A program made the position numbers and the translations under genes. Below, in pieces: positions 1-64,000 of a stretch of DNA of 64,000 nt. The stretch is from Chitinophagales bacterium. GTDB lineage: Bacteria > Bacteroidota > Bacteroidia > Chitinophagales > JADIYW01. The stretch covers positions 119,801 through 183,800 of the forward strand of contig JAGNZZ010000001.1 in the NCBI GenBank assembly GCA_017984135.1. The letters run 5' to 3'. The notes beneath the pieces were generated by a model. It was given only the letters and a program-made list of their open reading frames with translations, searched no databases and was not told the DNA's origin. Within the stretch, counting starts at the first letter, position 1, and the number at the start of each line of letters is the position of its first letter.

Positions 1-2
1 AG

Positions 3-302
3 TTGTCAACAAATATATTTTACGAAGATTCAATTTCATATAGTATGTTGGGTGCTGTTTATACTACAAATTATACTCAAATCTTACATAGTTTTGATAC
101 TCTTCAAAACAAACTTATTACAGTTGGCAATGGTGTTAAGAACGGAAAATATTTCGTGATGTTTTTTAAAGATATTTCTGATACTTCTATCACAATTTAT
201 AAACACGAATGTGTTAGTGGAATTACTGAAGCAGAAGGCTTTGTAAAACCAGACGACAATACGACAGCAGATTATGGCTGGAACGTTTATTTGAAAAACT
301 AA
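3..302 (+). CDS. C-terminal fragment of a hypothetical protein (5' end lies outside the window)
   Basis: ORF is open to the window edge and is followed by a hairpin terminator at 330-357. No family recognised. Confidence 0.4.
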   Translation: MSTNIFYEDSISYSMLGAVYTTNYTQILHSFDTLQNKLITVGNGVKNGKYFVMFFKDISDTSITIYKHECVSGITEAEGFVKPDDNTTADYGWNVYLKN

Positions 303-329
303 TTAGTATATTTCTTTTTTATTTTTTTT

Positions 330-357
330 AACTCTGTTGTAAAACAGAGTTTTTTTT
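330..357 (+). terminator. Rho-independent terminator
   Basis: 9-bp stem aactctgtt / aacagagtt with a gtaa loop, followed by a T-run. Sits 28 nt after the stop of the 3..302 ORF. Confidence 0.65.
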
Positions 358-803
358 ATTTTTCTTTTTGATGATGAAAGAAATTGGATTAATAGAAACC
401 ATAAATGCTAAAAAAAATGAATTCCTTTAATTTTTTGATTTTCATTTTCATTTGCAACGTTTACTAATCAGTTTTAATTTATAAAAGTAAAAATTTCAGT
501 TTCGTATTTGTCTAAACAAATTTTTCATTTTATTTTTAAAGAAATAAAAAAATAATATATTATCGTTTGATAATATAAATTCATCATACAAAAGGAGATG
601 AGCTGGAAATTTTTAGTATCTAAACTAGAAGACATAGCATATACTTGGAATAAAAATGGCTTACGATTAACTTTTTATCCAAATCAACAAAAATAAATAA
701 ATGCTTGAGCAAACTTAAAAACAAACTAATTGAAAATTTTACACGCAAGCATTAGGTTTTGACAAAGCAAACAACTGTGATGATGTATTTATTCTTAATG
801 AAA

Positions 804-1676
804 TTAACTTGATTTTTCTTTCGATTTATCATTCTTATGACTTTTATCCAATTTAGAATCTTTCGTATTCTTTATTTTTTCTACTTTAATTTCACGTACA
901 GTAGTATCATTTAATAATGCAACATCTATTTGTGCAATATGATGTTTGCCATGCCATACATACGATGCTAAAACTTCTTTTAATGGGATACTTTTATTGT
1001 ATTCAGGATGTGTGTATGTTCTGTTGAAATCGTTCGCATCCATATTTTTTAAGATTGTATTCCATTTTTTATGGATATATTTTAATAGATGTATTGATGT
1101 CTTTACCGGTAATTGTATATCCGTTGTTTCTGCCCATAAATCTTGATTGTATGGCTTGATTGTTGGATTATTTTCCGTCAATGCTAGTTTATATCGAATA
1201 AACGCATTCATGTGGCTATCTGCTAAATGATGAATAATCTGTTCGATTGTCCAACCTCCATCTCTATAGGATAGTTGTAATTGATCTTTGTACTTAATTT
1301 TTTTGCTTACTTTTTTTAGTTGCTTAGGAATTTGACTTAATTCCTTTATTAATTTTTCTAAGATGGTATCGGTGTATTTTTCTGGCTCAATAAAATTTCC
1401 AATTGGAAAAATATTTTTATTGACAACTTCTTTTGATGATGATAACTCAACAGTTTTTTTTGAGATTTGTTTTAAATCCTTTGGCAGGTTTAAGCTTGTT
1501 TTTTTTGCAACTTTTACCGTAGGTTTTAATACATTAGGTGTAGTCAAAACCTTAGGTTTTATAGCTTGTTTGCTTTGTATAGGCTTTGTTGGTACTGTTT
1601 TTTTAGGTATTGATTTTGCTGTCTTTGCAATAGTTTTTTTTGCAATAGGTTTTGGAGTATTTTTTTTCGTTGCCAT
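804..1676 (-). CDS. DinB/YfiT-like metal-dependent hydrolase domain protein with a Lys/Pro/Thr-rich N-terminal extension and a Lys-rich tail
   Basis: The C-terminal ~170 aa carry the DinB/YfiT His pattern (HHLADSH ... WHGKHHIAQI). The first ~95 aa are low-complexity and K/P/T-rich (KKTIAKTAKSIPKKTVPTKP...). Confidence 0.7.
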   Translation of the reverse strand: MATKKNTPKPIAKKTIAKTAKSIPKKTVPTKPIQSKQAIKPKVLTTPNVLKPTVKVAKKTSLNLPKDLKQISKKTVELSSSKEVVNKNIFPIGNFIEPEKYTDTILEKLIKELSQIPKQLKKVSKKIKYKDQLQLSYRDGGWTIEQIIHHLADSHMNAFIRYKLALTENNPTIKPYNQDLWAETTDIQLPVKTSIHLLKYIHKKWNTILKNMDANDFNRTYTHPEYNKSIPLKEVLASYVWHGKHHIAQIDVALLNDTTVREIKVEKIKNTKDSKLDKSHKNDKSKEKSS

Positions 1677-1680
1677 AAAT

Positions 1681-3528
1681 TTAAAATTTAACTATAGTTC
1701 GTTCTATGATTTCGTTATTGCTTCGTACCACTAAATTATATGCACCACTTGCTAAGCCATCTAAATGAATTGTTTTATTATATAAACCTTTAGTTAAGTG
1801 ACCAAAAAATTCTTGTTTTAATATTTTGCCTGATAAATCCACTAAATTTACTTCTATTTTTTCAGAAGTAGCAACATTAAATTGTATAGTAACTCTATCA
1901 ATAAATGGATTAGGATATGCACTTAATAAAATTAAATTTGTTGATTTATTTTTAATAGCAGTGGTTAATTCGTCTCGTGGATTTTCGGGAGCAAAATAAT
2001 GCAAAGCATCTGTTTTAATGGTTTTAGAGCTAGCTTTTTTCAACCATCGAGTATTGTCTAATGTGAAGTATCCTGTTTCGTATGCTTGATTAGGATTTAA
2101 TTGAGTAATGGTAGGAACTGAATAAAAATCGCCTTGAGCAGCATTGTTTTGTAAGTCTAAAATACCATATCCTTTTTTATGTAAATCAACATATTTAATA
2201 TGAGGTAACAGTGAAGTGACTAAATTATAAATGGGATCTAAAGGAATAGGAGATGAGCTGGAAGTTACTGAAGTGCATACAAATTCCACACCTACCGATC
2301 CCGCACCTGTGGATGGATTGTATGTAGAAGTATTGTATGGTAAATCCATTGCCCAAGCAGTATGTATGTCGCCAGTTAATACAATTACATTTTTTATGTT
2401 ATTATTTAAAATAATATCGTATAATTTTTTTCGTTCTACACTATAGCCATCCCATTGATCATTATTCAACATGATTCCAAATGGAGTTAAATTGCCCATC
2501 ATTACTTGTTGTCCTATAATTTTCCATTTTGCAGTGGAATTTATGAGTTCCGTTTTTAACCATTGCATTTGTTCATTTCCAATAATATGTCTGGAAGAAT
2601 CATTTGTATTTCCACCTTGTAAACTTCTATCGTACAAGCGTGTGTCTAACATAAATATATCAGCCATATTTCCAAAGCTTAATTTTCTCCATATTCTATT
2701 TGGGTTGCTTACTTCCGGAAGCCTTGTTGGTAGCCATTCATCATTTGCTTGTTGTCCGGCACTTTTGCGCGCGCTCCATAAACCTTCAACTCCTGGAGTA
2801 TGGTTATCTGCTCCATCAGAATAAGAATTATTGGCAGTTTCATGGTCATCCCAAACTGTGATAAATGGAAATTGTTGATGTAATTTCATCAGTGCTGGAT
2901 CTAAACGATAAGATGAATATCGTTGACGATAATCGGCTAGCTTAATTATTTCATGCAATGGTTGTTGTCCATTTCTTGTTGCTGGTATTCCTGCATATTC
3001 ATAAATATAATCTCCTAAATGTAAAACAGCATCAATGTCGTTTCTTTCTCTAATTCTGTTATATACATTAAAGTATCCATTTGGATAATTGGCGCAGGAT
3101 ACAAATGCAAATCGCAATTGATTGGTGCCACTTACCGGAGCAGTTTTAGTTCTGCCTATTAATGAATTTCTTCCTAAAGCCGTAAACTCATAGAAATACC
3201 AAGTATTGGGTTGCAATCCGTTGACATCAATTTTTACACAATAATCTTTGGTGCTATCGGCTAAAAATGTTCCCGATTGTACAATGGATGTGAAATTTGT
3301 GTCTAGCGCTACACGCCAAGTTCCATTAACATTGTCATTCGTTTCCGGAGTAACTCGTGTCCATAGTATTACGGAATTTGGCGTTGGATCGCCAGAAGCA
3401 ACACCATGATAAAATGGAACTAAGGATGTGTCCACCATGGAACGTTCCGTGATGTCAATTGGTGAATCCGCAAATGAGACCAAGTGAAATGATAAAGAAA
3501 CTATAATGAAAATAAATAGTTTATTCAT
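1681..3528 (-). CDS. phoD: PhoD-family alkaline phosphatase/phosphodiesterase with a T9SS C-terminal sorting domain
   Basis: Signal peptide. Calcineurin-like motifs (GDYIYEY, VWDDHE, LTGDIHTAW). The C-terminal ~80 aa (LSAYPNPFIDRVTIQFNV...YNLVVRSNNEIIERTIVKF) look like a Por/T9SS type-A sorting domain. Confidence 0.85.
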   Translation of the reverse strand: MNKLFIFIIVSLSFHLVSFADSPIDITERSMVDTSLVPFYHGVASGDPTPNSVILWTRVTPETNDNVNGTWRVALDTNFTSIVQSGTFLADSTKDYCVKIDVNGLQPNTWYFYEFTALGRNSLIGRTKTAPVSGTNQLRFAFVSCANYPNGYFNVYNRIRERNDIDAVLHLGDYIYEYAGIPATRNGQQPLHEIIKLADYRQRYSSYRLDPALMKLHQQFPFITVWDDHETANNSYSDGADNHTPGVEGLWSARKSAGQQANDEWLPTRLPEVSNPNRIWRKLSFGNMADIFMLDTRLYDRSLQGGNTNDSSRHIIGNEQMQWLKTELINSTAKWKIIGQQVMMGNLTPFGIMLNNDQWDGYSVERKKLYDIILNNNIKNVIVLTGDIHTAWAMDLPYNTSTYNPSTGAGSVGVEFVCTSVTSSSSPIPLDPIYNLVTSLLPHIKYVDLHKKGYGILDLQNNAAQGDFYSVPTITQLNPNQAYETGYFTLDNTRWLKKASSKTIKTDALHYFAPENPRDELTTAIKNKSTNLILLSAYPNPFIDRVTIQFNVATSEKIEVNLVDLSGKILKQEFFGHLTKGLYNKTIHLDGLASGAYNLVVRSNNEIIERTIVKF

Positions 3529-3614
3529 AGATTTAATTTCTATAAAGTTATGATTTTTTGATGTATTTCATTTTAATTTTTCCATGAATTTATTTTGTAT
3601 TTTGTATGTATTTT

Positions 3615-4325
3615 TTATAGATATAAATAATAAGGCTGAAGAAGTTGAATAACTGCATCTGAATAGTGTCCTAATTCATTTTTAATTGCAACCTCTTGAT
3701 GGGATAATGGCTCATTTTTTTGGGTAGTAAAAACTGCGGCATACCTAAAATAGGAATGTGAGGTACTTTGTTTAAAGTAAATGGAATGTACTAAATGAAA
3801 GTTAAATTCGTACGCAATTTTTTCAATTTCATCTTTTCGAAAAAATGGAAATAAGCACGCAAATTGTCCATTCAAATTAAGTAGATTATGGATACTTTCA
3901 AATAATTCATAAATATTTAAATGTGTGGAATGTTTCGCAATTTTTTCTGTTGGAGAAAATGAAACAATTTTATCTTTAAAAAATGGTGGATTGCAAATAA
4001 TAAAATCAAATTTTTGTTGAAATGCATATTTTCTTATATCACCCAAAACAACCTCCAATCTATTATTCCAATGGCTGTTTTTGAAATTCGATTGTGTTTG
4101 TAAATATGCAGCTTCGTCAATTTCAATTCCGGTTATTGAAGCATTTGTTTTTTGAGCACACATTAAACTTAATAAACCAGTGCCAGTGCCGATATCTAAA
4201 ATAGTTTTTGTTGAAGTTGGAATAGGTACCCAAGCACCAAATAAACAAGAATCTGTACACACTTTCATGGCACACATTTCTTGTTCAATTTTAAATTGCT
4301 TAAACTGAAAATATGAATTTGCCAT
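3615..4325 (-). CDS. trmN6: tRNA1(Val) (adenine37-N6)-methyltransferase-like SAM methyltransferase (YfiC/TrmN6 type)
   Basis: N-terminus FQFKQFKIEQEMCAMKVCTDSCLFGAW, SAM-binding DIGTGTGLLSLM and an NPPF motif. Confidence 0.8.
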   Translation of the reverse strand: MANSYFQFKQFKIEQEMCAMKVCTDSCLFGAWVPIPTSTKTILDIGTGTGLLSLMCAQKTNASITGIEIDEAAYLQTQSNFKNSHWNNRLEVVLGDIRKYAFQQKFDFIICNPPFFKDKIVSFSPTEKIAKHSTHLNIYELFESIHNLLNLNGQFACLFPFFRKDEIEKIAYEFNFHLVHSIYFKQSTSHSYFRYAAVFTTQKNEPLSHQEVAIKNELGHYSDAVIQLLQPYYLYL

Positions 4326-4341
4326 ACTATGAAATTAAACT

Positions 4342-4376
4342 AAAAAAAATAGCTACCGTAATTTGTAGCTATTTTT
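4342..4376 (-). terminator. Rho-independent terminator downstream of htrA (A-run and T-run on both sides, so possibly bidirectional)
   Basis: Stem atagctac / gtagctat (4349-4356 / 4365-4372) with an 8-nt loop. On the minus strand it is followed by an 8-T run (complement of 4342-4349). Confidence 0.6.
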
Positions 4377-4401
4377 AATAAAAAATTTATTTAGATTTTA
4401 A

Positions 4402-5898
4402 TTAGTACCCAAATGCATAATATTTAAGTCCATTTTGGTCAGGATATTTTCCTTGTAACAGAATACCGTTTCCTTTACTATCATTAATCAAATCAATTAA
4501 ATCTTGTTTTTTTGTAACAGCTCTATTATTGATACCAATAATAATAAAACCAACTTGCATATTGGTATTTTGTTGAATGATGCCATCTGTAATTTTGTTC
4601 ACTCTTAATCCACCACTTGTGCCTAATTTTTTTGCTTCTAAATTGCTTATTTCTTCTACAGAGATGCCTAGGTTACCTAATATGTCATCTGATTTTGGTG
4701 ATTCTTCCTTGCTAAGTAAACTTGTTTTATTTTCTTTTGATTTTAAAACTACTTCTTTAGTTATTAAACTTCCATCTCTGAAAATTTCTACTTTAATTTT
4801 ATCGCCTGGACGATAACGAGCCACATGTTCTTGTAAATCAGCTGTATTTTTTATCTCCGATTCTCCTATTTTTAAGATAACATCTCCACGTTTTATGCCT
4901 CCAGTTTCTGCAGCACTTAATTTATTGACTTCCGCAATATAAGCTCCTTTAATTTCATTTAATTTTAAATCTTTAGCCAATTCTGCGTCCACCTCGCGAA
5001 TGCTAACACCTAAGAAACCACGTTGTACAATTCCGAAATCAATCATATCTTTTACTACTTTCTGAGCCAAGTTGGATGGAATAGCAAAGGAATAACCAGC
5101 ATAAGAACCAGTTGGAGTGGCAATGGCAGCATTAATGCCAACTAAATTTCCATTTAAATCGACCAATGCACCGCCACTGTTACCTGGATTTACGGCAGCA
5201 TCAGTTTGTATAAACGATTCAATAGCAAGGTTACCTGCTTTATCTCTTAATATATTAATATTTCTAGTTTTGGCAGATACTATTCCTGCAGTAACAGTAG
5301 ATGATAAATTAAATGGATTGCCTACTGCTAACACCCATTGACCTACTTGTACGTCGTCGGAATTGGCAAATGTTAAGTAACTCAAATTCGATGCATCAAT
5401 TTTAATTACGGCTAAATCTGTGTTTGGATCATTACCTATCACTTTTGCTTTAAATTCTCTATTGTCATATAAATTTACATTGATTTCATCCGCACCATCA
5501 ATAACATGGTTATTGGTCACTATATAGCCATCATTGCTAATAATTACACCGGAACCGGAACCTTCTTGTTCTTGTGGTGGCATATCATAAGGTGAACCAC
5601 CAAAAGGATCACCAAAAAATTGAAAAAATGGATTCTTGTTCTGCATATTTCTATCCTGTTTTTTCAGCTTCATTTTGGTGTTAATATGTACCACAGCTGG
5701 AGTGCTGATTTTTGCTGCGCCGATAAAAGCATCGTTTGGTAAATTACCATTATAACTCGCCAGTTTAAATACATCTTTATCCGATGATTCATTGTGTTTC
5801 AGCGTGGTAAAAATGCTATCATTATAATAGTGTATAATGGCTAACGTGGATATGGTACTTACAATACCAACAATAATGTACGCTAAGAATTTTTTCAT
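4402..5898 (-). CDS. htrA: Periplasmic serine endoprotease, HtrA/DegP/DegQ (Do) family, protease domain plus PDZ domains
   Basis: N-terminal anchor, trypsin-like domain with TNNHV...DLAVIK...GNSGGALV catalytic-triad context, and two PDZ-like regions. Confidence 0.9.
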   Translation of the reverse strand: MKKFLAYIIVGIVSTISTLAIIHYYNDSIFTTLKHNESSDKDVFKLASYNGNLPNDAFIGAAKISTPAVVHINTKMKLKKQDRNMQNKNPFFQFFGDPFGGSPYDMPPQEQEGSGSGVIISNDGYIVTNNHVIDGADEINVNLYDNREFKAKVIGNDPNTDLAVIKIDASNLSYLTFANSDDVQVGQWVLAVGNPFNLSSTVTAGIVSAKTRNINILRDKAGNLAIESFIQTDAAVNPGNSGGALVDLNGNLVGINAAIATPTGSYAGYSFAIPSNLAQKVVKDMIDFGIVQRGFLGVSIREVDAELAKDLKLNEIKGAYIAEVNKLSAAETGGIKRGDVILKIGESEIKNTADLQEHVARYRPGDKIKVEIFRDGSLITKEVVLKSKENKTSLLSKEESPKSDDILGNLGISVEEISNLEAKKLGTSGGLRVNKITDGIIQQNTNMQVGFIIIGINNRAVTKKQDLIDLINDSKGNGILLQGKYPDQNGLKYYAFGY

Positions 5899-5938
5899 AA
5901 TTTAAATTTAAAAGTAGAAGTATTGTTCGTATGGTAAA

Positions 5939-5946
5939 CAAAAATA
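5939..5946 (-). promoter_or_regulatory. Bacteroidota -7 promoter box (TATTTTTG) for htrA
   Basis: Perfect TAnnTTTG on the minus strand, 40 nt upstream of the htrA ATG (5898). Confidence 0.45.
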
Positions 5947-6018
5947 AAAAGCAAAGTTTCTTAGGTGCTGGTTAAAAAAAGTTAAAGATTTAATCAGATT
6001 TTTTTAGTGGAGAAAATG

Positions 6019-6026
6019 TACCTTTG
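6019..6026 (+). promoter_or_regulatory. Bacteroidota -7 promoter box (TACCTTTG) abutting the dapF start codon
   Basis: Perfect TAnnTTTG followed by only 4 nt (aacc) before the dapF ATG at 6031. Confidence 0.45.
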
Positions 6027-6030
6027 AACC

Positions 6031-6810
6031 ATGCATTTTAATTTTTATAAATATCAAGGAACTGGAAATGATTTTGTTTTAATTGATAATCGGTCTTTGT
6101 TTTTTCCAAATGAAAATATTGAGCTGATTCGAAAACTTTGTGATCGTAAATTTGGAGTTGGAGCGGATGGGTTAATGTTATTAGAAAACATAGAACAATA
6201 TGATTTTAAAATGGTGTATTACAATGCAGATGGCAATGAAAGTACCATGTGTGGAAATGGCGGAAGATGCATTGCAGCGTTTGCAAATCAATTGGGAATA
6301 GTGAAAGATAAAGGTAAATTTATGGCGATTGACGGCGTACATGATTTTACAATTGATAAAGATAATGTTCATTTAAGAATGATAGATGTTGCTGAAATAA
6401 AAATGGACAAAAATGATTATGTATTGTTTACTGGATCACCTCATTATGTTAGTTTTAGAACGGCTTTGTCGCAGATAAATATTTTGGAAGAAGCCCAAAA
6501 AGTGAGATATAATGATACATTTAAAGAAAAAGGAATTAATGTGAATTTCGTTGAGATTAAAGAGGATAATGTTAGTATGCGCACTTATGAACGTGGCGTA
6601 GAAGATGAAACATTATCTTGCGGTACTGGAACTGTTGCAGTAGCATTGTGTGTAGCACATATAAGAAATCAATCTGCTGGACAGATAAATATTAAAACAC
6701 CTGGCGGAATTTTATCGGTAGCATTTATGAAATATGAAAATAAATATACAGATATTTGGTTAATCGGTGCAGCCAATTTTGTATTTAGTGGCACTATAAA
6801 TATCGACTAA
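6031..6810 (+). CDS. dapF: Diaminopimelate epimerase
   Basis: N-terminus FYKYQGTGNDFVLIDNR and both catalytic-Cys contexts (STMCGNGGRC, ETLSCGTGTVA). Confidence 0.9.
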   Translation: MHFNFYKYQGTGNDFVLIDNRSLFFPNENIELIRKLCDRKFGVGADGLMLLENIEQYDFKMVYYNADGNESTMCGNGGRCIAAFANQLGIVKDKGKFMAIDGVHDFTIDKDNVHLRMIDVAEIKMDKNDYVLFTGSPHYVSFRTALSQINILEEAQKVRYNDTFKEKGINVNFVEIKEDNVSMRTYERGVEDETLSCGTGTVAVALCVAHIRNQSAGQINIKTPGGILSVAFMKYENKYTDIWLIGAANFVFSGTINID

Positions 6811-6813
6811 TTC

Positions 6814-7764
6814 ATGATTACTATTTATAAAAAAATAGAAGATACATTGCAAAGTATTCAACAAGTTGAAAAAGATTGTTGGATAAACATTGCGCCACCA
6901 TTTAGTATGGCACAATTGGAACAGTTTGCTAAAGAGCAAAGTATTCCATTTTCTTATATTGTCGATTGTATTGACCAATATGAACGTTCTCGATATGAAC
7001 AACAAGAAGATGCAAAACTAATCGTTATTAATACACCAATTTTAAACGAAGGTTTTGATTTAGAAGATGAAGCAACATACATAACCATTCCTGTTGGTAT
7101 TATTCTAATTCCCGATATTATCATTACGGTTTGTTCCGTAAACAATCCATTAATAGAATGGTTTGAACGAAATTTTCAAAAGAACATCAACCTCCAAAAT
7201 AGAAATGATTTTGTGATACGAATTTTTGAACGTAATATCTATTATTTTTTACATTATTTACGAGAAATAAATAAACGTATTTCACAAATCGAAAAAGAAT
7301 TAAACTATTCGAGTAGAAATCAAGAGTTGAACAAATTATTGCATCTTCAAAAAGCATTAATTTATTTTGTGAATGACTTACGTGCGGATGAAATGGTTTT
7401 ACTTAAAATTCAACGAAATGATTTTTTAGAATTGAAAGATGACGAACGAATAAAAGATAAATTTCAGGATATTCTGATTGATAATTCGCAAGCCTTGGAA
7501 ATGGCGAATGTGTATTCAAATATTTTAGGCAATATGATGGGTGCATTTGCGTCTATTATTTCTAATAATTTAGGCCATGTCGTTAATCGCTTAACAGCAG
7601 TAACCATTGCACTAATGTTGCCAACACTAATTGCTGGTATTTATGGAATGAACATTGATTTGCCTTTTCAACATCATGCACACGCTTTCACAATTGTTGT
7701 TTCCATTAGTATATTGTGTTCTCTTGTATTCGTATTTTATTTTAGAAAAAAAAGATGGTTGTAA
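6814..7764 (+). CDS. corA: CorA-family Mg2+/Co2+ transporter
   Basis: C-terminal two TM helices with the YGMN motif (GIYGMNIDLPF). Length fits the family. Confidence 0.8.
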   Translation: MITIYKKIEDTLQSIQQVEKDCWINIAPPFSMAQLEQFAKEQSIPFSYIVDCIDQYERSRYEQQEDAKLIVINTPILNEGFDLEDEATYITIPVGIILIPDIIITVCSVNNPLIEWFERNFQKNINLQNRNDFVIRIFERNIYYFLHYLREINKRISQIEKELNYSSRNQELNKLLHLQKALIYFVNDLRADEMVLLKIQRNDFLELKDDERIKDKFQDILIDNSQALEMANVYSNILGNMMGAFASIISNNLGHVVNRLTAVTIALMLPTLIAGIYGMNIDLPFQHHAHAFTIVVSISILCSLVFVFYFRKKRWL

Positions 7765-8811
7765 ATGAATAAACAATTAGAAACAATCCGAATTATTTTG
7801 ATTTTTTTTGCCAGTATCACTGTATTGTTTTTATTACATTTACTTCAAGAATTATTAGTGCCATTATTGTTGGCAATGTTTATTGCATTATTAATGCAAC
7901 CAACCTTAGTTTGGTTTGAAAAAAGAAAATTTCCACTTTGGCTTAGTGTAAGTATAATTTGGATTTTTTTATGTATGCTCTTTTTTTTAATTGGCGCATT
8001 TACATATAAAACTGGGATGGAAATTTATTCAGAAAAAGAATTTATTTTGACACAAGTACAAGATAAATTAGCTGGATTATTAAATATGTATAATCGATTT
8101 ACAGGTAAAGAAATTAATTTAGAACATTTAGCAAGTAAAATTTCTTCTAGTATTTCTTCCGAATTCATCATGGATAATTCTTCCTCTTTTTTTGGAAAAT
8201 TAGGTTCTACTTTTGAGGAGCTTTTATTGACAGCTATTTATCTAGTTTTGATTTTGTCGGGAATTTTAAAGTATGAAAACTACTTAATGTATTTAGGTGG
8301 AGAAGGCAAAAGTACCAAATATATCAAAGCATTTGAAGAAGTGAAAAGCTCGATTGTTTCCTACATGAAAGTGAAATTTATTATCAGCTTAGTCTATGGT
8401 TTGGGTATTACCTTTATCTGTTTTTTATTCGGACTGCAATTTGCTTTATTTTGGGGTTTTATTGGTTTTATTTTGAATTTTATTCCCGTTTTTGGTGCTA
8501 TCATTGGGTTAGTTCCTGTTTTTATAATGGCATTAATTCAGTTTAATACGCCAATTACCTCTATTATTTTAATAGTTGTTTCCTATATCTTTCATTTTGT
8601 TTTAGCGTCCGTTTTAGAACCTATTTATATGGGCAATCGTATCTCTTTAAACACCATTGTTATAATTACCGGCTTATTGTTTTGGGGTTATCTTTGGGGA
8701 ATTTATGGCATGTTTTTGTCCGTTCCATTGATGGTATTGACAAAAGTAATTTTAAGTCAAATTGAAGGTACTGATGTTATTGTTCGATTATTAGGTACTC
8801 AAAAGGAATAG
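7765..8811 (+). CDS. AI-2E family transporter (PerM/UPF0118-type permease)
   Basis: Polytopic membrane protein of ~350 aa with the typical C-terminal LSVPLMVL region. Its start abuts the corA stop. Confidence 0.75.
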   Translation: MNKQLETIRIILIFFASITVLFLLHLLQELLVPLLLAMFIALLMQPTLVWFEKRKFPLWLSVSIIWIFLCMLFFLIGAFTYKTGMEIYSEKEFILTQVQDKLAGLLNMYNRFTGKEINLEHLASKISSSISSEFIMDNSSSFFGKLGSTFEELLLTAIYLVLILSGILKYENYLMYLGGEGKSTKYIKAFEEVKSSIVSYMKVKFIISLVYGLGITFICFLFGLQFALFWGFIGFILNFIPVFGAIIGLVPVFIMALIQFNTPITSIILIVVSYIFHFVLASVLEPIYMGNRISLNTIVIITGLLFWGYLWGIYGMFLSVPLMVLTKVILSQIEGTDVIVRLLGTQKE

Positions 8812-8819
8812 AAAATCAT

Positions 8820-8990
8820 TTAATTGTCAATTAGTTCCGAATTGGAATTGATATTCTCATCTTTCCAAGGACAATGTTTACAGTCGTTTCCACAGCAATA
8901 TCCTCTTTTTAAATGATAAGCTTTGGTAAATACAAAGTATCCTTGCTCATTAATATAATAGTCGATATTTTCTATTAATTTTTCTTCCAT
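8820..8990 (-). CDS. 56-aa Cys-rich protein (GYCCGxxCxHCP motif; I recall this as the DUF5522 family, unverified)
   Basis: Not in the supplied ORF track because it is under 60 aa. My translation: MEEKLIENIDYYINEQGYFVFTKAYHLKRGYCCGNDCKHCPWKDENINSNSELIDN*. Its ATG (8990-8988) overlaps the prfB stop (8992-8990) as TAATG. Confidence 0.55.
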   Translation of the reverse strand: MEEKLIENIDYYINEQGYFVFTKAYHLKRGYCCGNDCKHCPWKDENINSNSELIDN

Positions 8991-10070
8991 TATTCGCTCT
9001 TATGCAGTAAATAGGCTTTAAAAAATCCATTTAAATCTCCGTCTAATACATTATCCGGATTGGTTACTTTGTAGCCGGAACGCAAGTCTTTCACCCAACG
9101 ATCGTCCAATACATAGCTGCGTATTTGTGAACCCCATTCATTCTTCATTTTTTGGGCTTCAATAGCATCACGTGCTTCTAATTGTTTTTGTAATTCAGCT
9201 TCATACAATTTGGATTTCAACATTTTTAAAGCAGTTTCTCTATTTTGTATTTGAGAGCGTTGTGTCTGACATTCACAAACTATGCCACTAGGTAAATGGC
9301 GTACTCGTACGGCAGATTCCGTTTTGTTAATGTGCTGTCCGCCGGCACCTTGTGCTCTAAACACATCCCATTCCAAATCAGCTGGATTGATTTCAATTTC
9401 AATAGAATCATCTACCACAGGATGCACAAACACCGAACAAAAGGAAGTCATGCGTTTACCTTGCGCATTAAAAGGGGAAATGCGTACTAATCGATGTACA
9501 CCATTTTCTCCTTTTAGCATGCCATACGCATAATCGCCAGAAATTTCCAATGCTACCGATTTTATGCCTGCTACGTCACCGGCTTGATAGTCAAGTTCAG
9601 TAATTTTATATCCATTTTTATTTGCCCACATCGTGTACATACGCATCAACATATTTGCCCAATCGCAAGCTTCGGTGCCGCCAGCACCGGCATTTATTTC
9701 AATGATAGCATTTAGATTGTCTTCTTCATTTTTTAGTGTTGATTTAAATTCATTTTCATCCAATTCATCAATAATAATTTGATATTGTGTGTCCAGCTCT
9801 TCATCAGTAGCTTCTCCAATTTCTTGAAATTCACGCAACACCTTCAAGTCATTGATTTTTGTATCAACGCTTTTGTACAAAGCTACCCAATGTTTGTTTT
9901 GCTTTATTTCTTTCATCAAAGCTTGCGCTTTGAGTTGATCGTTCCAAAAATCAGGAGCTAAAGTTTTAGCTTCATCGTCTTTTATCTGTTCAATTTTATT
10001 AGCGATGTCAAAGATATCTCCTGAAAGCTTCAATTCTTTCGAGGAGCGATTTGTATTGTTCGTTGGTCAT
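8990..10070 (-). CDS. prfB: Peptide chain release factor 2, expressed through a programmed +1 ribosomal frameshift
   Basis: Frame 0 from ATG 10070 reads MTNEQYKSLLERIEAFRRYL, then TGA at 10010-10008. The +1 frame continues DIANKIEQ... into the 8990..10033 ORF, which carries SPF and GGQ (GAGGQHINK) motifs. Confidence 0.92.
10007..10022 (-). promoter_or_regulatory. prfB +1 frameshift cassette: AGGAGA-TAT-CTT-TGA-C
   Basis: Minus strand reads AGG AGA TAT CTT TGA C. The slippery CUU, in-frame UGA followed by C, and an SD-like element 3 nt upstream match the layout of the E. coli site (AGGGGGUAUCUUUGAC). Confidence 0.9.
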
Positions 10071-10115
10071 AGTGTAAAAATAGATACAAATGTACGAAAA
10101 ATTAATTTTTCAATC

Positions 10116-10460
10116 TCAATAAAACGCATCTTCAAAATGCATGATTTTATTTTCATTTTCTATGGCGATAATATCAAAACGTAATTCGCCTTTCCAATCA
10201 TAAAGTTCAATATAAGCAGTTGCTGCTTCTTTCATTTTTTTTATCTTATGTCTTGATACAAATGATTCAGGATTTCCATAGATAGTTGCAGAACGAAATT
10301 TCACCTCCACAAAAATGATGGAGTTGTTTTTTTGAGCAATAATATCTATTTCGGCATGCTTATTCCTCCAGTTGGTGTATAAAATTTGAAATGCATTATT
10401 TTGTAAATAATCAAGTGCAAGTTTTTCTCCTTTTTCTCCATTTTTAGCAGCTAGTTTCAT
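10116..10460 (-). CDS. YraN-family (UPF0102) endonuclease-fold protein
   Basis: GEKLALDYLQNNAFQIL..NWR....EIDIIA......IFVEVK pattern, ~114 aa. Confidence 0.8.
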   Translation of the reverse strand: MKLAAKNGEKGEKLALDYLQNNAFQILYTNWRNKHAEIDIIAQKNNSIIFVEVKFRSATIYGNPESFVSRHKIKKMKEAATAYIELYDWKGELRFDIIAIENENKIMHFEDAFY

Positions 10461-10484
10461 AGAATTTATAGGATAAAGATAATT

Positions 10485-10510
10485 GATTTATGAGTTATGA
10501 TTTTTTTTTT
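10485..10510. repeat. Copy of the short dispersed GATTT..TTATGATTTT(T)n repeat family
   Basis: gatttatgagttatgatttttttttt resembles 60881-60903 (gatttcagatttatgattttttt). The 14-mer AGTTATGATTTTTT also occurs at 3547-3560 upstream of phoD. Confidence 0.4.
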
Positions 10511-10541
10511 GTTTTTTTACATTCAAATTTGATAAACAGAT

Positions 10542-11537
10542 ATGAAAATGGATGATCTTATTCAAGGATTTTCGGCACAAATACAACGTGCAATAGAAAT
10601 AGGTGAAAGTGCAAAAATTGGAAAAAATAAATTTCCAATTCGAAATATTCTAATTTCAGGATTAGGTGGTTCAGGTATTGGAGGTACTATTTTATCCAAT
10701 GTATTACGCGATGATATTGCTGTTCCTATTATTGTAAATAAAGAATATCAAATTCCCGCATTTATAAACGAAAACTCATTGGTGATTATTTCTTCTTATT
10801 CTGGAAATACAGAAGAAACACTTTCTGCTTTAATGCAGGCATTTAAAAAGAATGCTCAAATTGTATGTATCACTTCAGGTGGTTTGGTGCAAGAATATGC
10901 AGAAACCAATGATATTGATTATATTTTGATAGATGGAGGAGCACCACCACGTTCTGCATTTGGTCAATCGTTTATACAATTGTTGTATATTTTACATCAT
11001 TTAAGTTTACTGGAAGATGGTTTTAAAAAATACTTGCAAGCAGCTATTGAATTGTTAGATGCAGATGAAAATGAAATTAAAACACAAGCGAAAGAAATGG
11101 CATCGAAATTAAACGGAAAAATTCCGGTGATATATTCAGATGCAAAATTTGAAGGCGTTTCTATACGTTTCCGTCAGCAAATTAATGAAAATTCTAAGAT
11201 GCTTTGCTGGCATCATGTGGTGCCAGAAATGAATCATAATGAATTAGTAGGTTGGCGTGAGAAAAATGAAAACATTGCAGTTGTGTTTTTAAGGAACAAC
11301 AAGGATTTTGAACGGAACCAAGAGCGCATGGAATTTACCAAAGAAGTAGTAAGCCAATATACGAAAGATATTGTAGAAGTATATTCTAAAGGAGATCATG
11401 ATTTAATTCGTAGTTTGTATTTAATCCACTTAACTGATTGGGTGTCTTTTTATCTTGCTGAATTAAAAGGTGTGGATGCCATTGAAATTGATGTCATCAA
11501 TCGTTTAAAAGGCAAATTAGCCGAAAACCCATTTTAA
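10542..11537 (+). CDS. Bifunctional phosphoglucose/phosphomannose isomerase family protein (SIS domain)
   Basis: SIS-domain signature ISGLGGSGIGG...SYSGNTEET, ~330 aa. Confidence 0.75.
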   Translation: MKMDDLIQGFSAQIQRAIEIGESAKIGKNKFPIRNILISGLGGSGIGGTILSNVLRDDIAVPIIVNKEYQIPAFINENSLVIISSYSGNTEETLSALMQAFKKNAQIVCITSGGLVQEYAETNDIDYILIDGGAPPRSAFGQSFIQLLYILHHLSLLEDGFKKYLQAAIELLDADENEIKTQAKEMASKLNGKIPVIYSDAKFEGVSIRFRQQINENSKMLCWHHVVPEMNHNELVGWREKNENIAVVFLRNNKDFERNQERMEFTKEVVSQYTKDIVEVYSKGDHDLIRSLYLIHLTDWVSFYLAELKGVDAIEIDVINRLKGKLAENPF

Positions 11538-11557
11538 TAATTGATCGACATAAGTCG

Positions 11558-12259
11558 ATGTGTATGCAAAAAATAAATGTAGTTGATTTAGGTGAAATTG
11601 AATATGAAGATGCATTAAATATTCAAACTCAAAAATTCAATGAACTTATTGAACATAAAATAGCTGAGCAATCAAATGAACACGCTCATTGTTTGTATTT
11701 ATGTGAACACGCTCCGGTTATCACTTTAGGAAAAGCAGCAAAAGAAAATAATGTTTTGTTTTCAGAAATGATATTGCAAGAAAAAGGTATTTCCATTTTT
11801 CATATTAATAGAGGTGGAGATGTTACCTTTCATGGTCCAGGGCAAATCACAGGATATCCCATCCTAGATTTAGATTATTTCACCTCTGACTTGAAACAAT
11901 ACATGCGTTTGCTTGAAGAAGTAATTATAAGGACCATTGCACATTATGGAATTGAAGGATATCGAATGGAAGATGCTACGGGCGTTTGGGTACATTCAAG
12001 ACTGGATCATCAACCTAAAAAAATTGCTGCTTTTGGCGTAAAAACATCGCGCTGGATAACCATGCATGGATTTGCATTGAACGTAAATGTGGACTTAAAT
12101 TATTTCAATTTAATCAATCCTTGTGGCTTCACAGATAAAGGCGTTACTTCCATTCAACAAGAATTAAACGCAACAGTAAATGTGATTAAAGTAGATGATG
12201 TAAAACCTATTTTAGTAAATAATTTTAAACAGGTTTTTAATATTGATTTATTAGTTTAA
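11558..12259 (+). CDS. lipB: Octanoyltransferase (lipoyl(octanoyl) transferase)
   Basis: HAPVITLGK...RGGDVTFHGPGQITGYPILDL...KIAAFGVK...HGFALNV motifs. The start could be the ATG at 11564 instead. Confidence 0.9.
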   Translation: MCMQKINVVDLGEIEYEDALNIQTQKFNELIEHKIAEQSNEHAHCLYLCEHAPVITLGKAAKENNVLFSEMILQEKGISIFHINRGGDVTFHGPGQITGYPILDLDYFTSDLKQYMRLLEEVIIRTIAHYGIEGYRMEDATGVWVHSRLDHQPKKIAAFGVKTSRWITMHGFALNVNVDLNYFNLINPCGFTDKGVTSIQQELNATVNVIKVDDVKPILVNNFKQVFNIDLLV

Positions 12260-12284
12260 AAATCTTATTTATAGTGTATAATAA

Positions 12285-13325
12285 ATGAATCCACCAGAAG
12301 AAATATTGAACCAAGAACAAAATGAAGATGAATTATATGAACATCATCGTTTTGTGATTGACAAAGGCAAAGAACCAGTTCGTATTGATAAATATTTAAC
12401 CGACATTATTCCTAATATTTCTAGAAATAGAATTCAAAATGCTACAGAAGCAGGAAGTGTTTTGGTGAATGGAAAATCAGTAAAATCGAATTATAAAATT
12501 CGACCACATGATGTGATTCAGGTAGTATTACCAAATCCTGTTTGGGATTATACAGTAGAACCGGAAAATATTCCATTGGACATCGTGTATGAAGATGATG
12601 ATGTGTTATTAATTAATAAAAAGGCAGGCATGGTTTGCCATCCAGGTCATGGAAACTTTCACGGAACATTAGTGCATGCTTTGTTGTGGCACTGTAAAGA
12701 ATTACCTGAAATTTCTGACACAATGCGTCCAGGTTTGGTGCATCGCTTAGATAAGAATACTTCTGGATTAATTATTATTGGAAAATCAGAACATGCATTA
12801 ACACATTTATCGAAGCAGTTTTTTGATAGAACCATTAAACGACATTATATTGCACTCGTTTGGGGCGATATGGAAAAGCAAGAAGATAGAATTGTTTCTA
12901 ATATTACCCGCAATCCTAATAACCGAAAAACGTTCATTGCTGTAGAGGAGGAACATATTGGAAAATTTGCAGCTACTAATTATGAAGTACAGAAAAGATA
13001 TGGTTATACTACTTTGGTGAAATGTAAATTAGAAACGGGAAGAACGCATCAAATTCGGGTACATTTAAAATATATTGGACATACACTTTTTGGCGATTAT
13101 AGTTATGGAGGCGATCAAATTTTGTCAGGAACAATTTATGGAAAATATAAAACATTTATAGAAAATTGTTTTGCATTAATGCCTTATCATGCATTGCATG
13201 CACAAAGTTTAGGATTTGTGCATCCACGAACCAATGAAGAATTATATTTTGAAGTTCCATTGCCGGAAAACTATCAAAAAGTAATTGAAAAATGGGAAAC
13301 ATATTCTAAAGGATTTAAGCTCTAA
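12285..13325 (+). CDS. rluD: RluA/RluD-family 23S rRNA pseudouridine synthase (S4 domain plus catalytic domain)
   Basis: S4-like N-terminus (RIDKYL...SRNRIQ), catalytic HRLDKNTSGL and GRTHQIRVH motifs. Confidence 0.85.
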   Translation: MNPPEEILNQEQNEDELYEHHRFVIDKGKEPVRIDKYLTDIIPNISRNRIQNATEAGSVLVNGKSVKSNYKIRPHDVIQVVLPNPVWDYTVEPENIPLDIVYEDDDVLLINKKAGMVCHPGHGNFHGTLVHALLWHCKELPEISDTMRPGLVHRLDKNTSGLIIIGKSEHALTHLSKQFFDRTIKRHYIALVWGDMEKQEDRIVSNITRNPNNRKTFIAVEEEHIGKFAATNYEVQKRYGYTTLVKCKLETGRTHQIRVHLKYIGHTLFGDYSYGGDQILSGTIYGKYKTFIENCFALMPYHALHAQSLGFVHPRTNEELYFEVPLPENYQKVIEKWETYSKGFKL

Positions 13326-13630
13326 TTTTATTTTTTGTGGAAAAGATGTGCATTTCTCATTATAAAAAATTGTGGAAACAGGTATGAATTCTAAAGTGGA
13401 TAAAATTTGGAGAAATTACTTGACAAGTTCCAACAATTTTTACAACTTTAATTAAGTTATTTGATGTTTTAGTAGTAAGGGAAGTGAAAGAAATATGTTT
13501 GGTAAAACAAATGAAACTTTCAGCTGAAAAATGGTGTTAAAGCTATTTGGCAGAAATGAAAAAAGATTCAAATAATTAAAATAATGTAGATATAGTTAAC
13601 TGTAAAAAGTTAGTAAACTGCAAAATTTGG

Positions 13631-13665
13631 AAGACAAGGTTTTATGTAAAAATCTTGTCTTTTTT
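13631..13665. terminator. Hairpin terminator at the convergent gene boundary (clean T-run on the + strand; abuts the stop of the minus-strand EEP gene)
   Basis: Stem aagacaag / cttgtctt (13631-13638 / 13654-13661), then TTTTT on the + strand. Confidence 0.5.
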
Positions 13666-14722
13666 ATTTAATTTCTTTTAGAAATGCAATATAAGTAGGT
13701 AAGTGGTCGCTATAACCGGCATTGTAAATATTAAAATCCCAAGTGCGTTTAGGATATCCTTTATATTTTCCGGTTTTTTGCATCATAAAATCTTTCTTAA
13801 AGATGTAAGCCTTGTGAAAGAAAAAACCATTTTGATTTTTATTTAACCAAGCTTTAGAAAAAATAATTTGGTCGAATAATCCCCAAGCATCGTTATGAGC
13901 TAATGTGCCGATTCCTTTTTTAAAATAATCAATCCAAGGACTGTAAAAACCTTTTTCAGTGCATTTTTCAGGTTTGGCTGCTGTGTTTAAATATTTAATT
14001 AAGCTTTCATCAGTAGGATTGTCGTTTAAATCGCCCATCACTATTACTTTTGAATTAGGACTAACGGCTATTAATGAATCAGAATATTGCTTAATTACTT
14101 TTGCTACATAATTACGCATCGGTTTCGTCACTTCTTCGCCACCGCGACGCGAAGGCCAATGACCAACGAATACACTAATGGTGTCATCCAAATTTAAAAT
14201 TCCTTGCACAAACAAAACATCTCGAGTAGGTTTGGCATCTTTTACAGCCAATCTCAAATCAATAGGAATAGATTTGCTATAAAGCAGTTTAAAATATTTT
14301 GGATTGTAAACAAATCCGCAATCAATACTACGTGGATCGCTACCATTATAATGAACCACCTGATAGTTTCTATTTTTCAAACTCGGTTGATTGACTAAAT
14401 CCACTACTACTTCTTTATTTTCAATTTCAGCAGTTCCCCAAAATGCCATTCCGTCTGGCGACAAATCTGTTCCTATTTGTGCTACTACTTGTTCTAAATG
14501 TTTGATTTTATCTTTATAAATTTCTGCCGAATAATGCATGGAACCATTGGGTGTAAAATCGTCATCAAATGTCTTTGGATCATTAATGGTATCAAAAAAG
14601 TTTTCAAGATTGTAAAAACCGCCTACGATAATTTTATATTGTTTGGATTGCCCGAAAGCATTACTATATATTAGTGAAAAAATGAATACATTGAGTATTG
14701 CTATACATATATTTTTTTGCAT
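13664..14722 (-). CDS. Secreted endonuclease/exonuclease/phosphatase (EEP) family protein
   Basis: Signal peptide, then EEP-type blocks (YNLENFFD ... VGHWPSRRGG ... MGDLND ... SDHLP). I place the start at ATG 14722; the track's 14728 start is a TTG. Confidence 0.75.
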   Translation of the reverse strand: MQKNICIAILNVFIFSLIYSNAFGQSKQYKIIVGGFYNLENFFDTINDPKTFDDDFTPNGSMHYSAEIYKDKIKHLEQVVAQIGTDLSPDGMAFWGTAEIENKEVVVDLVNQPSLKNRNYQVVHYNGSDPRSIDCGFVYNPKYFKLLYSKSIPIDLRLAVKDAKPTRDVLFVQGILNLDDTISVFVGHWPSRRGGEEVTKPMRNYVAKVIKQYSDSLIAVSPNSKVIVMGDLNDNPTDESLIKYLNTAAKPEKCTEKGFYSPWIDYFKKGIGTLAHNDAWGLFDQIIFSKAWLNKNQNGFFFHKAYIFKKDFMMQKTGKYKGYPKRTWDFNIYNAGYSDHLPTYIAFLKEIK

Positions 14723-14725
14723 GGT

Positions 14726-14733
14726 CAAAAATA
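14726..14733 (-). promoter_or_regulatory. Bacteroidota -7 box (TATTTTTG) 3 nt upstream of the EEP gene ATG
   Basis: Minus strand reads TATTTTTG-acc-ATG(14722). Confidence 0.45.
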
Positions 14734-14804
14734 GGAATTATATGTGAAAATTGATTGTGGAAAATGTGAAATATTGTTGTAACATAAATTTAGATAATTA
14801 TCTT

Positions 14805-14812
14805 TACCTTTG
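14805..14812 (+). promoter_or_regulatory. Bacteroidota -7 box (TACCTTTG) for the TonB-type receptor gene
   Basis: Perfect TAnnTTTG 43 nt upstream of ATG 14856. Confidence 0.45.
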
Positions 14813-14855
14813 TTAGTCGTTTTTAAAAGAAATAGCAAATTCAATACCAAATTAT

Positions 14856-17468
14856 ATGTTTAAAAAAGCAGTAATTCTATTTTTTTGTGGTTGTATGTAT
14901 ATAAACATAAATGCAATTGCAAAAATCAAACAAGACACCAGCAGTACCACTTTGGATACGGGTAATAATCAACCATCGGACTCACTCATTAATAGTAAAA
15001 TATATGAAAATATTCCGACAGTTACCCTAGAAGATGTTGAGTCCAATGATGAATCCGGTTCAGATCAAGGAATTTCACCCATACTTTCAGCCGGTCGTGA
15101 TCCGTTTATTTCCGCAGCCTCATTTAACTGGGGAATTACTCGATTTAAAATTAGAGGATACGATTATGATTTTTTTGAAACGTATGTAAACGGCGTTCCG
15201 ACTGATTATATTGACAATGGTTTTTCATCATATAATTTATGGTCAGGTTTGAACGATGTAACCAGAAACCGAGAAAATTCCATCGGTTTAAATGTTTCCA
15301 CTTTTGCATTTGGTTCAGTAGGTGGTTTGTATTCTATTGATATGCGTGCTGCTAAACAACGTAAACAGCTGAGCGTTACAATAGGTACATCCAATAGAAC
15401 GTATGATTTACGAGGTGGCGTAACATGGGGTTCAGGAATTACAAAAAAAGGTTGGAGTATTGCTGTTTCCTTATTTGGAAGATGGGCAAAACAAGGCTAT
15501 ATTAAAGGAACATCTTTGCAGAGTATTTCCTACTATGCATCGGTGCAAAAATTCTTTAAAAACCAATCATTAGCATTAACTGCATTTGGTGTACCTACCA
15601 AACAAGGTAAAGCCACTTCTACTACGGAAGAAGCGTATGATTTAGCTGGGTCACATTATTATAATCCTAATTGGGGTTACCAAAATGGAAAAATTAGAAA
15701 TTCAAGAGTTGAATATAGACATCAACCTGTATTTATATTGACACACGAATGGAAGCCTAAAGACAATATGAACGTACTTTCTGCGGCAAGTTATAGTTTT
15801 GGTGAACGTGCTGTTTCTGGATTAGATAGATATAATGCAAAAGATCCAAGACCAGATTATTATAAATATTTACCAAGTTATATTGATGATTCAACCGTAC
15901 AAGAACAAGTTCGTGAAAATATTTTAGCCAATCCTGATTTATTGCAAATGGATTGGAATTATTTGTATTCCACAAACGGAGATGCTGGCAACTATACTAC
16001 TATTAAAGATGTGGATGGCATTCCTGGTAATGATGTAACTGGTCAACGTGCCTCTTATGTACTAAATGATGTGGTACAAAAATACCAACGTTTTAATTTA
16101 AATTCTGTTTATAATGTTACGGTGAAAAACTTTGATATCACTGCTGGCGCATCTTACCAATATAATCAAACTAAAAACTTTAAGCGTGTTAAAGATTTAT
16201 TAGGTGCTGATTTTTATGTAGATGTAGATGAATTTGTTGAAGGCGATTCCGGAAAATATTCATCGTATGCTCAAGCCGATTTAAACCATCCGAATCGTAT
16301 TGTAACAGTAGGTGATAAGTATGGCTACAATTATAGCCAAATTATTCATAAAGCAACTACTTGGGGTCAATTTAAAGCTAATTTTAAACATATTGATTTC
16401 TTTACAGGTGTAGAATTATCATACACATCACAACATAGAATTGGACATTTTAAAAATGGAATGAATCCAACTGAATCAGAAGGAAAGTCAAAAAGTGTAA
16501 ACTCATTTAATTATGCGGTAAAAGCCGGATTGACATACAAAATTAATGGTAGAAATTATATTTATGCCAATGGTATGTATTCAACTCGTGCACCTTATTG
16601 GAATAAACTATTTATTTCAAGTAGAACCAGTAATGAGGTTGCCAATGATGTAAAAAGTGAAAGTATAGGTTCTATGGAATTGGGTTATATTTTCATCCAT
16701 CCAAAAGTAAAATTAAAAGCCACAGGTTTCTTTACTAAATTTAAAGATGGTTCTAATTCCATTTTCTTCTATGATGATACCTATGAAAGTTTAACCAGCT
16801 ATACAGTTACTCAAATAGATAAAATTCATGCAGGAGCAGAATTAGGTATTGAAGCATCTTTATATAAAGGATTATCCGCTTCTTTGGCCGCTTCAATTGG
16901 TAAATATTTTTATAGCGACAGACAGCAAGTGATTGAAACTATTGATGCTGATCCAAATTTTAAAATGGTAGAAACAGTTTATACCAAAGGAATGAATGTT
17001 GGTGGAACACCACAAATGGCGTATAGTTTAGGCTTAAATTATCGTTCAAAAAAATTCTGGTACATCAGTGCAAACGTCAACTTCTTTGATTGGATGTGGA
17101 CAGATATTGCTCCTTCTCATCGTACCGAAAGAGCCGTGGATGCATTGGATCCAACTTCCGAGCAATATAAAAACATTCTTACTCAAGAACGCTTGAGCAA
17201 GAAAGGTGAGTGGACTTTAGACTTGTCCGGTGGCTACTCATGGAGATTAAAATCTACATTTAAAAAAATGAAAGTTAAAAATGCCGGAAATTATTACATC
17301 GTCATTAATGCCGGAATAAGCAATGTTACTAATAATAGAAACATCATTGTGGGTGCAAGAGAACAATTGCGATTTGACTTTGAAGAAAAAGATCCTTATA
17401 AGTTTCCTAAGAAATATTCGTATGCGTACGGAGCAAACTTCTATTTAAACTTGACTTTCAGAATGTAA
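14856..17468 (+). CDS. TonB-dependent-receptor-like outer-membrane beta-barrel protein
   Basis: Signal peptide, plug-like segment (RFKIRGYDYDFFETYVNGVP), ~700 aa of alternating beta-strand-like sequence and a C-terminal aromatic-rich end (YLNLTFRM). Confidence 0.7.
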   Translation: MFKKAVILFFCGCMYININAIAKIKQDTSSTTLDTGNNQPSDSLINSKIYENIPTVTLEDVESNDESGSDQGISPILSAGRDPFISAASFNWGITRFKIRGYDYDFFETYVNGVPTDYIDNGFSSYNLWSGLNDVTRNRENSIGLNVSTFAFGSVGGLYSIDMRAAKQRKQLSVTIGTSNRTYDLRGGVTWGSGITKKGWSIAVSLFGRWAKQGYIKGTSLQSISYYASVQKFFKNQSLALTAFGVPTKQGKATSTTEEAYDLAGSHYYNPNWGYQNGKIRNSRVEYRHQPVFILTHEWKPKDNMNVLSAASYSFGERAVSGLDRYNAKDPRPDYYKYLPSYIDDSTVQEQVRENILANPDLLQMDWNYLYSTNGDAGNYTTIKDVDGIPGNDVTGQRASYVLNDVVQKYQRFNLNSVYNVTVKNFDITAGASYQYNQTKNFKRVKDLLGADFYVDVDEFVEGDSGKYSSYAQADLNHPNRIVTVGDKYGYNYSQIIHKATTWGQFKANFKHIDFFTGVELSYTSQHRIGHFKNGMNPTESEGKSKSVNSFNYAVKAGLTYKINGRNYIYANGMYSTRAPYWNKLFISSRTSNEVANDVKSESIGSMELGYIFIHPKVKLKATGFFTKFKDGSNSIFFYDDTYESLTSYTVTQIDKIHAGAELGIEASLYKGLSASLAASIGKYFYSDRQQVIETIDADPNFKMVETVYTKGMNVGGTPQMAYSLGLNYRSKKFWYISANVNFFDWMWTDIAPSHRTERAVDALDPTSEQYKNILTQERLSKKGEWTLDLSGGYSWRLKSTFKKMKVKNAGNYYIVINAGISNVTNNRNIIVGAREQLRFDFEEKDPYKFPKKYSYAYGANFYLNLTFRM

Positions 17469-17498
17469 AAAAATATCTAAAAATATAACTTGAATAAT

Positions 17499-18863
17499 AT
17501 GACAACAACATTCAATAAACTGCTATTTACCTTGCTCGTTTTTACAGCAATCATATCAGTAACATCTTGTCGTAAAGACAAATTTGATGAGCCTAAACAA
17601 ATTACAGAAGATCCAAATTTGGATACCATTAGTATTTCTCGTTTGAGAGCCATGTACACTGGTGGTTCTCCTAAAACAATTACTGAGGAAGTAACCATTT
17701 CAGGAATTGTAGTAGGAAATGATATAAGTGGAAATATTTTTGAACAAATTTTTATAGATGATGGAAATAGCGCAATGCCTATTTTAATTGACAGAAGTGC
17801 ACTTTATGGCGATTTTCCAGTAGGCAGAAAAATTTATGTTAAATGTAAAGGTTTAGTTTTAGGCACTTATGGTGGTTTTCTACAATTAGGCGGATACGCT
17901 AATGGCGTGAGTGTAGAAGGAATTCCAGCTAATCTAATCACAAAATATATCGTAAAAGGACCAACTGGTTATAATGCAGATTCATTAGCTCAAACGATTA
18001 CCAATATCAACGACTTAAATAATTCCTATCATGGCCGTTTAATAAAATTGATGAATGTAGAATTTGATGATGCCTCAACAGATGTTCCTTTTGCGGACGT
18101 GAATCTTCCATCACCAACAACTGGCGAACGTTTCCTAAGAACTTGTTCTTCGCCATCTACTACTATTACCGTTCGAAATAGTGCTTACAGCAAATTTGCA
18201 TTTACCCATACACCAAAAGGAAATGGAACTGCGTATGGTATCTATTCAATATATAACAGTGAAAAACAATTACTTTTGCGCGATATCACAGACTTAAGTT
18301 TAACCAACTTTAGATGTGATGGATCAGATCCAAATGAAATTACTATTTTCTCAGAAAACTTTAATTCAATTCCTGGCAGCAATAATGGTACTTTAAACGT
18401 TACCGGTTGGAAAAATATTACTGAATTAAATTCTGCACTTTGGCAAAATGCTATTTTTGGTCCAATTAAATGTGCAAAAATTGATTCTTACAATGCTACA
18501 GATGGACAAATTGCATCATGGTTAATTACGCCATCCATCAACCTTGGTTCATCTGCTTCTAAAAAAATGAAATTTATGTTTGCACCTGGAAAAGCAGATG
18601 GTGTTTCTTCATTTAAAGTTTTAATTTCTACCAATTATGATGGAACAAGCACATCGCCACAAACATTTACATGGACTACATTGGCAGATACCATTTGTAC
18701 CACACCAGTTTCATCTTATGGTACATTAGCTCCTTTTAGAACACTCGATTTGAGCGCATACTCAGGCAATGTGTATGTTGCTTTTAAATATGATGCTTCT
18801 AAATCAGGTTCGCAACAACGTACTATTTACGAATTAGATGATGTGAAAATTTCAGGCTTGTAA
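17499..18863 (+). CDS. Surface lipoprotein with an N-terminal OB-fold-like domain (I recall DUF5689) and a C-terminal choice-of-anchor-J-like domain
   Basis: Lipobox (AIISVTSC). The segment TISGIVVGNDISGNIFEQIFIDDGNSAMPILI...GRKIYVKCKGLVLGTYGGFLQLG resembles the OB domain at the N-terminus of ExeM/NucH-type extracellular nucleases. Start taken as ATG 17499. Confidence 0.6.
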   Translation: MTTTFNKLLFTLLVFTAIISVTSCRKDKFDEPKQITEDPNLDTISISRLRAMYTGGSPKTITEEVTISGIVVGNDISGNIFEQIFIDDGNSAMPILIDRSALYGDFPVGRKIYVKCKGLVLGTYGGFLQLGGYANGVSVEGIPANLITKYIVKGPTGYNADSLAQTITNINDLNNSYHGRLIKLMNVEFDDASTDVPFADVNLPSPTTGERFLRTCSSPSTTITVRNSAYSKFAFTHTPKGNGTAYGIYSIYNSEKQLLLRDITDLSLTNFRCDGSDPNEITIFSENFNSIPGSNNGTLNVTGWKNITELNSALWQNAIFGPIKCAKIDSYNATDGQIASWLITPSINLGSSASKKMKFMFAPGKADGVSSFKVLISTNYDGTSTSPQTFTWTTLADTICTTPVSSYGTLAPFRTLDLSAYSGNVYVAFKYDASKSGSQQRTIYELDDVKISGL

Positions 18864-18884
18864 TTTTTATTTTTTCAATATTTT

Positions 18885-18919
18885 AAACGGAAATACAAAA
18901 TTGTGTTTCCGTTTTTTTT
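18885..18919 (+). terminator. Rho-independent terminator
   Basis: aaacggaaa...tttccgttt stem (extendable with a G-U pair), followed by an 8-T run. Confidence 0.7.
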
Positions 18920-18996
18920 ATTTCATTTATTTCATTTTTGTTTTGAAAATTTTTGATTGCTATCGGAATCATTTACTATTTTAGTGTAATAAAACG

Positions 18997-19713
18997 ATGC
19001 TGAAATTAGCTGTAAAATATTCCGAAAGTAAAAATGTATTACTTACTATCATTGTTTCAATGTTGGTGTTGTTTGCATTTATTCTTTTCACATTGTTTTC
19101 GCTCGATAAATTGAAATTAAATAATGAAAACGAAACAATTATCTTATTTAGTGCTATTATTTTTGGAAGTTTATTGGTGATTGTATCTATTTTAATGATG
19201 ATAAAAACCAAAGGCGATATTACGCATACCACCAATGGCATTGAAATCAATCTTGAAAAAACTACTTTTTTATATAAACAAAAAAATCAATTTATTGAAT
19301 TCGTAAACATCTCGAATATTTATTTAGATGAAGATAGTTATCATCGTAAAGTGATTTCTATAAAAACAAAACAACCATCTAAAACCATTTTAATAGAACC
19401 TAGAACATTAGACGATAATGCTAGATTTGAAACATATTGGAATGAACTTAATTCAAGTATCAGTACTTACAATACAAAGTCTATTATTACACATGAGATA
19501 ATTGAACGTAAAAGTATGTACTCTCAATGGTGGGCAAAAGCATTAGCCATTATTTCAGCAATTGTAGCTATAGGAATGATAATTCTTAAAATAATAAACA
19601 ATGAATCTGTTCCTACTTGGAGATTATTGTTTTATTTAGCGTATGTATTTCCATTTTGTTTTTTAGTATATTCAGCCATTAAAAAATCATCCAAACAAAA
19701 TAATGAAAGGTAA
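18997..19713 (+). CDS. Hypothetical membrane protein (TM helices at both ends)
   Basis: Hydrophobic segments at aa ~15-75 and ~175-230. No family recognised. Confidence 0.45.
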   Translation: MLKLAVKYSESKNVLLTIIVSMLVLFAFILFTLFSLDKLKLNNENETIILFSAIIFGSLLVIVSILMMIKTKGDITHTTNGIEINLEKTTFLYKQKNQFIEFVNISNIYLDEDSYHRKVISIKTKQPSKTILIEPRTLDDNARFETYWNELNSSISTYNTKSIITHEIIERKSMYSQWWAKALAIISAIVAIGMIILKIINNESVPTWRLLFYLAYVFPFCFLVYSAIKKSSKQNNER

Positions 19714-20569
19714 AGTAGTCGTAATTACTGGAAGTAATTCTGGAATAGGAAGAATCACAGCCACAGAGATTGCAAAAATGGGCGCACAAGTAGTGATGGT
19801 TTGTCGAAATGAACAAAAAGCAAAAGCTGTACAAGAAGATATCAATGCCTTAACTGGGTTGGGAAATTGTGATTTATTTATTTGTGATATTAGCTCACAT
19901 GCATCTATTAAAAATTTTGCAAAAGAAATTAGAATGCGGTACAATCATATTGATGTATTAATAAATAATGCTGGAGTTATAGTAGGTGAGCGCGAAATAA
20001 GTAAAGATGGTTTTGAGATGATGTTTGCTACGAATCATATAAGTTATTTTTTAGTAACACATTATCTATTAGATTTATTGAAAGCATCTGAAAATGCTCG
20101 TATTGTAAATGTGGCTTCGTTGGCACATCGTTTCACCAATATGAATTGGAATAATTTACAAGCAGAGAAAAATTTTAATTCATGGATTCAGTATGGCCAT
20201 ACCAAATTGATGAATATTTTATTCAACAAAGAGCTCGCTTACCAACTGAAAAAAAATACCAGTATCACATCTAATTGTTTGCATCCCGGAAATATCAATT
20301 CTAATTTTGGAAATAGTGGCAGTAAGTTAATGCAGTTTTTAATGAAAAACTTTGGCTTTGTTTTAACTACACCCGAAAAAGGTGCAGAAACCTCTATTTA
20401 TCTAGCTGTTTCTCCATTGGTGAAAGATAAAACAGGCATGTATTGGTATCGAAAAAACCCAACGATTCCATCTTTGGAAGCAATTAGTTCTGAGAATGCT
20501 AGAAATCTTTGGCAAATTACTATGCAACTAACTGGAATCAAAGAATTTGGCGTAGTTGATTTTGATTAA
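19703..20569 (+). CDS. Short-chain dehydrogenase/reductase (SDR) family oxidoreductase
   Basis: TGSNSGIG cofactor motif, NNAG, and a YGHTK active-site context (YxxxK). Confidence 0.85.
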   Translation: MKGKVVVITGSNSGIGRITATEIAKMGAQVVMVCRNEQKAKAVQEDINALTGLGNCDLFICDISSHASIKNFAKEIRMRYNHIDVLINNAGVIVGEREISKDGFEMMFATNHISYFLVTHYLLDLLKASENARIVNVASLAHRFTNMNWNNLQAEKNFNSWIQYGHTKLMNILFNKELAYQLKKNTSITSNCLHPGNINSNFGNSGSKLMQFLMKNFGFVLTTPEKGAETSIYLAVSPLVKDKTGMYWYRKNPTIPSLEAISSENARNLWQITMQLTGIKEFGVVDFD

Positions 20570-20597
20570 TTTCTTGAAATGTTAGAAATAAATTATA

Positions 20598-21326
20598 ATG
20601 AAGGTTTTTAATTTCTTTATAGATAATTTTCCTTCATTTAAGCAATTACTTTTATTGTTTCCCATTTCCATTTTATGGAGTTTGTTTAGCCTTTATTTAG
20701 CTGGAATTTGTAAGCAAAAGTGGAAATGGAAAACAGGTTATACTCGAAAATTATTTCACTTTCTCATTTTTATAAGTGCCTACTTTTATCAAAGGTATGC
20801 CGGAATTTCAGCTGTCTTTATTTTAGGTTGGTCTGTAACAATTGTGTTGATATATGCATGGATTCAAAACGCTAGTAATTTATTTTATGAAGCCATTGCA
20901 AGAGAGAAAGATGCACCTTATCGTACTAAATACATTGTTTTTTCCTATTTAGCTACATTTTTAGGTGGCGTTTTATCTAATGTTTTCTATGGTAGCTATG
21001 CCATTGTTGGTTATGTTGTAACCGGAATTGCCGATGCCATTGCAGAGCCAATTGGCACACGATATGGCAAGCACCAATATGCTGTTTTTAGTTTTGATGT
21101 CAAGAAAAAATCATATCGAAGTATAGAAGGTAGTATGGCTGTTTTTATTTCTTCTTTTATAATTATGATTGTATTTCAAGGTATTTCAGATTTTAATGTT
21201 CAATGTGCTTTACTTGCCTTTGGTATAGCAATGCTTTGCACACTTACCGAAGCATTTTCGCCAGGTGGATTTGATAACTTTATATTACAAATAGTTGCTG
21301 CTGGACTGGCTTTTTATTTTTTTTAG
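20598..21326 (+). CDS. Polytopic membrane protein, CTP-dependent polyprenol/diacylglycerol kinase-like (dolichol/phytol kinase family)
   Basis: GIADAIAEPIGTRYGKH...EGS motif resembles the cytidylyltransferase-family kinases. About 7 TM segments. Confidence 0.5.
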   Translation: MKVFNFFIDNFPSFKQLLLLFPISILWSLFSLYLAGICKQKWKWKTGYTRKLFHFLIFISAYFYQRYAGISAVFILGWSVTIVLIYAWIQNASNLFYEAIAREKDAPYRTKYIVFSYLATFLGGVLSNVFYGSYAIVGYVVTGIADAIAEPIGTRYGKHQYAVFSFDVKKKSYRSIEGSMAVFISSFIIMIVFQGISDFNVQCALLAFGIAMLCTLTEAFSPGGFDNFILQIVAAGLAFYFF

Positions 21327-22937
21327 TTAACGAATTCGTTTCGGTAAATTCTTTTTAAAAGCTTCAATATCAACTTGTACTTCGACTTCTTCATTCCAAA
21401 ATGGAATAAATTTTTCAATTTCTATTTTACGTTTTTGACGTACTAAATTTTCATAAGAATTTTTAGATAATAATTGTTCCAACCATAATGCATATTCAAA
21501 TTCACCGGTTTGTATTTCGTGCTCTCTTGCTTTTAGTAAAAGTTGCGTTTCTTTCACTAATTCGGTAATTTTTTTATCACTTTTTTTATGTTGTTGTATT
21601 TTTTTGAAAAATTCTAAAATTATTATTTCAATTGGTGTTGGATTATTCTTGCGAACCATATTGATTTCTTTCTCTAAAAAGGAAAATAGGTATTGTACAG
21701 ATTCAATGTTTTTCTCATACAAATGCGCAAACATTTGTAAAATGATATAGTTTATTTTATTGTATGAATCAATTTGATTCCAATATTCTTGAATTTTATT
21801 GATACAATAAAAAAAAGTATTAAAATTGATAGCACCCAAAGAAATTTCAGCACAATTTCCATAAAAAATCCATTTACTGCGCTGGTCTATTTCATCCGTT
21901 GCTTCTATCCATTGTATGATTTCTTTTACGATATTTTTTCCTTCATCAAAACGACCGGAAACGTTATAGAAATAAGATTGTAGCGACGCTAAACTCCATT
22001 CTACTTTGTATTTTATTTCGGAGTCGTTTTGAATAATTTGTAAATAAGATTTTTGAATACAGATCCATTTTTTTGCCGCATCAAAATTCAATAAATTTAT
22101 TTCACTTAAACATAAATTATGAATAGCAGAAGGCAATTGATATGGATGACTTGCATTAATTGCCGGATTTTGTGTATGCAATAAAATCAACTCTCTACAG
22201 TAATAATTCTGCATTTTTTTTTCATCGATGTGATTGTAGTAAAATATTAAACTTTCAATAGCATACATCTTTGCAATACTACAATTTGCTTGCTGTAATA
22301 ACTGTTCAATTTCATTTTTTATGTTGTTGTAAAATTGTTTATCTTCTTTAGTTTTGATATAACCAATTCTATTTTTAGATTCCATTAATTGTAACACTTT
22401 ATGACGTGCCGTTTGAGTATCTATGAAATTTTTAATTCCAGATTTTTTTTCAACCCAAAATTCGTCCAAACGTGCTTCGTTAAAACCTTGCAGACGAGTT
22501 GAAACTATAATTTTATTTTGATAGGTGATTAGCAATAAAACAAACTCAAATCGTTCATACTCATAAGCCATTTTTTTTGCTTTGGTTAATTCTTTAATTG
22601 CTTGATCAAATAAAGCTTTCTGTATTAATATTTCAATATTTTGGAGTTTATCTAATAGTATGTTATCAATAGAATGTTGCGTTCTGTATTCTTTTAATAC
22701 TTTTAAAATTTGCTGATATAAATAATATTTAGTTTCAGCATAATGTTTTTCTAAATACGCATCTTTAATTTGATACTTAATTTTTTTTTCGTCATATATT
22801 TCTGTTCGTTCTAATACATCAAACAACTTGATGTATTTTTTGTCTTTTACTTGATCAGAAAATGCTAGTTTGAAATATCTTTTTTCAGATTTATCTAAAG
22901 ACTGAATTAATTCGAAAAGATGATCTTTTTTTGACAT
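21327..22937 (-). CDS. Hypothetical all-helical protein (536 aa, TPR-like appearance)
   Basis: Long uninterrupted ORF with coding-like composition. No family recognised with confidence. Confidence 0.5.
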   Translation of the reverse strand: MSKKDHLFELIQSLDKSEKRYFKLAFSDQVKDKKYIKLFDVLERTEIYDEKKIKYQIKDAYLEKHYAETKYYLYQQILKVLKEYRTQHSIDNILLDKLQNIEILIQKALFDQAIKELTKAKKMAYEYERFEFVLLLITYQNKIIVSTRLQGFNEARLDEFWVEKKSGIKNFIDTQTARHKVLQLMESKNRIGYIKTKEDKQFYNNIKNEIEQLLQQANCSIAKMYAIESLIFYYNHIDEKKMQNYYCRELILLHTQNPAINASHPYQLPSAIHNLCLSEINLLNFDAAKKWICIQKSYLQIIQNDSEIKYKVEWSLASLQSYFYNVSGRFDEGKNIVKEIIQWIEATDEIDQRSKWIFYGNCAEISLGAINFNTFFYCINKIQEYWNQIDSYNKINYIILQMFAHLYEKNIESVQYLFSFLEKEINMVRKNNPTPIEIIILEFFKKIQQHKKSDKKITELVKETQLLLKAREHEIQTGEFEYALWLEQLLSKNSYENLVRQKRKIEIEKFIPFWNEEVEVQVDIEAFKKNLPKRIR

Positions 22938-22977
22938 AAATTAGTAATAAGTACAGCCTAAGTTAAGTATTATAACT

Positions 22978-22985
22978 TATTTTTG
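22978..22985 (+). promoter_or_regulatory. Bacteroidota -7 box (TATTTTTG) for the 23001 ORF
   Basis: Perfect TAnnTTTG 15 nt upstream of the GTG start at 23001. Confidence 0.4.
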
Positions 22986-23000
22986 TAAAAATAAACGAAC

Positions 23001-23354
23001 GTGCGTCATCGAGTTACAATTTTTATTGTTGTTTTAATGGGTTGTATTTTTGCATACCTCTATTCTATGAATAAGCTAATTATATTTAACCATTCAGAAA
23101 AAATAATTCAAAAAATAACGATTCAATCTAAACATAAAAATCTTATATTGAACGATGTAAAACCAAATACCATTGCGCGTGTGTCAATTTTTGCACCATT
23201 TAATAAAAGTGTTAAAGTGAAAGTGGAACAAATTGAAACAGTTCAATCCATTCAGTTTAAATTAGAAGGATTTATTTTTGGTGAACGACTTAACCAAATT
23301 GAGATTGATAAAAATGGTGCATTGCAGCATGGTGCATTAGGCTTGGAAAAATAG
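23001..23354 (+). CDS. Hypothetical small membrane-anchored/secreted protein
   Basis: N-terminal hydrophobic helix. A perfect -7 box upstream supports expression. Confidence 0.45.
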   Translation: MRHRVTIFIVVLMGCIFAYLYSMNKLIIFNHSEKIIQKITIQSKHKNLILNDVKPNTIARVSIFAPFNKSVKVKVEQIETVQSIQFKLEGFIFGERLNQIEIDKNGALQHGALGLEK

Positions 23355-24098
23355 TATAGATTTTACTAAAAACAACACTCCAATTATAAGTAATAAGTAG
23401 TGTACATAACGATTGAATTTATGTTCTTCAATTTGATTTCTAATTCGTGAACTTATAGCTAATGCCAATAAAACAAAAGGTAAACTGATTGCATAATAAT
23501 ACAATATCGTTTTATTTAAAATACCCGAAATATGCTGACCTACTAAAATGTATATATCATTCGGCATAAAATAACCTTGTAAGTTACTGATAAATTGTAT
23601 CGGCGACCAATTGCTTAACGTGCCAAAAATAACAATAGATGGACCACCGGAATTAAATGCACCACCTAATACACCGGCGAAAAAACCAAAAAAATACACG
23701 GAATAAGATGGTATTTTTTGAGCGTGAATTTCATTTTTAATAAATAAATTATATACAGAAACAGAAATAATTACCACACCTAAAACTATTTTTATAAGTT
23801 CTTCATTTCCATTTTTTAAGAAGTAAATTCCTGCTGGAACACCAATAAATGAGGCAATTAGAAGCTTTCTTGTAATTTTCCAGTCTATGTTTTTATAATG
23901 CTTAAAAAACATCAACGCAGATAAAGTTAAACCATTAATTGTCATTAATGGAGCAGCCATCTTTACCCCAATAATCATCGAAAGTAATGGCATGGCAAAC
24001 AAGGCATCACCAAAACCAAAAGTGCCATAGATTATTGAACCTATAAAAAGGATGAATGGTATAATAATTTCGATAGGAACTTGATTAAAATAATCCAT
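23337..24098 (-). CDS. TauE/SafE-family anion exporter-like membrane protein
   Basis: ~250 aa, 7-8 TM helices, with Gly-rich helix motifs typical of TauE/SafE (DUF81). Confidence 0.75.
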   Translation of the reverse strand: MDYFNQVPIEIIIPFILFIGSIIYGTFGFGDALFAMPLLSMIIGVKMAAPLMTINGLTLSALMFFKHYKNIDWKITRKLLIASFIGVPAGIYFLKNGNEELIKIVLGVVIISVSVYNLFIKNEIHAQKIPSYSVYFFGFFAGVLGGAFNSGGPSIVIFGTLSNWSPIQFISNLQGYFMPNDIYILVGQHISGILNKTILYYYAISLPFVLLALAISSRIRNQIEEHKFNRYVHYLLLIIGVLFLVKSILFFQA

Positions 24099-24561
24099 TT
24101 TTATTTTTTACTTCATTTTCATAGACTTCGTCGATGGCTAACTCAAAACTATCGGCTGCTTCTGTGGCTAAAATATCACATCTGTTATTTTCTTTATTGG
24201 TAGAATGTCCTTTTATCCAAATAAATGTGATATTTTGATATTCATACAATTTTAAAAATCGTTTCCATAAATCACGATTCTTTTTCTTAGCAAAATCTTC
24301 TTTCATATTCCATTGAAAAACCCAACCTTTCTCCACGGATTCCACTACATATTTTGAATCGGAATAAATGGAAATTTCTAAATCTTGTTTTTTTAAGGCT
24401 TCTAAGCCGGCAATTACGGCTAATAATTCCATGCGATTATTGGTGGTATGTCGAAATCCTTTTGACAGTTCTTTTCGATGTCCTTGTGCCAATAATACTA
24501 CACCATATCCGCCAGGTCCGGGATTGCCTCTTGAAGAACCATCTGTATAGATTTCAACCAT
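24085..24561 (-). CDS. rnhA: Ribonuclease HI
   Basis: IYTDGSSRGNPGPGGYG...NNRMEL...SDSKY...W.KGH...N..D motifs. Confidence 0.9.
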   Translation of the reverse strand: MVEIYTDGSSRGNPGPGGYGVVLLAQGHRKELSKGFRHTTNNRMELLAVIAGLEALKKQDLEISIYSDSKYVVESVEKGWVFQWNMKEDFAKKKNRDLWKRFLKLYEYQNITFIWIKGHSTNKENNRCDILATEAADSFELAIDEVYENEVKNKNGLF

Positions 24562-24612
24562 GTGTGGAATTGTTTTGAGCGAAGATAAGTGTATTCCATT
24601 TATTTTCGTGTA

Positions 24613-25248
24613 GTGACTAAGAAAGAAAAAATTTCATTTATTTTAAAAACATTGGATAACCTATATCCCAATCCACCAATTCCATTGGATCATACAGATG
24701 AATATACCTTATTAATTGCCGTGTTGCTTTCTGCGCAATGTACGGATGTACGTGTGAACCAAGTGACGCCTGCATTGTTCAAGTTGGCGAATAATCCTAA
24801 AATGATGTCTGAAATTTCTGTAGAATCCATTAAAGAAATTATTCGGCCATGTGGGTTATCACCAAGAAAATCGCAAGCAATTTCAGAACTATCACAAATT
24901 TTAATAGATAAACATCAAGGAAAAGTTCCAAATACCTTTGAAGATTTAGAAGCATTACCAGGTGTTGGTCATAAAACTGCCAGTGTAGTGATGAGCCAAG
25001 CCTTTGGTGTGCCTGCATTTCCAGTAGATACACATATTCATCGTTTAGCGTATCGATGGAAGTTGAGCAATGGAAAAAGCGTGGAACAAACAGAAAAAGA
25101 TTTAAAAAAACTTTTTTCGGAAGATTTATGGAACAAATTACACCTGCAAATTATATACTATGGACGTGAATATTGCACGGCAAGAGCACACGATATTGAT
25201 AAATGTATAATATGTGCAAAAATTGAAAAAAAAGCTGTTAGAAAATAA
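24613..25248 (+). CDS. nth: Endonuclease III (DNA-(apurinic/apyrimidinic site) lyase)
   Basis: HhH-GPD motifs (LLSAQCTD, LPGVGHKTASVV, VDTHI). The start is ambiguous with no in-frame ATG nearby: GTG 24613 gives (M)TKKEK..., and the track uses GTG 24589. Confidence 0.88.
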   Translation: MTKKEKISFILKTLDNLYPNPPIPLDHTDEYTLLIAVLLSAQCTDVRVNQVTPALFKLANNPKMMSEISVESIKEIIRPCGLSPRKSQAISELSQILIDKHQGKVPNTFEDLEALPGVGHKTASVVMSQAFGVPAFPVDTHIHRLAYRWKLSNGKSVEQTEKDLKKLFSEDLWNKLHLQIIYYGREYCTARAHDIDKCIICAKIEKKAVRK

Positions 25249-25291
25249 ATATAATTACTACCTTTAACCTTTAATAACTAAAACTAACCCG

Positions 25292-26290
25292 ATGAAAAAA
25301 ATCATCTCAAGCACACTACTTTTAATTGCATTGACTTGTATCCCGTTTTTGTCTAATGCCGCAGATGAAGGAGATGGTCACGACATTGGTTTTGCATTAG
25401 GGCCAAATTTTGCATTAACCGATTTAGGTGGTGCTAAGAAAATTGGATCTCCGTTTATTCGAGATGTTGATTTTAAAGCTACTCGATTTAGCATATCTGC
25501 ATTTTATAGATACAATGTAAATAAGTTTTTTGCAGTAAGAGCCAACTTAATGTATGGTATGTTATCTGCGGATGATAAAAATACAGATGGTGTTCCTCCT
25601 GGACCAAATGGCCCAACAGATAGTTGGTATCGTGCGCGTAGAAATTTAAATTTTACAACTCATTTTTTTGAATTCCAAGCCATAGGAGAAGTAAATTTGA
25701 AAAAATATATTCGCAACCAAGCAAAAGGTTCAAAAGAAAGATGGGCACCTTATGTAGGTGCTGGTGTTGGATTCTTCTATTTTAATCCATATACAAAATA
25801 CAATGGTACAAAAGTAAAACTAAAACCATTAGGCACAGAAGGTCAAACCGTTGGGGTAAAAAAAGGGTATAGTAATTTTCAATTTGATTTAATGGCATTA
25901 GTTGGTATTAAATATAATGTTTCTAAAAAATTCTCTATTGCTTTAGAAGGTATTTATCACCAAACATTTACCGATTATTTGGATGATGTAAGTGGAAACT
26001 ATGTAAATCCTGACTTATTGGCTAGTATGTCACCTTTAGGACAAGAATTACAAAACAGAGCCAATACCGGAAATTATCCAGATAATACATTCAACTTTGT
26101 AGAAGGTCAGAAAAAAACAAATGGTGCATTAAATGTTGGAGGAACAGGAAATCAACGTGGTGATAAAAAAGACAATGACCAATTTTTTCAGGTTCAATTG
26201 ACATTTACATTTATGATTCCAACAATGACATTAGGCGATGCTGGTCGCAAAAATCCATATAATCATAAGTTTTCTTGTCCAAGATGGTAA
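25292..26290 (+). CDS. Outer-membrane beta-barrel protein (porin-like; possibly DUF6089 family)
   Basis: Signal peptide and alternating beta-strand pattern. Confidence 0.55.
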   Translation: MKKIISSTLLLIALTCIPFLSNAADEGDGHDIGFALGPNFALTDLGGAKKIGSPFIRDVDFKATRFSISAFYRYNVNKFFAVRANLMYGMLSADDKNTDGVPPGPNGPTDSWYRARRNLNFTTHFFEFQAIGEVNLKKYIRNQAKGSKERWAPYVGAGVGFFYFNPYTKYNGTKVKLKPLGTEGQTVGVKKGYSNFQFDLMALVGIKYNVSKKFSIALEGIYHQTFTDYLDDVSGNYVNPDLLASMSPLGQELQNRANTGNYPDNTFNFVEGQKKTNGALNVGGTGNQRGDKKDNDQFFQVQLTFTFMIPTMTLGDAGRKNPYNHKFSCPRW

Positions 26291-26316
26291 GCATTTAATT
26301 GACTAAATAAATAAAT

Positions 26317-26344
26317 AAAATCCCAAGTTAATTGGGATTTTTTT
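26317..26344. terminator. Bidirectional Rho-independent terminator between convergent genes
   Basis: Stem aaaatcccaa / ttgggatttt, A-run upstream and T-run downstream. Confidence 0.65.
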
Positions 26345-26355
26345 ATGTCTATTAA

Positions 26356-27300
26356 CTAGCAAATAAAATTAATCTTTTTAGATAGATTGAGTAAGGTCAT
26401 AGGAGCGTAGCCAATAAATTCACCATCCATATCAATTGAAATATCACGTGTTTCTAAGGATTCAATGCTCACTTTATCCAAACTGAAATAATGTACTTCA
26501 GGATGTTCAATTTTTTCTCCTTTTTTTACTTTGCTTAGGTTTTTGAAATAATCCATTAAGTTCACATCTCCAATTATTACAATTTCAAATTTTCCATCCG
26601 TAATGCTGGCATCGGGTGCTACACACAATCCATTTCCAAAATATTTTCCATTGGCGACCACAAAGTTGATGGCTTTTCCTTCCCACGTAAAATCATCGCT
26701 GAATGCTTTAATTTTTACTTTTTCATAAGTTGCCAATGTGGATGTTATTGCCCAGAAATAATTTATGTCTGGGCCAACTAAAGGAATTTTATTTTGTAGT
26801 TTTAGTACAGTTTCTCCACCCATACCAACATCTGTAATATTGATAAAAAAACGATGAGCGGCTTCTTGTTTATTTTTAAAGTAAGAAACCCAACCAATAT
26901 CGATTAGTTGAGATTTATCTTGGCTTATTAATATCTTTAAATCAGTTATTTCTTTTGATATTTTTACCGTTTTAGCAAAATCATTTCCACTTCCTGATGG
27001 AAAAACACCCACTTTTATTTTTACAATTTTTTCCCAGTCATAAGCATCTGGTGTGTTTCCTAATCCAATTTTATGTGCTTCAATAATTCCATTAATGGCT
27101 TCGTTTAAAGTACCATCACCACCACAAATAATTAATGTATCATAATTTCGTGAAATTGCATTTTTTGCCAGCTCCATTATGTGGCCAACGTATTCAGAAA
27201 TAAAAAATTTTGGTTCAAATTCTTTGAAATGAACGTCTATGTTTTTCTGTAATTTATGTAAACCTCGAGCTGAACCATTTAATAGAAATGCAAGTTTCAT
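26356..27300 (-). CDS. Diacylglycerol-kinase-family lipid kinase (YegS/BmrU type)
   Basis: DAGK catalytic-domain motifs (LIICGGDGTLNEAINGI, GSGNDF). Confidence 0.8.
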   Translation of the reverse strand: MKLAFLLNGSARGLHKLQKNIDVHFKEFEPKFFISEYVGHIMELAKNAISRNYDTLIICGGDGTLNEAINGIIEAHKIGLGNTPDAYDWEKIVKIKVGVFPSGSGNDFAKTVKISKEITDLKILISQDKSQLIDIGWVSYFKNKQEAAHRFFINITDVGMGGETVLKLQNKIPLVGPDINYFWAITSTLATYEKVKIKAFSDDFTWEGKAINFVVANGKYFGNGLCVAPDASITDGKFEIVIIGDVNLMDYFKNLSKVKKGEKIEHPEVHYFSLDKVSIESLETRDISIDMDGEFIGYAPMTLLNLSKKINFIC

Positions 27301-27364
27301 AAGTATAGTTTTGAATTAGTTGGTTTTTTTAAGAGAATGAATTTAATGAAAATAATTTAATTTT

Positions 27365-28915
27365 TTATTTCCAGGTATGCATAGACGACCATGATGAATA
27401 ATATGCATTTTTTTCTTCATCTTTTTGGTGTTCAGACCAGTTTAATTCTATTGCAAGTAACTTGCATATTTCATCAATAAATTGATAATCATATTGTTTC
27501 ATTTGATAAGTAATCAGTGTTCTTCTGGTTAATATATCATCTAATTTTTGAGCATGTTGATGTTGAATGAAAAAGAGTATTTCAGCCATACAATATGGAT
27601 ATTTTTCAAAGTTATGGGTAATATTTTCATTGTCTCTAGCAATATTTGCAATTAACGTAGCATTTTTAATTCCATAACGATGTTTAAATCGGTCAATTAA
27701 TGTATTAATTTTAATTTCATTATTTCCATTTGCTGCTATAATATGTTTTTCTTCAATAGTTTCAACAGCCTTTTCTGCCATAGATAAAAATGAGGTTAGT
27801 TTTCCACCTGAAATGGTAAGCATGTTATCATTGTTCCACCATAATTGATAATCACGCGAACGATCCTTACTTTTTTTATTTTCAGCATCATTCAGTAAAG
27901 GTCTAATGCCGGCAAATACACTTAGAATATCTTGATGAGTAAGTTGCTTTTCTTTTAGTTGAGCATTGACACTATTTAATATATAATTGACTTCATTTTC
28001 TAAAACAGGAATTTCTTCGTTGCTTTCGGTGTAATCAGTATCGGTAGTGCCAACAATATTTAAATTATCATCCCATGGCATACACCAAAGCATTCGGCCA
28101 TCTCCATTGGAAGTAGGCAATAGCAACACACAATCCTTAGGAAAATGTTCCGCCGACATAATTAAATGTATTCCTTTGCTTGGTTGCATGAATTTTTTAT
28201 TCTCATTCGGATTAAAAGTATGCATTAAATCATCCGTCCAGATGCCGGTCGCAGAAATAAAAACTTTCGATTTTATTTGTTGAGTAAAGTTTGAAATCTT
28301 GTCTTTACAAATGATGCTACTAATACTATTTTCATTTTTTTTAAATTCGATTAATTCAAAATAGTTAATAGCCACAGCACCTAAATCTGTTGCTTCTTGT
28401 ATTACTTCATTCGTTAAACGGGCATCATTTGTTTTTGCATCATAATAAACGAAACCACCTAACATGGAATCTGTTTTCAGTTGAGGAAATTTTTCTTTTA
28501 TTTCTTCTAATTCAATTTCTGAATGTTTAGGCATGCTACTTTCGCCGGTTAAGTAATCATAACCGGAAAGTCCAATGCCTAATTTAATTTTACTTAATCT
28601 TGATTTATAAATAGGCATAAAGAAAGGCTGAGGCTTCACTAAGTGAGGATATTCTTTTAGTAAATGCTCTCTCTCGTGCAAGGCTTCTTTTACTAATTTT
28701 ATTTGTAAATGTTGCAAATATCGTAAGCCACCATGTATCATTTTTGCAGAACGCGAACTCGTGCCAAATGAAAAATCATGCTTGTCTATTATTAGCGTTT
28801 TCCACCCTTTTTTTGCAGCTGTTAATGCGATTCCGGCACCCGTAATTCCACCACCAATAACGACAACATCGAATAATTCTGAAGTAGCTCGTTGTATGTT
28901 ATAGGCTCTTTTCAT
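27365..28915 (-). CDS. glpD: FAD-dependent glycerol-3-phosphate dehydrogenase/oxidase
   Basis: N-terminal DVVVIGGGITGAGIA dinucleotide fold, SSRSAKMIHGGLRYL motif, ~516 aa. Confidence 0.85.
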   Translation of the reverse strand: MKRAYNIQRATSELFDVVVIGGGITGAGIALTAAKKGWKTLIIDKHDFSFGTSSRSAKMIHGGLRYLQHLQIKLVKEALHEREHLLKEYPHLVKPQPFFMPIYKSRLSKIKLGIGLSGYDYLTGESSMPKHSEIELEEIKEKFPQLKTDSMLGGFVYYDAKTNDARLTNEVIQEATDLGAVAINYFELIEFKKNENSISSIICKDKISNFTQQIKSKVFISATGIWTDDLMHTFNPNENKKFMQPSKGIHLIMSAEHFPKDCVLLLPTSNGDGRMLWCMPWDDNLNIVGTTDTDYTESNEEIPVLENEVNYILNSVNAQLKEKQLTHQDILSVFAGIRPLLNDAENKKSKDRSRDYQLWWNNDNMLTISGGKLTSFLSMAEKAVETIEEKHIIAANGNNEIKINTLIDRFKHRYGIKNATLIANIARDNENITHNFEKYPYCMAEILFFIQHQHAQKLDDILTRRTLITYQMKQYDYQFIDEICKLLAIELNWSEHQKDEEKNAYYSSWSSMHTWK

Positions 28916-28919
28916 TTTA

Positions 28920-30575
28920 TCAACTAAATAATTTACCTGGATTCATAATTCCTTTTGGATCCAATTTATTTTTTATCGATTTTAATACCTCTAATGCTAA
29001 ATCATTGGAATATGTTTTGTACCATTTTTGATGATCAGCACCAACGCTATGATGGTGTGACACAGAACCATTGTGTTGCATAATAGTGTTAGTCACTAAT
29101 TCTTTTATTTCATTCCATTGTTCCACTTCTCTTCCTTTAAGCATAGGTGTAATCACGGTGAAATACATACAAGCTGCATTTGGATAAACATGTGAAATAT
29201 GAGCTAAAAAAATGCCTTTATTTTTATTAAATGCTGAAAACTTACTAAGCTCTTTAGTTAAGGCTTGATGTAGCTTTTGTACATCTTTCCATTGCACTAA
29301 AGTTTCCATAGTGTCGATATAAATAGAATGTTCCACCAACGTATCACGCAAATAAGGAAGTTTAAATCTACTTTCAGCCCATTTGTCGCCAATGGTATTG
29401 GGAGCCAGCATGCCTTTGTGTTTATCCACTAAGTCTTTTGCTAAAATTATTTGAGAAGACACACTAAAATCACCTTGAGGGAAACGCATAATGCAAACAC
29501 AAGGTTCGGTTAAATTTTTCCATTGTAAAATAAATTTCTGAGCTTCTTTTTTAAAATCATTTAATAAACCAGGTTGGCCTGTTGATGCTGACATTTTTGA
29601 AAATAAGTTAGTTTCATTGGCATCAGATAAACGAACTACGGATGGTTTAATTCCGGATTGGATTAATTCTTTTAAATAATTACTGCCTTGTTGGAAAGAT
29701 GGAAATAGAGCAACAATCCATCTGTAGTTTTTAGGTAGCTTTTTAATTTTTACGGTTGCTTCTGTTACAACACCTAATGTGCCTTCACTGCCAACAAAAA
29801 ATGGCAATACATTAATGCCTGAAGCATCGTGAGAAAATGCATTGCTTTCTAATGTTCCTATTGGTGTGGCTACTTTTATTTTTTCTACTAAATCTTCTAT
29901 TTTTCCGTAATAGGTAGATTCTTGACCAGCACCACGTGTTACAATCCATCCACCTAAAGTTGAGTATTCAAAAGATTGAGGAAAATGACCTAAAGTATAT
30001 CCTTTTGCATTCAGTATTTTTTCTAATTCAGGACCAAATATTCCGGCTTCAAACGTTGCCATGCAATGCTCTTCATCTATTTGTAACATGCGTTTGTATT
30101 TACGTAAATCTAAGGTACAAATAGCTTCTGCTTTCGATTGTAAATTATCCAATGATAATGCACCCACTACATTTGTGCCACCTCCAAAAGGAATAATAAA
30201 TACATTGCTTTCACTGGCTTGTGTTAAAACATATTGAATTTCATCGTGTGTAGTAGGAGTAATCACCACATCCGGCGATACAAAATCATTTCCATTGAAA
30301 ATACGAATGACATCGTAATAACTTTTACCTAATGAAACCGTTAATCTATCCTCTTCATTAAAGGATATTTTTTTAGGATGAAGTGATGCAAAAATATCTT
30401 TTATTAAATTTTTTTTCTTTTCAGATAAAATAGGCAATTCAAATGATTTTGGTGGAAAAAAATCTTCTCTTAAGCGCATTTTCCATCGCTCTTCCACCAT
30501 GTCTTTTAATTTTGGATAATCATTTATATGTTTTAATTCGTTTGGGTCGCCCCATCTCCACCAATTACGTTGCAT
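28920..30575 (-). CDS. FAD-linked oxidase resembling alkyl-dihydroxyacetone-phosphate synthase (AGPS)
   Basis: N-terminal WWRWGDP start, PCMH-type FAD-binding domain (PDVVITPTTHDEIQYVL...IIPFGGGTNVVG), and a C-terminal HHHSVGADH block as in AGPS-like proteins. Confidence 0.7.
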   Translation of the reverse strand: MQRNWWRWGDPNELKHINDYPKLKDMVEERWKMRLREDFFPPKSFELPILSEKKKNLIKDIFASLHPKKISFNEEDRLTVSLGKSYYDVIRIFNGNDFVSPDVVITPTTHDEIQYVLTQASESNVFIIPFGGGTNVVGALSLDNLQSKAEAICTLDLRKYKRMLQIDEEHCMATFEAGIFGPELEKILNAKGYTLGHFPQSFEYSTLGGWIVTRGAGQESTYYGKIEDLVEKIKVATPIGTLESNAFSHDASGINVLPFFVGSEGTLGVVTEATVKIKKLPKNYRWIVALFPSFQQGSNYLKELIQSGIKPSVVRLSDANETNLFSKMSASTGQPGLLNDFKKEAQKFILQWKNLTEPCVCIMRFPQGDFSVSSQIILAKDLVDKHKGMLAPNTIGDKWAESRFKLPYLRDTLVEHSIYIDTMETLVQWKDVQKLHQALTKELSKFSAFNKNKGIFLAHISHVYPNAACMYFTVITPMLKGREVEQWNEIKELVTNTIMQHNGSVSHHHSVGADHQKWYKTYSNDLALEVLKSIKNKLDPKGIMNPGKLFS

Positions 30576-30685
30576 AGCTTAATTTTTATGTAAATTACAA
30601 CAATACGATTAAGAAAACCAAATCAAATAAACATTAAATCCAATTCATTATTCGATGATTTTAAGTCTATCCGTTTTAAATTCAG

Positions 30686-30693
30686 TATCTTTG
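30686..30693 (+). promoter_or_regulatory. Bacteroidota -7 box (TATCTTTG) for the ABC-F gene
   Basis: Perfect TAnnTTTG 20 nt upstream of ATG 30714. Confidence 0.45.
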
Positions 30694-30710
30694 CACCAAA
30701 TTTTAGATAG

Positions 30711-32345
<1,635 letters not shown>

Positions 32346-32365
32346 TTTATTTTTTAAATAAAATT

Positions 32366-32409
32366 GACAATATATCGACAAAAGATTGTTTGGTATATTG
32401 TCTTTTTTT
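32366..32409 (+). terminator. Rho-independent terminator
   Basis: Stem gacaatata / tatattgtc followed by a 7-T run. Confidence 0.6.
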
Positions 32410-32440
32410 ATTTTAGATATTCATTTCAAAAATTTAAAAC

Positions 32441-33415
32441 ATGATTTTACCACAACAAGATTTCATATACGACCAACACCAAACGGTAGTGCCATTTGGC
32501 ATTTATGATGATTTAATAAAAAATGTCGATACATCATCAGTCGATAAACAAGGATTTGTAGCTAAAAAAAGACGTACAGAACGAAAAGCTTGGATTTTTG
32601 TAGGCGTGTTTAGTCCTGAATTAATTTGTGGCCTCGCAATAGTGGATGCAGGAATGGTAGCCACTGCATTTTCCTATTTTTATTCATTTAAAGACAGCTT
32701 ATTTGAAGAAGATAAAATCACGGTTCCCTTGGGTTTCCCAACCGATTTTAACCCAAATTTAGACAGTGAATGGAAGTTGGGAAACTATCTCATAAAAACA
32801 GAAAATGGCAAAATGAAACTCCAATATGTTGGTAAATATAAGTTATACATGGAATTGGAAAATACGGCGAATGGAGTTAGTATTGTAGCACCTTCAAAAG
32901 GAGATAAGCCGTTTAATTTTACTTACAAGAATGTATGTTTACCTGTAAAAGTGCAAATAAATAAAGGCAATACGAATACTTATGCAACAAGTGGAAAATA
33001 TGGTTCAATAGATTTTACAAAAGGGTTTCCGCCAAGAGAAACTATTTGGAATTGGTTGTCATTTATTGGAATTACAGAATCTAAAAAATCTATCGCAGTT
33101 AATTTAGTAGATAGGTTTAATAATAATATGGAGAATATTTTGTGGATTGATGGACAAAAAACCACCTTGTCATCCGCTACTTTTTCGATGCAAGCGCCTT
33201 ATGACAAATCGGATTGGAATATTACCACTCAAGATGGAATATTAAAATGTCATTTATCGCCTTGTGGTGCGCGAAGTGAAAATATAAATGCATTAGTGAT
33301 GAAAAGTAAATTCATTCAACCATTTGGAACACTAGATGGTTCCGTAATGATAGATGGGAAAGAGGAAAAATTTACTGCAATCGGCGTAGCCGAAGACCAT
33401 CATGCTATTTGGTAA
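32441..33415 (+). CDS. Hypothetical protein (I tentatively recall DUF2804)
   Basis: 324-aa ORF with a coding-like profile. The family assignment is from memory only. Confidence 0.45.
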   Translation: MILPQQDFIYDQHQTVVPFGIYDDLIKNVDTSSVDKQGFVAKKRRTERKAWIFVGVFSPELICGLAIVDAGMVATAFSYFYSFKDSLFEEDKITVPLGFPTDFNPNLDSEWKLGNYLIKTENGKMKLQYVGKYKLYMELENTANGVSIVAPSKGDKPFNFTYKNVCLPVKVQINKGNTNTYATSGKYGSIDFTKGFPPRETIWNWLSFIGITESKKSIAVNLVDRFNNNMENILWIDGQKTTLSSATFSMQAPYDKSDWNITTQDGILKCHLSPCGARSENINALVMKSKFIQPFGTLDGSVMIDGKEEKFTAIGVAEDHHAIW

Positions 33416-33423
33416 CGTGCACA

Positions 33424-34302
33424 TTATTCGGCTAAAACTCCAAATTTTCCAGTGTTATAATCTTCAAATGCTTGGACCAATTCTTCAGGGTTATTCATCA
33501 CGAATGGTCCATGAGCTGCTATTGGTTCATCAATTGGTTCTCCACTTAATATTAACACAATCGATTTTTCATTGGCTTTTATTTTAATTTTTTCGCCATC
33601 ATTTTTCAGCAACACAAAGTGATTAAAAGGAGCGTTGCTGCTTTCGTTTACAGTAATATCACCTTCTATAACTAACAATGCGGTATTGTATTCTTTTGGA
33701 AATAAAAATTCTACTTCGCTATCTTGATTCAATTTTGCATTATATAGATGTATTGGGGTGAAAGTACTGGCAGCACCTTGAATGCCTTGATAATTTCCGG
33801 CAATAATTTCCAGTTCACCTTGTTGCTTATTCAAAATAAAACGTTGAATCCTATTATTTGATAACGCTTGATATTTTGGAGAACTCATTTTATCTTTTGC
33901 AGGTAAATTAATCCATAATTGTACCATTTGAAACTCACCACCATTTTTACTCCATTCTTTCTCATGAAATTCTTTATGTAAAATGCCAGCAGCAGCAGTC
34001 ATCCATTGCACATCGCCTTCCTCAATAATTCCACCGCCACCACTACTGTCATGATGTTCCACTTTTCCTTTATAAGCAATTGTGACTGTTTCAAATCCAC
34101 GATGTGGATGTACACCAACGCCACGAGGAATTTCTCTAGCACTAAATTGGTATTTAGAATTATAATCTAATAGAATAAATGGTGACATCCTTTTCATACT
34201 TAAGCTTGGAAAACTTGGAATGAAATTGTGCACTCTAAATCCATCTCCTACAAAATGTGGTTCACTGGGCGCAATAATTGCTTCTACTGTTTTATATAAC
34301 AT
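33424..34302 (-). CDS. Pirin-family bicupin protein
   Basis: HPHRGFETVTIAYKGKVEHHDS metal-binding motif, ~290 aa. Confidence 0.9.
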   Translation of the reverse strand: MLYKTVEAIIAPSEPHFVGDGFRVHNFIPSFPSLSMKRMSPFILLDYNSKYQFSAREIPRGVGVHPHRGFETVTIAYKGKVEHHDSSGGGGIIEEGDVQWMTAAAGILHKEFHEKEWSKNGGEFQMVQLWINLPAKDKMSSPKYQALSNNRIQRFILNKQQGELEIIAGNYQGIQGAASTFTPIHLYNAKLNQDSEVEFLFPKEYNTALLVIEGDITVNESSNAPFNHFVLLKNDGEKIKIKANEKSIVLILSGEPIDEPIAAHGPFVMNNPEELVQAFEDYNTGKFGVLAE

Positions 34303-34336
34303 ACTCTAATTTTTTTTAAAATAGATATAGAAATAA

Positions 34337-34344
34337 CAAACTTA
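34337..34344 (-). promoter_or_regulatory. Bacteroidota -7 box (TAAGTTTG) for the pirin gene
   Basis: Perfect TAnnTTTG on the minus strand, 34 nt upstream of ATG 34302. Confidence 0.4.
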
Positions 34345-34455
34345 GGTTTATAATGTTTTTGTTACTTAGAAACATTCCTGTTTTTTGGCATAAATATTGT
34401 TTTGTGAACTTGTAAATTATAATTATTTTAGCATTTATTAAAACCAATTTTTTAT

Positions 34456-35019
34456 ATGAAACAATTACTATTAATAGCATTTGCATTTTGTTTGTTTACA
34501 ACCAGTAATGCACAAGTAACTGTAAATGGAGTTACATTACCATCCAAATTAAAAACAACTACTTCGGAACTTACCTTAAACGGTGCTGGTGTTCGTAAAA
34601 AAGCATTTTTTAAAGTGTATGTATTAGGTTTGTATTTGCAAGCAAAAAGTACCGATGCGGTAAGCATTCTAAAATCGGATAAAGATATGGCAGTGCGTTT
34701 GCAAATTACTTCAAGTGTTGTAAATAGTGATAATATGTCAGAAGCCATCCATGAAGGTTTTACTAAGTCATTGGGTGGAAATACTGCACCATTAAAATCT
34801 AAAATTGACAATTTTATTTCTATTTTTTCTAAAGAAAAAATTAAAGAAGGTGATGTATTTATTTTAGATTATACTAAAGAGATTGGTGTGAAATCGTATA
34901 AAAATGGAAAATTATTGGCTACAATTGCTGGTGAAGATTTTAAAGATGCCTTATTTGGAATATGGTTAGGTGCTAATCCAATTGATTCTGGGTTAAAAAC
35001 AAGCATTTTAGGAAAATAA
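34456..35019 (+). CDS. Chalcone-isomerase-like family periplasmic protein
   Basis: Signal peptide plus LTLNGAGVRKKAFFKVYVLGLYL, characteristic of the bacterial chalcone_isomerase-like family. Confidence 0.7.
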   Translation: MKQLLLIAFAFCLFTTSNAQVTVNGVTLPSKLKTTTSELTLNGAGVRKKAFFKVYVLGLYLQAKSTDAVSILKSDKDMAVRLQITSSVVNSDNMSEAIHEGFTKSLGGNTAPLKSKIDNFISIFSKEKIKEGDVFILDYTKEIGVKSYKNGKLLATIAGEDFKDALFGIWLGANPIDSGLKTSILGK

Positions 35020-35038
35020 TATCTACTTAAAATAGTTG

Positions 35039-35069
35039 AAATGCGTTCTGTTAAGAACGCATTTTTTTT
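35039..35069 (+). terminator. Rho-independent terminator
   Basis: 11-bp stem aaatgcgttct / agaacgcattt, gtta loop, 8-T run. Confidence 0.75.
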
Positions 35070-35112
35070 ATCCTTATGTTAAAGTTGTAAATACAATAAA
35101 GAAATTGAATTT

Positions 35113-36918
35113 TTATTTTCTTGGGGTGAGTTTGTTAATCTTGTTTTCTTCATTTACATCTAGTCCATTTTTTTGTGTTTGACCTTTAAACAACTGTTGC
35201 TTATTTTGGAATAATTGCTTGCTAGAATCTTGTATTTCACGATTGTCTTTTCGTACAAATAATTCTTTTTTGGGTTGTTCAAATGGATTTCTACCTTTAT
35301 ATCTTGGTGTTAATTCATTTTCTTCAAATAATTTATGAGATAAGAAAAGTTCTCGTCTTGCACTGCGTGCTATTAAGCCTTCCGTTGGATTATAAACACC
35401 TTCAATGCCATCGAAAGCAATAGGAGAAACTTGTTCCATTTTAAAAGCGGAAGCAGTTTGTGCAGCATCTAGGTTTACTTTAGATTGATAATCGAAATAT
35501 TTTTTTACAATTTTACGTACATAATTAAAAGGTTCTTGTCCACGGCAATAGCCATATTTTACCACTGGATCACGGTAAAATTTTGGATTCGATTTATACA
35601 ACATAAAATATTCTACTGAACCATCCCATTTATCTTTTGGATATCCATTTTTTTCCGCCAAACGCATGGCATCTTGTACATGTCCTGGTCCTGCATTGTA
35701 TGAGGCTAAAATAAATTTTATACGTTGCGTAAAATCGGTAACGTTTGACCACATTTTTTCCAAATATTTTAAATAATCTGTTCCACCTTTAATGTTAGCA
35801 TTTGGATTGTAAACTTGTGAAGCAGGAACGCCAATTTGTCGCGCAGTTCCAGGCATTAATTGCATTAAACCTTGTGCACCACACCAAGAACGTGCGTTGG
35901 GATTGAATTTAGATTCTTGATAGATAACCGCTGCGACTAACCGCCAATCCCAATTTATTTTTTTTGCATGCTGTTGAATAATGGCATCATAATGAGAAAT
36001 CATTCCTTGCTGTAATTCGGCATTTTCATCAAACCCAAATTGAATGTATTTATTTTCATTAAAGTACTTAAAATAGAGAGTACTGTATAGTTTTTCTTTC
36101 TCAAAAAGTGCTATCCATTTGTTTACATGTGCTAACAATTCAGGTGCATTTTTACGAACAGCCCAATGCAATGCTTCCGGTTTTCCAATGGAAGTATTTA
36201 CATCTAAGTTTTCAAAATAAGATTTGTTGACTAATGCCACATCTTTATTTGCTATGGTATAATCAATTTCATGATTGGCTACTGCTTCAATGATATCGTC
36301 TGTACTTCTTCCATCTGGCAAAATGCGTACATCCATGTTAATGCCAATGGAATCGGATACTTCTTTCAGGTGATTATAGTAAATTGAATTATCTGCAACA
36401 TAAATAATTTTATCTGCCAACTGTTCTACGGAAAGTAAAAGTGTATCCTTTATATGTGTGCTATCTGTTGGATTATTGCTAATGCTCGCTTTTCGCTGCA
36501 CAATGACTTGTTCCACACTTCTATATGGATTTGTTAAAGAGATTTGATGTTTAATTACTTGGCTATTCAATAATCCATTGGCAATAATATCGCCTTTGCC
36601 TTCGTTTAATAAGTTAAATGGATTTTCTTTAGCTTGAGCAATTACTAATTCTAATTTTACGCCCAATGAATGTGCATATTGTTGCATCAATTCATATTCA
36701 AAACCTAAACGTTGTCCTTTGTAAATAAAATAACCAATAGAATTATATTCTATAATGACACGCAAAACACCACGCTCTTTAATCTCATTGATGTCGAAAG
36801 AAACAGTAGGTTCAGAAATGGTATTTTTTTTATCTTGATATTCAGCTAACCATTTAGTTGCTAAAAAGGAGATAATGGTAAACAAGGTTAATAATATCCA
36901 ATTTCTTGTAGTGTTCAT
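35113..36918 (-). CDS. MltF-like membrane-bound lytic murein transglycosylase (solute-binding-like domain plus SLT domain) with a long C-terminal extension
   Basis: SBP_bac_3-like N-terminal half. SLT catalytic block (AVIYQESKFNPNARSWCGAQGLMQLMPGTA...YNAGPGHV). Confidence 0.8.
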   Translation of the reverse strand: MNTTRNWILLTLFTIISFLATKWLAEYQDKKNTISEPTVSFDINEIKERGVLRVIIEYNSIGYFIYKGQRLGFEYELMQQYAHSLGVKLELVIAQAKENPFNLLNEGKGDIIANGLLNSQVIKHQISLTNPYRSVEQVIVQRKASISNNPTDSTHIKDTLLLSVEQLADKIIYVADNSIYYNHLKEVSDSIGINMDVRILPDGRSTDDIIEAVANHEIDYTIANKDVALVNKSYFENLDVNTSIGKPEALHWAVRKNAPELLAHVNKWIALFEKEKLYSTLYFKYFNENKYIQFGFDENAELQQGMISHYDAIIQQHAKKINWDWRLVAAVIYQESKFNPNARSWCGAQGLMQLMPGTARQIGVPASQVYNPNANIKGGTDYLKYLEKMWSNVTDFTQRIKFILASYNAGPGHVQDAMRLAEKNGYPKDKWDGSVEYFMLYKSNPKFYRDPVVKYGYCRGQEPFNYVRKIVKKYFDYQSKVNLDAAQTASAFKMEQVSPIAFDGIEGVYNPTEGLIARSARRELFLSHKLFEENELTPRYKGRNPFEQPKKELFVRKDNREIQDSSKQLFQNKQQLFKGQTQKNGLDVNEENKINKLTPRK

Positions 36919-37059
36919 GTTTTTAATCTTGTATTAGATGTAATTCATTGTTAATTACTGACTTTTATAGAAATAAATTTTAGGTTGTTTATTATTATTT
37001 TAGCAAACGAATATCTGAATAGTTCCTACAATATTCAATTTTTTTTTGTTTTTTTTGTA

Positions 37060-37515
37060 ATGAATAGTATAAATGTTTTTTCGATGGATGAAATTTTAGA
37101 TGAAAAAACCTATGAAACTCGTACGGTAGAATATGCATCCTTTATCCAACGTAGCCTTGCTTTTGTTGTGGATATTGCATTGTTGAATTTAATTTGTTTT
37201 GCTACTAACAGATATTTCGGTATTGCGCCTACATTGCAACTGTTCATCACTTCAAATTGGTGGCAATTAATCCTTATTTTTTCAATCTATTATATATATT
37301 TTGAAGGAGGTGAATGGAATGCTACATTAGGCAAGCAAATCGTAAATATTCGTGTGTTAAATGAAGAAAAAAGAGATATTGATTATTGGATGGCTAGCAA
37401 ACATTTATTTTTTTCTGTTTCACTTTTTTTTGGATTTATTGCAATACTAACCAATGTTAAAAAGCAAACATTAGCCGATTTGATTTGTAAAATAATAGTT
37501 GTAAATAGAAACTAA
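37060..37515 (+). CDS. RDD-family membrane protein
   Basis: ASFIQRSLAFVVDIALL... RDD-type TM arrangement. Start taken as the first ATG (37060); the track's TTG 36985 extension is poly-Phe junk. Confidence 0.65.
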   Translation: MNSINVFSMDEILDEKTYETRTVEYASFIQRSLAFVVDIALLNLICFATNRYFGIAPTLQLFITSNWWQLILIFSIYYIYFEGGEWNATLGKQIVNIRVLNEEKRDIDYWMASKHLFFSVSLFFGFIAILTNVKKQTLADLICKIIVVNRN

Positions 37516-38178
37516 TTATTCAGATATATGCATTAATTCTTCTTGTTCTAATCGAACATAATTCATTCCTAAATTATACTCTTTATCAAATAATTTCAAC
37601 AATTGTCTGTACGCAAAAACATTGCTAATCCAATCAATTCCATTCACATCAATAATCACATATTTGTAATTTGGATTTTGTTTAAAAAATTCAAAGTACA
37701 TTTTTTCCAGACGATTTAAATATATTCTGGACATATTTTGTTCGTAATCTCTTCCTCGTTTTCTGATGTTTCGCAAAAGTTGATCAGAATCGGCATGCAA
37801 ATAAAAAATGATTTCAGGTTTAGGTAATTTCTTATAAATTTGATCAAAGAAATGTTTGTAAAGTCTATATTCTTGTTTGTTTAAATTTACTTTGGAAAAC
37901 AATAAACATTTTTGCAGCATATAATCCGTTACTGTAAAATTGGAAAAAATATTGGGTTCGCTGAAAATACGTGTGAGCTGTTGATAGCGTTCAATTAAAA
38001 AAGACATTTCTAATTGTAAAGCGTATTTAGAATTATCTTCATAGAATTTAGGCAAATATGGATTGTCTTCAAAGGCTTCCAAAATAAGTTGACCTTTAAA
38101 TTCTTCAGCAAGCAAAGATGCTAAAGTGGTTTTGCCAGCACCAATATTTCCTTCGATTCCAATAAATTTATACTTCAT
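37516..38178 (-). CDS. Deoxynucleoside kinase
   Basis: P-loop IGIEGNIGAGKTTL, ERS-like and RxRxR (IRKRGRDYE) motifs. Confidence 0.85.
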   Translation of the reverse strand: MKYKFIGIEGNIGAGKTTLASLLAEEFKGQLILEAFEDNPYLPKFYEDNSKYALQLEMSFLIERYQQLTRIFSEPNIFSNFTVTDYMLQKCLLFSKVNLNKQEYRLYKHFFDQIYKKLPKPEIIFYLHADSDQLLRNIRKRGRDYEQNMSRIYLNRLEKMYFEFFKQNPNYKYVIIDVNGIDWISNVFAYRQLLKLFDKEYNLGMNYVRLEQEELMHISE

Positions 38179-38201
38179 ATTTACGATACAACAATTTATG
38201 A

Positions 38202-38690
38202 TTATTTAGGAGTAAAAATACCAACTTTCAAGTCATCTGCACAAATTTTTATTAATTCTTCTATTGTTTTTTTAAAAATGGGATGAATATAACTTTTATT
38301 TACTTCCATTAAAGGTTGCAGTGTAAATTTTCTGAGATGTAAACGTGGATGCGGAATTTGCAAATTTTTGGCATGTAAAATGTACCCTTCATAAAATAAA
38401 ATATCAATATCAATAGTTCGAGCTGCATTTTGTTGCTTATTGGTTCGTCCTAGATTTTTTTCAATTTTTTGTAAAATATGTAAAAGTTGAAATGGCGTTT
38501 TTGAAGTACTTAATTCCAATACTTGATTTAAATATTTAGGTTGATTTAAATTTCCCCAAGGTTCTGTTTCATAAATGCTGGAAACCTGCAATATTTCTCC
38601 CACTTCTAGTTGCAAATAGTGTTTGGCGGCCAAAAGATATTGAATTCTATGGTTTTTATTAGAGCCTAATAGTAAATAAATCGTATTCAA
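38202..38690 (-). CDS. folK: 2-amino-4-hydroxy-6-hydroxymethyldihydropteridine diphosphokinase
   Basis: YLLLGSN...SSIYETEPWG...YLNQV...RTIDIDILFY...HPR motifs. TTG start. Confidence 0.88.
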   Translation of the reverse strand: MNTIYLLLGSNKNHRIQYLLAAKHYLQLEVGEILQVSSIYETEPWGNLNQPKYLNQVLELSTSKTPFQLLHILQKIEKNLGRTNKQQNAARTIDIDILFYEGYILHAKNLQIPHPRLHLRKFTLQPLMEVNKSYIHPIFKKTIEELIKICADDLKVGIFTPK

Positions 38691-38717
38691 GATTAATATT
38701 TTACCAATAATAACAAC

Positions 38718-38725
38718 TAATTTTG
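38718..38725 (+). promoter_or_regulatory. Bacteroidota -7 box (TAATTTTG) for sppA
   Basis: Perfect TAnnTTTG 43 nt upstream of ATG 38769. Confidence 0.4.
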
Positions 38726-38768
38726 AACTTTCTTTAAAAAAATATCATTTAATACCTAAAAATAAAAT

Positions 38769-40547
38769 ATGAGATCATTTTTGAAAACGTTTTTTGCTTG
38801 TTTATTTGCATTTGGATTTGTTATTTTTTTTATATTTTTCTTCTTAATCGGTGGAATATTAAGTGATGGCGAATCGGCACCTAAGTTAGAGGCGAACAGT
38901 ATTTTAAACCTCACTTTAAAAGGAGAAATTACAGACAGAGCATATACCAATCCATTTAGAAATATCAATCCGGTGAGTGCACTTACAGGAACGGTTTCAG
39001 ATGCATCCACCATTGGGTTGTTTGAGTTAAAAGATGTTTTAAAATATGCCAAGCAAGATGAAAATATAAAAGGTGTTTTCTTAAATATTGATGAATTACA
39101 AGGCAATCCATCCACTATGTTTGAGTTGCGAACAGCATTAGCAGAATTTAAAAAATCGAATAAGATTTTATATGCCTATTCCAATTCAACACCAGAAATT
39201 AATTTCATGATTAACACGTTGGCCGATAAATTTTATATCAATCCATTAGGAGATTGTGAGTTTGATGGTTTTGCTATGCAAATGGATTATTACAAAGGAT
39301 TGATGGATAAATTAGGTATTGAGTATAAAGTATTTTATGTAGGAGAATACAAGAGTGCCACTGAAAGTATGCGCAGAACCAATATGAGTCCGGAAGATAG
39401 ATTGCAACGCAGTGAATTATTAAATGATATTGCAGGTAACTATTTAAGTTTTATTCATCAAAATACAAAAATCACCATTGACAGTTTAAAATTATTACAA
39501 GATAATTTAACGGTAATGACATCGAAAGATGCTGTAAAATATGGTTTAGCATCAGGTGTGAAATATGAAGATGAAGTAATGGATGAAATTAAATCCAAGT
39601 TAGGCTATAAAAAATCAGATGATTTGAAACTGATTTCATTCAATAGTTATAATGAAATTGTTAAATCAAAAACAAAGAAAAAAGAGGAAAACAAAATAGC
39701 CGTGTTGTATGCGGAAGGCACCATAAATGATAGCAAATCAGACGATGGTGTAATTGGTGGCGTTGCTTACGTAAAATTGATAAATGAGATAAATAAAGAT
39801 GCATCCATAAAAGGATTGGTGTTGCGTGTAAATTCGCCTGGCGGAAGCGCATTTGCTTCTGAACAAATTTATCATACATTGAAAAAATTAAAAACAAGAA
39901 TTCCAATTGTCGTTTCTATGGGTGATTTTGCGGCTTCAGGTGGTTATTATATTTCTGCAAATGCCAATAAAATTATTGCAGAACCCAATACAATAACAGG
40001 TTCCATTGGAATTTTTGGCATGATTCCAAATATTCGCAAAGCAATGAATGAAAAAGTAGGTGTTACTTTTGATGAAGTGACAACTGCAAAACATGCCAAC
40101 TTTTTTAATTTAGTGAATGATTGGGATGAACTAGAAACGAGTAAAGTACAACATCAAGTAGAAAGTGGATATGCCATATTTTTAGATAGAGTTTCCACTG
40201 GTAGAAATATGGATACCGCAGCTGTTAATAAAGTGGCTCGTGGTCGTGTATGGACAGGGCAAGATGCCTTAAAAATTGGCTTGGTAGATGAATTAGGTGG
40301 CTTGGATTTAGCAATACAACGAGTAAAAGAATTAGCAAAAATTAAAAATGCAGAATTAGTAAATTATCCCAAAAGCAAAAGTATGGTTGAAAATATTTTG
40401 AGCGAATTAATGGGAAATAAAGAAGATGCTAATTCGAAAATGCTAAAAAACATTACGCCACAACTGCTGTTTTATAAACAATTAGAGCAAATTCAATCCT
40501 TAGGAATTTATCAATATAAATTGCCTTACGAAGTAAAAATTAGATGA
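38769..40547 (+). CDS. sppA: Signal peptide peptidase SppA, 67K type (tandem S49 domains)
   Basis: N-terminal TM, two ClpP/S49-like halves, catalytic context GDFAASGGYY. Confidence 0.9.
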   Translation: MRSFLKTFFACLFAFGFVIFFIFFFLIGGILSDGESAPKLEANSILNLTLKGEITDRAYTNPFRNINPVSALTGTVSDASTIGLFELKDVLKYAKQDENIKGVFLNIDELQGNPSTMFELRTALAEFKKSNKILYAYSNSTPEINFMINTLADKFYINPLGDCEFDGFAMQMDYYKGLMDKLGIEYKVFYVGEYKSATESMRRTNMSPEDRLQRSELLNDIAGNYLSFIHQNTKITIDSLKLLQDNLTVMTSKDAVKYGLASGVKYEDEVMDEIKSKLGYKKSDDLKLISFNSYNEIVKSKTKKKEENKIAVLYAEGTINDSKSDDGVIGGVAYVKLINEINKDASIKGLVLRVNSPGGSAFASEQIYHTLKKLKTRIPIVVSMGDFAASGGYYISANANKIIAEPNTITGSIGIFGMIPNIRKAMNEKVGVTFDEVTTAKHANFFNLVNDWDELETSKVQHQVESGYAIFLDRVSTGRNMDTAAVNKVARGRVWTGQDALKIGLVDELGGLDLAIQRVKELAKIKNAELVNYPKSKSMVENILSELMGNKEDANSKMLKNITPQLLFYKQLEQIQSLGIYQYKLPYEVKIR

Positions 40548-40628
40548 TAAAAAATAAATTTAAATAAGATTTAATTAGAAATGAATTTTATAAATTAAAT
40601 AGCAAAAAGATAATTCACGTTTTAGTTA

Positions 40629-40994
40629 TTATCTGCCACGTTTTCCGCCACGTTGGAAGCCACTTTTTCCAGGAAAATTTTTTCTAGCTTTATCGAAATC
40701 GCCTTTAAAGTTGGTGCCACCTTTTCCAAAATTTTTCTTTTTGGGCTTTTCATTTTTTACTTCAGATTTGCTCACAATAATGGCACGATCCATCACAATG
40801 CTGGCATCTAATGCTTTAATGGCTTGTAGTGCTTCGTGATCGTTGGGCATCACCACAAATCCAAATCCTTTATTTTGTCGTGTAATTTTATCAATAATAA
40901 TTTTTACGGATTCCACTTCTCCAAATTGCTCAAAGAGTTCTTTTAATGCTTGTTCTTTTAGTTTAAATGGCAAGCTGCCTACAAAAATATCCAT
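40629..40994 (-). CDS. RRM-domain RNA-binding protein with a Gly/Lys/Arg-rich tail
   Basis: RNP2 IFVGSL and RNP1 KGFGFVVM motifs. The C-terminal region is KKKNFGKGG...RGGKRGR. Confidence 0.85.
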   Translation of the reverse strand: MDIFVGSLPFKLKEQALKELFEQFGEVESVKIIIDKITRQNKGFGFVVMPNDHEALQAIKALDASIVMDRAIIVSKSEVKNEKPKKKNFGKGGTNFKGDFDKARKNFPGKSGFQRGGKRGR

Positions 40995-41030
40995 ATCATT
41001 TATTTTTATAAAAATACTTTTAAAAATTGA

Positions 41031-41066
41031 AATAAAAAATCCTGAACTTTTTTAAAGTTCAGGATT
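41031..41066 (-). terminator. Rho-independent terminator after the 41104..41523 gene
   Basis: 12-bp stem aatcctgaactt / aagttcaggatt. On the minus strand it is followed by TTTTTTATT. Confidence 0.7.
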
Positions 41067-41103
41067 CACATCATTTGACTTCAAGAATTAAACCAGCATT
41101 ACT

Positions 41104-41523
41104 TTATGATTTAATGCTGTTTAAAATTTTATTGAACTCTTCGTATTGTTTAAGTTCAACTAAATTAGGATCATTTTCCAATTTTGCTTTGTTATTAAAA
41201 CCGGCATTTACAGCTTCTTTGAGTGCTTTTAATGCTTGGAATTTGTCGTTGGTACGTGTTAAAGAACAAGCTTGATTGTACATAATTTGTGCATATACAT
41301 TACTGTAATTTGCTTTTTCCTTATCCGTTAAAGTATTGTACGAATTTAACCAAACAGTTACCGTTTTATTGGCATTTTCGTATTGGTTGGCAGCGATATA
41401 CTTTGCCGAAAGTGCCTGCATTTGTTGTGAATAGGTTTCAAACTGTGAAACATTGATGGCTGGTTTTGCGATAGATAGAAGACATAAGCTTCCTAATACT
41501 ATCATAAGAGATAATTTTTTCAT
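41104..41523 (-). CDS. Hypothetical secreted helical (TPR-like) protein
   Basis: Signal peptide and a helical repeat appearance. It has its own terminator. Confidence 0.5.
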   Translation of the reverse strand: MKKLSLMIVLGSLCLLSIAKPAINVSQFETYSQQMQALSAKYIAANQYENANKTVTVWLNSYNTLTDKEKANYSNVYAQIMYNQACSLTRTNDKFQALKALKEAVNAGFNNKAKLENDPNLVELKQYEEFNKILNSIKS

Positions 41524-41638
41524 GTGTTTAATTTTTAAATGATTAAGATTTTTTTTTAATAGTTTTTTTATTTTTTAATGAGTCAAAACATTCGAACATT
41601 TATTACAATTATTACTGACTTTTAAGATATTTTAACGG

Positions 41639-43447
41639 TTAATCAATTGGTATTAATTCACCATTTACCATTCTGAAAATATAATGTTGTTTGCTTAAAT
41701 TAATGTTTATTTCATCTTCAATTGAATCAAAATGATCATCTTGTTCATCGCTGAAACGTTCGTGTGCTTCTTGTATTTTTTCTCGTGCATGATCTAACTT
41801 TTCTTGAGCTCGATCTAATTCTTCTTCAATGTTTTTATTGCCTTCTACATTAATAATGATTTTTGTAGAATCTTTTTGAATTTGAATTTTTGCATTCGGG
41901 ATAACAGGTGGTGCAGGTGGTGCAGGTGGCATTGGATGTTTAACATAATCCCAGTTAAAAGAAATCATATCTAAGTCGATATATTTTTCAGTATTATTAT
42001 CCCAACGGATTATTTTGCCTTCAGGAACAAACACTTTTATTTTTAATTTCTGATTTCTGAATTTTATATTGTTTTTATTAAATTCAATAAAAGGATCTAT
42101 AACTATTCGGTTGTTTACCTGAGTCATTTGATGATTAAATGAAACCGCATTATCCAACGCTTCTTGTGTATTTCTGCCATTAGCGGAATATTCTCTAACA
42201 ATAGAAAATGAATCGTTTATACTTGGATATATTTCAATTTCAACTGGATAAATATTTTCATTATGGTCAGCCACTAATTCTATAATATCTGAAATTCCAT
42301 TAATTTCAATATTGTCACCAGAATGTTCATGATCTAATAATGCCGGATTGATAGTCAATTGCAATGTGTCCAAATTATCGGCATTTTGAATGCTAAAAGA
42401 CTGATTTATTTTGCGTTTTTCTGCTATCAATTGTTTTGCATGATAACCACTAATATTGATTAACAAAAATCCAAATAAAAACAAGCCGATTAATGGAAAA
42501 ACCAATTGTTTTCTAAGTGGTTTTGTTTTTTTAGATAATACATGAATTAACGTTACAACGCCTAAAATTACTGGAATAATACATATCAATAATATACCAA
42601 TACCAAACATCCAACCATCTGAGCTACTTTCAAAAAAGAATCGGTTGGCTAATGGAATTCCAAAAATGGAAATGAACGCAATTACCAAAGCACCAATAAA
42701 CAAGCCCAAAACAGTGGCACCTCCAATTAATGCAGCTAAAACAGCACCTAATCCCAAAATAAATTTGATAAATAAGAGTACAAATTTTCCGATAAAGTTG
42801 ACAATTTTAGACAAAACGCCATTGGAGTTTTTACTTACATTATCCGATACTTTATTGAATTCATCTTTCACCTTTTTTTCGATATTACTCAAGTTGATTT
42901 TTTCCCCTTTCATTTCTAATTTTTGAGCCGAAGTAGTTGCTTCTGGCAAAATTATCCATAAGATAAGATAGATTAAAAATGGTGAACCAAATCCAATTAT
43001 AACAAAAATAATGAATGCTAATCGCAACCAAACGGGATCGTTAATGCCAAAGTAATAACTCAATCCGGAACATACACCAGCAACTAATGCATTGTCGTTG
43101 TCTCTAAACAATCGTTTGGAAGTAGATGTAGATGCAAATTCGGTTTGTGTAGTGGTATTTTGTTCCGCCGTTGTGTTGGTTGAGTCTTCTGAAACATCAA
43201 ATTCTTCGGGCTTTCCCATGTTATTAATTGCAGCATTTGCATCTTCCATGGAAATAATAATATTTTTTCCTTTAGCTAAAAACAGCTCGGCAAAACGTGC
43301 CTTAATATCGTTTAAAATTTCATCTTTACCTTCTTCATTTACATAAAATTTTTCTAATGAATTAAAGTAAGAAAGTAATTGTTCGTACGCATCTTCATTG
43401 ATGTTGAAGATTTGTCCAGCAAGGTTAATATTGAAAGTCTTTATCAT
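41639..43447 (-). CDS. PspC-domain membrane protein (large, with a C-terminal extracytoplasmic region)
   Basis: PspC motif RLFRDNDNALVAGVCSGLSYYFGINDPVWLRLAFII. Multiple TM helices. Directly downstream of padR. Confidence 0.75.
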   Translation of the reverse strand: MIKTFNINLAGQIFNINEDAYEQLLSYFNSLEKFYVNEEGKDEILNDIKARFAELFLAKGKNIIISMEDANAAINNMGKPEEFDVSEDSTNTTAEQNTTTQTEFASTSTSKRLFRDNDNALVAGVCSGLSYYFGINDPVWLRLAFIIFVIIGFGSPFLIYLILWIILPEATTSAQKLEMKGEKINLSNIEKKVKDEFNKVSDNVSKNSNGVLSKIVNFIGKFVLLFIKFILGLGAVLAALIGGATVLGLFIGALVIAFISIFGIPLANRFFFESSSDGWMFGIGILLICIIPVILGVVTLIHVLSKKTKPLRKQLVFPLIGLFLFGFLLINISGYHAKQLIAEKRKINQSFSIQNADNLDTLQLTINPALLDHEHSGDNIEINGISDIIELVADHNENIYPVEIEIYPSINDSFSIVREYSANGRNTQEALDNAVSFNHQMTQVNNRIVIDPFIEFNKNNIKFRNQKLKIKVFVPEGKIIRWDNNTEKYIDLDMISFNWDYVKHPMPPAPPAPPVIPNAKIQIQKDSTKIIINVEGNKNIEEELDRAQEKLDHAREKIQEAHERFSDEQDDHFDSIEDEININLSKQHYIFRMVNGELIPID

Positions 43448-43475
43448 GACGTTTATTTTTATTTATTATGATTTT

Positions 43476-43847
43476 TTAGTTTGATTCTTCTATTTTTTGA
43501 TAATTGCTTGCCTTTTCTACGGCATTAGAAAGTTCGTTCCAGGTTCCTTTTAAATCATCCAAAGCAGATTGACCGTCAAGCGTTAAAGTAAAATATTTTC
43601 TAGGTGGTCCTGAATTGGATTCTTTCCATTCGTAGGTGAGTAGTCCTGCGTTTTTTAATCGAGTAAGCAGTGGATAAACGGTTCCTTCCACCACTAACAT
43701 ATTTGCATTTTTTAAAGCATCTAAAATATCGGAAGCATAAACTTCGCCGCGCGAAATAATTCCAAGAATACAAAATTCCAAGATGCCTTTTCGCATCTGT
43801 ATTTTCGTATTTTCGGTACTAAACGCTGTTGATTGTTGTGTAGCCAT
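43476..43847 (-). CDS. PadR-family transcriptional regulator
   Basis: Winged-helix block GILEFCILGIISRGEVYASDILDAL...EGTVYPLLTRLKNAGLL. Confidence 0.9.
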   Translation of the reverse strand: MATQQSTAFSTENTKIQMRKGILEFCILGIISRGEVYASDILDALKNANMLVVEGTVYPLLTRLKNAGLLTYEWKESNSGPPRKYFTLTLDGQSALDDLKGTWNELSNAVEKASNYQKIEESN

Positions 43848-43887
43848 GTTATTAATTAATTTGTTTTAATCGTTAATATTCTAAAAA

Positions 43888-44241
43888 TTATTTTTGAAGG
43901 ATAAATCTCATTGAATTTATTTTTCCTGGTTGAGCTACATAATGGTAAGTAGCATTTTCAATAAATTTCACCACTTCTTCTTTTGCTTTATTGCTTTCAC
44001 TGTTTACGTAGGTAATAAATGCTTTTCCATTTTCATTGATCATGTAATCCACATTTACTTCTGTGCGTTCTTCAAGATTGCTTTCATCCTCATTTTTTAA
44101 TTTTAGGTTGCTTACATCCAATCTCTCCACTTTGAGCATTGCTTGTTGGTGGTTGTAATTTTTGTTGTTTTTTGCAAAACTTTCTTTTTCGAGTGCAGGT
44201 AACATTACTAATGTTATGGCTGCGATTATTAGATTATTCAT
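43888..44241 (-). CDS. Hypothetical small secreted protein (first gene of the padR-pspC operon)
   Basis: Signal-like N-terminus, same strand and 40 nt upstream of padR, with a -7 box upstream. Confidence 0.45.
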   Translation of the reverse strand: MNNLIIAAITLVMLPALEKESFAKNNKNYNHQQAMLKVERLDVSNLKLKNEDESNLEERTEVNVDYMINENGKAFITYVNSESNKAKEEVVKFIENATYHYVAQPGKINSMRFILQK

Positions 44242-44285
44242 ATTGTTTTATTTTAAGATTTTACTTAACCAAGTATTTTACAATG

Positions 44286-44293
44286 CAAAGATA
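44286..44293 (-). promoter_or_regulatory. Bacteroidota -7 box (TATCTTTG) for the 44241-padR-pspC operon
   Basis: Perfect TAnnTTTG on the minus strand, 44 nt upstream of ATG 44241. Confidence 0.4.
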
Positions 44294-44305
44294 AGTTTAA
44301 AACAT

Positions 44306-44321
44306 TGTATTATGCAATACA
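44306..44321. promoter_or_regulatory. Palindrome TGTATT-ATGC-AATACA, candidate PadR operator
   Basis: 6-bp perfect inverted arms located 13-28 nt upstream of the -7 box (the -33 region). It overlaps a second inverted repeat, tacaatg/cattgta (44279-44285 / 44303-44309). Confidence 0.3.
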
Positions 44322-44432
44322 TAGTAGTATATTTTAACATTTATTTTTATAAATAGTTGATTATTAATAGTAAAAAAATTAAATTTTTTGTTGAATTAAT
44401 ATTCATTTTAACATAAAATGCGTAAATTAATG

Positions 44433-44440
44433 TACTTTTG
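44433..44440 (+). promoter_or_regulatory. Bacteroidota -7 box (TACTTTTG) abutting the MscS-family gene start
   Basis: Perfect TAnnTTTG followed by 4 nt (aagt) and ATG 44445. Confidence 0.45.
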
Positions 44441-44444
44441 AAGT

Positions 44445-46058
44445 ATGATTTTTATGCGATTTTATAATTTCATTTTATTAATTCTAATTTTATCAGCAAA
44501 AATTGGTGTATCGGCTACAGCAGATGCCAATAATTCACCGTATGATGTAGTATATAATCACACTCATTTTTTAAAAAACACTTCCTATGATGAATTAAAA
44601 TCGGCGAATTCATTTAATATTCCAAATAGAAAAAAACGCATTGAAGCGGCGAAAGATTTATATGAAATTTTATATGGAAAAGGAATTGATTTAAATGCAC
44701 TTGTTCGTAAAACACCTGATAATCCAAGCTATATAGATTCAGCCAGCTTTAGAGCAATTTATATTTTAGACAAACATTTGCCAGAAGTTTTTGTAGAGAA
44801 AGTAGGAAATCATTGGTATTATTCGCAAGCCACTATAGATGTATTGCCTTCGTTGCATAAAAAAATATTCCCATTTGGCACCAATTTTTGGGCAAATTGG
44901 TTTCCGTTTCATGCTAATGAAAAGTACTTGAAACTACATCCATGGCAATGGATAGGAATTGGTATAATAAGTGTTGCATTCTTGTTTGCGTTTTTTTTAT
45001 TGCGTTTCTTTTTCCATTTTATTTTTAATAAATTTTTATTTAAAAAATATGCCAATGAAATTCAAGATGTAGATAAATTAAAATCGATTTCAAAATTATT
45101 TTCTATTTGGATTGGCTTTATAGTTTTACAAACATTTATCCCAACACTTTTTATTTCTCCCAAATATTCCATCGCACTAATCAACGGTGTAAATTTTATT
45201 GCAGCATCCATCCTTGTTATTGTAATTTATAAACTGGTAGAACTTTTTATTTTTTATGTTTTAAAATATAAAAATGATTCCTCAGAACAATGGAACGAAC
45301 AAGTTATTTCTGTAGCACAAAAGTTTATAAAATTCACGGTTGTATTTGTAGGATTGTTTTATGTATTAAATACATTAGGCGTTAATTTTGCCACTATCAT
45401 CGCCGGTTTATCGGTCGGCGGTTTGGCATTAGCGTTGGCTGCACAAGATACCGTCAAAAATTTTATATCATCGGTAATGATTTTTATTGACAAGCCATTT
45501 AAACTAGGCGATACCATTAAAAGTGATAGTGTAGAAGGTGTAGTACAAGAAGTTGGATTTCGTTCCACACGAATTAAAACGGCTGATGAATCTTTGATTT
45601 ATATATCGAATGCCAAGTTATTGGAAATGATTATTGATAATAAAGGCTATCGTGTATTTAAGAAATTTAAAACTGAAATTCTATTGCCTTATCATACGCC
45701 ACTACATATTGTTGAACAATTTATTGAAGGTATAAAAACAATTTTATTAAAATATCCATACACTAAAAATTCTACGATTGATGTGCATCTTTCCAATATA
45801 AAAGAAACTGGAATTTCTATTACGATTAGTTATACGTATAAAGTATATAATCAGCGTGAAGAGTTAAATCATCGCGAATTTATTTTACTAAAAATATTAA
45901 GTTTAGCTGAATTATTGCACATCAAATTATTTGAAAATAAAAATCAAATTATTACTACAAACCCTGAACCTGATGAAGTATTAAATGTGGATGATGTAAG
46001 CCATAAACTAGATAAATTTTTTGTTCAGTTTGATGATCAAGTGAGTAAAGTAAAATAA
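44445..46058 (+). CDS. Mechanosensitive ion channel (MscS) family protein with an extended N-terminal periplasmic/TM region
   Basis: MscS core (GLSVGGLALALAAQDTVKNFISSVMIFIDKPFKLGDTI...GVVQEVGFRSTRIKT). Confidence 0.85.
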   Translation: MIFMRFYNFILLILILSAKIGVSATADANNSPYDVVYNHTHFLKNTSYDELKSANSFNIPNRKKRIEAAKDLYEILYGKGIDLNALVRKTPDNPSYIDSASFRAIYILDKHLPEVFVEKVGNHWYYSQATIDVLPSLHKKIFPFGTNFWANWFPFHANEKYLKLHPWQWIGIGIISVAFLFAFFLLRFFFHFIFNKFLFKKYANEIQDVDKLKSISKLFSIWIGFIVLQTFIPTLFISPKYSIALINGVNFIAASILVIVIYKLVELFIFYVLKYKNDSSEQWNEQVISVAQKFIKFTVVFVGLFYVLNTLGVNFATIIAGLSVGGLALALAAQDTVKNFISSVMIFIDKPFKLGDTIKSDSVEGVVQEVGFRSTRIKTADESLIYISNAKLLEMIIDNKGYRVFKKFKTEILLPYHTPLHIVEQFIEGIKTILLKYPYTKNSTIDVHLSNIKETGISITISYTYKVYNQREELNHREFILLKILSLAELLHIKLFENKNQIITTNPEPDEVLNVDDVSHKLDKFFVQFDDQVSKVK

Positions 46059-46104
46059 TTTTTTTAGTACATTTATTTTTTCAAATTTTTAATTATTATT
46101 ATTG

Positions 46105-46833
46105 ATGAATACTAAAGCGGAGATATTTAATGAAATTGTAGAAGAACGTCGTTCCATTCGAATTTATGATGCTCAATTTCCATTTGATGAAAGTGCAGTA
46201 ACACGAAGTTTAGAACGCGCATTGCTATCGCCTAATTCCAGTAATTTACAATTATGGGAATTTTATAGAGTAAAAACTAAATCCAAAAAAGAAGAATTAG
46301 TAACCTATTGTTTAGGTCAAAAATCTGCAAAAACAGCCAATGAATTAATTGTTATTGTAACGCGAAAAGATAAATGGAAAAAACATGCCAATTTTATTTT
46401 AAATGAAGCCATGAATGATTTTCCAGATAAATTAGAGAAGAAACATCATCTAATTATGAATTATTACAAAAAATTAATTCCAGCATTATACTATTCTGAT
46501 GTGGCTGATATTTCGGGTAAACTAAAGAAAATTGCGGCCGACTTTAGCGGCACATTTAAGCCCATTCCGCGTGAAGTAACCGCTACGGATGTTCGTATTG
46601 TGGTACATAAAAGTGCTGCTTTAGCTGCGCAAACTTTTATGCTCAGCATGAAAGCAGAAGGATATGATTCTTGTCCAATGGAAGGTTATGATAGTGAACG
46701 AGTCAAAAAGTTTTTAAAATTACCCAAAGCAGCTGAAATTAACATGATTATTTCGGTGGGAAAAGCCAAACCAGAAGGCATTTATGGCAAACGTGTACGT
46801 GTTCCTAAAAATGAAGTTTTATTTGAAATTTAA
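46105..46833 (+). CDS. Nitroreductase-family protein
   Basis: RRSIR..D...P......L..A..SPNSSNLQ.W.F pattern and a conserved C-terminal GY block. Confidence 0.8.
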   Translation: MNTKAEIFNEIVEERRSIRIYDAQFPFDESAVTRSLERALLSPNSSNLQLWEFYRVKTKSKKEELVTYCLGQKSAKTANELIVIVTRKDKWKKHANFILNEAMNDFPDKLEKKHHLIMNYYKKLIPALYYSDVADISGKLKKIAADFSGTFKPIPREVTATDVRIVVHKSAALAAQTFMLSMKAEGYDSCPMEGYDSERVKKFLKLPKAAEINMIISVGKAKPEGIYGKRVRVPKNEVLFEI

Positions 46834-47435
46834 TGGAACCACTACTCAAAGGAATACTTGCCGGAATCACTATTAGTTTGATGGTTGGACCCATTTTTTT
46901 AGCCTTAGCCGATATTACGATGTCGAAAGGTTGGCGCAGTGGATTGGCGTATGTTTTTGGCGTGATAGTGAGTGATATTATTTTAATTTATTGCATAGAA
47001 ACGCTGCTGCAACAGTTTCCTTTTGATAATGAATTAAAACAGAAAATTGGTTTAATTGGCGGCGTACTTTTAATGGTGTTTGGTGTGGTTACGTATTTAG
47101 CAAGGTCTAATTTAAAAGCAGTTGATGTAACTTCTGTTAAAACCATTATGGGTGCAATTTTGAAAGGTGTTACCATTAATATTTTCAATCCGTTTGTGAC
47201 TGTTTGGTGGATAACGATGTATTCTACCATTTCTATTCAATATAATTCCAATTCGGATAAATTTTTATTCTATTTTGGAATATTGTGGATGGTGTTTTTA
47301 TTTGATTTATTGAAAATGAAATTTGCGTATTACTTAAAACAAAGATTAACGTTGCAAAATTTAGGCTACCTTAAAAAAATTGTGGGTGTTTGTTTATTTC
47401 TTTTTGGTATTGGAATGATTGTGAAAGTAATCTAA
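46833..47435 (+). CDS. LysE-family amino-acid efflux translocator
   Basis: ~200 aa, 6 TM helices, N-terminal GPIF(L) motif (MVGPIFLAL). Confidence 0.7.
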   Translation: MEPLLKGILAGITISLMVGPIFLALADITMSKGWRSGLAYVFGVIVSDIILIYCIETLLQQFPFDNELKQKIGLIGGVLLMVFGVVTYLARSNLKAVDVTSVKTIMGAILKGVTINIFNPFVTVWWITMYSTISIQYNSNSDKFLFYFGILWMVFLFDLLKMKFAYYLKQRLTLQNLGYLKKIVGVCLFLFGIGMIVKVI

Positions 47436-47503
47436 AAATCAACTTAAAATACTGTTCTATTTCTGTTTCTGTTTTGATTTTATTCAATTACAATATTTCT
47501 GAC

Positions 47504-48409
47504 TTACGATGCTTCTTCATCATCTTGCATCGCAAAGGCTATGCTTTTATAGTTGACATAATCATCTACTGTATTGAATCGAAAATTAGGATATTCAGCC
47601 ATGAATTTTCTATTTTTCAAACCACCTTGCAATGGACGTGCTGCCGGCGCGTTAATTTGTTCAGTAGTTAAAGGAATTAATTCATATTCGGCATCTGGAA
47701 AATATTTTAAAATGGTTAGTGCCAATTGTATTCGATTCATATAATCGGTTCCTGCAATATTATAAATTCCAGATTTGCCATCATTTATTAATAAATACAA
47801 ACAACGTGCTATGTCAGCAGCATTAATTGGAGTGGCATATTGGTCAATCGGTAAACGTAAGTTGAGTTTTTGTTGTTCAAATATTTGATCAATCATCCGT
47901 GATACAAAATTTTTGCCACGTTCTTCATCGCCATATACATTTGTAATGCGTAAAACTAAATTAGTTTGATTTGCGTTTAAAACGGCTTGTTCGGCTTCTA
48001 ATTTATGCTTTCCATAAATAGATATTGGATTCGTCGTGGCTGTTTCTTCATAAGGTCCATCGTTGCCATCAAAAATATAATCGGTAGAAATAAACACTAA
48101 TTTGGCATTGAGTGTTTTACTTAGTTCAATCATGTTTTGAGTGGAAACCACTGTTTTTTCGTAACTTTCAGCTTCATTTTGTTCACAATAATCTACATGT
48201 GTCAAAGCACCACAATGTACAATTACATTGGGATTAAATTTATGCACATCAAAATTATTTTCATTTTCCAAATTTAAGGTATCATAGAAAACAGTTTGTT
48301 TGGTTTCGTAAGAAAAATAAGTGCCTACACAATTCCAACCTTTTTCTTTAAAGGCATTAAAACAATTAGAACCTACTAAGCCAGATGCACCAATGATGAG
48401 AACTTTCAT
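47504..48409 (-). CDS. RmlD-like NAD(P)-dependent sugar-nucleotide reductase (dTDP-4-dehydrorhamnose reductase family)
   Basis: MKVLIIGASGLVGS Rossmann start, STDYIFDG, and YGKHK (YxxxK). Confidence 0.75.
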   Translation of the reverse strand: MKVLIIGASGLVGSNCFNAFKEKGWNCVGTYFSYETKQTVFYDTLNLENENNFDVHKFNPNVIVHCGALTHVDYCEQNEAESYEKTVVSTQNMIELSKTLNAKLVFISTDYIFDGNDGPYEETATTNPISIYGKHKLEAEQAVLNANQTNLVLRITNVYGDEERGKNFVSRMIDQIFEQQKLNLRLPIDQYATPINAADIARCLYLLINDGKSGIYNIAGTDYMNRIQLALTILKYFPDAEYELIPLTTEQINAPAARPLQGGLKNRKFMAEYPNFRFNTVDDYVNYKSIAFAMQDDEEAS

Positions 48410-48435
48410 TTTTATATTTTTATAATTTTAATTTG

Positions 48436-49464
48436 TTACCATTTAATTTGATTAAATTTTTTTAATCCTTTTATGAAATATAACCATACGATACTATCGT
48501 TCAAAATACCTGTTTTATTTGGTATTTTGGTGGTAAATTGCTGTTCTATTTCATTTCTTTTTTTATCCCATTTAGGCTTGTTTTTATAATAAGCTTTAAT
48601 GGCATTTTTAATGGCATTTGCTTCTTTAAAATTTAACGTTAAACATGCTTTTAACCAAGCAATGCCATCCAACATATTTCTTATGAAAGCAATGGAATGA
48701 AGTTCATTTGAGGATAAATTTTTATGTAATAATATGCGATTATTTCTAAAATTTAAAAATGTTTTTTGTGGATTTGATTTATTTAAAGTGCCGCCACCTA
48801 CATGATACACAATACTATCTGCACAATAGTAAATTTTATAGCCTATATTTTTTAATCGCCAACATAAATCAATTTCTTCCATGTGCGCAAAAAAATCGGA
48901 ATCTAATCCACCTACAGCGTGATACAATTTTGCACGAATAAATAAGCAAGCACCACTTGCCCAAAAAATTTCAATATTAGAATTGTATTGACCAACATCG
49001 GTTTCGCAAGTTTCAAAAATCCGACCTCTACAAAACGGAAAACCATATTTATCTATAAAACCACCAGCAGCACCTGCATATTCAAATTTATTTTTATCGG
49101 AATGAGATAAAATTTTAGGTTGACAAGCGGCGATAGTTTCATCTTGTTGCATGTAATAAATTACATGTTCTATCCAATTAGGAGTTACTTCGACATCTGA
49201 ATTTAGAAGTACATAAAAATCACTTTCAATATGCTGTAATGCATCGTGATATCCACCTGCATAACCAGTATTTACTTTGTTTGAAACAATTTTAATGTTA
49301 GGAAACTTAGCAGCAAGAAACTCAATGGAATCATCCGTAGAAGCATTGTCTGCAATAATAATTTCAGTATTAGGATAAGTAGAATGTTGTATCACATTGG
49401 GTAAAAATTTTTCTAACCAATGTTTCCCATTATAATTTAATATGACGACAGCTACTTTTTGCAA
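48436..49464 (-). CDS. Family-2 glycosyltransferase
   Basis: VAVVILNYNG...IIADNASTD...LNSDVEV (DxD-like). TTG start. Confidence 0.85.
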   Translation of the reverse strand: MQKVAVVILNYNGKHWLEKFLPNVIQHSTYPNTEIIIADNASTDDSIEFLAAKFPNIKIVSNKVNTGYAGGYHDALQHIESDFYVLLNSDVEVTPNWIEHVIYYMQQDETIAACQPKILSHSDKNKFEYAGAAGGFIDKYGFPFCRGRIFETCETDVGQYNSNIEIFWASGACLFIRAKLYHAVGGLDSDFFAHMEEIDLCWRLKNIGYKIYYCADSIVYHVGGGTLNKSNPQKTFLNFRNNRILLHKNLSSNELHSIAFIRNMLDGIAWLKACLTLNFKEANAIKNAIKAYYKNKPKWDKKRNEIEQQFTTKIPNKTGILNDSIVWLYFIKGLKKFNQIKW

Positions 49465-49488
49465 ACTATATTGAATAAAAATGTCTCT

Positions 49489-50370
49489 TTAATATTTAAT
49501 GCCGGCACGTTTCCAACGACGATGGCTCCAAAGCCAGTATTCCGGTTTTTGTTGAATATCATTTTCCAACAAACGTACGTATTTTTCTACAATTTCATCT
49601 TCTGTATTTTTCGCTGCATGTTTGGTGATGGTGTCGAATTTTATTTCATAAAAACCACGATTTATTTTTTGGATGGAAGCATATAAAACAATGGCATCGG
49701 TTTTTTGTGCTAATGCGCCAAAACCTTTGTAAAATGGTGTGTTTTGACTCAAGAATTTTGTCCAATATGCTTTGTCTGTTTCCACTGGTGTTTGGTCTGC
49801 AACAAATGCCACTAAACAAGGTTGTTTTTTTAATTCAACATAAAGAGATTTAAGTTGATGATTGGCAATTAATTGACCACCTAATCGAGTTCTGTTTTTT
49901 AATAAAAATTTTTCAAACGTTTTATTACTGGGTGAAGCATAAAGCGCAATTGATGGTAATTTTGTTTCTAATGCAGCAAGGAGCGAAGCCCATTCCCAAT
50001 TACCATAATGGCCTAATACAATGAATATAGATTGTCCACTTTGTTCATATTTTTTAAGCAAAGCATAACTTTCATGTTGAATAAGCATACGTTGTGCCAG
50101 TTGTTTTCTAGACATGGTTATACTTTTTATGGTTTCCATCAAAAAATCAGCTAGATGCCTATAATAATTATTTCGAATGAACCATAATTCTTCACTTCGT
50201 TTATCGGGAAATGCATGGATTAAATTGAGGTCAATAATTGATTTTCGATATGGAATTATTCTATTAAAAATAAAATATAATAAATCACTCAAGAAAAGTA
50301 AAAATGAAAAAGGTAAATAGGAAAGTAGCTGAGCGCAGAAAAGTCCTATTTTTGTTAAAAGCCATTGCAT
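49489..50370 (-). CDS. Lysophospholipid/lipid A late acyltransferase family protein (LpxL/HtrB-like)
   Basis: N-terminal TM and an HxxxxE-type block (GHYGNWEW), ~290 aa. Confidence 0.7.
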   Translation of the reverse strand: MQWLLTKIGLFCAQLLSYLPFSFLLFLSDLLYFIFNRIIPYRKSIIDLNLIHAFPDKRSEELWFIRNNYYRHLADFLMETIKSITMSRKQLAQRMLIQHESYALLKKYEQSGQSIFIVLGHYGNWEWASLLAALETKLPSIALYASPSNKTFEKFLLKNRTRLGGQLIANHQLKSLYVELKKQPCLVAFVADQTPVETDKAYWTKFLSQNTPFYKGFGALAQKTDAIVLYASIQKINRGFYEIKFDTITKHAAKNTEDEIVEKYVRLLENDIQQKPEYWLWSHRRWKRAGIKY

Positions 50371-50394
50371 GGTGCTAAATTAGGTATATTTTAA

Positions 50395-50414
50395 GATTTC
50401 AGAATTATGATTTT
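50395..50414. repeat. Copy of the short dispersed repeat GATTTCAGAnTTATGATTTT
   Basis: gatttcagaattatgatttt matches gatttcagatttatgatttt (60881-60900) at 18 of 20 positions by manual alignment. Lies 25-44 nt upstream of the minus-strand start at 50370. Confidence 0.5.
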
Positions 50415-50494
50415 ACAATATTTATGCTATTATTTTATTTATTTTTAAAACGTATAGAAATCCTGATTTTTAAATAATCAACTATCTTTACGGC

Positions 50495-51121
50495 ATGAAT
50501 AGAATGTTGATTGAGTCACAATACATTGGAACTTGTAGCTATTGGAAATTATTATTGAACGCTCCGGAAATATGTTTTGATAAGCATGAACATTATGTAA
50601 AACGAAGTTATAGAAATCGGGCACATATATTAAGTGCCAATGATGTATTGAGATTAAGTATTCCATTAGAAAGTGGAAAGAATCAACACTCAGCGATGAA
50701 AGATGTTCGTATTTCGTATAAAGAAGATTGGCAAAGTTTACATTGGCAAAGCTTAATTTCCTGTTACAGTCGTTCTCCTTTTTTTGAGTTTTATGAAGAT
50801 AGAATTAAGCCATTTTACATCAAAAAATATGATTATTTATTAGAATTTAATCTTGATTATTTCAATGTGATTTCATCCATCTTAAAACGAAATATCACAG
50901 TACATGAATTAGATCGTTACTATAAATCGGAAGAGTATCATGGAAATGATTTTAGGAATTTTATATTACCCAGAAATGCACGTATCGAATATTTTCCGGA
51001 ATATACACAAGTGTTTAATGATAGAATGGAATTTAAACCAGAATTATGTGTGTTGGATTTAATTTTTAATACTGGAAATCAAAGCGCCACTTATCTTGAT
51101 AAGATTGTACTTAAATTTTAA
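50495..51121 (+). CDS. WbqC-family protein
   Basis: IESQYIGTCSYW...KHEHYVKRSYRNRAHILSANDVLRLSIPL matches my recollection of the WbqC-like family. Confidence 0.7.
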   Translation: MNRMLIESQYIGTCSYWKLLLNAPEICFDKHEHYVKRSYRNRAHILSANDVLRLSIPLESGKNQHSAMKDVRISYKEDWQSLHWQSLISCYSRSPFFEFYEDRIKPFYIKKYDYLLEFNLDYFNVISSILKRNITVHELDRYYKSEEYHGNDFRNFILPRNARIEYFPEYTQVFNDRMEFKPELCVLDLIFNTGNQSATYLDKIVLKF

Positions 51122-51941
51122 CTTCTAATTCCACGTTCCAAAGTTCGGAATTTTCATCTTTGTCAAATTCTTTAGTAAGCTTGACATCTAGTTTTAAATT
51201 TACTAAATTAATGTCTGCAACTTCTTTAGTGCTGATGCTATATGTTTTTAAATCATTTTGTATGCTTTCTATTTTTTGCAATTTAGCATTTGACAAATTA
51301 TAGTTTCTAAGTTGAATGACTACATAATTATACATGCCAATAGCTTTACTTCTATCTGAAGTTTTTATGAAGCCACAATTCCAACTATATTTGCCGTTTT
51401 GTTGATTTTTTATAAATGTAGATTCATACGCACCATTAACTATATAGTTACAAAAAAATTTATTGTTTGTATTGGGAATTTTTATGGAATCCAAAGCATA
51501 CTTTGCATTATATTTTAACTGTGAAATAGTATGATTGATGCCATCTGTTAATGAATAGGATTTGTAATCTGGAACTGACCACCAAGTTGGATTCATGTCT
51601 AAGGTGACTCGAATTCTATTAATTTCGTAATATTTTTCAATGGCATTATAGCGTAATACTTTTAAGCTCATGGGTGTGCCTACTGTACCTTGTACTAATT
51701 TTAAAACTTCACTATAACTCATTTTATGAATAGGCACTTTGTCTATTTCTAAAATCAAATCGCCAGGTCGAATGGAATGAGCATGCAAGTAATGGTTTAT
51801 CTCTAATGATTTGATTTTAAAACGTTGCGTAGTAGAATCAAAAATGGCTTGCCCACCAATTCCTCCGATTTTTGCAGATGGAGTATATGCTGTTGTTAAA
51901 ACAAACAGTGTTCCAAGAATAAAAAAATTGATAAATCTCAT
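51111..51941 (-). CDS. Secreted PDZ-domain protein, otherwise uncharacterised
   Basis: Signal peptide and a PDZ-like segment (IRPGDLILEIDKVPIHKMSYSEVLKLVQGTVGTPMSLKV). Start taken as ATG 51941. Confidence 0.55.
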   Translation of the reverse strand: MRFINFFILGTLFVLTTAYTPSAKIGGIGGQAIFDSTTQRFKIKSLEINHYLHAHSIRPGDLILEIDKVPIHKMSYSEVLKLVQGTVGTPMSLKVLRYNAIEKYYEINRIRVTLDMNPTWWSVPDYKSYSLTDGINHTISQLKYNAKYALDSIKIPNTNNKFFCNYIVNGAYESTFIKNQQNGKYSWNCGFIKTSDRSKAIGMYNYVVIQLRNYNLSNAKLQKIESIQNDLKTYSISTKEVADINLVNLKLDVKLTKEFDKDENSELWNVELEVKI

Positions 51942-51950
51942 GTTGCGATA

Positions 51951-51958
51951 CAAAATTA
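51951..51958 (-). promoter_or_regulatory. Bacteroidota -7 box (TAATTTTG) for the PDZ gene
   Basis: Perfect TAnnTTTG on the minus strand, 9 nt upstream of ATG 51941. Confidence 0.4.
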
Positions 51959-52001
51959 ACGCGACTAAATGTTAAAGTTATTGATTTTTATCAACTTTTG
52001 T

Positions 52002-53522
52002 TTAAAGCTTCTTAAATAATCCGCCAAATTCCATCATTTTCATCAAATCAGATACTTTTATTTTTCCGGACATAAATGCTTCTTGAGGATTCAATTTTCC
52101 TGTTTCAACAGCCACGTAAGTGGCATCATCGGTTTCTACGGTGCAGTCAACTGCAATTTGTCCACTATTCCCATTATTAATGATTTCTAAAATACCATCA
52201 TTTATAGATACAAAATACGTTGCTGAATCAAATTTAAATTCCATATTTAAATTTTTTCCTTTTGCTTTCTCTGTTTTAAATCGGGAAGGCAAAGTTTGAA
52301 AAACAGCCTCTACAGAATCTAATGAAGTATGTTCTTCTTTATTGATTGAAGTAGCTCTATCGTAGTTGGTATCATCAATAATCATTTTAGCTAAAATTTC
52401 TCTCATAATTTCTGAGGTTCCACCACCAATTGTTCCGATTCGAGAATCTCTGAATGCTCGTGCAATTTTAAAATCTTCCATATAACCATAACCTCCAAAA
52501 ACTTGTAGAATTTGATAGGCACATTTATCTGCTAATTCGGATGCTAACAGTTTAGAAATAGAACTTTCTTTTACAGCATATTTTCCTTCGTTATGCATTC
52601 TGCAAGTTTGTAATACATAGAATTTTATTGCTTCCGTTTCAGCGGCTAATTGTGCTACTTTGTGTCGCAGTACTTGAAATTTATTAATTGGACGACCAAA
52701 TGCATGTCTTTGACTCATATATTCCAATCCATATTGTATCATGCCTTCGCAAGCGGAATATCCCATGATTGAACCTGCTAATCGTTCTAATTGCAAGCCG
52801 CCCATTAAATAATAAAATCCTTTTCCTTCTTCGCCTAATAAATTTTTTGTTGGCACTTTTACATTATCAAAATGCAATTCTGCCGTGTCAGATGCATGCC
52901 AACCTAATTTTTTTAATTTGGTTTTAGATATGCCTTCACTATTTAAATCTACCACCAACAAACTTACGCCTGCTGCGCCAGCACTTGTGTTGGTTTTACA
53001 AACCAAGATTACAAAATGCCCGTAAACGCCATTAGTGATAAATGTTTTAGAGCCATTAACAACGTAGTAATCACCTTCTTTTATTGCGCGAGTTTGTATG
53101 TTAGCCACATCGCTGCCTGCACCTGGTTCTGTGATGCCAATACTGCCAATTTTTTCGCCGGCAATGGCAGCTTTGAAAAATGTTTCTTTTAAGTATTCAC
53201 TTCCATGATGTAAGATGTATGGACTGCTCATGCATACTTGTACGGCTGCCGTGATGGCAAAACCGCCAGAAAAGACTTTAGACACTTCTTCTAACATGAC
53301 AACAGTATAGAAAAAGTCGAGATTGCTTCCGCCATATTGCTCTGGAAAGCTGAGTCCGAAGTAACCCATTTCGCCAAATTTTTTCCAAAATTCACGAGGA
53401 ATTTTTCCATCTAATTCCCATTGGTCGATGTGAGGAACGGCTTCTGCTTTTAAAAAATCTTGAATGGATTTTCTGAACATTTCATGTTCTTCTGTAAAAT
53501 AGTAGGATAGTGCTGTTGACAT
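52002..53522 (-). CDS. Acyl-CoA dehydrogenase fused to a C-terminal SCP2 sterol-carrier-like domain (paralog 1)
   Basis: ACAD core to ~aa 385 (GITEPGAGSD..., GGYGYMEDF...IGGGTSEIM). The last ~110 aa (LPSRFKTEKAKG...LNPQEAFMSGKIKVSDLMKMMEFGGLF) are SCP2-like. Confidence 0.85.
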   Translation of the reverse strand: MSTALSYYFTEEHEMFRKSIQDFLKAEAVPHIDQWELDGKIPREFWKKFGEMGYFGLSFPEQYGGSNLDFFYTVVMLEEVSKVFSGGFAITAAVQVCMSSPYILHHGSEYLKETFFKAAIAGEKIGSIGITEPGAGSDVANIQTRAIKEGDYYVVNGSKTFITNGVYGHFVILVCKTNTSAGAAGVSLLVVDLNSEGISKTKLKKLGWHASDTAELHFDNVKVPTKNLLGEEGKGFYYLMGGLQLERLAGSIMGYSACEGMIQYGLEYMSQRHAFGRPINKFQVLRHKVAQLAAETEAIKFYVLQTCRMHNEGKYAVKESSISKLLASELADKCAYQILQVFGGYGYMEDFKIARAFRDSRIGTIGGGTSEIMREILAKMIIDDTNYDRATSINKEEHTSLDSVEAVFQTLPSRFKTEKAKGKNLNMEFKFDSATYFVSINDGILEIINNGNSGQIAVDCTVETDDATYVAVETGKLNPQEAFMSGKIKVSDLMKMMEFGGLFKKL

Positions 53523-53540
53523 GATAATTAAATAATTTAG

Positions 53541-53555
53541 TAATTAAATAATGTA
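53541..53555. repeat. Left arm of a perfect 15-bp inverted repeat flanking four-helix-bundle gene 1
   Basis: taattaaataatgta is the exact reverse complement of 53942-53956 (tacattatttaatta). A partial tandem copy lies at 53524-53537. Confidence 0.7.
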
Positions 53556-53563
53556 ATAATTAA

Positions 53564-53938
53564 TTAGTTTATTTTAATATTTAACTTTGAAGTTGATATT
53601 ATTTTAGTGAGTATTTTTCTAATTTCTAATAGTTTATCAATTAAATTTTGAGTATCAGGATAGGTATCAACTGCATTGCATATTTCTAACCAATATTCAG
53701 TTTCTTCCAATTCCTTTAATGCAATTTTTATTTTATGAATAAAATCATTTTTACTTTCAGCATTTTGTGCTTCTCTTACATTTGCACCAATTGATGTTCC
53801 TGATTTTAATAATTGATTTGAAATAATAAATTTTCTATTTGATTCTAATAATTCACAATACATGACTTTTTGAATTGAAAAATCAAAAGTCAATTTTAAT
53901 ATTGGATTGCTATTTTTTTCCATAATAGATTTTTTCAT
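53564..53938 (-). CDS. Four-helix-bundle protein (23S rRNA intervening-sequence protein family)
   Basis: SIGANVREAQNAESKNDFIHKIKIALKELEETEYWLEI, the family's hallmark. Confidence 0.85.
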   Translation of the reverse strand: MKKSIMEKNSNPILKLTFDFSIQKVMYCELLESNRKFIISNQLLKSGTSIGANVREAQNAESKNDFIHKIKIALKELEETEYWLEICNAVDTYPDTQNLIDKLLEIRKILTKIISTSKLNIKIN

Positions 53939-53941
53939 TCC

Positions 53942-53956
53942 TACATTATTTAATTA
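53942..53956. repeat. Right arm of the perfect 15-bp inverted repeat; overlaps the stop codon of ACAD-SCP2 paralog 2
   Basis: tacattatttaatta. Its last 3 nt (53954-53956, tta) are the TAA stop of the 53954..55480 gene. Confidence 0.7.
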
Positions 53957-55480
53957 TTTTATTGTTTCATTATTAAATTTTCGGAACAAAGTACCTAACT
54001 GCATCATTTTTCCTAAATCACTTACTTGAACTTTGCCACTCATAAATGCTTCTTGCGGATTAAGATTTCCTGTTTCAATGGCAATGTACGTTGCTTGGTT
54101 AGTAGTTACTATCAAGTCCACAGTTGACGGTCGACGGTCGACAGTGGACAAAGCAACTTGCTTGTTTTTTATTTGAACCCAATGATTTTTTTCATCTTCA
54201 AATTCAAACAACACATTCAACACTACTCCATCTGCTTTTTCTGTTTTTAATCTCGAAGGTAAACTATTGATGATATCATCAATGCTTACATCTTTAGATT
54301 GTGGTCGGTCGACTGTGGGCTGATAGCTTTTATCATCAATAACCATTTTCGATATAATCTCCAACATAATTTCTGATGTTCCACCGCCGATAGTGCCTAA
54401 GCGTGAATCTCGGAAAAAACGTGCCGCTTTGTATTCTTCCATATAACCATAACCACCAAACATTTGCAAACATTGATAGCCTAATTTATCAGATAATTCT
54501 GTGGCTAAATATTTTGACATAGAAGCTTCTTTAACGCAATATTTTTTCTCGTTATGCATTTGGCAAATTAAATAGGTATAAGTTTTTATACTTTCTAATT
54601 CTGCACTGAGTTGTGCCATTCGATGTCGCAAAACTTGAAATTTATTGATGCTTTTTCCAAATGCTTTGCGTTCACTCATATATTGCAAGGTGTATTGTAT
54701 CATTAATTCAGATGCAGCAATTGCTCCTAAGGCTAAGGTCAATCTGTCTAATTCAAAACGCTGCATGATGTAGTAAAATCCTTTGTTTGCTTCACCTAAT
54801 AAATTGGATATTGGCACTTCCACCTTATCGAATGCAATTTCTGCCGTATCACTGGCTTTCCAACCTAATTTTTTCAAATTATTTCTCGAAACACCTTTTG
54901 CATTTCCATCTACCAAAATCATAGATATACCACTTGCGCCAGAGTTGGCAGTTTTGCAAGCTACAATCATATAATCGGCTAAATAGCCATTGGTAATAAA
55001 ACATTTGCTTCCGTTGATGATGTATTTATCACCTTGTTGGATTGCTGTAGTTTTTATTCCGGCAACATCGCTTCCTGCGTGTGGCTCAGTAATGGCTAAA
55101 CATCCAACTATTTCTCCGGCAATGGCTTTATGTAAATATTTTTCTTTTAATTCGTCAGATGCTTCGTGTTTTAAATGCGACATAGACAAATATGGATGTG
55201 CGGAAATGCTTGCTGCAAAACCACCGCTCCAACATTTGCCTACTTCTTCAATAAAAATAACATCGTACCAAAAATCTAAATTAGAACCGCCGTATTTTTC
55301 TTCTTGCGTAATCCCAAAAAATCCCATTTCACCAAAACGCTTAAAAATTTCTCTGGGCAAAAATCCATCTTCTTCCCATTGGTCAATATTGGGTATTACT
55401 TCTTTATCCAAAAAATCGCGAAACGTTTTTCTAAATAATTGATGTTCCTCTTTTAAATAATATTGTTCTAAAATGCTCAT
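53954..55480 (-). CDS. Acyl-CoA dehydrogenase fused to a C-terminal SCP2 sterol-carrier-like domain (paralog 2)
   Basis: Same architecture as 52002..53522 (GGYGYMEEY...IGGGTSEIM; LPSRLKTEKADG...LNPQEAFMSGKVQVSDLGKMMQLGTLF). Confidence 0.85.
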   Translation of the reverse strand: MSILEQYYLKEEHQLFRKTFRDFLDKEVIPNIDQWEEDGFLPREIFKRFGEMGFFGITQEEKYGGSNLDFWYDVIFIEEVGKCWSGGFAASISAHPYLSMSHLKHEASDELKEKYLHKAIAGEIVGCLAITEPHAGSDVAGIKTTAIQQGDKYIINGSKCFITNGYLADYMIVACKTANSGASGISMILVDGNAKGVSRNNLKKLGWKASDTAEIAFDKVEVPISNLLGEANKGFYYIMQRFELDRLTLALGAIAASELMIQYTLQYMSERKAFGKSINKFQVLRHRMAQLSAELESIKTYTYLICQMHNEKKYCVKEASMSKYLATELSDKLGYQCLQMFGGYGYMEEYKAARFFRDSRLGTIGGGTSEIMLEIISKMVIDDKSYQPTVDRPQSKDVSIDDIINSLPSRLKTEKADGVVLNVLFEFEDEKNHWVQIKNKQVALSTVDRRPSTVDLIVTTNQATYIAIETGNLNPQEAFMSGKVQVSDLGKMMQLGTLFRKFNNETIK

Positions 55481-55498
55481 ATTTTCTCGTGATTTATT

Positions 55499-55590
55499 TA
55501 CCGCAAAGAGCGCAAAGGCTACCGCAAAGTTCGAAGAGGTTTATTTTTATAACCGCAAAGTATTTTAAGTTTTTCGCAAAGTTTTAAAGG
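55499..55590. repeat. CGCAAAG-motif repeat block (five copies), left flank of the GxxExxY gene
   Basis: cgcaaag at 55502, 55511, 55523, 55554 and 55575. The sub-block aaccgcaaag-N10-tttttcgcaaag (55551-55582) is mirrored at 56052-56083. Confidence 0.7.
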
Positions 55591-55591
55591 T

Positions 55592-55969
55592 TTATAATCC
55601 GTTTACTATTCTTTTTATTCCATGTTTTAAAAGGGTTACATTGAAATTTATTAATAAGCCAAGTTTGTAATTTCCAAGTTTTAAGTAAGTAAGCGTTTGT
55701 GCTAAATGAATGTCATTTAACGCTTCCACACTTTTTATTTCAATTACTAATTTTTCTTCCACCAATAAATCAATTCTATAACCGCAATCAAGTTTAACTT
55801 CTTCAAATAGTAATGGTATTGCTTTTTCTTTGTCAACTTTTAATCCTTCCTTTTTCAACTTATAATATAAACATTCTTGGTATGCACTTTCTAAAAGCCC
55901 AGGTCCTAATGCATTATGAACATCAATTGCTATACCTATAACAAAATGTGATAATTCATTTTCTTTCAT
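55592..55969 (-). CDS. GxxExxY protein (PD-(D/E)XK nuclease-fold family)
   Basis: GLLESAY motif and a D...E.K block (RIDLLVEEKLVIEIK), 125 aa. Confidence 0.85.
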   Translation of the reverse strand: MKENELSHFVIGIAIDVHNALGPGLLESAYQECLYYKLKKEGLKVDKEKAIPLLFEEVKLDCGYRIDLLVEEKLVIEIKSVEALNDIHLAQTLTYLKLGNYKLGLLINFNVTLLKHGIKRIVNGL

Positions 55970-56040
55970 TTTCTTCTATTATTACTTTGCTATAATTCCA
56001 TATTTGCTTTTTGCTATATAGTTGATAAATCATTTCAACT

Positions 56041-56083
56041 TACTTTGTGTCCTTTGCGAAAAATCTTTGAGCTCTTTGCGGTT
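56041..56083. repeat. Inverted CGCAAAG-motif arm, right flank of the GxxExxY gene
   Basis: Reverse complement reads aaccgcaaagagctcaaagatttttcgcaaaggacacaaagta, an imperfect inverted copy of 55551-55590. Both aaccgcaaag and tttttcgcaaag are exact. Confidence 0.65.
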
Positions 56084-56088
56084 AATGA

Positions 56089-56952
56089 TTAATTAATTGT
56101 TTTGATATTCAGCATTTCTCTTGTCTCAGAAATACTTGCAATTTCTCTGTCTAACATACGTGCTAATGTTGCGCCGGCTTCTACACATTCGCCGTTTGAT
56201 TTTGCCATTTCGCCATTGGGTAAGTAGAAATTATCTTCTAATCCAACTCGAAAATTTCCACCCATCGTACAAGCAATAGCAGCCAATTGCCATTGCTTTC
56301 TACTGATAGCAATCACTTGCCAAAATTCATTTTCCGGTACTTGCTTTATTTGATGCATTAAATTTTCTACTGTTGCAGGAATACCACCAAGCACGCCCAT
56401 TACTAAGCTGTAACATGCATTATCAGGAATTAATCCCATTTCTCGAAGTGGCACAACATTATGAATATGTCCGGTGTCGAAACATTCCATTTCCGGACAA
56501 ATATTATTTTCATTCATTGTTTTTACAACTTTAATCATCGTGTCAAAGGAGTTTTCAAAAACGGCATTCCAATAAAATTGTTTTTGTTTTTTGGAAAAGA
56601 TAGCATAGTTCATGCTGCCCATATTAAACGCTGCCATATCGGGTTTTGTAATCGGCAAATGCTTGATTCTTTCTTCTACGGAAAGACCGATTGCGCCTGT
56701 AGAAAAATTGATAATCACATCTGAAGAATGTTTGCGTACCTCCGCTTTAATTTCTTCAAATACTTCTGTTCGCCAACTTGGAATACCATTGTCTTCGCGC
56801 GCGTGAATGTGTACAATACTTGCGCCGGCATCTACTGCGCGTTTGGCTTCTTCACCTAATTCTCTTGGTGTGTATGGTATGGCAGGACAATGTGAACGGT
56901 TGGTGGCTGCTCCTGTGAGCGCTGCACTTAGTATTAGTTTTTTGTTTGACAT
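56089..56952 (-). CDS. Beta-keto acid cleavage enzyme family protein (BKACE; 3-keto-5-aminohexanoate cleavage enzyme-like, DUF849)
   Basis: LTGAATNRSHCPAIPYTPRELGEEAKRAVDAGASIVHIHAR, typical BKACE N-terminus, ~287 aa TIM-barrel size. Confidence 0.8.
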   Translation of the reverse strand: MSNKKLILSAALTGAATNRSHCPAIPYTPRELGEEAKRAVDAGASIVHIHAREDNGIPSWRTEVFEEIKAEVRKHSSDVIINFSTGAIGLSVEERIKHLPITKPDMAAFNMGSMNYAIFSKKQKQFYWNAVFENSFDTMIKVVKTMNENNICPEMECFDTGHIHNVVPLREMGLIPDNACYSLVMGVLGGIPATVENLMHQIKQVPENEFWQVIAISRKQWQLAAIACTMGGNFRVGLEDNFYLPNGEMAKSNGECVEAGATLARMLDREIASISETREMLNIKTIN

Positions 56953-56979
56953 TTATTTGATTTTTTTTGTTTATTTATT

Positions 56980-57140
56980 AACCGCAAAGTTTGCTAAGTA
57001 ATATATTCGCAAAGATTGCAAAGTTTTTATTTCTATTTTTCCATTTTTATATTAACCACAAAATATGCTAAGTTATTTCAAAGTATTCAAGATTTTCTAC
57101 AAGAACTTTGCGTAATTCTGAAACTTCGAGATTTGCGGTT
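56980..57140. repeat. Gene-less CGCAAAG inverted-repeat element (MITE-like or empty cassette)
   Basis: aaccgcaaag...ttcgcaaag...ttgcaaag (56980-57025) faces the inverted ctttgcg...tttgcggtt (57098-57140). A degenerate third copy lies at 57054-57090. No ORF lies between them. Confidence 0.6.
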
Positions 57141-57146
57141 AGTATT

Positions 57147-57971
57147 TTAATTTCCAATCCAATTTGGTTTTCGTTTTTCTTTGAATGCAGTTAAGCCTTC
57201 AGCTGCATCTTTACTTTGTAAACATTGCATCAACATAGCATGCAAATATTTGTGTTTTTCATCGGCATTTTTTGTTTTCATTTCTTGAAATGCTTTCAAG
57301 CCCAATCGTATGGCAGTAGGTGATTGTTCTTTGATTGCTGCAATTAATTCTTGTACTCGATTTTCTAAATTATCTGCAGTTACTACTTCAGAAACCAATC
57401 CGATTTCTTTTGCTTCACTTGCTGTCAATGTTTTAGCTCGAATGCATAAGTCTAACAGTTGGCGTGCCGACATTAAAGGCTCTAATGTTGCCATTACTTG
57501 AAATGGAAAAATGCCGCGTTTTACTTCAGGCAATCCAAATTTGGCTTCTTCAACGGCGATGACGTGTGTGCAACCACCAATCATTAAAAATCCACCGGCA
57601 TAAACATCGGCATGTACTTGTGCAATGCAAGGTTTATGTAAGCCGTTGAATTCATCGCCGAGTTTGACCATATCTTTTGGCATAGGTATGGTAGATTGTT
57701 TTTCGGCAGTGTTTTCACCAGCAAAGGCTTTTAAATCTGCACCGGCACAAAAGGTTGGTCCGTTGGCTTTGAGAACCACGCACCATATAGCATTGTTGTA
57801 ATGTGCATAAGCTAATGCGAATGCTAATTCATTTGCTAAAGGTGCGTGAAAAGCATTGCGTTTTTCCGGTCGATTGAGTGTGATGGTTAACACGTTTTCC
57901 TTTTCTTCGACAAGTAGGTAAGTAAAACTTTGTTCGTTGAAATTATGGATGTCTTGTTGTGAGTAGAGCAT
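57147..57971 (-). CDS. Enoyl-CoA hydratase/isomerase (crotonase) family; by context probably methylglutaconyl-CoA hydratase
   Basis: Crotonase fold motifs (FCAGADLK, GGGFLMIGGC-like, LPEVKRGIFP). Located between the MCC subunit genes and BKACE. Confidence 0.8.
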   Translation of the reverse strand: MLYSQQDIHNFNEQSFTYLLVEEKENVLTITLNRPEKRNAFHAPLANELAFALAYAHYNNAIWCVVLKANGPTFCAGADLKAFAGENTAEKQSTIPMPKDMVKLGDEFNGLHKPCIAQVHADVYAGGFLMIGGCTHVIAVEEAKFGLPEVKRGIFPFQVMATLEPLMSARQLLDLCIRAKTLTASEAKEIGLVSEVVTADNLENRVQELIAAIKEQSPTAIRLGLKAFQEMKTKNADEKHKYLHAMLMQCLQSKDAAEGLTAFKEKRKPNWIGN

Positions 57972-57976
57972 ATTTA

Positions 57977-58006
57977 TTTATGATTTATGAATTCAGATTT
58001 GAGATT
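57977..58006. repeat. 30-nt AT-rich element tttatgatttatgaattcagatttgagatt
   Basis: 28 of 30 positions match the reverse complement of 61253-61282 by manual alignment. Contains the palindrome TGAATTCA. Lies 6-35 nt upstream of the hydratase start. Confidence 0.6.
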
Positions 58007-58030
58007 AATTTATTCTAACTTTACTTTTCA

Positions 58031-58285
58031 TTTTTTTATGAGATTCCCTTTTACAAGGGAATGACATTTATATCTTAATGTAACCACGTCATTCTCACGA
58101 AAGTGGGAATCTTATTTTATTCCATTTTTATTTTCATTTTATATTTTTTTGAGATTCCCTTTTACAAGGGAATGACATTTATATCTTAATGTAACCACGT
58201 CATTCTCACGAAAGTGGGAATCTTATTTTATTCCATTTTTTCTTTTCATTTTTTTATGAGATTCCCTTTTACAAGGGAATGACAT
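58031..58285. repeat. 2.3 tandem copies of a 107-111 bp structured repeat, downstream flank of the GIY-YIG gene in gene orientation
   Basis: Anchor 'gattccc' at 58042, 58153 and 58260. Each unit has hairpin 1 (attccctt-ttac-aagggaat) and hairpin 2 (attc[t/c]cac-gaaa-gtgggaat). The third copy is cut after hairpin 1 by the gene's stop codon. Confidence 0.85.
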
Positions 58286-58636
58286 TTAATATCCAAAATA
58301 TTTTTTAGATTCATTATAATCTATTATATCCAATTCTGAATACCAATCAATCGCTAAATCTACTCTTTCTTTATTTATAGTATCAATTAATTCATCTTTC
58401 CATTTTCTATTCCATTTCTTTAATTGTTTTTCTCTTTCTATTGCGTTTGCCATATTATTAAACTCCTCGAAATAAATCAACTTTTTTATTTTGTATTTCT
58501 TTGTGAATACTGAACCATCGCCTTGTTTGTGCTGTAAAATTCTATACCATAAATAAGATGTGACACCAATATAAATTACATTACCAAAATTATTGGAGAT
58601 AATGTAAATACATGGATGTTTATTGTCTATTCTCAT
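58286..58636 (-). CDS. GIY-YIG nuclease-domain protein (small URI-domain type, COG2827/UPF0213-like)
   Basis: IYIISNNFGNVIYIGVTSYLWYRILQHKQG...FTKKY...LIYFEEF...AIEREKQLKKWNRKWK. Confidence 0.9.
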   Translation of the reverse strand: MRIDNKHPCIYIISNNFGNVIYIGVTSYLWYRILQHKQGDGSVFTKKYKIKKLIYFEEFNNMANAIEREKQLKKWNRKWKDELIDTINKERVDLAIDWYSELDIIDYNESKKYFGY

Positions 58637-58644
58637 GTTTAATT

Positions 58645-58845
58645 GTTTTTATAAGATTCCCTTTTACAAGGGAATGACATTTGTGTATTAATGTAACCAT
58701 GTCATTCCCACGAAAGTGGGAATCTTACTTTATTCCATTTTTTCTTTTCATTTTTTTATGAGATTCCCTTTTACAAGGGAATGACATTTGTATCTTAATG
58801 TAACCACGTCATTCCCACGAAAGTGGAAATCTTACATTATTTCAA
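58645..58845. repeat. Two further tandem copies of the same 107-bp structured repeat, upstream flank of the GIY-YIG gene
   Basis: Anchor 'gattccc' at 58655 and 58762, in the same orientation as the left block. The last copy runs up to the mccA stop codon (58846). Confidence 0.85.
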
Positions 58846-60861
58846 TCATTCTTTCATTTTTATCAATAACGTTCCGTTTTCTACAAATTGTTTTTCATTA
58901 ACATATATTTCTTCTACTTCGCCGTCGCTGTGGGCTTCAATGGTGCTTTCCATTTTCATAGAAATCATTTTTAATAAAGCATCGCCACTTTTTATTTTGT
59001 CGCCGGCTTTTACTAATACTGCCGTTATTTCGCCTGGCATGGGTGCAATGTATGCACCTTTTACTGTTTCTTCAATTGGACTTGGAAATTTATCTACACT
59101 AAACAAAACAATTTGCCCAAGTTGTGGTGAATGTATGAAATATTGATTACCGTTTTTAGAGAAGAAAAATTTTCGACGAATATTATTTATTTCAAAAGTG
59201 TGCCAATTGTTTCGGGATTTCTCTCTCGCCTTAAGCGAGATCGAATGAAGGTGCTCGTTATAGGTATGGTGTTTTGAAGCGAAATGTTTATCTGCAAATG
59301 AAATATGTAAATATCCGTTTTCGTTTTTGTATTCTACCAAAAATTCAAAGCCGTTAAAGCTGTATTTTTCTTGTTGCGCTTGATAGAAATTATTGCGCCA
59401 ACCTGCAGGAACGCCTTTTGCTAAGGATCTTTCATTTTCTCTTTGTAAAAAACGATAATGTTGCAAGGCACAAGTCAAAATATCCAAGGTTTCTTGCGGA
59501 TAATTTTCACCGGTATATTGGAATTTGTTATCCAAGAAATGCGTATCAAAATTTCCATTTTGGAAATCTTCGTTTTGTAATATAGATACTAAGAAATTTT
59601 TGTTTGTTGTAAAACCAGTTAAAACAGTTTCTTGCAATGCTAAAGTCAATTTAGCGATGGTTTCGTTTCTGTTTTTTCCTTTAGCAATTATTTTTGCAAT
59701 CATTGGGTCGTAGAAAGTTGAAATTTCTGAACCGCTTTCAATTCCGGTGTCATAACGCAAACCATCAATAGTTGCAGGTTGCCAATTCAAAATTTTTCCA
59801 CTTACTGGCATAAAATTGTTGGCTGCATCTTCGGCATATAAACGCACTTCAATAGCGTGTCCGTTTTGGGTAATTTCATTTTGTGTAAAAGGAATTGCAC
59901 TTCCTTGTGCTACTTCTATTTGCAATCGAACTAAATCTAAATGGGTAACTTCTTCTGTAACTGGATGTTCGACTTGCAAACGCGTGTTGACTTCCAAAAA
60001 ATAATAAGATTGGTCGTGAGTAACAATAAACTCTACTGTTCCAGCATTATCGTATTGAATAGCTTTACATGCAGCAACAGCCGCATCACCCATTTTTTTT
60101 CGTGTTTCTTCTGTGATAAAAGGAGATGGGCTTTCTTCTATTATCTTTTGATAACGCCGTTGAATACTACATTCACGTTCAAAAATATGCAATGCATTTC
60201 CATGTTTATCTCCAAAAATTTGAAACTCTATATGTCGAGCAGAATCGAAATATTTTTCTATTAAAAGTGTATCATCGCCGAAACCATTTAATGCTTCTGA
60301 TTTTGCTTCGGCAATGGCTTTGTCTAACTCTTTTTCTTCACACACAATGCGCATACCTTTACCGCCACCGCCAGCACTTGCTTTCAATAAAACAGGAAAT
60401 CCAATTTCAATTGACTTTGTTTTAATGGTTTCAATACTTTGGTCATCGCCTTGATAGCCAGGAATGGTTGGAACATGGTGTGCTTGCATAATTTTTTTTG
60501 CACCAATTTTAGAGCCCATCACTTCAATAGCTTTTGGATGAGGTCCAACCCAAATCATGTTTTCAGCTATCACTCGTTGAGCAAATTCAACACGCTCGCT
60601 CAAAAAACCATAACCTGGATGAATAGCATTTGCACCGGTTTTTTTTGCTGCATCCATAATTTTATCGATTATTAAATACGATTCATTCGGTTGCTTTCCT
60701 CCGATACGAACAGCTTCATCAGCGAGTTTAACAAACAATGCATTTTCATCCGCATCAGAAAAAACAGCAACAGTGGCAATGCCCATTTCTCTGCACGTTT
60801 TAAAAATCCTGCAAGCAATTTCCCCACGATTGGCAACTAATAATTTTTTTATTTTAGACAT
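58846..60861 (-). CDS. mccA: Biotin-dependent acyl-CoA carboxylase alpha subunit (biotin carboxylase plus BCCP), methylcrotonyl-CoA carboxylase type by context
   Basis: KKLLVANRGEIACRI start, ATP-grasp motifs, and a C-terminal biotinyl domain (SMKME). Confidence 0.85.
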   Translation of the reverse strand: MSKIKKLLVANRGEIACRIFKTCREMGIATVAVFSDADENALFVKLADEAVRIGGKQPNESYLIIDKIMDAAKKTGANAIHPGYGFLSERVEFAQRVIAENMIWVGPHPKAIEVMGSKIGAKKIMQAHHVPTIPGYQGDDQSIETIKTKSIEIGFPVLLKASAGGGGKGMRIVCEEKELDKAIAEAKSEALNGFGDDTLLIEKYFDSARHIEFQIFGDKHGNALHIFERECSIQRRYQKIIEESPSPFITEETRKKMGDAAVAACKAIQYDNAGTVEFIVTHDQSYYFLEVNTRLQVEHPVTEEVTHLDLVRLQIEVAQGSAIPFTQNEITQNGHAIEVRLYAEDAANNFMPVSGKILNWQPATIDGLRYDTGIESGSEISTFYDPMIAKIIAKGKNRNETIAKLTLALQETVLTGFTTNKNFLVSILQNEDFQNGNFDTHFLDNKFQYTGENYPQETLDILTCALQHYRFLQRENERSLAKGVPAGWRNNFYQAQQEKYSFNGFEFLVEYKNENGYLHISFADKHFASKHHTYNEHLHSISLKAREKSRNNWHTFEINNIRRKFFFSKNGNQYFIHSPQLGQIVLFSVDKFPSPIEETVKGAYIAPMPGEITAVLVKAGDKIKSGDALLKMISMKMESTIEAHSDGEVEEIYVNEKQFVENGTLLIKMKE

Positions 60862-61246
60862 ATTTTGATTTCAGATTTATGATTTCAGATTTATGATTTT
60901 TTTTAGCTTTTAGTGTTTTTAGAATAGCTGAAAATATAGCAGTTAATTCATTTGATTCTTTGATTAATTCTTCTAATCCATTTAATTTTGAATTTGTTTC
61001 TTCAAATAGTTCAACCCAATAAATACATTCATCTGCTTCTTCTTGAACAATATTTATTTTATTGATAAAATCTGGGTTTGATTTACCTCTTAATGCAGAA
61101 CGATAATTTGCACCAACGGATGTTGATGCTCTAACGATTTGTTTAATTATGATTACATTAGCATAAGTCGGTTTTATGTTTTCAGTAAATTTTATAGTAT
61201 TTACAGCAAATTTTTTTGTTCTATTTCGTAGTTCAATTGAGTTCAT
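60854..61246 (-). CDS. Four-helix-bundle protein (23S rRNA intervening-sequence protein family), copy 2
   Basis: SVGANYRSALRGKSNPDFINKINIVQEEADECIYWVEL. The 3' end overlaps the mccA start by 8 nt (TATGTCTAA). Confidence 0.85.
   Translation of the reverse strand: MNSIELRNRTKKFAVNTIKFTENIKPTYANVIIIKQIVRASTSVGANYRSALRGKSNPDFINKINIVQEEADECIYWVELFEETNSKLNGLEELIKESNELTAIFSAILKTLKAKKNHKSEIINLKSKYV
60866..60903. repeat. Perfect 14-nt tandem duplication (gatttcagatttat x2, plus a partial third) with a T-run
   Basis: Units at 60867-60880 and 60881-60894. They encode the last ~13 aa of four-helix-bundle copy 2. Related to 50395-50414, 10485-10510 and 57977-58006. Confidence 0.75.
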
Positions 61247-61252
61247 ATTATA

Positions 61253-61282
61253 AATCTTAAATCTGAATTCTTAAATCATAAA
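61253..61282. repeat. Inverted copy of the 30-nt AT-rich element
   Basis: Reverse complement tttatgatttaagaattcagatttaagatt versus 57977-58006. Lies between the mccB stop (61288) and the four-helix-bundle start (61246). Confidence 0.6.
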
Positions 61283-61287
61283 TTCAA

Positions 61288-62892
61288 TTACATTCTAAAC
61301 ACACCCCAAGCATTTGTTCCTTTTACTTCATTTATATAGGTTAATGCTAATATTAACCCAAATACATGTCGTGTATCTCTTGGGTCGATGATGCCATCAT
61401 CCCAAAGTTGACCTGTAGCAAAGAATGCATTACTTTGTTTTTCTATTTCCATTTTCATAAATTCTTTCATTTGTGTTGCTTGTGTTTCGTCGTATTGTTG
61501 ACCAGATTTAATAGCGGCTTCTTTGCTGACCATTTGCATGACACCAGCTAATTGTTCTGCACCCATAACCGCAATCATAGAGTTTGGATAGGAAAATAAA
61601 AAACGTGGATTATAAGCTCGACCGCACATCGCATAATTTCCTGCGCCATACGATGCGCCCATCATTAAAGTAAACATAGGTACTTCGGAATTAGAAACCG
61701 CATTAATCATCTTGGCACCATCTTTAATAATGCCACTTTGTTCGTAATCTTTTCCCACCATAAATCCTGTAATGTTTTGTAAAAATAGGATAGGTGTGTG
61801 GTTCATATTGCACAACTGAATAAAGTGTGCACCTTTGTTAGACGAATCATTAAATAAAACGCCATTATTTCCGATGATTGCAATAGGATAACCGTGAATT
61901 TTTGCATAACCGCAAACTAACGTAGTGCCATATTCTTTTTTAAACTCGTGAAACTCTGAACCATCTACTATGCGAGCAATTACTTCTCGGCAATCAAAAG
62001 GAACTTTAGTGTCCACAGAAACAATTCCGAGTAACTCGTCGATAGGATAATGAGGTTCTTTATAATTTTGAGATTTGAGATTTTGGATATGAGATTTTAA
62101 ATTTAGATTAGCCATTAATTCTCTTGCAATTCTGATTCCATCTAATTCATCTTGCGCTAAATAATCGGAAACGCCTGAAATTTTTGAATGCATTTCTGCT
62201 CCACCTAAAGTTTCATCATCTACAATTTCATTCGTAGCCATTTTTACTAATGGTGGTCCGGCTAAGAAAACTTTAGCATTGTTTTTAATGAAAATAGTAT
62301 AATCGCTCATACCTGGAATATATGCACCGCCGGCAGTTGAATTTCCAAAAACGATAGAGATCGTTGGCACACCTTGTTTAGAACGACGTGTAATTTCTTT
62401 GAAATTATTTCCACCTAAATTAAACACTTGTGCTTGGTCGGGCAAGTTGGCACCTGCACTTTCCACTAAACTGATTCCTGGTAAATTATTTTCTCGTCCA
62501 ATTTCTGAAATACGTAATGCTTTTTTCAAAGAAGCAATATCAATAGCACCACCTTTATTAGTGCCAACATTTGAAGTGATTAAACACATTTTTCCAGATA
62601 CAAAACCTATACCAGCAACCATAGTGCCACCTGTTCCAAAGCCACCTTTTACACCTAATCCTGCTAAAGGACATAATTCTAAAAATGGAGAATCTTGGTC
62701 GAGTAATAATTCTATTCGTTCACGGGCTAAGAACTTGCCTTGTGATTTCGCTTTAGTAGTATGTTTTTCATCTCCTTGAAATATGGATTGTTTGAGATGT
62801 TTTTCTAACTCAGCAATTTTATCAAGCATCTTAGAATAATTCTCTTTATATGATGCAGCGGTTGTATTTATTTTTGTTTTTATAGTGGACAT
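61288..62892 (-). CDS. mccB: Acyl-CoA carboxylase carboxyltransferase (beta) subunit, methylcrotonyl-CoA carboxylase type
   Basis: N-terminal region (GKFLARERIELLLDQDSPFLELCPLAG) resembles the MCC beta subunit more than PCC beta. Tandem crotonase-like CT domains, 534 aa. Confidence 0.85.
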   Translation of the reverse strand: MSTIKTKINTTAASYKENYSKMLDKIAELEKHLKQSIFQGDEKHTTKAKSQGKFLARERIELLLDQDSPFLELCPLAGLGVKGGFGTGGTMVAGIGFVSGKMCLITSNVGTNKGGAIDIASLKKALRISEIGRENNLPGISLVESAGANLPDQAQVFNLGGNNFKEITRRSKQGVPTISIVFGNSTAGGAYIPGMSDYTIFIKNNAKVFLAGPPLVKMATNEIVDDETLGGAEMHSKISGVSDYLAQDELDGIRIARELMANLNLKSHIQNLKSQNYKEPHYPIDELLGIVSVDTKVPFDCREVIARIVDGSEFHEFKKEYGTTLVCGYAKIHGYPIAIIGNNGVLFNDSSNKGAHFIQLCNMNHTPILFLQNITGFMVGKDYEQSGIIKDGAKMINAVSNSEVPMFTLMMGASYGAGNYAMCGRAYNPRFLFSYPNSMIAVMGAEQLAGVMQMVSKEAAIKSGQQYDETQATQMKEFMKMEIEKQSNAFFATGQLWDDGIIDPRDTRHVFGLILALTYINEVKGTNAWGVFRM

Positions 62893-62966
62893 AATTTTCT
62901 TTTTTTAAAACAACAGGATGTTTAAAAAACATTAACAAGTATAAGCATTTTCTATTAATTTGACTA

Positions 62967-62979
62967 AACGTTTGGTAAA
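62967..62979. promoter_or_regulatory. Candidate operator, copy 1 of AACGTTTGGTAAA
   Basis: Exact 13-mer repeated at 63053-63065. Contains the palindrome AAACGTTT. Lies where a -33 element for the minus-strand operon would be expected, relative to an imperfect -7 box TATACTTG at 62936-62943. Confidence 0.35.
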
Positions 62980-63052
62980 AAATTATTTGTAAAATTTGTG
63001 TTAATTCATATCAAGCACTTGATATTCAACATTAAAAGCGGTAAAACAAACG

Positions 63053-63065
63053 AACGTTTGGTAAA
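63053..63065. promoter_or_regulatory. Candidate operator, copy 2 of AACGTTTGGTAAA
   Basis: Exact 13-mer, embedded in CAAACG-AA-CGTTTG (63047-63060). Ends 2 nt before the -33 TTTG of the SCP2-gene promoter. Confidence 0.35.
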
Positions 63066-63067
63066 TA

Positions 63068-63099
63068 TTTGGAATAATTAAAATCTTTATTTACATTTG
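63068..63099 (+). promoter_or_regulatory. Bacteroidota promoter for the SCP2 gene (-33 TTTG and -7 TACATTTG)
   Basis: TTTG at 63068-63071, 20-nt spacer, TAcaTTTG at 63092-63099, ATG 33 nt further on. Confidence 0.5.
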
Positions 63100-63132
63100 T
63101 TTATTCATATTAATTAATAAAAATCAACTCAA

Positions 63133-63459
63133 ATGACAGCAAAAGAAATTGTATTAGGATTACCTAGCAGACTAAAATCAGAAGAATCTGCAGGACAAAG
63201 TGGAACCTTCCATTTTAAATTAGAAGGCGATAATGGAGGTGAATTTACAGTAACTGTAGCAGATGGTGTTTGTACAGTAGCAGAAGGTTTAAACGGAGAA
63301 GCTGATTGTCTAATCTCAGCATTAGCCAGCGATTTTGAAGATGCAGAAGAAGGACGTGTAAATAAACAAATGGCAGTAATGATGGGTAAAATTAAAATTA
63401 GTAATTTAGGAGCAATGCTTAAGTTTCTAGGAATGTTTAATGAAATAGAAGCAGCATAA
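63133..63459 (+). CDS. Stand-alone SCP2 sterol-carrier-like domain protein
   Basis: LPSRLKSEESAG...FHFKLEGDNGGEFTVTV...ADCLISA...MAVMMGKIKISNLGAMLKF. Same domain as the C-termini of the two ACAD fusions. Confidence 0.8.
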   Translation: MTAKEIVLGLPSRLKSEESAGQSGTFHFKLEGDNGGEFTVTVADGVCTVAEGLNGEADCLISALASDFEDAEEGRVNKQMAVMMGKIKISNLGAMLKFLGMFNEIEAA

Positions 63460-63481
63460 AGTACATTCTATCTTTATTATT

Positions 63482-63511
63482 AAAAACAGCTCTAAATGAG
63501 CTGTTTTTTTT
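63482..63511 (+). terminator. Rho-independent terminator
   Basis: Stem acagctc / gagctgt with a taaat loop, followed by an 8-T run. Confidence 0.75.
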
Positions 63512-63600
63512 ACGAATTCTAATTAAAACCGACCGAATGCTAATTTATCAAGCATAGCACATAGTTGATATCTAAGTTTACACTAATTAAAATAAAGACT

Positions 63601-64000
63601 ATGAAAAATAAACTAAAATTGGGAATAACTTGTTTAATAACATTTATTTCCTTGTTATTGATGATTACTTCTTGTAAAAAAGAAGCACCAATCAAAAATA
63701 AAAATTATGCTGATATTAAAAGTGTAAATTGGGAAGATCGAATTGGTGAAGAATTTGAAGTGGAAGGATTTATTATTTCAGAAGGAAATACTAAACCAAT
63801 TATTACTTCGGAGCCTGAAAATTACTTATTTGACGGCCTTTATCCAGAATCTGAATATTTACATCTAGAACTACAAAGTCCTAATGATAACTTAAATAGT
63901 TTTCATGGAAAGAAAGTTCGGATAAAAGGAATTTTAGAAAAAAATACAGATGCTTCTATTTTGGGTACTGCTGCAAAATTTGGCAATTCTTCTTTAGCTA
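63601..64000 (+). CDS. Lipoprotein of unknown function, N-terminal part (runs off the window end)
   Basis: Not in the ORF track because it has no stop. My translation: MKNKLKLGITCLITFISLLLMITSCKKEAPIKN..., with a lipobox (ITSC). The frame stays open to position 64000. Confidence 0.55.
   Translation, partial: MKNKLKLGITCLITFISLLLMITSCKKEAPIKNKNYADIKSVNWEDRIGEEFEVEGFIISEGNTKPIITSEPENYLFDGLYPESEYLHLELQSPNDNLNSFHGKKVRIKGILEKNTDASILGTAAKFGNSSLA

Follow-up and report, generated by a model that had tools for sequence, protein, structure and literature searches.

Every junction between the metabolic genes of a catabolic operon in a wastewater Bacteroidota holds a small non-metabolic gene or a repeat element, which raises the question of whether these inserts belong to the operon, serve the host as a module of their own or are mobile cassettes. 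The window analyzed here comprises 64,000 nt from a Chitinophagales bacterium (GCA_017984135.1, contig JAGNZZ010000001.1, positions 119,801–183,800, forward strand), within which the cluster under study occupies positions 52002–62892 on the minus strand.

Operon structure and proposed origin of the inserts

The cluster is an Atu/Liu-type acyl-CoA catabolic operon. All ten of its minus-strand ORFs lie at the coordinates given in the initial annotation, and profile searches bore out the family assignments made there for large and small genes alike. The large genes, in operon order, are:

61288–62892, minus strand: carboxyltransferase subunit (MccB/AtuC-like), the first gene of the operon (PF01039, E 1e-128)
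58846–60861, minus strand: biotin carboxylase + BCCP subunit (MccA/AtuF-like; family profile)
57147–57971, minus strand: enoyl-CoA hydratase (crotonase; family profile)
56089–56952, minus strand: BKACE-family enzyme (family profile)
53954–55480, minus strand: ACAD-SCP2 fusion, paralog 2 (family profile)
52002–53522, minus strand: ACAD-SCP2 fusion, paralog 1, the last metabolic gene (family profile)

Six metabolic genes make five junctions, not the six originally counted, and all five are indeed occupied. An identical layout recurs in at least eight independent assemblies and is therefore not an assembly artefact. MccB orthologues in Chitinophagales MAGs share 78–91% identity, and in other relatives the BKACE slot is filled by AtuA and AtuA_ferredoxin. 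As first reported, the remaining 53 kb of the window contains no further member of the three small-gene families by tblastn or family HMMs; the small ORFs there are ordinary (YraN, RRM, PadR, RNase H, HPPK).

We propose, with a probability of about 0.7, that three families of miniature selfish cassettes, unrelated to one another, have colonized the five spacers, and that strains and species gain, lose and exchange them. Each cassette would consist of one small ORF with family-specific terminal repeats: a putative Ssn-type GIY-YIG nuclease within NTS/dRS3-like hairpin arrays; a 0.5-kb element that would encode a 125-aa GxxExxY nuclease between TTAACC(G/A)CAAAG inverted ends, with a gene-less derivative in the next spacer; and two Avd-like four-helix-bundle genes in inverted repeat arrays, an arrangement in mRNA that would mirror that of 23S rRNA intervening sequences (IVSs).

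The GIY-YIG gene and its hairpin arrays

The mccA–enoyl-CoA hydratase junction contains:

58638–58861: upstream array, 2.1 copies of a 107-nt double-hairpin unit (tandem-repeat analysis)
58286–58636, minus strand: predicted single-domain GIY-YIG nuclease, Ssn-like by sequence (PF01541, E 8e-15)
58005–58293: downstream array, 2.7 copies of a 111-nt double-hairpin unit (tandem-repeat analysis)

The gene product also matches PDB 1YWL (UPF0213; E 1e-4). Each 107-nt unit carries one NTS-like hairpin per strand, and the first hairpin of the downstream array begins 2 nt past the GIY-YIG stop codon. A search allowing up to two mismatches returned nine GTCATTCCC-N8-GGGAATC hairpin cores, all within 58042–58831, against 0.01 expected; the predicted fold of the hairpin units is far better than that of shuffles. 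Homologues in four other loci (L018, L203, L164 and L181) adjoin the same hairpins, and that in L018 (82%) shares both repeats and junction with the window. The gene is absent from the same-species contig L097, which is 99.6% identical on both flanks; there the junction, 874 nt long in the window, measures 183 nt, with breakpoints at the feet of two hairpins. This allele may have arisen by deletion instead of reflecting the locus before insertion.

By sequence, the gene and its arrays match the Ssn/NTS system published in 2025 for SsnA of Neisseria meningitidis and appear to be already known in kind (Chenal et al., Nat Commun 2025; PMC11893778). Characterized Ssn-type homologues cleave single-stranded DNA beside such hairpins, and SsnA reduces transformation by NTS-flanked DNA (PMC11893778).

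The GxxExxY element and its gene-less derivative

Two adjacent junctions hold related elements:

55498–56085, minus strand: complete GxxExxY element, 588 bp, with ends TTAACCGCAAAG ... CTTTGCGGTAA
55592–55969, minus strand: GxxExxY PD-(D/E)XK ORF, 125 aa (PF13366/TIGR04256, E 2e-41)
56979–57141: gene-less GxxExxY-element derivative(s), with outer ends TAACCGCAAA / TTTGCGGTTA that are reverse complements

The G..E..Y motif and residues D67 and E77-x-K79 are invariant in the family alignment. The gene forms the core of 0.46–0.59 kb elements that end in inverted TTAACC(G/A)CAAAG repeats accompanied by polar CAAAG arrays. In the 588-bp element, CAAAG occurs five times in the left arm and CTTTG five times in the right, each being absent from the other arm, and the inverted repeat around the gene spans 22 nt at 91% complementarity; 13 of the window's 15 CGCAAAG sites fall within 55500–57110. 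Eight elements from six junction types have common ends and strictly polar CAAAG/CTTTG arrays, with two end subtypes at two junctions, and the element ends pair in a predicted RNA fold (z -3.5). The inner TTTTGTGGTTAA end within 56979–57141 suggests two abutting fragments, and equivalent gene-less copies occur in other junctions of L007 and L188.

Outside this operon, the eight include elements in Pedobacter (helicase/SprT), Ignavibacteriales (response regulator/recA) and Flavobacteriia (mod/res). GxxExxY proteins from unrelated operons of other orders are ~80% identical, whereas MccB drops to 60–66%; the closest homologues (83–92%) all lie in the same operon of other Chitinophagales. We found no description of this element in the literature, and it seems to be undescribed.

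Four-helix-bundle genes and their repeat arms

The mccB–mccA junction and the junction between the ACAD-SCP2 paralogs contain:

61252–61290: gene 2 upstream heptamer-array arm, period 7, pairing with 60861–60899 (39 nt, 79%)
60854–61246, minus strand: four-helix-bundle gene 2 (PF05635/TIGR02436, E 3e-14)
60861–60899: gene 2 downstream arm, ATTTATGATTTCAG x2.8, encoding the C-terminal tail of gene 2
53942–53956: gene 1 upstream 15-nt arm TAATTAAATAATGTA, the first TAA of which is the ACAD-SCP2 paralog 2 stop codon
53564–53938, minus strand: four-helix-bundle gene 1 (PF05635/TIGR02436, E 5e-21)
53541–53555: gene 1 downstream 15-nt arm TACATTATTTAATTA (inverted-repeat analysis)

Gene 1 matches PDB 2RLD (E 2e-22) and has a 74–77% homologue at the same junction in L018. 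Gene 2, whose stop and the mccA start share an 8-nt overlap, has a 62% homologue at the same junction in L021 and is absent in L016, L007, L011, L018 and L038. The inverted repeats at both genes beat 300 of 300 dinucleotide shuffles. Inverted short-repeat arrays accompany nine four-helix-bundle genes and one in Rhodocytophaga, the latter lying between two CoA-transferase subunit genes. The initial annotation had assigned each class of small gene its own flanking repeat, and the repeats are present as placed; the four-helix-bundle genes, however, share no single sequence but a style, namely copy-specific inverted arrays of 7–8-nt tandem units. Relatives without gene 2 have a similar AAATCTGAAATC leader 5' of mccA, and a sequence like the gene 1 downstream arm sits 5' of ACAD-SCP2 paralog 1 in L192 with no gene there. 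The downstream arm thus occurs partly in relatives lacking the gene for gene 2, and possibly for gene 1 too; the arms may be partly native leader sequence.

Members of PF05635 have also been reported to lie between cmr genes (PMC3936711), and the IVS stem is an RNase III cleavage substrate (PMC4990558). The family is partly described, as the 23S rRNA IVS protein and as a homologue of Avd (PMC4990558, PMC10053308). The earlier view that the biology of all three families is essentially undescribed accordingly fails for GIY-YIG (Ssn/NTS, PMC11893778), holds in part for the four-helix-bundle genes and apparently stands for GxxExxY.

Junction content, orientation and selection

Gene order is conserved in related Chitinophagales, with junctions ranging from empty (38–58 nt) to occupied by other small genes (ORF6N, HNH, PIN, PBECR3). 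A search for operons without inserts, as the initial annotation had advised, found empty junctions (38–58 nt) in L016 and the GIY-YIG gene missing from L097. The only insert in L021 is the gene 2 homologue, and the only inserts in L018 are GIY-YIG and gene 1. Sister-species strains L188–L197 differ in four-helix-bundle and GxxExxY cassettes: depending on the strain, the ECH–AtuA junction holds a four-helix-bundle cassette, a decayed version of it or a CGCAAAG element without a gene, and the second GxxExxY is missing from one strain. Plotted on the MccB tree, the contents of the junctions form a patchy pattern that is incongruent with it. Rather than the same small genes standing at the same positions in all relatives, contents vary between strains and species, and the inserts are not a fixed component of the operon. 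The compared loci yielded no transposition or homing event with a clean empty site from which a target-site duplication could be defined for any of the classes.

Every insert is co-oriented with the operon, begins a few nucleotides past the upstream stop codon and leaves the downstream leader intact, and no junction contains a sense-strand terminator-like site; transcription from the operon promoter therefore probably continues through the cassettes and expresses them, presumably at small cost to the host. Across the window and 18 Chitinophagales loci, 15 of 16 family matches, all co-oriented, lie inside the operon, which makes up 36% of bases, an enrichment whose statistics rest on orthologous, non-independent loci. 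In 10 of 10 other contexts, too, the orientation is that of the adjacent genes. Purifying selection acts on the small ORFs (dN/dS 0.07–0.23; GxxExxY 0.07–0.14, four-helix-bundle genes 0.21–0.23), and the dS of GxxExxY and four-helix-bundle genes (0.76–0.90) is lower than that of flanking genes (1.1–2.5).

Alternative explanations

The mobile-cassette reading offered in the initial annotation gains support from presence/absence differences within species (L097; L188–L197), patchiness on the MccB tree, gene-less derivatives and the recurrence of the same gene-plus-repeat units in other orders, within operons unrelated to this one. Much of the pattern could nevertheless be accounted for by long vertical inheritance and recurrent loss, since the closest GxxExxY homologues lie in the same operon and the GIY-YIG and gene 1 junctions are shared with L018. 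In its extreme form, which we regard as unlikely, the cassettes entered an ancestral operon once and have been inherited vertically since, with all differences arising by deletion, for example through recombination or slippage between flanking repeats. GIY-YIG and gene 1 lie at the same junctions in two distant members of the clade, the window and L018, which fits this account, as do GxxExxY 5' of ACAD-SCP2 paralog 2 in the window, L010, L038 and L208, cassette protein divergence similar to that of flanking genes, the deletion-compatible L097 allele and decayed copies in L195 and L194. It is harder to reconcile with strong purifying selection, with cassette dS about half that of flanking genes, with gene-less copies bearing identical ends in different junctions and with two end subtypes in two junctions. 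The ~80% protein identity of elements in other orders' unrelated operons, against 60–66% for MccB, also opposes it, and the L097 product (a hairpin plus a full unit) is not expected from unequal crossing-over between direct repeats.

Still less probable, in our view, is a host-serving module in which the small proteins and structured repeats tune the operon or limit recombination of incoming DNA like SsnA/NTS in Neisseria. mRNA segments might then be processed or stabilized at inverted-repeat stems, and the inserts would form, with the relatives' PIN, HNH, PBECR3 and ORF6N genes, a small defence or anti-transfer island. Conservation of the ORFs under selection, the pairing of GxxExxY ends and the folding of the hairpin units, the effect of SsnA on transformation (PMC11893778) and the defence or toxin type of the relatives' junction genes all agree with such a role. 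Yet composition is not fixed: relatives keep the enzymes with empty junctions (L016) or other inserts, leaving the functional-module reading unsupported. A conspecific strain lacks the GIY-YIG gene, the same cassettes occur in recA, restriction-modification and CoA-transferase operons, and no functional link joins the three families.

For the selfish cassettes that we favour, spread would proceed by recombination, with the conserved flanking enzyme genes as homology arms, and we infer an enzymatic mobilization step for the GxxExxY and four-helix-bundle classes. Transcripts shared with the operon may be processed at the inverted-repeat stems, and some feature of this operon presumably makes it a favoured site. 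Active homing to operon spacers, as first suggested, does not follow, because selection against other sites, or recombination in the flanks, gives the same picture.

Comparison with known systems

Free-standing homing endonuclease genes, such as seg and mob of T-even phages, and the PD-(D/E)XK homing endonuclease I-Ssp6803I offer one parallel. Homing genes are likewise small nuclease genes between conserved co-transcribed genes, show presence/absence polymorphism between close relatives and spread via flanking homology, as we propose for the cassettes; the window, however, is bacterial chromosome rather than phage, and its inserts carry terminal repeats of their own and also exist as gene-less derivatives, features that homing alone is not known to produce.

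The closest counterpart of the GIY-YIG cassette is Ssn/NTS, which likewise pairs a single-domain protein of ~100 aa with oriented hairpin repeats on either side, has the core GTC-ATTCCC-N8-GGGAAT-C and, in metagenomes, shows solo hairpins far outnumbering the gene. Aligned with the 28-nt NTS, window hairpins agree with it at 23/28 and 20/28 positions, two of the differences forming a compensatory stem pair, and Y11, Y22 and E69 are spaced as catalytic Y6, Y17 and E64 of SsnA. Here, however, the host belongs to the Chitinophagales (Bacteroidota), the hairpins form tandem 107–111-nt two-hairpin units in an operon spacer, and the published strict degenerate SRM pattern matches none of them because their stems are A/T-substituted. 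Neisseria intergenic mosaic elements (NIMEs), bounded by dRS3 repeats, are also tandem 50–150-nt intergenic units delimited by ATTCCC-N8-GGGAAT hairpins and associated with variable loci, but they occur in another phylum, and the window array encloses its own nuclease gene between presumably co-transcribed genes.

The GxxExxY element resembles MITEs and minimal insertion sequences (IS200/IS605 TnpA; REP-RAYT 'REPtrons') in being a tiny single-ORF element for a ~125–150-aa enzyme, with ends that are structured or inverted and with many derivatives in intergenic DNA that lack the gene. It differs in its PD-(D/E)XK fold, as opposed to an HUH or DDE enzyme, and in its ends, where a TTAA terminus accompanies several polar CAAAG sub-repeats.

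The four-helix-bundle genes are homologous to the DGR accessory protein Avd (PF05635/cd16375) but neighbour enzyme genes, with no reverse transcriptase or template/variable repeat beside either copy. They are also reminiscent of 23S rRNA IVSs with an S23p ORF (Leptospira, Coxiella; PMC4990558), in which a PF05635 ORF lies between complementary stem-forming termini and which are sporadic, spread horizontally and sit in sense orientation in a highly transcribed unit. The window copies, by contrast, occupy mRNA operon spacers rather than 23S rRNA helix 25 or 45, their arms are 7–8-nt tandem-repeat arrays that differ from copy to copy, and purifying selection acts on ORFs of this type, in contrast to the decaying ORF of Coxiella.

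Operon organization and junction contents

The ten minus-strand ORFs placed in the catabolic operon (52002–62892) by the initial annotation were found where it put them, and the families it named for the small ORFs were upheld by matches in Pfam and NCBIfam:

53564–53938, minus strand: four-helix-bundle gene 1, PF05635/TIGR02436 (Pfam, NCBIfam)
55592–55969, minus strand: GxxExxY ORF, PF13366/TIGR04256 (Pfam, NCBIfam)
58286–58636, minus strand: GIY-YIG gene, bare domain (Pfam, NCBIfam)
60854–61246, minus strand: four-helix-bundle gene 2, PF05635/TIGR02436 (Pfam, NCBIfam)
within 52002–62892, minus strand: the large genes, encoding a carboxyltransferase, a biotin carboxylase–BCCP protein, a crotonase, a BKACE enzyme and two ACAD–SCP2 fusions (Pfam/NCBIfam)

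All junctions between metabolic genes are occupied, as had been claimed, but there are not six of them: six enzyme genes make five junctions, and 5/5 are filled. The structured repeats described beside the GIY-YIG gene were recovered on both sides by Tandem Repeats Finder, the CGCAAAG arms and gene-less element proved real, and the inverted repeats at the four-helix-bundle genes scored above 300/300 dinucleotide shuffles. The three small-gene families had been thought confined to the operon, and tblastn and family HMMs indeed detected no further member in the other 53 kb of the window, where the small ORFs are ordinary genes. At least eight independent assemblies of this species show the identical layout, ruling out an assembly artefact or chimera; the observation is sound. 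The source is an uncultured Chitinophagales/Sphingobacteriales bacterium from wastewater-type metagenomes (GCA_035911035.1, GCA_017985375.1). Upstream of the operon and divergent from it lies a stand-alone SCP2 gene (63133–63459), kept there in most relatives (71–86% identity), in addition to the SCP2 domains fused to both ACADs.

The GxxExxY element

Thirteen of the window's 15 CGCAAAG sites fall in 55500–57110. Here an inverted repeat of 22 nt (91% complementary) surrounds the GxxExxY gene, and the gene-less stretch 56979–57141 is bounded by TAACCGCAAA and the reverse complement of TAACCGCAAA. The termini TTAACC(G/A)CAAAG and CTTTG(C/T)GGTTAA enclose 8/8 GxxExxY elements from four orders, with total lengths of 458–588 bp. 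The arms are polar: every left arm carries 2–5 copies of CAAAG and none of CTTTG, and every right arm 2–7 copies of CTTTG and none of CAAAG. The eight elements occupy six junction types, among them two junctions of this operon, a helicase/SprT junction in Pedobacter lithocola, a response regulator/recA junction in an Ignavibacteriales MAG and a mod/res junction in a Flavobacteriia MAG; within one genome, copies were seen at two junctions, both of this operon. Gene-less derivatives with the same ends occur at 56979–57141 in the window, between mccB and mccA in relative L007 and between the hydratase gene (ECH) and AtuA in L188/L189. In the window element, the two ends are predicted to pair around the ORF in an RNA or single-strand fold. 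No target-site duplication could be assigned: the ends are themselves palindromic (TTAA or TAA), and the loci compared include no clean empty near-identical allele.

The GxxExxY family is very large: at 90% identity it comprises more than 8000 clusters, and at the 50% level 19,682 representatives have E up to 1e-3. Protein identity is 77–92% across Chitinophagales, Cytophagales, Flavobacteriia, Sphingobacteriales and Ignavibacteriales, over which MccB drops to 60–66%; judged by this comparison, the family is unusually conserved. The G..E..Y motif, D67 and E77-x-K79 are invariant in the alignment. Searches of the PDB by sequence and by profile gave no match for the protein, and an AlphaFold2 model from 37 close homologues (pLDDT 53.7) was of insufficient quality for a fold search. 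Viral contigs yielded no relative of the window's subfamily, and therefore no sign of its being phage-borne. Exact-protein look-ups of the window's own GIY-YIG and GxxExxY proteins returned this operon and no second locus. In the literature found, GxxExxY function is given only as 'unknown', and a search for the CGCAAAG end motifs returned primer matches only; a mobile-type element built of this gene and defined ends appears new.

The GIY-YIG gene and its hairpin arrays

The 116-aa GIY-YIG protein contains PF01541 over residues 8–80 and no other domain. Its gene is flanked by a repeat unit of 107–111 nt, present in 2.7 copies at 58005–58293 and 2.1 copies at 58638–58861 (Tandem Repeats Finder). 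Each unit consists of two hairpins of the form GTC-ATTCCC-N8-GGGAAT-C, one per strand, and folds far better than shuffled sequence. Nine GTCATTCCC-N8-GGGAATC sites (up to 2 mismatches) were found, four upstream and five downstream of the gene, against 0.01 expected. In L018 the homologue (82%) lies at this junction too, flanked by the same arrays, and such hairpins also precede GIY-YIG homologues in other contexts. Rfam yielded no family at gathering score; miRNA hairpin models matched the repeat units, but below threshold.

The hairpin also occurs alone. As GTCATTCCCTTG(C/T)AAAAGGGAATC it was present in 87 metagenome stretches (L101–L187) from many, very different habitats and GC contents, usually solo or accompanied by a second hairpin on the opposite strand; its stem extension (N8) covaries from copy to copy. 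A GIY-YIG gene adjoins it in only about 8 of the 87.

Four-helix-bundle genes and their arms

Every four-helix-bundle copy examined lies between inverted arrays of degenerate 7–8-nt tandem repeats whose sequence differs from copy to copy, including a perfect 23/23 repeat in L021 and a (CATTTTCA)x7 array in Rhodocytophaga rosea, where the gene separates two CoA-transferase subunit genes. The stems around the window's two genes are A/T-rich and weak; 0/300 shuffles reach the observed score. A AAATCTGAAATC array upstream of mccA is also present in relatives lacking gene 2, and a sequence resembling the downstream arm of gene 1 in a strain lacking gene 1; from these arm-like sequences, part of the arms may be native or relict. 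A literature search yielded no relevant account linking four-helix-bundle genes to short tandem repeats.

Gene 2 (60854–61246), whose tail the heptamer array encodes, may be a diverging copy: it lacks the conserved Glu of the family motif G..R...S...N..E, with ANYRS replacing AN..E. Directly upstream of the hydratase start (57972–58005), AAATCTGAATTCATAAATCATAAAT is a near-copy, in opposite orientation, of the gene 2 upstream arm (61259–61283) and may be a solo arm. Heptamers also occur in tandem and in frame within mccB (62067–62109; TTTGAGA x6, encoding NLKSHIQNLKSQN) and ACAD2 (54115–54150; AGTCGAC x5, encoding STVDRRPSTVD). Both encoded loops are hypervariable in relatives, and L021 carries related peptides (PSTIDHRPSTV) in MccB and in both ACAD loops. 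These in-coding arrays look like the four-helix-bundle flanking arrays and recall in-frame Rickettsia palindromic elements.

Variation among relatives and strains

An MccB query against species-representative genomes retrieved about 20 relatives (78–91% identity) with the common gene order mccB–mccA–hydratase–(BKACE or AtuA)–ACAD–ACAD. The insertion-site polymorphism suggested as a check is present: junction contents vary across and within species, so the inserts are not fixed. The junctions of L016 are bare (38–58 nt); the L021 operon has a homologue of four-helix-bundle gene 2 as its only insert; and L018 carries the GIY-YIG gene and gene 1 at the same junctions as the window, without the GxxExxY gene or gene 2. 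Gene-less heptamer-array inverted repeats occur at an L017 junction and a gene-less solo hairpin in L021. Plotted on the MccB tree, junction contents are patchy: the GIY-YIG gene and gene 1 are missing from the window's nearest relatives, and the more distant L018 has both.

Variation extends to strains. On either side of the GIY-YIG junction, L097 shares 99.6% identity with the window; at the junction itself, 183 nt replaces 874 nt, the first hairpin being fused straight to the last repeat unit. This product looks different from that of unequal crossing-over between direct repeats, which would leave one clean unit; it resembles the outcome of a break at the feet of two hairpins followed by joining. 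Among strains of the L010 species with an identical GxxExxY protein, the hydratase–AtuA junction holds either a gene-less CGCAAAG element or a four-helix-bundle cassette, which is intact or decayed, and one strain lacks the second GxxExxY gene.

Relatives L010, L013, L020, L038 and L043 carry other mixes, with more four-helix-bundle and GxxExxY genes. Their junctions also hold other selfish or defense-type genes, all co-oriented: two ORF6N genes, an Mrr_N–HNH endonuclease, two PIN genes with small upstream ORFs, and a PBECR3 nuclease with a partner. In a relative's operon, AtuA and AtuA_ferredoxin are separated by a cytidine deaminase. These genes and the deaminase are located as follows:

L010: 14583–15648, 18477–18950
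L020: 13916–14632, 18460–18933, 19615–19995
L043: 11651–12661

The metabolic genes vary as well. Among close relatives, the slot that in the window holds the BKACE enzyme (56089–56952) has AtuA plus AtuA_ferredoxin as its alternative occupant, with L007, L010, L013, L017, L020, L038 and L208 on one side of this split and L011, L016, L018, L021 and L204 on the other. The split is patchy on the MccB tree, dividing even the sister taxa L038 and L011. The operon appears to be a mosaic produced by recombination and may be of Atu type instead of a plain leucine (liu) operon. In L016, otherwise compact, ACAD–SCP2 paralog 2 survives only as short remnants (10899–11041) and so looks degraded; in L038, mccB spans two reading frames (10001–11616), through a frameshift or a long-read assembly error. 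In L043/L204 (contig JAXLTY010000001.1, 477–507 kb), an opposite-strand gene block breaks the operon after mccA, and the order then continues as hydratase–BKACE–ACAD–GxxExxY–ACAD.

Placement and selection

The inserts are co-oriented with the operon in 15/15 cases in the operon set, and with their neighbors in 10/10 cases in other contexts. They begin 0–5 nt past the stop codon of the gene upstream, and the A-rich leader of the gene that follows is undisturbed. A terminator or promoter role for the repeats was rejected: no junction has a sense-strand terminator-like site, and sigma-70-like matches are at shuffle level in a scan that does not model Bacteroidota promoters. Matches to the three families fall inside the operon in 15 of 16 cases, the operon making up 36% of the bases; these loci are orthologous rather than independent, and active targeting of the operon is therefore not claimed.

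The GxxExxY and four-helix-bundle ORFs are under purifying selection, with dN/dS of 0.07–0.14 and 0.21–0.23, respectively. Against relatives, dS is 0.76–0.90 for cassette ORFs and 1.1–2.5 for flanking enzyme genes, and the lower cassette values suggest that the cassettes were exchanged more recently.

Proposed model and alternatives

The initial annotation offered mobile or selfish cassettes and a functional module as its two readings, and we judge the former the better. Tentatively, with a probability of about 0.3, we propose that the GxxExxY gene and its polar CAAAG-array TTAA ends form a new class of minimal autonomous mobile element of ~0.5 kb, in which the 125-aa PD-(D/E)XK protein would be the mobilizing nuclease; that the four-helix-bundle genes with their inverted heptamer arrays form a second class, a generalized 'IVS' of mRNAs and rRNA; and that, with Ssn/NTS, these make up a guild for the few nucleotides past stop codons within operons, expressed by read-through and spread by recombination via conserved flanks. 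On the favored selfish-cassette reading, the inserts would have no promoter of their own, would be expressed by read-through from the operon and would persist since their placement is nearly harmless. The Ssn-type cassette could spread via cleavage of single-stranded DNA hairpins and the GxxExxY cassette via recognition of CAAAG arrays by its PD-(D/E)XK protein, with homologous recombination between the conserved flanking genes as a further route of spread. The inverted ends may also permit RNase III-type processing, as in the rRNA IVS.

That the small genes are ancient vertical passengers, differing among genomes by loss only, would fit the junctions shared among relatives and the occurrence of the closest GxxExxY homologues all in this operon. 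We nevertheless consider it unlikely: the ORFs are under purifying selection, cassette dS is low, other sites carry gene-less copies, and unrelated operons contain the same elements. A regulatory or defense module serving the host is improbable, as the inserts have no fixed composition. Integron cassettes were rejected because an integrase is lacking and every ORF has repeats to its left and right.

If the proposed guild of mobile cassettes is real, GxxExxY and four-helix-bundle proteins, among the largest 'function unknown' families of small bacterial proteins, would gain a concrete, testable identity as cargo of miniature elements whose ends are defined, and perhaps also as their engine. A GxxExxY protein that recognizes its CAAAG arrays could be a very small sequence-specific nuclease, as Ssn proved to be. 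The locus supplies natural filled and empty alleles and gene-less copies as a basis for designing mobilization or cleavage assays, and bears on how selfish DNA persists without breaking transcription units. In Bacteroidota, strain-level variation can have its hotspots in operon spacers; this is relevant to strain typing and to the binning of metagenomes, and the small junction genes here should not be annotated as operon members.

Relationship to known systems

In the Ssn/NTS system, small GIY-YIG proteins of a single domain (Ssn) have NTS hairpins (CGTCATTCCCGCGMAVGCGGGAATCYRG) on their flanks, and these hairpins contain the dRS3 sequence ATTCCC-N8-GGGAAT (Chenal et al. 2025, PMC11893778). 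Ssn proteins bind single-stranded DNA and cleave it beside the hairpin, and in Neisseria they lower transformation by NTS-flanked DNA (PMC11893778). The window protein likewise falls within the Ssn size range (150 aa or less, single domain), and NTS/dRS3-type hairpins lie within 500 bp on both sides of its gene. These hairpins match NTS at 23/28 and 20/28 positions and keep the GTC and C found critical in PMC11893778, and Y11, Y22 and E69 are spaced as the catalytic Y6, Y17 and E64 of SsnA. The published degenerate SRM pattern has no match on either strand of the window because the stems have A/T where the pattern wants S/B/R. On sequence grounds, the GIY-YIG gene and its hairpins are probably a divergent Ssn/NTS member; this third of the finding is already published in kind.

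The GxxExxY element shares conserved terminal inverted repeats and gene-less derivatives with TIR transposons and MITEs. As with free-standing homing endonucleases, a nuclease gene between conserved genes is present or absent among close relatives (L097 versus the window; L188–L197).

PF05635 is the family of the S23p ORF of 23S rRNA intervening sequences, which are selfish and bordered by an RNase III-cut stem (PMC4990558). The family is homologous to the DGR protein Avd, and its genes were earlier noted between cmr genes in cas operons. A DGR was rejected here, as no reverse transcriptase is adjacent; the neighbors are mccB/mccA and the two ACAD genes. Both window genes share with the 23S rRNA IVS a PF05635 (S23p) ORF and complementary termini that could form a stem, but the IVS lies in helix 25 or 45 of 23S rRNA, whereas both window copies have protein-coding genes as neighbors. 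In their IVS-like architecture, the four-helix-bundle genes extend a known idea to mRNAs.

Follow-up and report, generated by a model that had tools for sequence, protein, structure and literature searches.

Introduction

The Atu cluster of Pseudomonas encodes geranyl-CoA carboxylase (AtuC/AtuF), a hydratase (AtuE) and citronellyl-CoA dehydrogenase (AtuD), together with AtuA. In peroxisomes, SCPx and MFE-2 serve branched-chain (pristanoyl-CoA) beta-oxidation, whose substrates are methyl-branched, isoprenoid-derived acyl-CoAs. A third point of reference is Kce, the 3-keto-5-aminohexanoate cleavage enzyme of the BKACE family. Here, we describe a gene cluster within a window of 64,000 nucleotides from a Chitinophagales bacterium, in which two acyl-CoA dehydrogenases (ACADs) fused to SCP2 lie beside genes for a biotin-dependent carboxylase, a hydratase and a BKACE enzyme, with a free SCP2 gene transcribed divergently (Table 1).

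Table 1. Features of the cluster, with window coordinates, strand and the evidence used.
Feature	Position	Strand	Evidence
PDZ-domain protein, hydrophobic N-terminus	51111..51953	-	Pfam, synteny
ACAD1-SCP2, 506 aa	52002..53522	-	Pfam, PDB alignments, AlphaFold (AF2) model, conservation
ACAD1 parts: ACAD domains ~1-383; flexible linker ~384-403; SCP2 ~404-506	SCP2: 52005-52313
23S rRNA intervening sequence protein (PF05635), 124 aa, between ACAD genes	53564..53938	-	Pfam 75.3 bits
ACAD2-SCP2, 508 aa	53954..55480	-	Pfam
ACAD2 SCP2 domain, residues ~400-504	~53969-54283
PD-(D/E)XK nuclease family PDDEXK_3, inserted small ORF	55592..55969	-	Pfam 141.6 bits
BKACE enzyme	56089..56952	-	Pfam 316 bits to PF05853; PDB alignments
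Enoyl-CoA hydratase (crotonase fold), AtuE/LiuC position	57147..57971	-	Pfam
GIY-YIG ORF (58286-58636) and flanks	58005..58861	-	Pfam
Carboxylase alpha subunit, biotin carboxylase + BCCP, MCC/GCC-type, 671 aa	58846..60861	-	Pfam, NCBIfam
Second inserted 23S rRNA intervening sequence protein-family ORF	60854..61246	-	Pfam
Carboxyltransferase beta subunit, GCC signatures	61288..62892	-	Pairwise alignments, 8 orthologs
Divergent intergenic region, two direct copies of ACGTTTGGTAAA	62893..63132
Free SCP2 protein, 108 aa	63133..63459	+	Pfam 45.3 bits, E 1.2e-11; AF2; Foldseek; synteny

Results

Two ACAD paralogs carry a C-terminal SCP2 domain

Both ACAD genes are complete and have the fused architecture proposed for them in the original prediction. 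Each protein matched the full set of three Pfam ACAD domains (E 1e-23 to 1e-40), and SCP2 (PF02036) was detected above its gathering score of 21.3 bits in both C-termini, at residues 417-504 of ACAD1 (40.8 bits, E 2.9e-10) and 422-499 of ACAD2 (32.2 bits, E 1.4e-7). The fused domains also match the related Alkyl_sulf_C family (PF14864), and the previously quoted motifs LPSR.K.E.A and LNPQEAFMSGK are present and conserved. In the AlphaFold model of ACAD1 (pLDDT 80), two folded modules are joined by a disordered linker, with residues 384-398 scoring below 50. ACAD1 and ACAD2 share 59% identity across their ACAD domains and 50% across their SCP2 domains. They are paralogs on the same strand, as first described, but the term 'tandem' needs qualification, as a 124-aa ORF separates them.

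The architecture is not rare. ACAD-SCP2 proteins are common in uncultured bacteria and widespread in MAGs, where they are labelled generically as 'acyl-CoA dehydrogenase family protein'. A literature search returned no publication on bacterial ACAD-SCP2, in keeping with the initial impression of an uncharacterised fusion. Among solved structures no chain covers both domains, and Foldseek alignments end at ~380-398 of 506 residues. A second ACAD-SCP2 family (~530 aa) occurs in other Bacteroidota and other phyla, as do SCP2-CoA-transferase fusions; the neighbours of this family include SCP2-CoA_transf_3 fusions, which are relatives of SUGCT and alpha-methylacyl-CoA racemase. The gene contexts of group-B ACAD-SCP2 proteins are varied. 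In Saprospiraceae, ACAD1-like and ACAD2-like halves without SCP2 are joined in a single ~792-aa chain, and in reciprocal comparison the ACAD1-like half lies nearest ACAD1 and the ACAD2-like half nearest ACAD2 (59.7 vs 53.6%; 55.9 vs 49.9%). The surrounding cluster is carboxylase-free and contains a TonB receptor, an acyl-CoA synthetase, hydrolases, an SDR and a BKACE.

The ACAD domains resemble LCAD and place the candidate base on helix G

The closest solved relatives of the ACAD domains are 2pg0 (350 bits), followed by 3r7k and human LCAD (285); isovaleryl-CoA dehydrogenase (IVD, 243 bits), SCAD and then MCAD (164) are more distant. Foldseek returned the same order. The best matches (human LCAD, Geobacillus 2pg0 and IVD) are 39-44% identical, and neither ACAD reached an NCBIfam cut-off for IVD or any other equivalog. 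Twenty-five sites are constant within each paralog and differ between ACAD1 and ACAD2. These cluster in helix E (residues 90-102) and just ahead of the helix-G base (239-244), segments that we take, from established ACAD structures, to line the acyl pocket.

The position of MCAD Glu376 (I-Y-E376-G-T in MCAD) reads I-G-G-G-T in both proteins and therefore corresponds to G367 in ACAD1 and G366 in ACAD2. The glutamate of the GYGYME[DE] motif (E349 in ACAD1), earlier read as the MCAD/SCAD-type catalytic base, lies at another position. The candidate base of ACAD1 is instead E246 on helix G ('LQLERL', codon 52785-52787), which aligns with the glutamate of human LCAD 'PQERL'; the arrangement of LCAD and IVD, earlier thought to be missing, is present. 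Across 92 related ACAD-SCP2 proteins (34 ACAD1-type, 30 ACAD2-type and 28 group-B, including the two from the window), all 92 have a helix-G base and Gly, Ala or Val at the MCAD Glu376 position. ACAD2 itself has aspartate at the helix-G site (D245, codon GAC, 54746-54748), where all its orthologs have glutamate ('FELERL'). The identical protein occurs on at least six contigs, four of them among the matches listed, each from a different sample; a sibling variant (P0389) has E245 and otherwise appeared identical to ACAD2 by eye, without formal alignment. D245 is a strain-level variant. Mechanistically, both proteins are candidate LCAD/IVD-type FAD acyl-CoA dehydrogenases, in which helix G supplies the catalytic glutamate.

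The neighbouring carboxylase has geranyl-CoA carboxylase signatures

3-Methylcrotonyl-CoA carboxylase (MCC) can be told apart from geranyl-CoA carboxylase (GCC) by a Phe191/Gly162 selector and a 3-residue insertion in MCC (PMC4673880). We compared the carboxyltransferase pairwise with PaMCC 3u9r, human MCC 8j4z, 9tps and PaGCC 5ikl. G160 (codon 62413-62415, 'VFNLGGNNF') aligns with MCC Phe191, and the insertion is absent. The GCC-type motif is kept in 8 orthologs, and the protein has the N-terminal helix typical of MCC/GCC. Whole-sequence scores are near-equal (525 bits to MCC, 517 to GCC), so the GCC assignment rests on the two local signatures. PDB matches of the hydratase all score ~95-105 bits, SidH and AtuE 4zu2 among them, and its sequence is not diagnostic for substrate.

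AtuA and BKACE alternate in a conserved cluster

Chitinophagales, Saprospirales and Sphingobacteriales all have the cluster. Its genes follow one another on a single strand as carboxylase, hydratase, AtuA/BKACE, ACAD, ACAD, with the ACAD genes distal; 26 syntenic loci keep this order despite variable insertions of selfish ORFs, and the ACAD pair is present in every locus compared. The slot between hydratase and ACAD contains AtuA with a ferredoxin-like partner (AtuA_ferredoxin) in 14 of the 26 and BKACE in the other 12; none has both, and the two states are interleaved in an NJ tree computed without support values. The window BKACE keeps the HxH and GLED metal motifs, does not reach any of the NCBIfam equivalog cut-offs (277 bits vs 382 for Kce) and is 75% identical to the BKACE beside the Saprospiraceae ACAD-ACAD fusion. 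In the accessible BKACE literature we found no example of BKACE combined with a GCC, a hydratase and ACADs. The window has no AtuA, no alcohol/aldehyde dehydrogenases (AtuB/G), no acyl-CoA synthetase (AtuH), no thiolase and no regulator. Immediately downstream of ACAD1, the PDZ gene is found in nearly all orthologous loci.

Small ORFs interrupt this order. ORFs of the 23S rRNA intervening sequence protein family sit between different genes in different orthologous clusters, and presence of the PDDEXK_3 ORF is variable among relatives. On both sides of the GIY-YIG ORF, TRF detected tandem arrays of a 107-111-bp unit with two hairpins, in 2.7 and 2.1 copies; a pattern search found 4 copies against 0 expected.

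The stand-alone, divergently transcribed SCP2 gene was verified by Pfam. The SCP2 fold of its product is confirmed at the level of the predicted structure (pLDDT 93.5), which best matches the C-domain of the SdsA1 alkylsulfatase (TM 0.82), with archaeal and human SCP2, the MFE-2 SCP2L domain and UbiJ-SCP2 among the other Foldseek matches. Three of these neighbours (SdsA1, MFE-2 SCP2L and UbiJ) offer examples of SCP2 domains that recruit hydrophobic or isoprenoid ligands. With the fused SCP2 domains the free protein shares only 26-31% identity, against 53% with that of another ACAD-SCP2 family. Its divergent arrangement is also kept in five loci (L001, L012, L022, L031 and L074). The copies of ACGTTTGGTAAA in the shared upstream region (62968-62979 and 63054-63065) are 86 bp apart, and the motif lies at the same place in the five orthologous loci.

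Discussion

We favour, with moderate confidence, reading the cluster as an Atu-like module in which long-chain isoprenoid acyl-CoAs lose their beta-methyl branches while SCP2 holds their hydrophobic tails. An isoprenoid-type substrate is suggested by the GCC signatures of the carboxyltransferase, by the AtuA genes that fill the BKACE slot in orthologous clusters and by the likeness of the ACADs to LCAD, which together support the earlier guess of a bulkier, isoprenoid-type acyl-CoA. We infer that the SCP2 tunnels would accommodate the tails of long-chain methyl-branched acyl-CoAs (phytanoyl-, phytenoyl- or farnesoyl-type), the tethered domains handing them to the ACAD active sites and the free protein shuttling intermediates from enzyme to enzyme. 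One ACAD paralog would produce a 3-methyl-2-enoyl-CoA, whose methyl group would then be carboxylated by the GCC-type carboxylase. Hydration and cleavage would follow, so that carboxylation would lead to loss of the branch as a C2 unit. AtuA with its ferredoxin-like partner, or BKACE in this window, may be the C-C cleavage or re-activation enzyme; how BKACE chemistry (beta-keto acid plus acetyl-CoA) would fit the cluster is a matter of conjecture. The other ACAD paralog, with its different pocket residues, may take the next, unbranched round of beta-oxidation.

An ordinary leucine/isovalerate (Liu) operon would make the ACADs variants of IVD, the carboxylase an MCC and SCP2 incidental. The carboxylase-hydratase-ACAD order does resemble liu clusters, the ACADs have a catalytic base of IVD/LCAD type and MCC beta subunits score equal to or slightly above GCC. 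We nonetheless consider this very unlikely: the selector is Gly rather than Phe and the MCC insertion is absent, the cluster has no HMG-CoA lyase, AtuA fills the orthologous slot of 14 loci, the ACAD domains have LCAD and 2pg0 rather than IVD as their nearer relatives and miss the NCBIfam equivalog cut-offs, and a single locus contains three SCP2 modules. Hardly more probable is that the ACADs are generic long-chain beta-oxidation dehydrogenases (FadE-like), with SCP2 aiding straight acyl-CoAs and the carboxylase syntenic without functional coupling. Their LCAD-like affinity, the carboxylase-free cluster of the related ACAD-ACAD fusion and the variable group-B contexts would fit; the gene order held across 26 loci through selfish-ORF insertions, and the conserved motif in the shared upstream region, argue against it.

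It is also conceivable, if unlikely, that the two ACADs form an obligate heteromer like the alpha2beta2 FadE/ChsE enzymes, acting on sterol-, hopanoid- or other polycyclic acyl-CoAs that the 'sterol carrier' domains would deliver. The invariable pairing of the genes and the Saprospiraceae chain, with its reciprocally matching halves, point in this direction. In known alpha2beta2 steroid side-chain ACADs, however, one subunit is degenerate, whereas here both paralogs retain the catalytic glutamate (Asp in the window ACAD2) and have alike TEPxAGSD and RDxR segments, which are presumably cofactor-contacting. No steroid-catabolic genes were found nearby, and the carboxylase/AtuA context speaks for removal of methyl branches. 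Branch removal by an Atu-like module would also be compatible with a heterodimer whose two active sites differ.

LCAD (8w0t), 2pg0 and IVD (1ivh) share the fold and helix-G catalytic glutamate of the window ACADs, but lack a C-terminal lipid-binding domain and differ in their substrate pocket residues. The window BKACE has the HxH and GLED motifs of the TIM-barrel Zn-enzymes of its family (Kce; dehydrocarnitine cleavage enzyme). In SdsA1-type alkylsulfatases and UbiJ-SCP2, both bacterial, long aliphatic or polyprenyl ligands are brought to an enzyme or complex by an SCP2-like domain, although their catalytic domains and pathways are unrelated to the ACADs. SCPx (thiolase-SCP2) and MFE-2 (dehydrogenase-hydratase-SCP2L) likewise combine a beta-oxidation enzyme with a C-terminal SCP2 domain of the same fold; here an ACAD takes the place of the thiolase or dehydrogenase/hydratase, the proposed branch removal is by carboxylation rather than the alpha-oxidation of the peroxisomal system, and, since the proteins are bacterial, SCP2 has no peroxisomal targeting role.

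The Pseudomonas Atu cluster matches in its carboxylase of MCC/GCC lineage, which has the selector Gly of GCC and lacks the MCC insertion, in its single operon of crotonase-fold hydratase and ACAD genes, and in AtuA, which occurs in about half of the orthologous clusters, split into AtuA and ferredoxin-like ORFs. The present cluster differs in its Bacteroidota host, in having BKACE in the place of AtuA, in lacking AtuB/G/H/R homologs, and in its two SCP2-fused ACADs and free SCP2. These SCP2 modules suggest substrates longer than C10 monoterpenes.

Both acyl-CoA dehydrogenases carry a C-terminal SCP2 domain

Both long proteins belong to the acyl-CoA dehydrogenase (ACAD) superfamily, each containing the N-terminal alpha, middle beta and C-terminal alpha domains (Pfam PF02771, PF02770 and PF00441, E 1e-23 to 1e-40). 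An SCP2 domain (PF02036) was detected in the C-termini of ACAD1 (506 aa, 40.8 bits) and ACAD2 (508 aa, 32.2 bits) and in the stand-alone, or free, SCP2 protein (45.3 bits), in all three cases above the gathering score of 21.3 bits. The AlphaFold model of ACAD1 (pLDDT 80, pTM 0.70) consists of an ACAD body, which matches ACAD structures with a TMt of 0.86-0.91, a disordered linker (residues 384-398) and a separate C-terminal alpha/beta module whose secondary-structure order is that of the SCP2 fold. The model of the free SCP2 (pLDDT 93.5) matches SCP2-fold chains with a probability of 1.0 and TM values of up to 0.82, among them the C-terminal domain of SdsA1-type alkylsulfatase (TM 0.82), archaeal and human SCP2, MFE-2 SCP2L and UbiJ-SCP2. 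Together, the Pfam domains and the models of ACAD1 and the free SCP2 confirm the original prediction of two ACAD-SCP2 fusions and a divergently transcribed SCP2 gene, which it would have given up had HMM searches failed to detect SCP2 in the C-termini. Its description of the ACAD genes as tandem stands in that they are a paralogous pair on the same strand, and is qualified by the small 23S-rRNA-IVP family ORF that lies between them.

The paralogs are 59% identical in their ACAD domains and 50% identical in their fused SCP2 domains. The free SCP2 is 53% identical to the SCP2 of another ACAD-SCP2 family and only 26-31% identical to the fused domains, which rules out a recent split-off from its neighbours. 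Several ACAD1 orthologs (P0020, P0075, P0096, P0112 and P0115) bear an SCP2 of ACAD2 flavour ('LNVLFEFEN...STVD..PSTVDL'), suggesting that the tandem paralogs have exchanged domains or undergone gene conversion. Our literature search on ACAD-SCP2 fusions returned only eukaryotic peroxisome papers, the one that was checked describing no such fusion, and a Foldseek search found no solved chain with this architecture. Public records label these ACADs simply as 'acyl-CoA dehydrogenase family protein'.

The candidate catalytic base lies on helix G

The original prediction took the Glu of a 'GYGYME[DE]' motif for an MCAD/SCAD-type base and considered the isovaleryl-CoA dehydrogenase (IVD) arrangement absent; alignment overturns both points. 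That Glu does not occupy the MCAD Glu376 position in the J-K loop, where the I-Y-E376-G-T segment of MCAD becomes I-G-G-G-T in both proteins (G367 in ACAD1, G366 in ACAD2); the nearest solved relatives read 'IYAGT' (2pg0), 'IGGGT' (3r7k) and 'IYGGT' (human LCAD) at this segment. The acidic residue on helix G, as in LCAD and IVD, is present in both (E246 and D245). E246 of ACAD1, within 'LQLERL', aligns with the Glu of LCAD 'PQERL', which is the LCAD catalytic base and has its counterpart in IVD Glu254. In an alignment that combined the two proteins with 90 relatives of ACAD-SCP2 architecture, for a total of 34 ACAD1-type, 30 ACAD2-type and 28 sequences from the second family (group B), the helix-G Glu was found in every protein with the single exception of the window's ACAD2, and the MCAD-Glu376 position was G, A or V throughout.

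Bit scores against the PDB descend from Geobacillus 2pg0 (350) and human LCAD (285) through IVD (243) to SCAD and then MCAD (164), with Foldseek ranking the structures in the same order. An IVD identity is disfavoured by this 243 against 350 and 285, and no NCBIfam equivalog cut-off was reached. A plasmid tblastn search for atu clusters found no AtuD-type ACAD. Judged by sequence, ACAD1 and ACAD2 are LCAD-like enzymes with an extra domain, and neither MCAD/SCAD-type enzymes nor IVD.

The base position of ACAD2 is Asp245 (codon GAC, 54746-54748), where 29 of 29 orthologs have Glu. The exact Asp245 protein is found on at least six contigs, of which the four listed each come from a different sample. 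This recurrence in independent samples rules out a sequencing error, and the catalytic-base position is therefore genuinely polymorphic between strains. The nearest sibling variant, P0389 (MBP6153361.1), has Glu245 and otherwise looked identical to ACAD2 by eye, without a formal alignment, suggesting that Asp245 is very recent.

The ACAD pair belongs to a conserved gene cluster

The window has a low GC content (about 31%), and the genes form one co-directional cluster on its minus strand, running from 62892 down to 52002. No HMG-CoA-lyase-type lyase was found in the cluster and no other lipid-catabolic genes in the remainder of the window; PDB matches of the enoyl-CoA hydratase were not diagnostic. 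In nearly all orthologous loci the gene after ACAD1, in the same orientation, encodes the PDZ-domain protein.

Features of the window cluster and a related single-chain fusion
Feature	Position	Strand	Remark
Free SCP2, 108 aa	63133-63459	+	divergent from the upstream region common to the cluster
Carboxyltransferase beta subunit	61288-62892	-	
23S-rRNA-IVP family ORF, second	60854-61246		
Biotin carboxylase/BCCP alpha subunit	58846-60861	-	
GIY-YIG ORF	58286-58636		
Enoyl-CoA hydratase	57147-57971	-	
BKACE-family enzyme	56089-56952	-	
PDDEXK_3 ORF	55592-55969		
ACAD2-SCP2	53954-55480	-	
23S-rRNA-IVP family ORF	53564-53938		between the two ACAD genes
ACAD1-SCP2	52002-53522	-	
PDZ-domain protein	51111-51953	-	hydrophobic N-terminus; after ACAD1
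Saprospiraceae ACAD-ACAD chain	10001-12379 in L002-L004 (P0054)		also P0013, P0017

Scans for sigma-70 promoters and terminators gave sites in numbers no higher than in shuffled sequence, Bacteroidota promoters being outside the models of the scan. The divergent intergenic region between the free SCP2 and carboxylase genes contains two direct copies of ACGTTTGGTAAA (62968-62979 and 63054-63065). A pair with the same spacing of 86-87 bp occupies the same place in the orthologous loci L001 (135-146/222-233), L022 (369-380/456-467), L012, L031 and L074, and the element occurs once in several group-B loci. We consider these repeats a candidate operator or promoter element.

The cluster is interrupted by four small ORFs, whose three families are frequently encountered as selfish insertions. 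Members of these families sit at other intergenic positions in orthologous clusters, in a presence/absence polymorphism suggestive of mobile or selfish elements able to tolerate or exploit intergenic sites of the operon. Tandem arrays flank the GIY-YIG ORF on both sides (58005-58293 and 58638-58861; 2.7 and 2.1 copies, 88% matches), with a unit of 107-111 bp that contains two hairpins, ATTCCCTTTTACAAGGGAAT and ATTCYCACGAAAGTGGGAAT; the latter occurs four times in the window against none expected.

Full-length scores of the carboxyltransferase do not discriminate between the 3-methylcrotonyl-CoA (MCC, 525 bits) and geranyl-CoA (GCC, 517 bits) types. Jurado et al. 2015 (PMC4673880) distinguish MCC beta subunits, which have Phe191 preceded by a three-residue insertion, from those of GCC, with Gly and no insertion, and describe an N-terminal helix that both share and that PCC beta subunits lack. 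In pairwise alignments, the window protein shows a three-residue gap against PaMCC, human MCC and 9tps and none against PaGCC, and its G160 ('VFNLGGNNF') aligns with both the MCC Phe ('PDRDHF', human numbering 191) and the GCC Gly. Both GCC-beta signatures, Gly in place of Phe191 and no insertion, are thus present. Alignments with MCC and GCC begin at query residues 2-5, as expected for the extended N-terminal helix of these types, and those with most PCC-type chains at about 22-33 (a few at 8-18). The 'VFNLGGNNF' motif is the same or nearly the same in eight orthologs. By these rules the carboxyltransferase would be of the GCC type.

AtuA and BKACE alternate at one position of the cluster

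The SCP2-domain alignment was used to scan 185,579 species-representative genomes and gave 386 confirmed stretches, from which 74 loci were kept and annotated against the window's proteins; being bound to one peptide pattern, this census of fusions is a lower bound. The hits of a profile search based on the SCP2 alignment were for the most part fragments and free SCP2s and do not amount to a census of full-length fusions, and the 330 clusters from a representative-library search are likewise not a fusion count, the window family apparently being represented there by fragments or by an SCP2-less protein.

Group A, comprising L001 and L005-L041 from Chitinophagales, Sphingobacteriales or Saprospirales MAGs, shares one gene order: a divergent free SCP2, then carboxyltransferase, biotin carboxylase, hydratase, a variable slot, two ACAD-SCP2 genes and the PDZ protein. 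The slot is covered in 26 loci including the window. It holds AtuA (PF07287) with an AtuA ferredoxin-like ORF (PF23544) in 14 and BKACE in the other 12, never both and never neither. In the window AtuA is absent and BKACE fills its place. A neighbour-joining tree of hydratase, ACAD2 and ACAD1, which has no support values, places the AtuA loci at the base and the BKACE loci in a single clade, apart from three that fall among AtuA loci, suggesting more than one exchange. The alternation looks like non-orthologous displacement.

The window's BKACE matches PF05853 with 316 bits and has the metal-binding HxH and (G)LED motifs of the family, 'VHIHAR' and 'RVGLED' aligning with the same motifs of the solved BKACE-family chains 3lot and 8rio. 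No NCBIfam functional equivalog cut-off was reached, and public records label the protein '3-keto-5-aminohexanoate cleavage protein'. The NetSyn preprint on BKACE does not mention a carboxylase or ACAD context. The acyclic-terpene pathway has AtuA as its signature protein, whose reaction is only tentatively assigned. A tblastn search with AtuA against plasmids placed it beside carboxylases in Proteobacteria. On an Achromobacter denitrificans plasmid (L083; CP150726.1, 75553-94917), AtuA and a small ORF lie directly upstream of genes for carboxyltransferase, biotin carboxylase, CaiB/BaiF CoA-transferase and MaoC dehydratase, together with two hydratases, so that the link of AtuA with MCC/GCC-type carboxylases reaches well past the Pseudomonas atu clusters.

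SCP2 and ACAD domains occur in other fusions

Group B (28 loci from Chitinophagaceae, other Bacteroidota, KSB1, Deferribacteres and Deltaproteobacteria MAGs) encodes a second family of ACAD-SCP2 proteins, about 530 aa long, in other gene contexts. Several of its loci adjoin fusions of an N-terminal SCP2 with a family-III CoA-transferase, whose closest solved relatives are SUGCT and alpha-methylacyl-CoA racemase. SCP2 tethering therefore reaches other acyl-CoA enzymes. Such fusions were seen in L043 (15579-17126), L052 (9992-11578), L045, L056, L062, L069 and L071, and as a fragment in P0168. Further ACAD...SCP2 proteins, 535-875 aa in length and with long linkers, occur among metagenomic representatives. 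The nearest relatives of the fused SCP2 domain include two metagenomic proteins, P0241 and P0243, that are MFE-2-like, with an SDR, three or four tandem SCP2 domains and a hydratase 2.

In Saprospiraceae, an ACAD1-like and an ACAD2-like half are joined in one chain of about 792 aa without SCP2. Its neighbours are an SDR and a BKACE that shares 75% identity with that of the window, in a locus with a TonB-dependent receptor, an acyl-CoA synthetase and alpha/beta hydrolases, and no carboxylase.

Discussion

Two LCAD/IVD-type ACAD-SCP2 proteins, a carboxylase with GCC signatures, a hydratase, the AtuA/BKACE slot and a free SCP2 form one conserved unit. Drawing, as for every functional statement here, on sequence, structure prediction and synteny, we infer that this unit most likely strips long isoprenoid acyl-CoAs of their beta-methyl branches by Atu (acyclic terpene utilisation) logic, in which desaturation would be followed by carboxylation of the 3-methyl group, hydration and cleavage of a C2 unit. 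Each isoprene unit would then call for two ACAD steps, one acting on the 3-methyl-branched ester and the other, in the following round, on the unbranched one, which would explain the two paralogs. Consistent with such a division of the two steps, the 25 sites that are constant within and differ between the paralogs are concentrated in two segments, residues 90-102 in helix E and residues 239-244 immediately ahead of the base, which, going by established ACAD structures, we take to line the acyl pocket.

The paralogs could also be thought of as a degenerate alpha2beta2 enzyme of the FadE26-27/ChsE type, in which one subunit has lost the base and FAD residues. Both proteins retain the acidic residue on helix G, and the GSD and RD segments, presumably cofactor-contacting as in other ACADs, are alike in the two translations. 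The single-chain fusion of ACAD1-like and ACAD2-like halves suggests that the paralogs may associate physically, and with the catalytic residues kept in both, a heterodimer with two active sites is the better fit.

The fused and free SCP2 modules may act as lipid-tail carriers, binding the hydrophobic tail and presenting or shuttling substrates. Comparable roles are ascribed to the SCP2-like domain of SdsA1, the SCP2 domains of the peroxisomal branched-chain enzymes MFE-2 and SCPx, and UbiJ, which handles polyprenyl intermediates. The role of BKACE is the weakest step of the proposed pathway. Enzymes of this family convert a beta-keto acid and acetyl-CoA into acetoacetate and a shortened acyl-CoA, and this activity would fit if an HMG-CoA-lyase-type cleavage freed a 3-oxo acid.

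A more specific scheme, which we offer tentatively and regard as rather doubtful in its entirety, is a soluble, SCP2-scaffolded catabolism of long-chain isoprenoids such as phytol-derived acids in uncultured Chitinophagales and Saprospirales, with BKACE as a non-orthologous replacement for AtuA. Carriers would be tethered to the ACADs and, in sister lineages, to a family-III CoA-transferase/racemase, and the free SCP2 would relay greasy intermediates. AtuA and BKACE would then act on one intermediate, in a cleavage or CoA re-activation after the 3-hydroxy-3-alkylglutaryl-CoA stage, giving a concrete assignment to what is, to our knowledge, the sole Atu protein without an established function. 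The mutually exclusive slot is in any case a possible clue both to AtuA and to a BKACE subfamily that lacks an assigned substrate, and the locus would gain weight if AtuA and BKACE turn out truly to replace each other in function.

Acyclic isoprenoids, including chlorophyll phytol and the chains of quinones and carotenoids, are among the most abundant lipids in nature, and we know of detailed accounts of their bacterial breakdown only for C10 terpenes in Pseudomonas. The present locus suggests a way in which abundant uncultured Bacteroidota of freshwater and wastewater may process long, insoluble isoprenoids, with carrier domains bolted onto the enzymes; its genes are likely to be read as a leucine-like operon, as in the original prediction. 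The cluster resembles the Pseudomonas Atu pathway in its logic without being a straightforward example of it, as AtuB/G/H and AtuR, like AtuA, are missing from the window. Its ACAD-SCP2 proteins, with an architecture for which we found neither a paper nor a solved chain, are an uncharacterised addition to the well-studied ACAD family: they resemble LCAD, with an SCP2 domain added.

Follow-up and report, generated by a model that had tools for sequence, protein, structure and literature searches.

The intervening sequences (IVSs) of 23S rRNA and the STRR repeats of cyanobacteria have gone unexplained for over 25 years, and the PF05635, GxxExxY and small GIY-YIG genes, of which annotations of Bacteroidota and cyanobacterial genomes list dozens, are usually ignored. 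An STRR is reportedly located inside a structural RNA gene, going by the title of a 1997 report by Vioque. IVSs carrying an ORF of the S23p/PF05635 family are known from the 23S rRNA of Coxiella, Leptospira, Xanthomonas and Brucella and are regarded as selfish; that of Coxiella measures 428 nt, is bounded by a terminal stem of 28 bp at which RNase III cuts, and holds in its loop the S23p ORF, which is decaying, probably untranslated, and preceded by tandem GACAGAT heptamers upstream of its start (PMC4990558). STRRs are hairpin-forming arrays of 7-nt units in intercistronic positions such as hupS–hupL; they are described as lacking an ORF and as characteristic of heterocystous cyanobacteria (PMC2670836). 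Correia/NEMIS and ERIC elements are small inverted-repeat insertions beside or between genes, co-transcribed into hairpins that RNase III can bind and cut; they contain no ORF, each family has a single conserved terminal repeat, and a TA target is duplicated (PMC2649163). In REPIN-RAYT systems, the RAYTs are Y1 (HUH) transposases with known DNA-cleaving chemistry (PMC3116915), and Avd, the accessory protein of DGRs, is a four-helix bundle resembling PF05635 (PMC10053308).

Here we describe a locus of an uncultured Chitinophagales lineage, analysed within a 64-kb stretch of its DNA (the window), in which a small PF05635 gene lies between two ACAD-SCP2 paralogues; on the minus strand the order is GxxExxY, ACAD2, the 124-aa ORF and ACAD1 (Table 1). 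The arrangement is not an assembly artefact, because 62 blocks of public assemblies, drawn from four sources, encode the identical protein in unchanged synteny. We verified the coordinates given in the preliminary description for two 15-mers, TAATTAAATAATGTA and its exact reverse complement (15/15 nt), which define an arm-to-arm unit of 416 bp and do bracket the gene asymmetrically, one arm lying 8 nt past the stop codon and the other beginning 3 nt past the annotated ATG. The 15-mer is the best-kept stretch of longer arms that are 76% complementary over 50-nt flanks. Each flank is an array of five 8-nt units, the two arrays being inverted relative to each other, the 5′ array setting in inside the final ACAD2 codons and the 3′ array occupying the entire spacer as far as the ACAD1 ATG. 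The partial tandem copy of the left arm reported earlier exists, as a one-mismatch copy at 53525–53539 within the 3′ array, but it is not a separate feature, because the whole flank has an 8-nt periodicity and the 16-nt offset is simply two units.

A similar qualification applies to the proposal that the arm supplies the stop codon of the upstream gene. In four relatives (L008, L016, L017 and L042), ACAD2 ends at a native TAA (...NN-TAA) that is followed by the array, and in the window and four others (L011, L021, L024 and L031) this codon has become GAA, and the reading frame stays open for four more codons, up to a TAA of the array. The TAA at 53954–53956 does lie in the right arm, but its role is secondary, that of a back-up after the native stop was lost.

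Table 1. Positions in the window of the PF05635 insert, its host genes and the other small-gene cassettes of the operon.
Feature	Coordinates	Strand	Remarks
ACAD-SCP2 paralogue 1 (ACAD1), downstream host gene	52002..53522	-	ATG directly after 3′ array
3′ array, five 8-nt units: TTAATTAT, TACATTAT, TTAATTAC, TAAATTAT, TTAATTAT	53523..53563	-	lag-8 self-identity 0.73
3′ arm of the perfect 15-bp inverted repeat	53541..53555	-	
PF05635/TIGR02436 "four helix bundle" gene, 124 aa as annotated	53564..53938	-	dN/dS about 0.1–0.2 among orthologues
5′ array, five 8-nt units: AATAATGA, AACAATAA, AATAATTA, AATAATGT, AGGAATGA	53935..53974	-	lag-8 self-identity 0.65
5′ arm (gene sense) of the perfect 15-bp inverted repeat	53942..53956	-	includes ACAD2 TAA
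ACAD-SCP2 paralogue 2 (ACAD2), upstream host gene, 508 aa	53954..55480	-	C-terminus extends four codons into array
GxxExxY (PF13366, PD-(D/E)XK) cassette	55496..56086	-	ORF 55592–55969; arms 55496–55517 and 56065–56086
GIY-YIG cassette	58152..58787	-	ORF 58286–58636
Second PF05635 cassette, between methylcrotonyl-CoA carboxylase (MCC) beta and alpha genes	60854..61290	-	ORF 60854–61246; arms 60861–60899 and 61252–61290

The 124-aa protein matches PF05635 (E 5e-21, 75.3 bits; Pfam cut-off 33.8) and TIGR02436 (E 5e-26, 91 bits; NCBIfam cut-off 24), and its sole solved relative by sequence is 2rld_A in the PDB (E 2e-22); homology to solved members predicts a four-helix-bundle fold assembled into a pentameric ring. 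Translation probably starts at M6 (53921–53923) rather than at the annotated ATG, since orthologues begin at the equivalent residue. Among orthologues at the ACAD junction, dN/dS is 0.04–0.20 and pN/pS about 0.2, with synonymous sites saturated, so the gene is under purifying selection and is maintained by it. We know of no catalytic activity of PF05635 proteins, and searches of defence and phage libraries returned no PF05635 match.

The insert resembles the 23S rRNA IVSs in its ORF family, in its size (416 nt, and 420–506 nt from arm to arm in the cassettes of relatives with strong repeats, compared with 428 nt in Coxiella), in having the ORF enclosed by terminal inverted repeats able to form a stem, and in short tandem repeats beside the start codon. 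It differs in lying between protein genes of a catabolic operon instead of in helix 9, 25 or 45 of 23S rRNA, in having a stem of only 15 perfect bp, and in encoding a protein clearly under purifying selection. A location in 23S rRNA was ruled out, the neighbours being ACAD-SCP2 genes; no rRNA match was obtained in 50000–64000, and a conserved 23S motif was found in none of 163 fetched loci. No Rfam family matched, the only hits being miRNA-like noise on a palindrome at 58649–58730. With STRRs the locus shares inverted short-tandem arrays in an intercistronic spacer, and ORF-less shells in relatives (L008, L018 and L156) look alike; the differences are the 8-nt unit, the Bacteroidota host and the 124-aa gene in the loop. 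Likewise, it is a small insertion between genes bounded by terminal inverted repeats, as are Correia and ERIC elements, but it carries an ORF, and its arms are tandem arrays that differ between cassettes. A many-copy non-coding element of the MITE or Correia type was rejected: the 15-mer occurs at a single locus in the window and, among the 163 fetched loci, only in six of the same genome lineage, and is thus not a dispersed repeat; the two PF05635 copies of the window are 31% identical; and the protein is conserved. The REPIN-RAYT likeness, a gene flanked by inverted units that are also found elsewhere without the gene, ends at the protein, PF05635 being a small helical bundle with no catalytic site known to us. 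Avd belongs to a homologous protein family, but a DGR was excluded, no reverse transcriptase and no template or variable repeats lying around the locus.

The arrangement is repeated within the same operon, where inverted flanks surround all four small-gene cassettes (two PF05635, one GxxExxY and one GIY-YIG). The preliminary description had suggested looking at other four-helix-bundle paralogues, and the second PF05635 gene of the window proved to have inverted flanks as well (39 nt, 79%), so that, the 15-mer not being abundant either, neither outcome named there as a refutation occurred. The ORF of this second cassette continues across the 3′ arm and shares 8 nt with the start of the alpha-subunit gene. 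The arms of the GxxExxY cassette (22 nt, 91%) are built of CGCAAAG units, and the GIY-YIG gene is flanked by palindromic GTCATTCCC...GGGAATGAC units in direct and inverted arrangement.

In a census of 800 genes in genome loci, an exact inverted flank match of at least 10 nt was found for 11 of 27 PF05635, 5 of 12 GxxExxY and 2 of 4 GIY-YIG genes, as against 1.1% of the 719 other genes; no other small gene (0/133) had a match of at least 12 nt (Mann-Whitney p ~1e-7). A metagenome scan with an orthologue alignment yielded 80 further PF05635 loci, 77 of them usable, and 39 of these 77 had an inverted-repeat score of at least 12, with arms of 34–43 nt, typically 34–38 nt. Over related genomes and metagenomes together, about half of 104 PF05635 genes have inverted flanks. 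The flanks of these 104 cassettes show a sharp period of 8, lag-8 self-identity being 0.46/0.47 compared with 0.33/0.30 in controls. Units vary from cassette to cassette, those of cultured isolates included (TTTGAAAA, GATAATGT, GAGGATGT, GGAAAGNG, GGGAATTG, AATTCGT and others). The clustering of arm lengths at 34–38 nt corresponds to about 4.5 units and speaks neither for nor against a pentamer bound to five 8-nt units, an idea that is speculation. The Bacteroidota promoter motif TAnnTTTG was seen by eye in the arms of a few cassettes, the window copy not being among them.

The same build recurs in cultured isolates, collected through the PGAP annotation "four helix bundle protein". In Nostoc and Dolichospermum, the arms are perfect over 33–35 nt and consist of AATTCGT heptamers (AATTCGT x4), and comparable cassettes occur in isolates of Euhalothece, Candidatus Chlorohelix (Chloroflexota), Treponema, Bernardetia and Chondrinema, so that Cyanobacteria, Chloroflexota, Spirochaetota and Cytophagales are represented. 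The unit period is 8 in the window cassette and 7 in the cyanobacterial and other isolates.

The preliminary description regarded the 416 bp as a discrete insert bounded by the repeat, and comparison with relatives bears this out. A scan with ACAD2 gave 77 loci, which contain a conserved operon (MCC-beta, MCC-alpha, enoyl-CoA hydratase, BKACE, ACAD2, ACAD1 and a PDZ protein) whose every junction is variably occupied. Across more than 30 related Chitinophagales genomes, the ACAD2–ACAD1 junction is either empty, with 25–31 nt (L023, L026, L036 and L045), or occupied by an ORF-less hairpin (eight genomes, three arm types), by a GxxExxY cassette (six genomes), or by a PF05635 cassette as here (the window and eight genomes, L017 having an internal deletion). 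In the closest relative, L007 (93% ACAD2 identity), two tandem CCGCAAAG hairpins take the place of the PF05635 gene, whereas more distant genomes (75–81% identity) carry the gene; therefore, the insertion is old and the junction turns over. The insert is common to at least nine species-level lineages with saturated synonymous sites, and the window copy was inserted long ago and has since been inherited vertically. Complementarity between its arms has fallen to about 75%, with the 15-bp perfect core left, and the copy is an eroded, ordinary member of the class, unremarkable in itself. The proposed link between the insert and a tandem duplication of the host genes did not hold, because the ACAD-SCP2 paralogues are only 55% identical and the pair is conserved in all compared genomes, which places the duplication far earlier than the insert.

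Cassettes of this build thus sit between operon genes and are present or absent per junction among relatives, and their placement relative to the neighbouring genes follows a pattern. On the upstream side, the 5′ arm extends to the stop codon of the preceding gene or overlaps it (overlap in 18 of 34 strong-repeat cassettes); on the downstream side, a few bases separate the 3′ arm from the next ATG (at most 11 nt in 24 of 31). In Bacteroidota, cassettes are co-oriented with their neighbours in 84 of 84 relations, compared with a baseline of 68%, and co-orientation holds in 130 of 138 relations at metagenomic PF05635 loci; it is not universal, since two cyanobacterial copies between cas2 and cas1 lie opposite to their neighbours.

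At least one cassette has moved as an arm-bounded unit. In L111 and L129, the cassette with its arms is 87.7% identical over 448 nt, the host genes are only 77.6% and 74.8% identical, and the cassette lies at different junctions of an ars operon (arsM–acr3 and upstream of arsM), L129 having a solo 5′ arm left at the other junction; since the cassette is more alike than the genes around it and occupies different junctions, we conclude that the repeat-bounded stretch moved as a whole. Informative variants are also found at the MCC junction, where a different PF05635 cassette is nested beside the old 3′ arm in L012, a degraded middle is still enclosed by both arms in L008, and L014 has a CGCAAAG hairpin. 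ORF-less versions, including arm pairs of the TTTGAA type, exist, and some genes have a solo array on their upstream or downstream side with no cassette. The neighbourhood of the window locus contains no gene for a transposase, recombinase or reverse transcriptase.

Taken together, we propose that the two 15-mers are the best-kept parts of the terminal arms of a hairpin-loop gene cassette of about 420 bp, which would comprise a small PF05635 ORF and, on each side, about five 8-nt units, the two arrays being reverse complements. By analogy with the 23S rRNA IVSs, the arms would pair in the polycistronic transcript and loop out the ORF, and RNase III may cut the stem, as it does in IVSs with the same ORF family. 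Looping out would allow the insert to be tolerated within the operon without breaking it. We assign this explanation as a whole, RNA step included, a probability of roughly 0.6; the identity of the cassette and its insertion history are highly probable, and the cut by RNase III, suggested by the IVS parallel, is a tentative element with the odds somewhat against it.

The properties of the stem itself are mixed. The 15-bp closing stem is present in both the MFE and the centroid folds of the mRNA strand, and the fold of the whole region has no extra stability relative to shuffles (z=-0.82). With a window G+C content of about 31% and flanks of 85% A+T, the closing stem is AU-rich and energetically weak, at -12.2 kcal/mol for the 15-mer and -16.6 kcal/mol for the 50-nt flanks, ranking about 4th–5th of 59 genes. 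Current selection for pairing in the window copy received no support from three tests. Among 10 orthologous cassettes of the ACAD junction, own arms scored 17.95 and cross-species pairings 17.17 (p=0.14); a double change between the window and L011 (G-C to A-T and A-T to T-A), noticed by eye, failed this formal own-versus-cross test, and MAFFT alignments of the low-complexity flanks were ambiguous. Imperfect arms show no sense-strand G:U bias (47 G:U, 87 A:C and 162 other mismatches), a comparison that is uninformative because sense-strand A dominates the mismatches of both arms. Orthologue flanks are more conserved (65–72% column identity) than synonymous sites (pS 0.58), possibly because they overlap the ACAD2 C-terminus and two translation-start regions.

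The main rival remains a reading at the DNA level, in which the insert is a MITE-like element of the cut-and-paste type, mobilised in trans, and the arms are its terminal inverted repeats, needed just at insertion and decaying since, with no function as an RNA stem. Although we judge it unlikely, old orthologous copies with eroded arms and no compensatory signal, younger-looking copies with near-perfect arms of 33–43 nt, and the missing G:U bias all agree with it, and the ORF-less shells share arm types with ORF-bearing cassettes much as MITEs do with their parent elements. In the same direction, GxxExxY cassettes at the ACAD2–ACAD1 junction end in TTAA-CCACAAAG...CTTTGTGG-TTAA, and the matching empty site has a single TTAA, itself palindromic, at the stop codon. 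PF05635 cassettes, however, have no clear target-site duplication, their arm sequences differ so greatly from one another as to argue against a single sequence-specific transposase, and no transposase is encoded in or near them; moreover, the strong co-orientation in Bacteroidota is unexpected from DNA transposition alone, although selection could yield it.

Very unlikely, in our estimate, is a separate local role for each array, the A-rich one providing stops in all frames and a leader for the small gene, the T-rich one a translation-initiation region for the downstream gene, with complementarity as a by-product. The positions of the upstream stop and downstream ATG relative to the arms, the back-up stop that the array gave the window's lineage, the solo arrays beside genes without a cassette, the conservation of the flanks above synonymous sites and the dominance of sense-strand A among mismatches in both arms would all fit such roles. 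Yet perfect complementarity over 23–35 nt in arms with G/C-containing units, as in L019 (e.g., TTACGATTTGGGAATTGGGATTT) and in the AATTCGT arrays of Nostoc and Dolichospermum, cannot be compositional, and own arms pair better than arms of different cassettes do (score 14.3 vs 9.4 for cross-cassette pairings, permutation p<2e-4).

A chance match of two extremely AT-rich, low-complexity spacers has a still smaller probability, close to negligible. The composition of the flanks and the weak duplex would allow it, such flank-duplex energies not being rare, and a per-gene shuffle P of about 0.001 permits a few such cases per genome. Against this, the gene ranks first of the 59 in the window for exact inverted matching between 45-nt flanks, its longest match being 15 nt, compared with 13 nt at one other gene and 4–9 nt at the rest; when its very AT-rich flanks are shuffled with dinucleotides preserved, P(>=15) is 0.00125, and none of 1000 shuffles reaches the observed mismatch-tolerant score. 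The 15-bp match is thereby confirmed to exceed chance. Inverted flanks are also significant in all nine orthologous copies (at most 3 in 1000 shuffles) and present around the other three cassettes of the operon, and the PF05635 family is enriched about 40-fold for them over other genes. Finally, an invertible DNA switch, with the repeats as recombinase sites flipping a 400-bp segment, is scarcely credible: Bacteroidota invertons typically have inverted repeats of such size around segments of a few hundred bp, and the two cyanobacterial copies are anti-oriented, but a single orientation is found in 23 contigs, 11 orthologues and 14 sufB–sufC copies, no recombinase gene lies within 6 kb, and arm sequences are not conserved within a genome.

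A full-text literature search found neither operon-junction cassettes of this kind nor a link between PF05635 and STRRs, and the cassette class appears to be undescribed and to connect several old puzzles. Read as hairpin-loop gene cassettes, the loci suggest that IVSs and STRRs are faces of one phenomenon, namely small genes carried in the loops of inverted short-tandem-repeat hairpins that insert between co-transcribed genes. A wider version, improbable as a whole, would have PF05635, and in parallel GxxExxY and GIY-YIG nucleases, as the protein-coding form of phylum-spanning mobile cassettes and STRRs as their ORF-less form, one element colonising both structural RNA helices (23S IVS and RNase P RNA) and operon junctions, which it could do because its inverted short-tandem-repeat arms fold and are clipped from the transcript; an Avd-like pentamer might then recognise its own arrays and aid their spread, possibly via an RNA intermediate. 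If IVSs, STRRs and these loci are indeed one phenomenon, this would offer a testable origin for rRNA intervening sequences and a handle on the function of Avd-like proteins outside retroelements. For annotation, it would mean that junctions varying between close relatives may be cassette sites and that upstream genes may owe their C-termini to cassettes. The listing of PF05635 as "CRISPR-associated" in large screens may also find its explanation here, given copies between cas1 and cas2 and flanking arrays that are repeat-like.

The cassettes lying between the operon genes, each a small ORF bracketed by inverted arms of short tandem units, are of several kinds, and their positions are collected in the table below together with those of related ORFs. 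For the 124-aa PF05635 gene (four-helix-bundle, 23S rRNA intervening-sequence protein family) between the adjacent ACAD-SCP2 paralogues ACAD2 and ACAD1, the annotated start is probably five codons too far upstream (53921-53938). The equivalent of M6 (MEKxxNPILKL) is the start in all orthologues, and the distance from the ACAD2 stop to this start is about 23 nt longer in the window than in the comparison locus L021.

Coordinates of further cassettes and related ORFs (window positions unless a comparison locus is named)
Feature	Location	Extent	Gene	Strand	Remark
GxxExxY cassette	window	55496-56086	55592-55969		PF13366, PD-(D/E)XK
GIY-YIG cassette	window	58152-58787	58286-58636		
Second PF05635 cassette	window	60854-61290			
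108-aa free-standing ORF	window		63133-63459	+	resembles SCP2 C-terminal domain of ACAD-SCP2 genes
PF05635 gene near cas genes	L169		589-945		cyanobacterial plasmid
PF05635 gene near cas genes	L170		577-924		cyanobacterial plasmid
PF05635 gene near cas genes	L173		574-942		cyanobacterial plasmid

At the same ACAD2|ACAD1 junction, six related loci (L009, L010, L015, L025, L029 and L037) carry GxxExxY cassettes, whose near-perfect arms of about 40 nt lie directly against the ATG and the stop, and whose ends read TTAA|CCACAAAG...CTTTGTGG|TTAA. The empty site of L023 has one TTAA only, at the ACAD2 stop. These sequences are compatible with TTAA as the target of the cassettes, although TTAA is a palindrome in its own right. 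The GxxExxY gene of the window is surrounded by two arms composed of CGCAAAG units (22 nt, 91%), and ACCGCAAAG occurs five times within 55500-56989, against 0.25 copies expected; in L007, L014 and L022, junctions are filled by CGCAAAG-unit hairpins with no ORF.

Palindromic GTCATTCCC..GGGAATGAC units, in direct and inverted arrangement, flank the GIY-YIG gene, which in PHROG matches a homing endonuclease weakly; the palindrome at positions 58649-58730 gives rise to spurious Rfam miRNA-precursor matches. The stop of the second PF05635 cassette has been lost: its ORF continues through the cassette's own 3' arm, ends in the C-terminus KKNHKSEIINLKSKYV and has an 8-nt overlap with the start codon of the methylcrotonyl-CoA carboxylase alpha gene. 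The SCP2-like ORF, which matches ACAD1 at 42 bits, lies immediately upstream of the operon on the opposite strand.

Beyond this operon, the sufB|sufC junction of at least 11 Bacteroidota contigs from metagenomes (L100, L114, L117, L125, L138, L140, L143, L146, L147, L151 and L163) is occupied by a PF05635 cassette whose arms consist of TTTGAAAA. Very long arrays are present in L160 (2389-3040): upstream of the PF05635 gene, TTTGAAGATTAACTGA units span about 90 nt, and downstream of it, ATTTTCAAAT-type units extend over 180 nt or more; judged from this locus, the flanking arrays can evidently expand. On the cyanobacterial plasmids, the PF05635 gene is anti-oriented between cas2 and cas1 or adjoins cas1. 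A large clustering screen lists "23S rRNA IVP" among CRISPR-associated domains (PMC10910872), a listing that the cas1/cas2 position and repeat-like flanks of PF05635 genes may explain.
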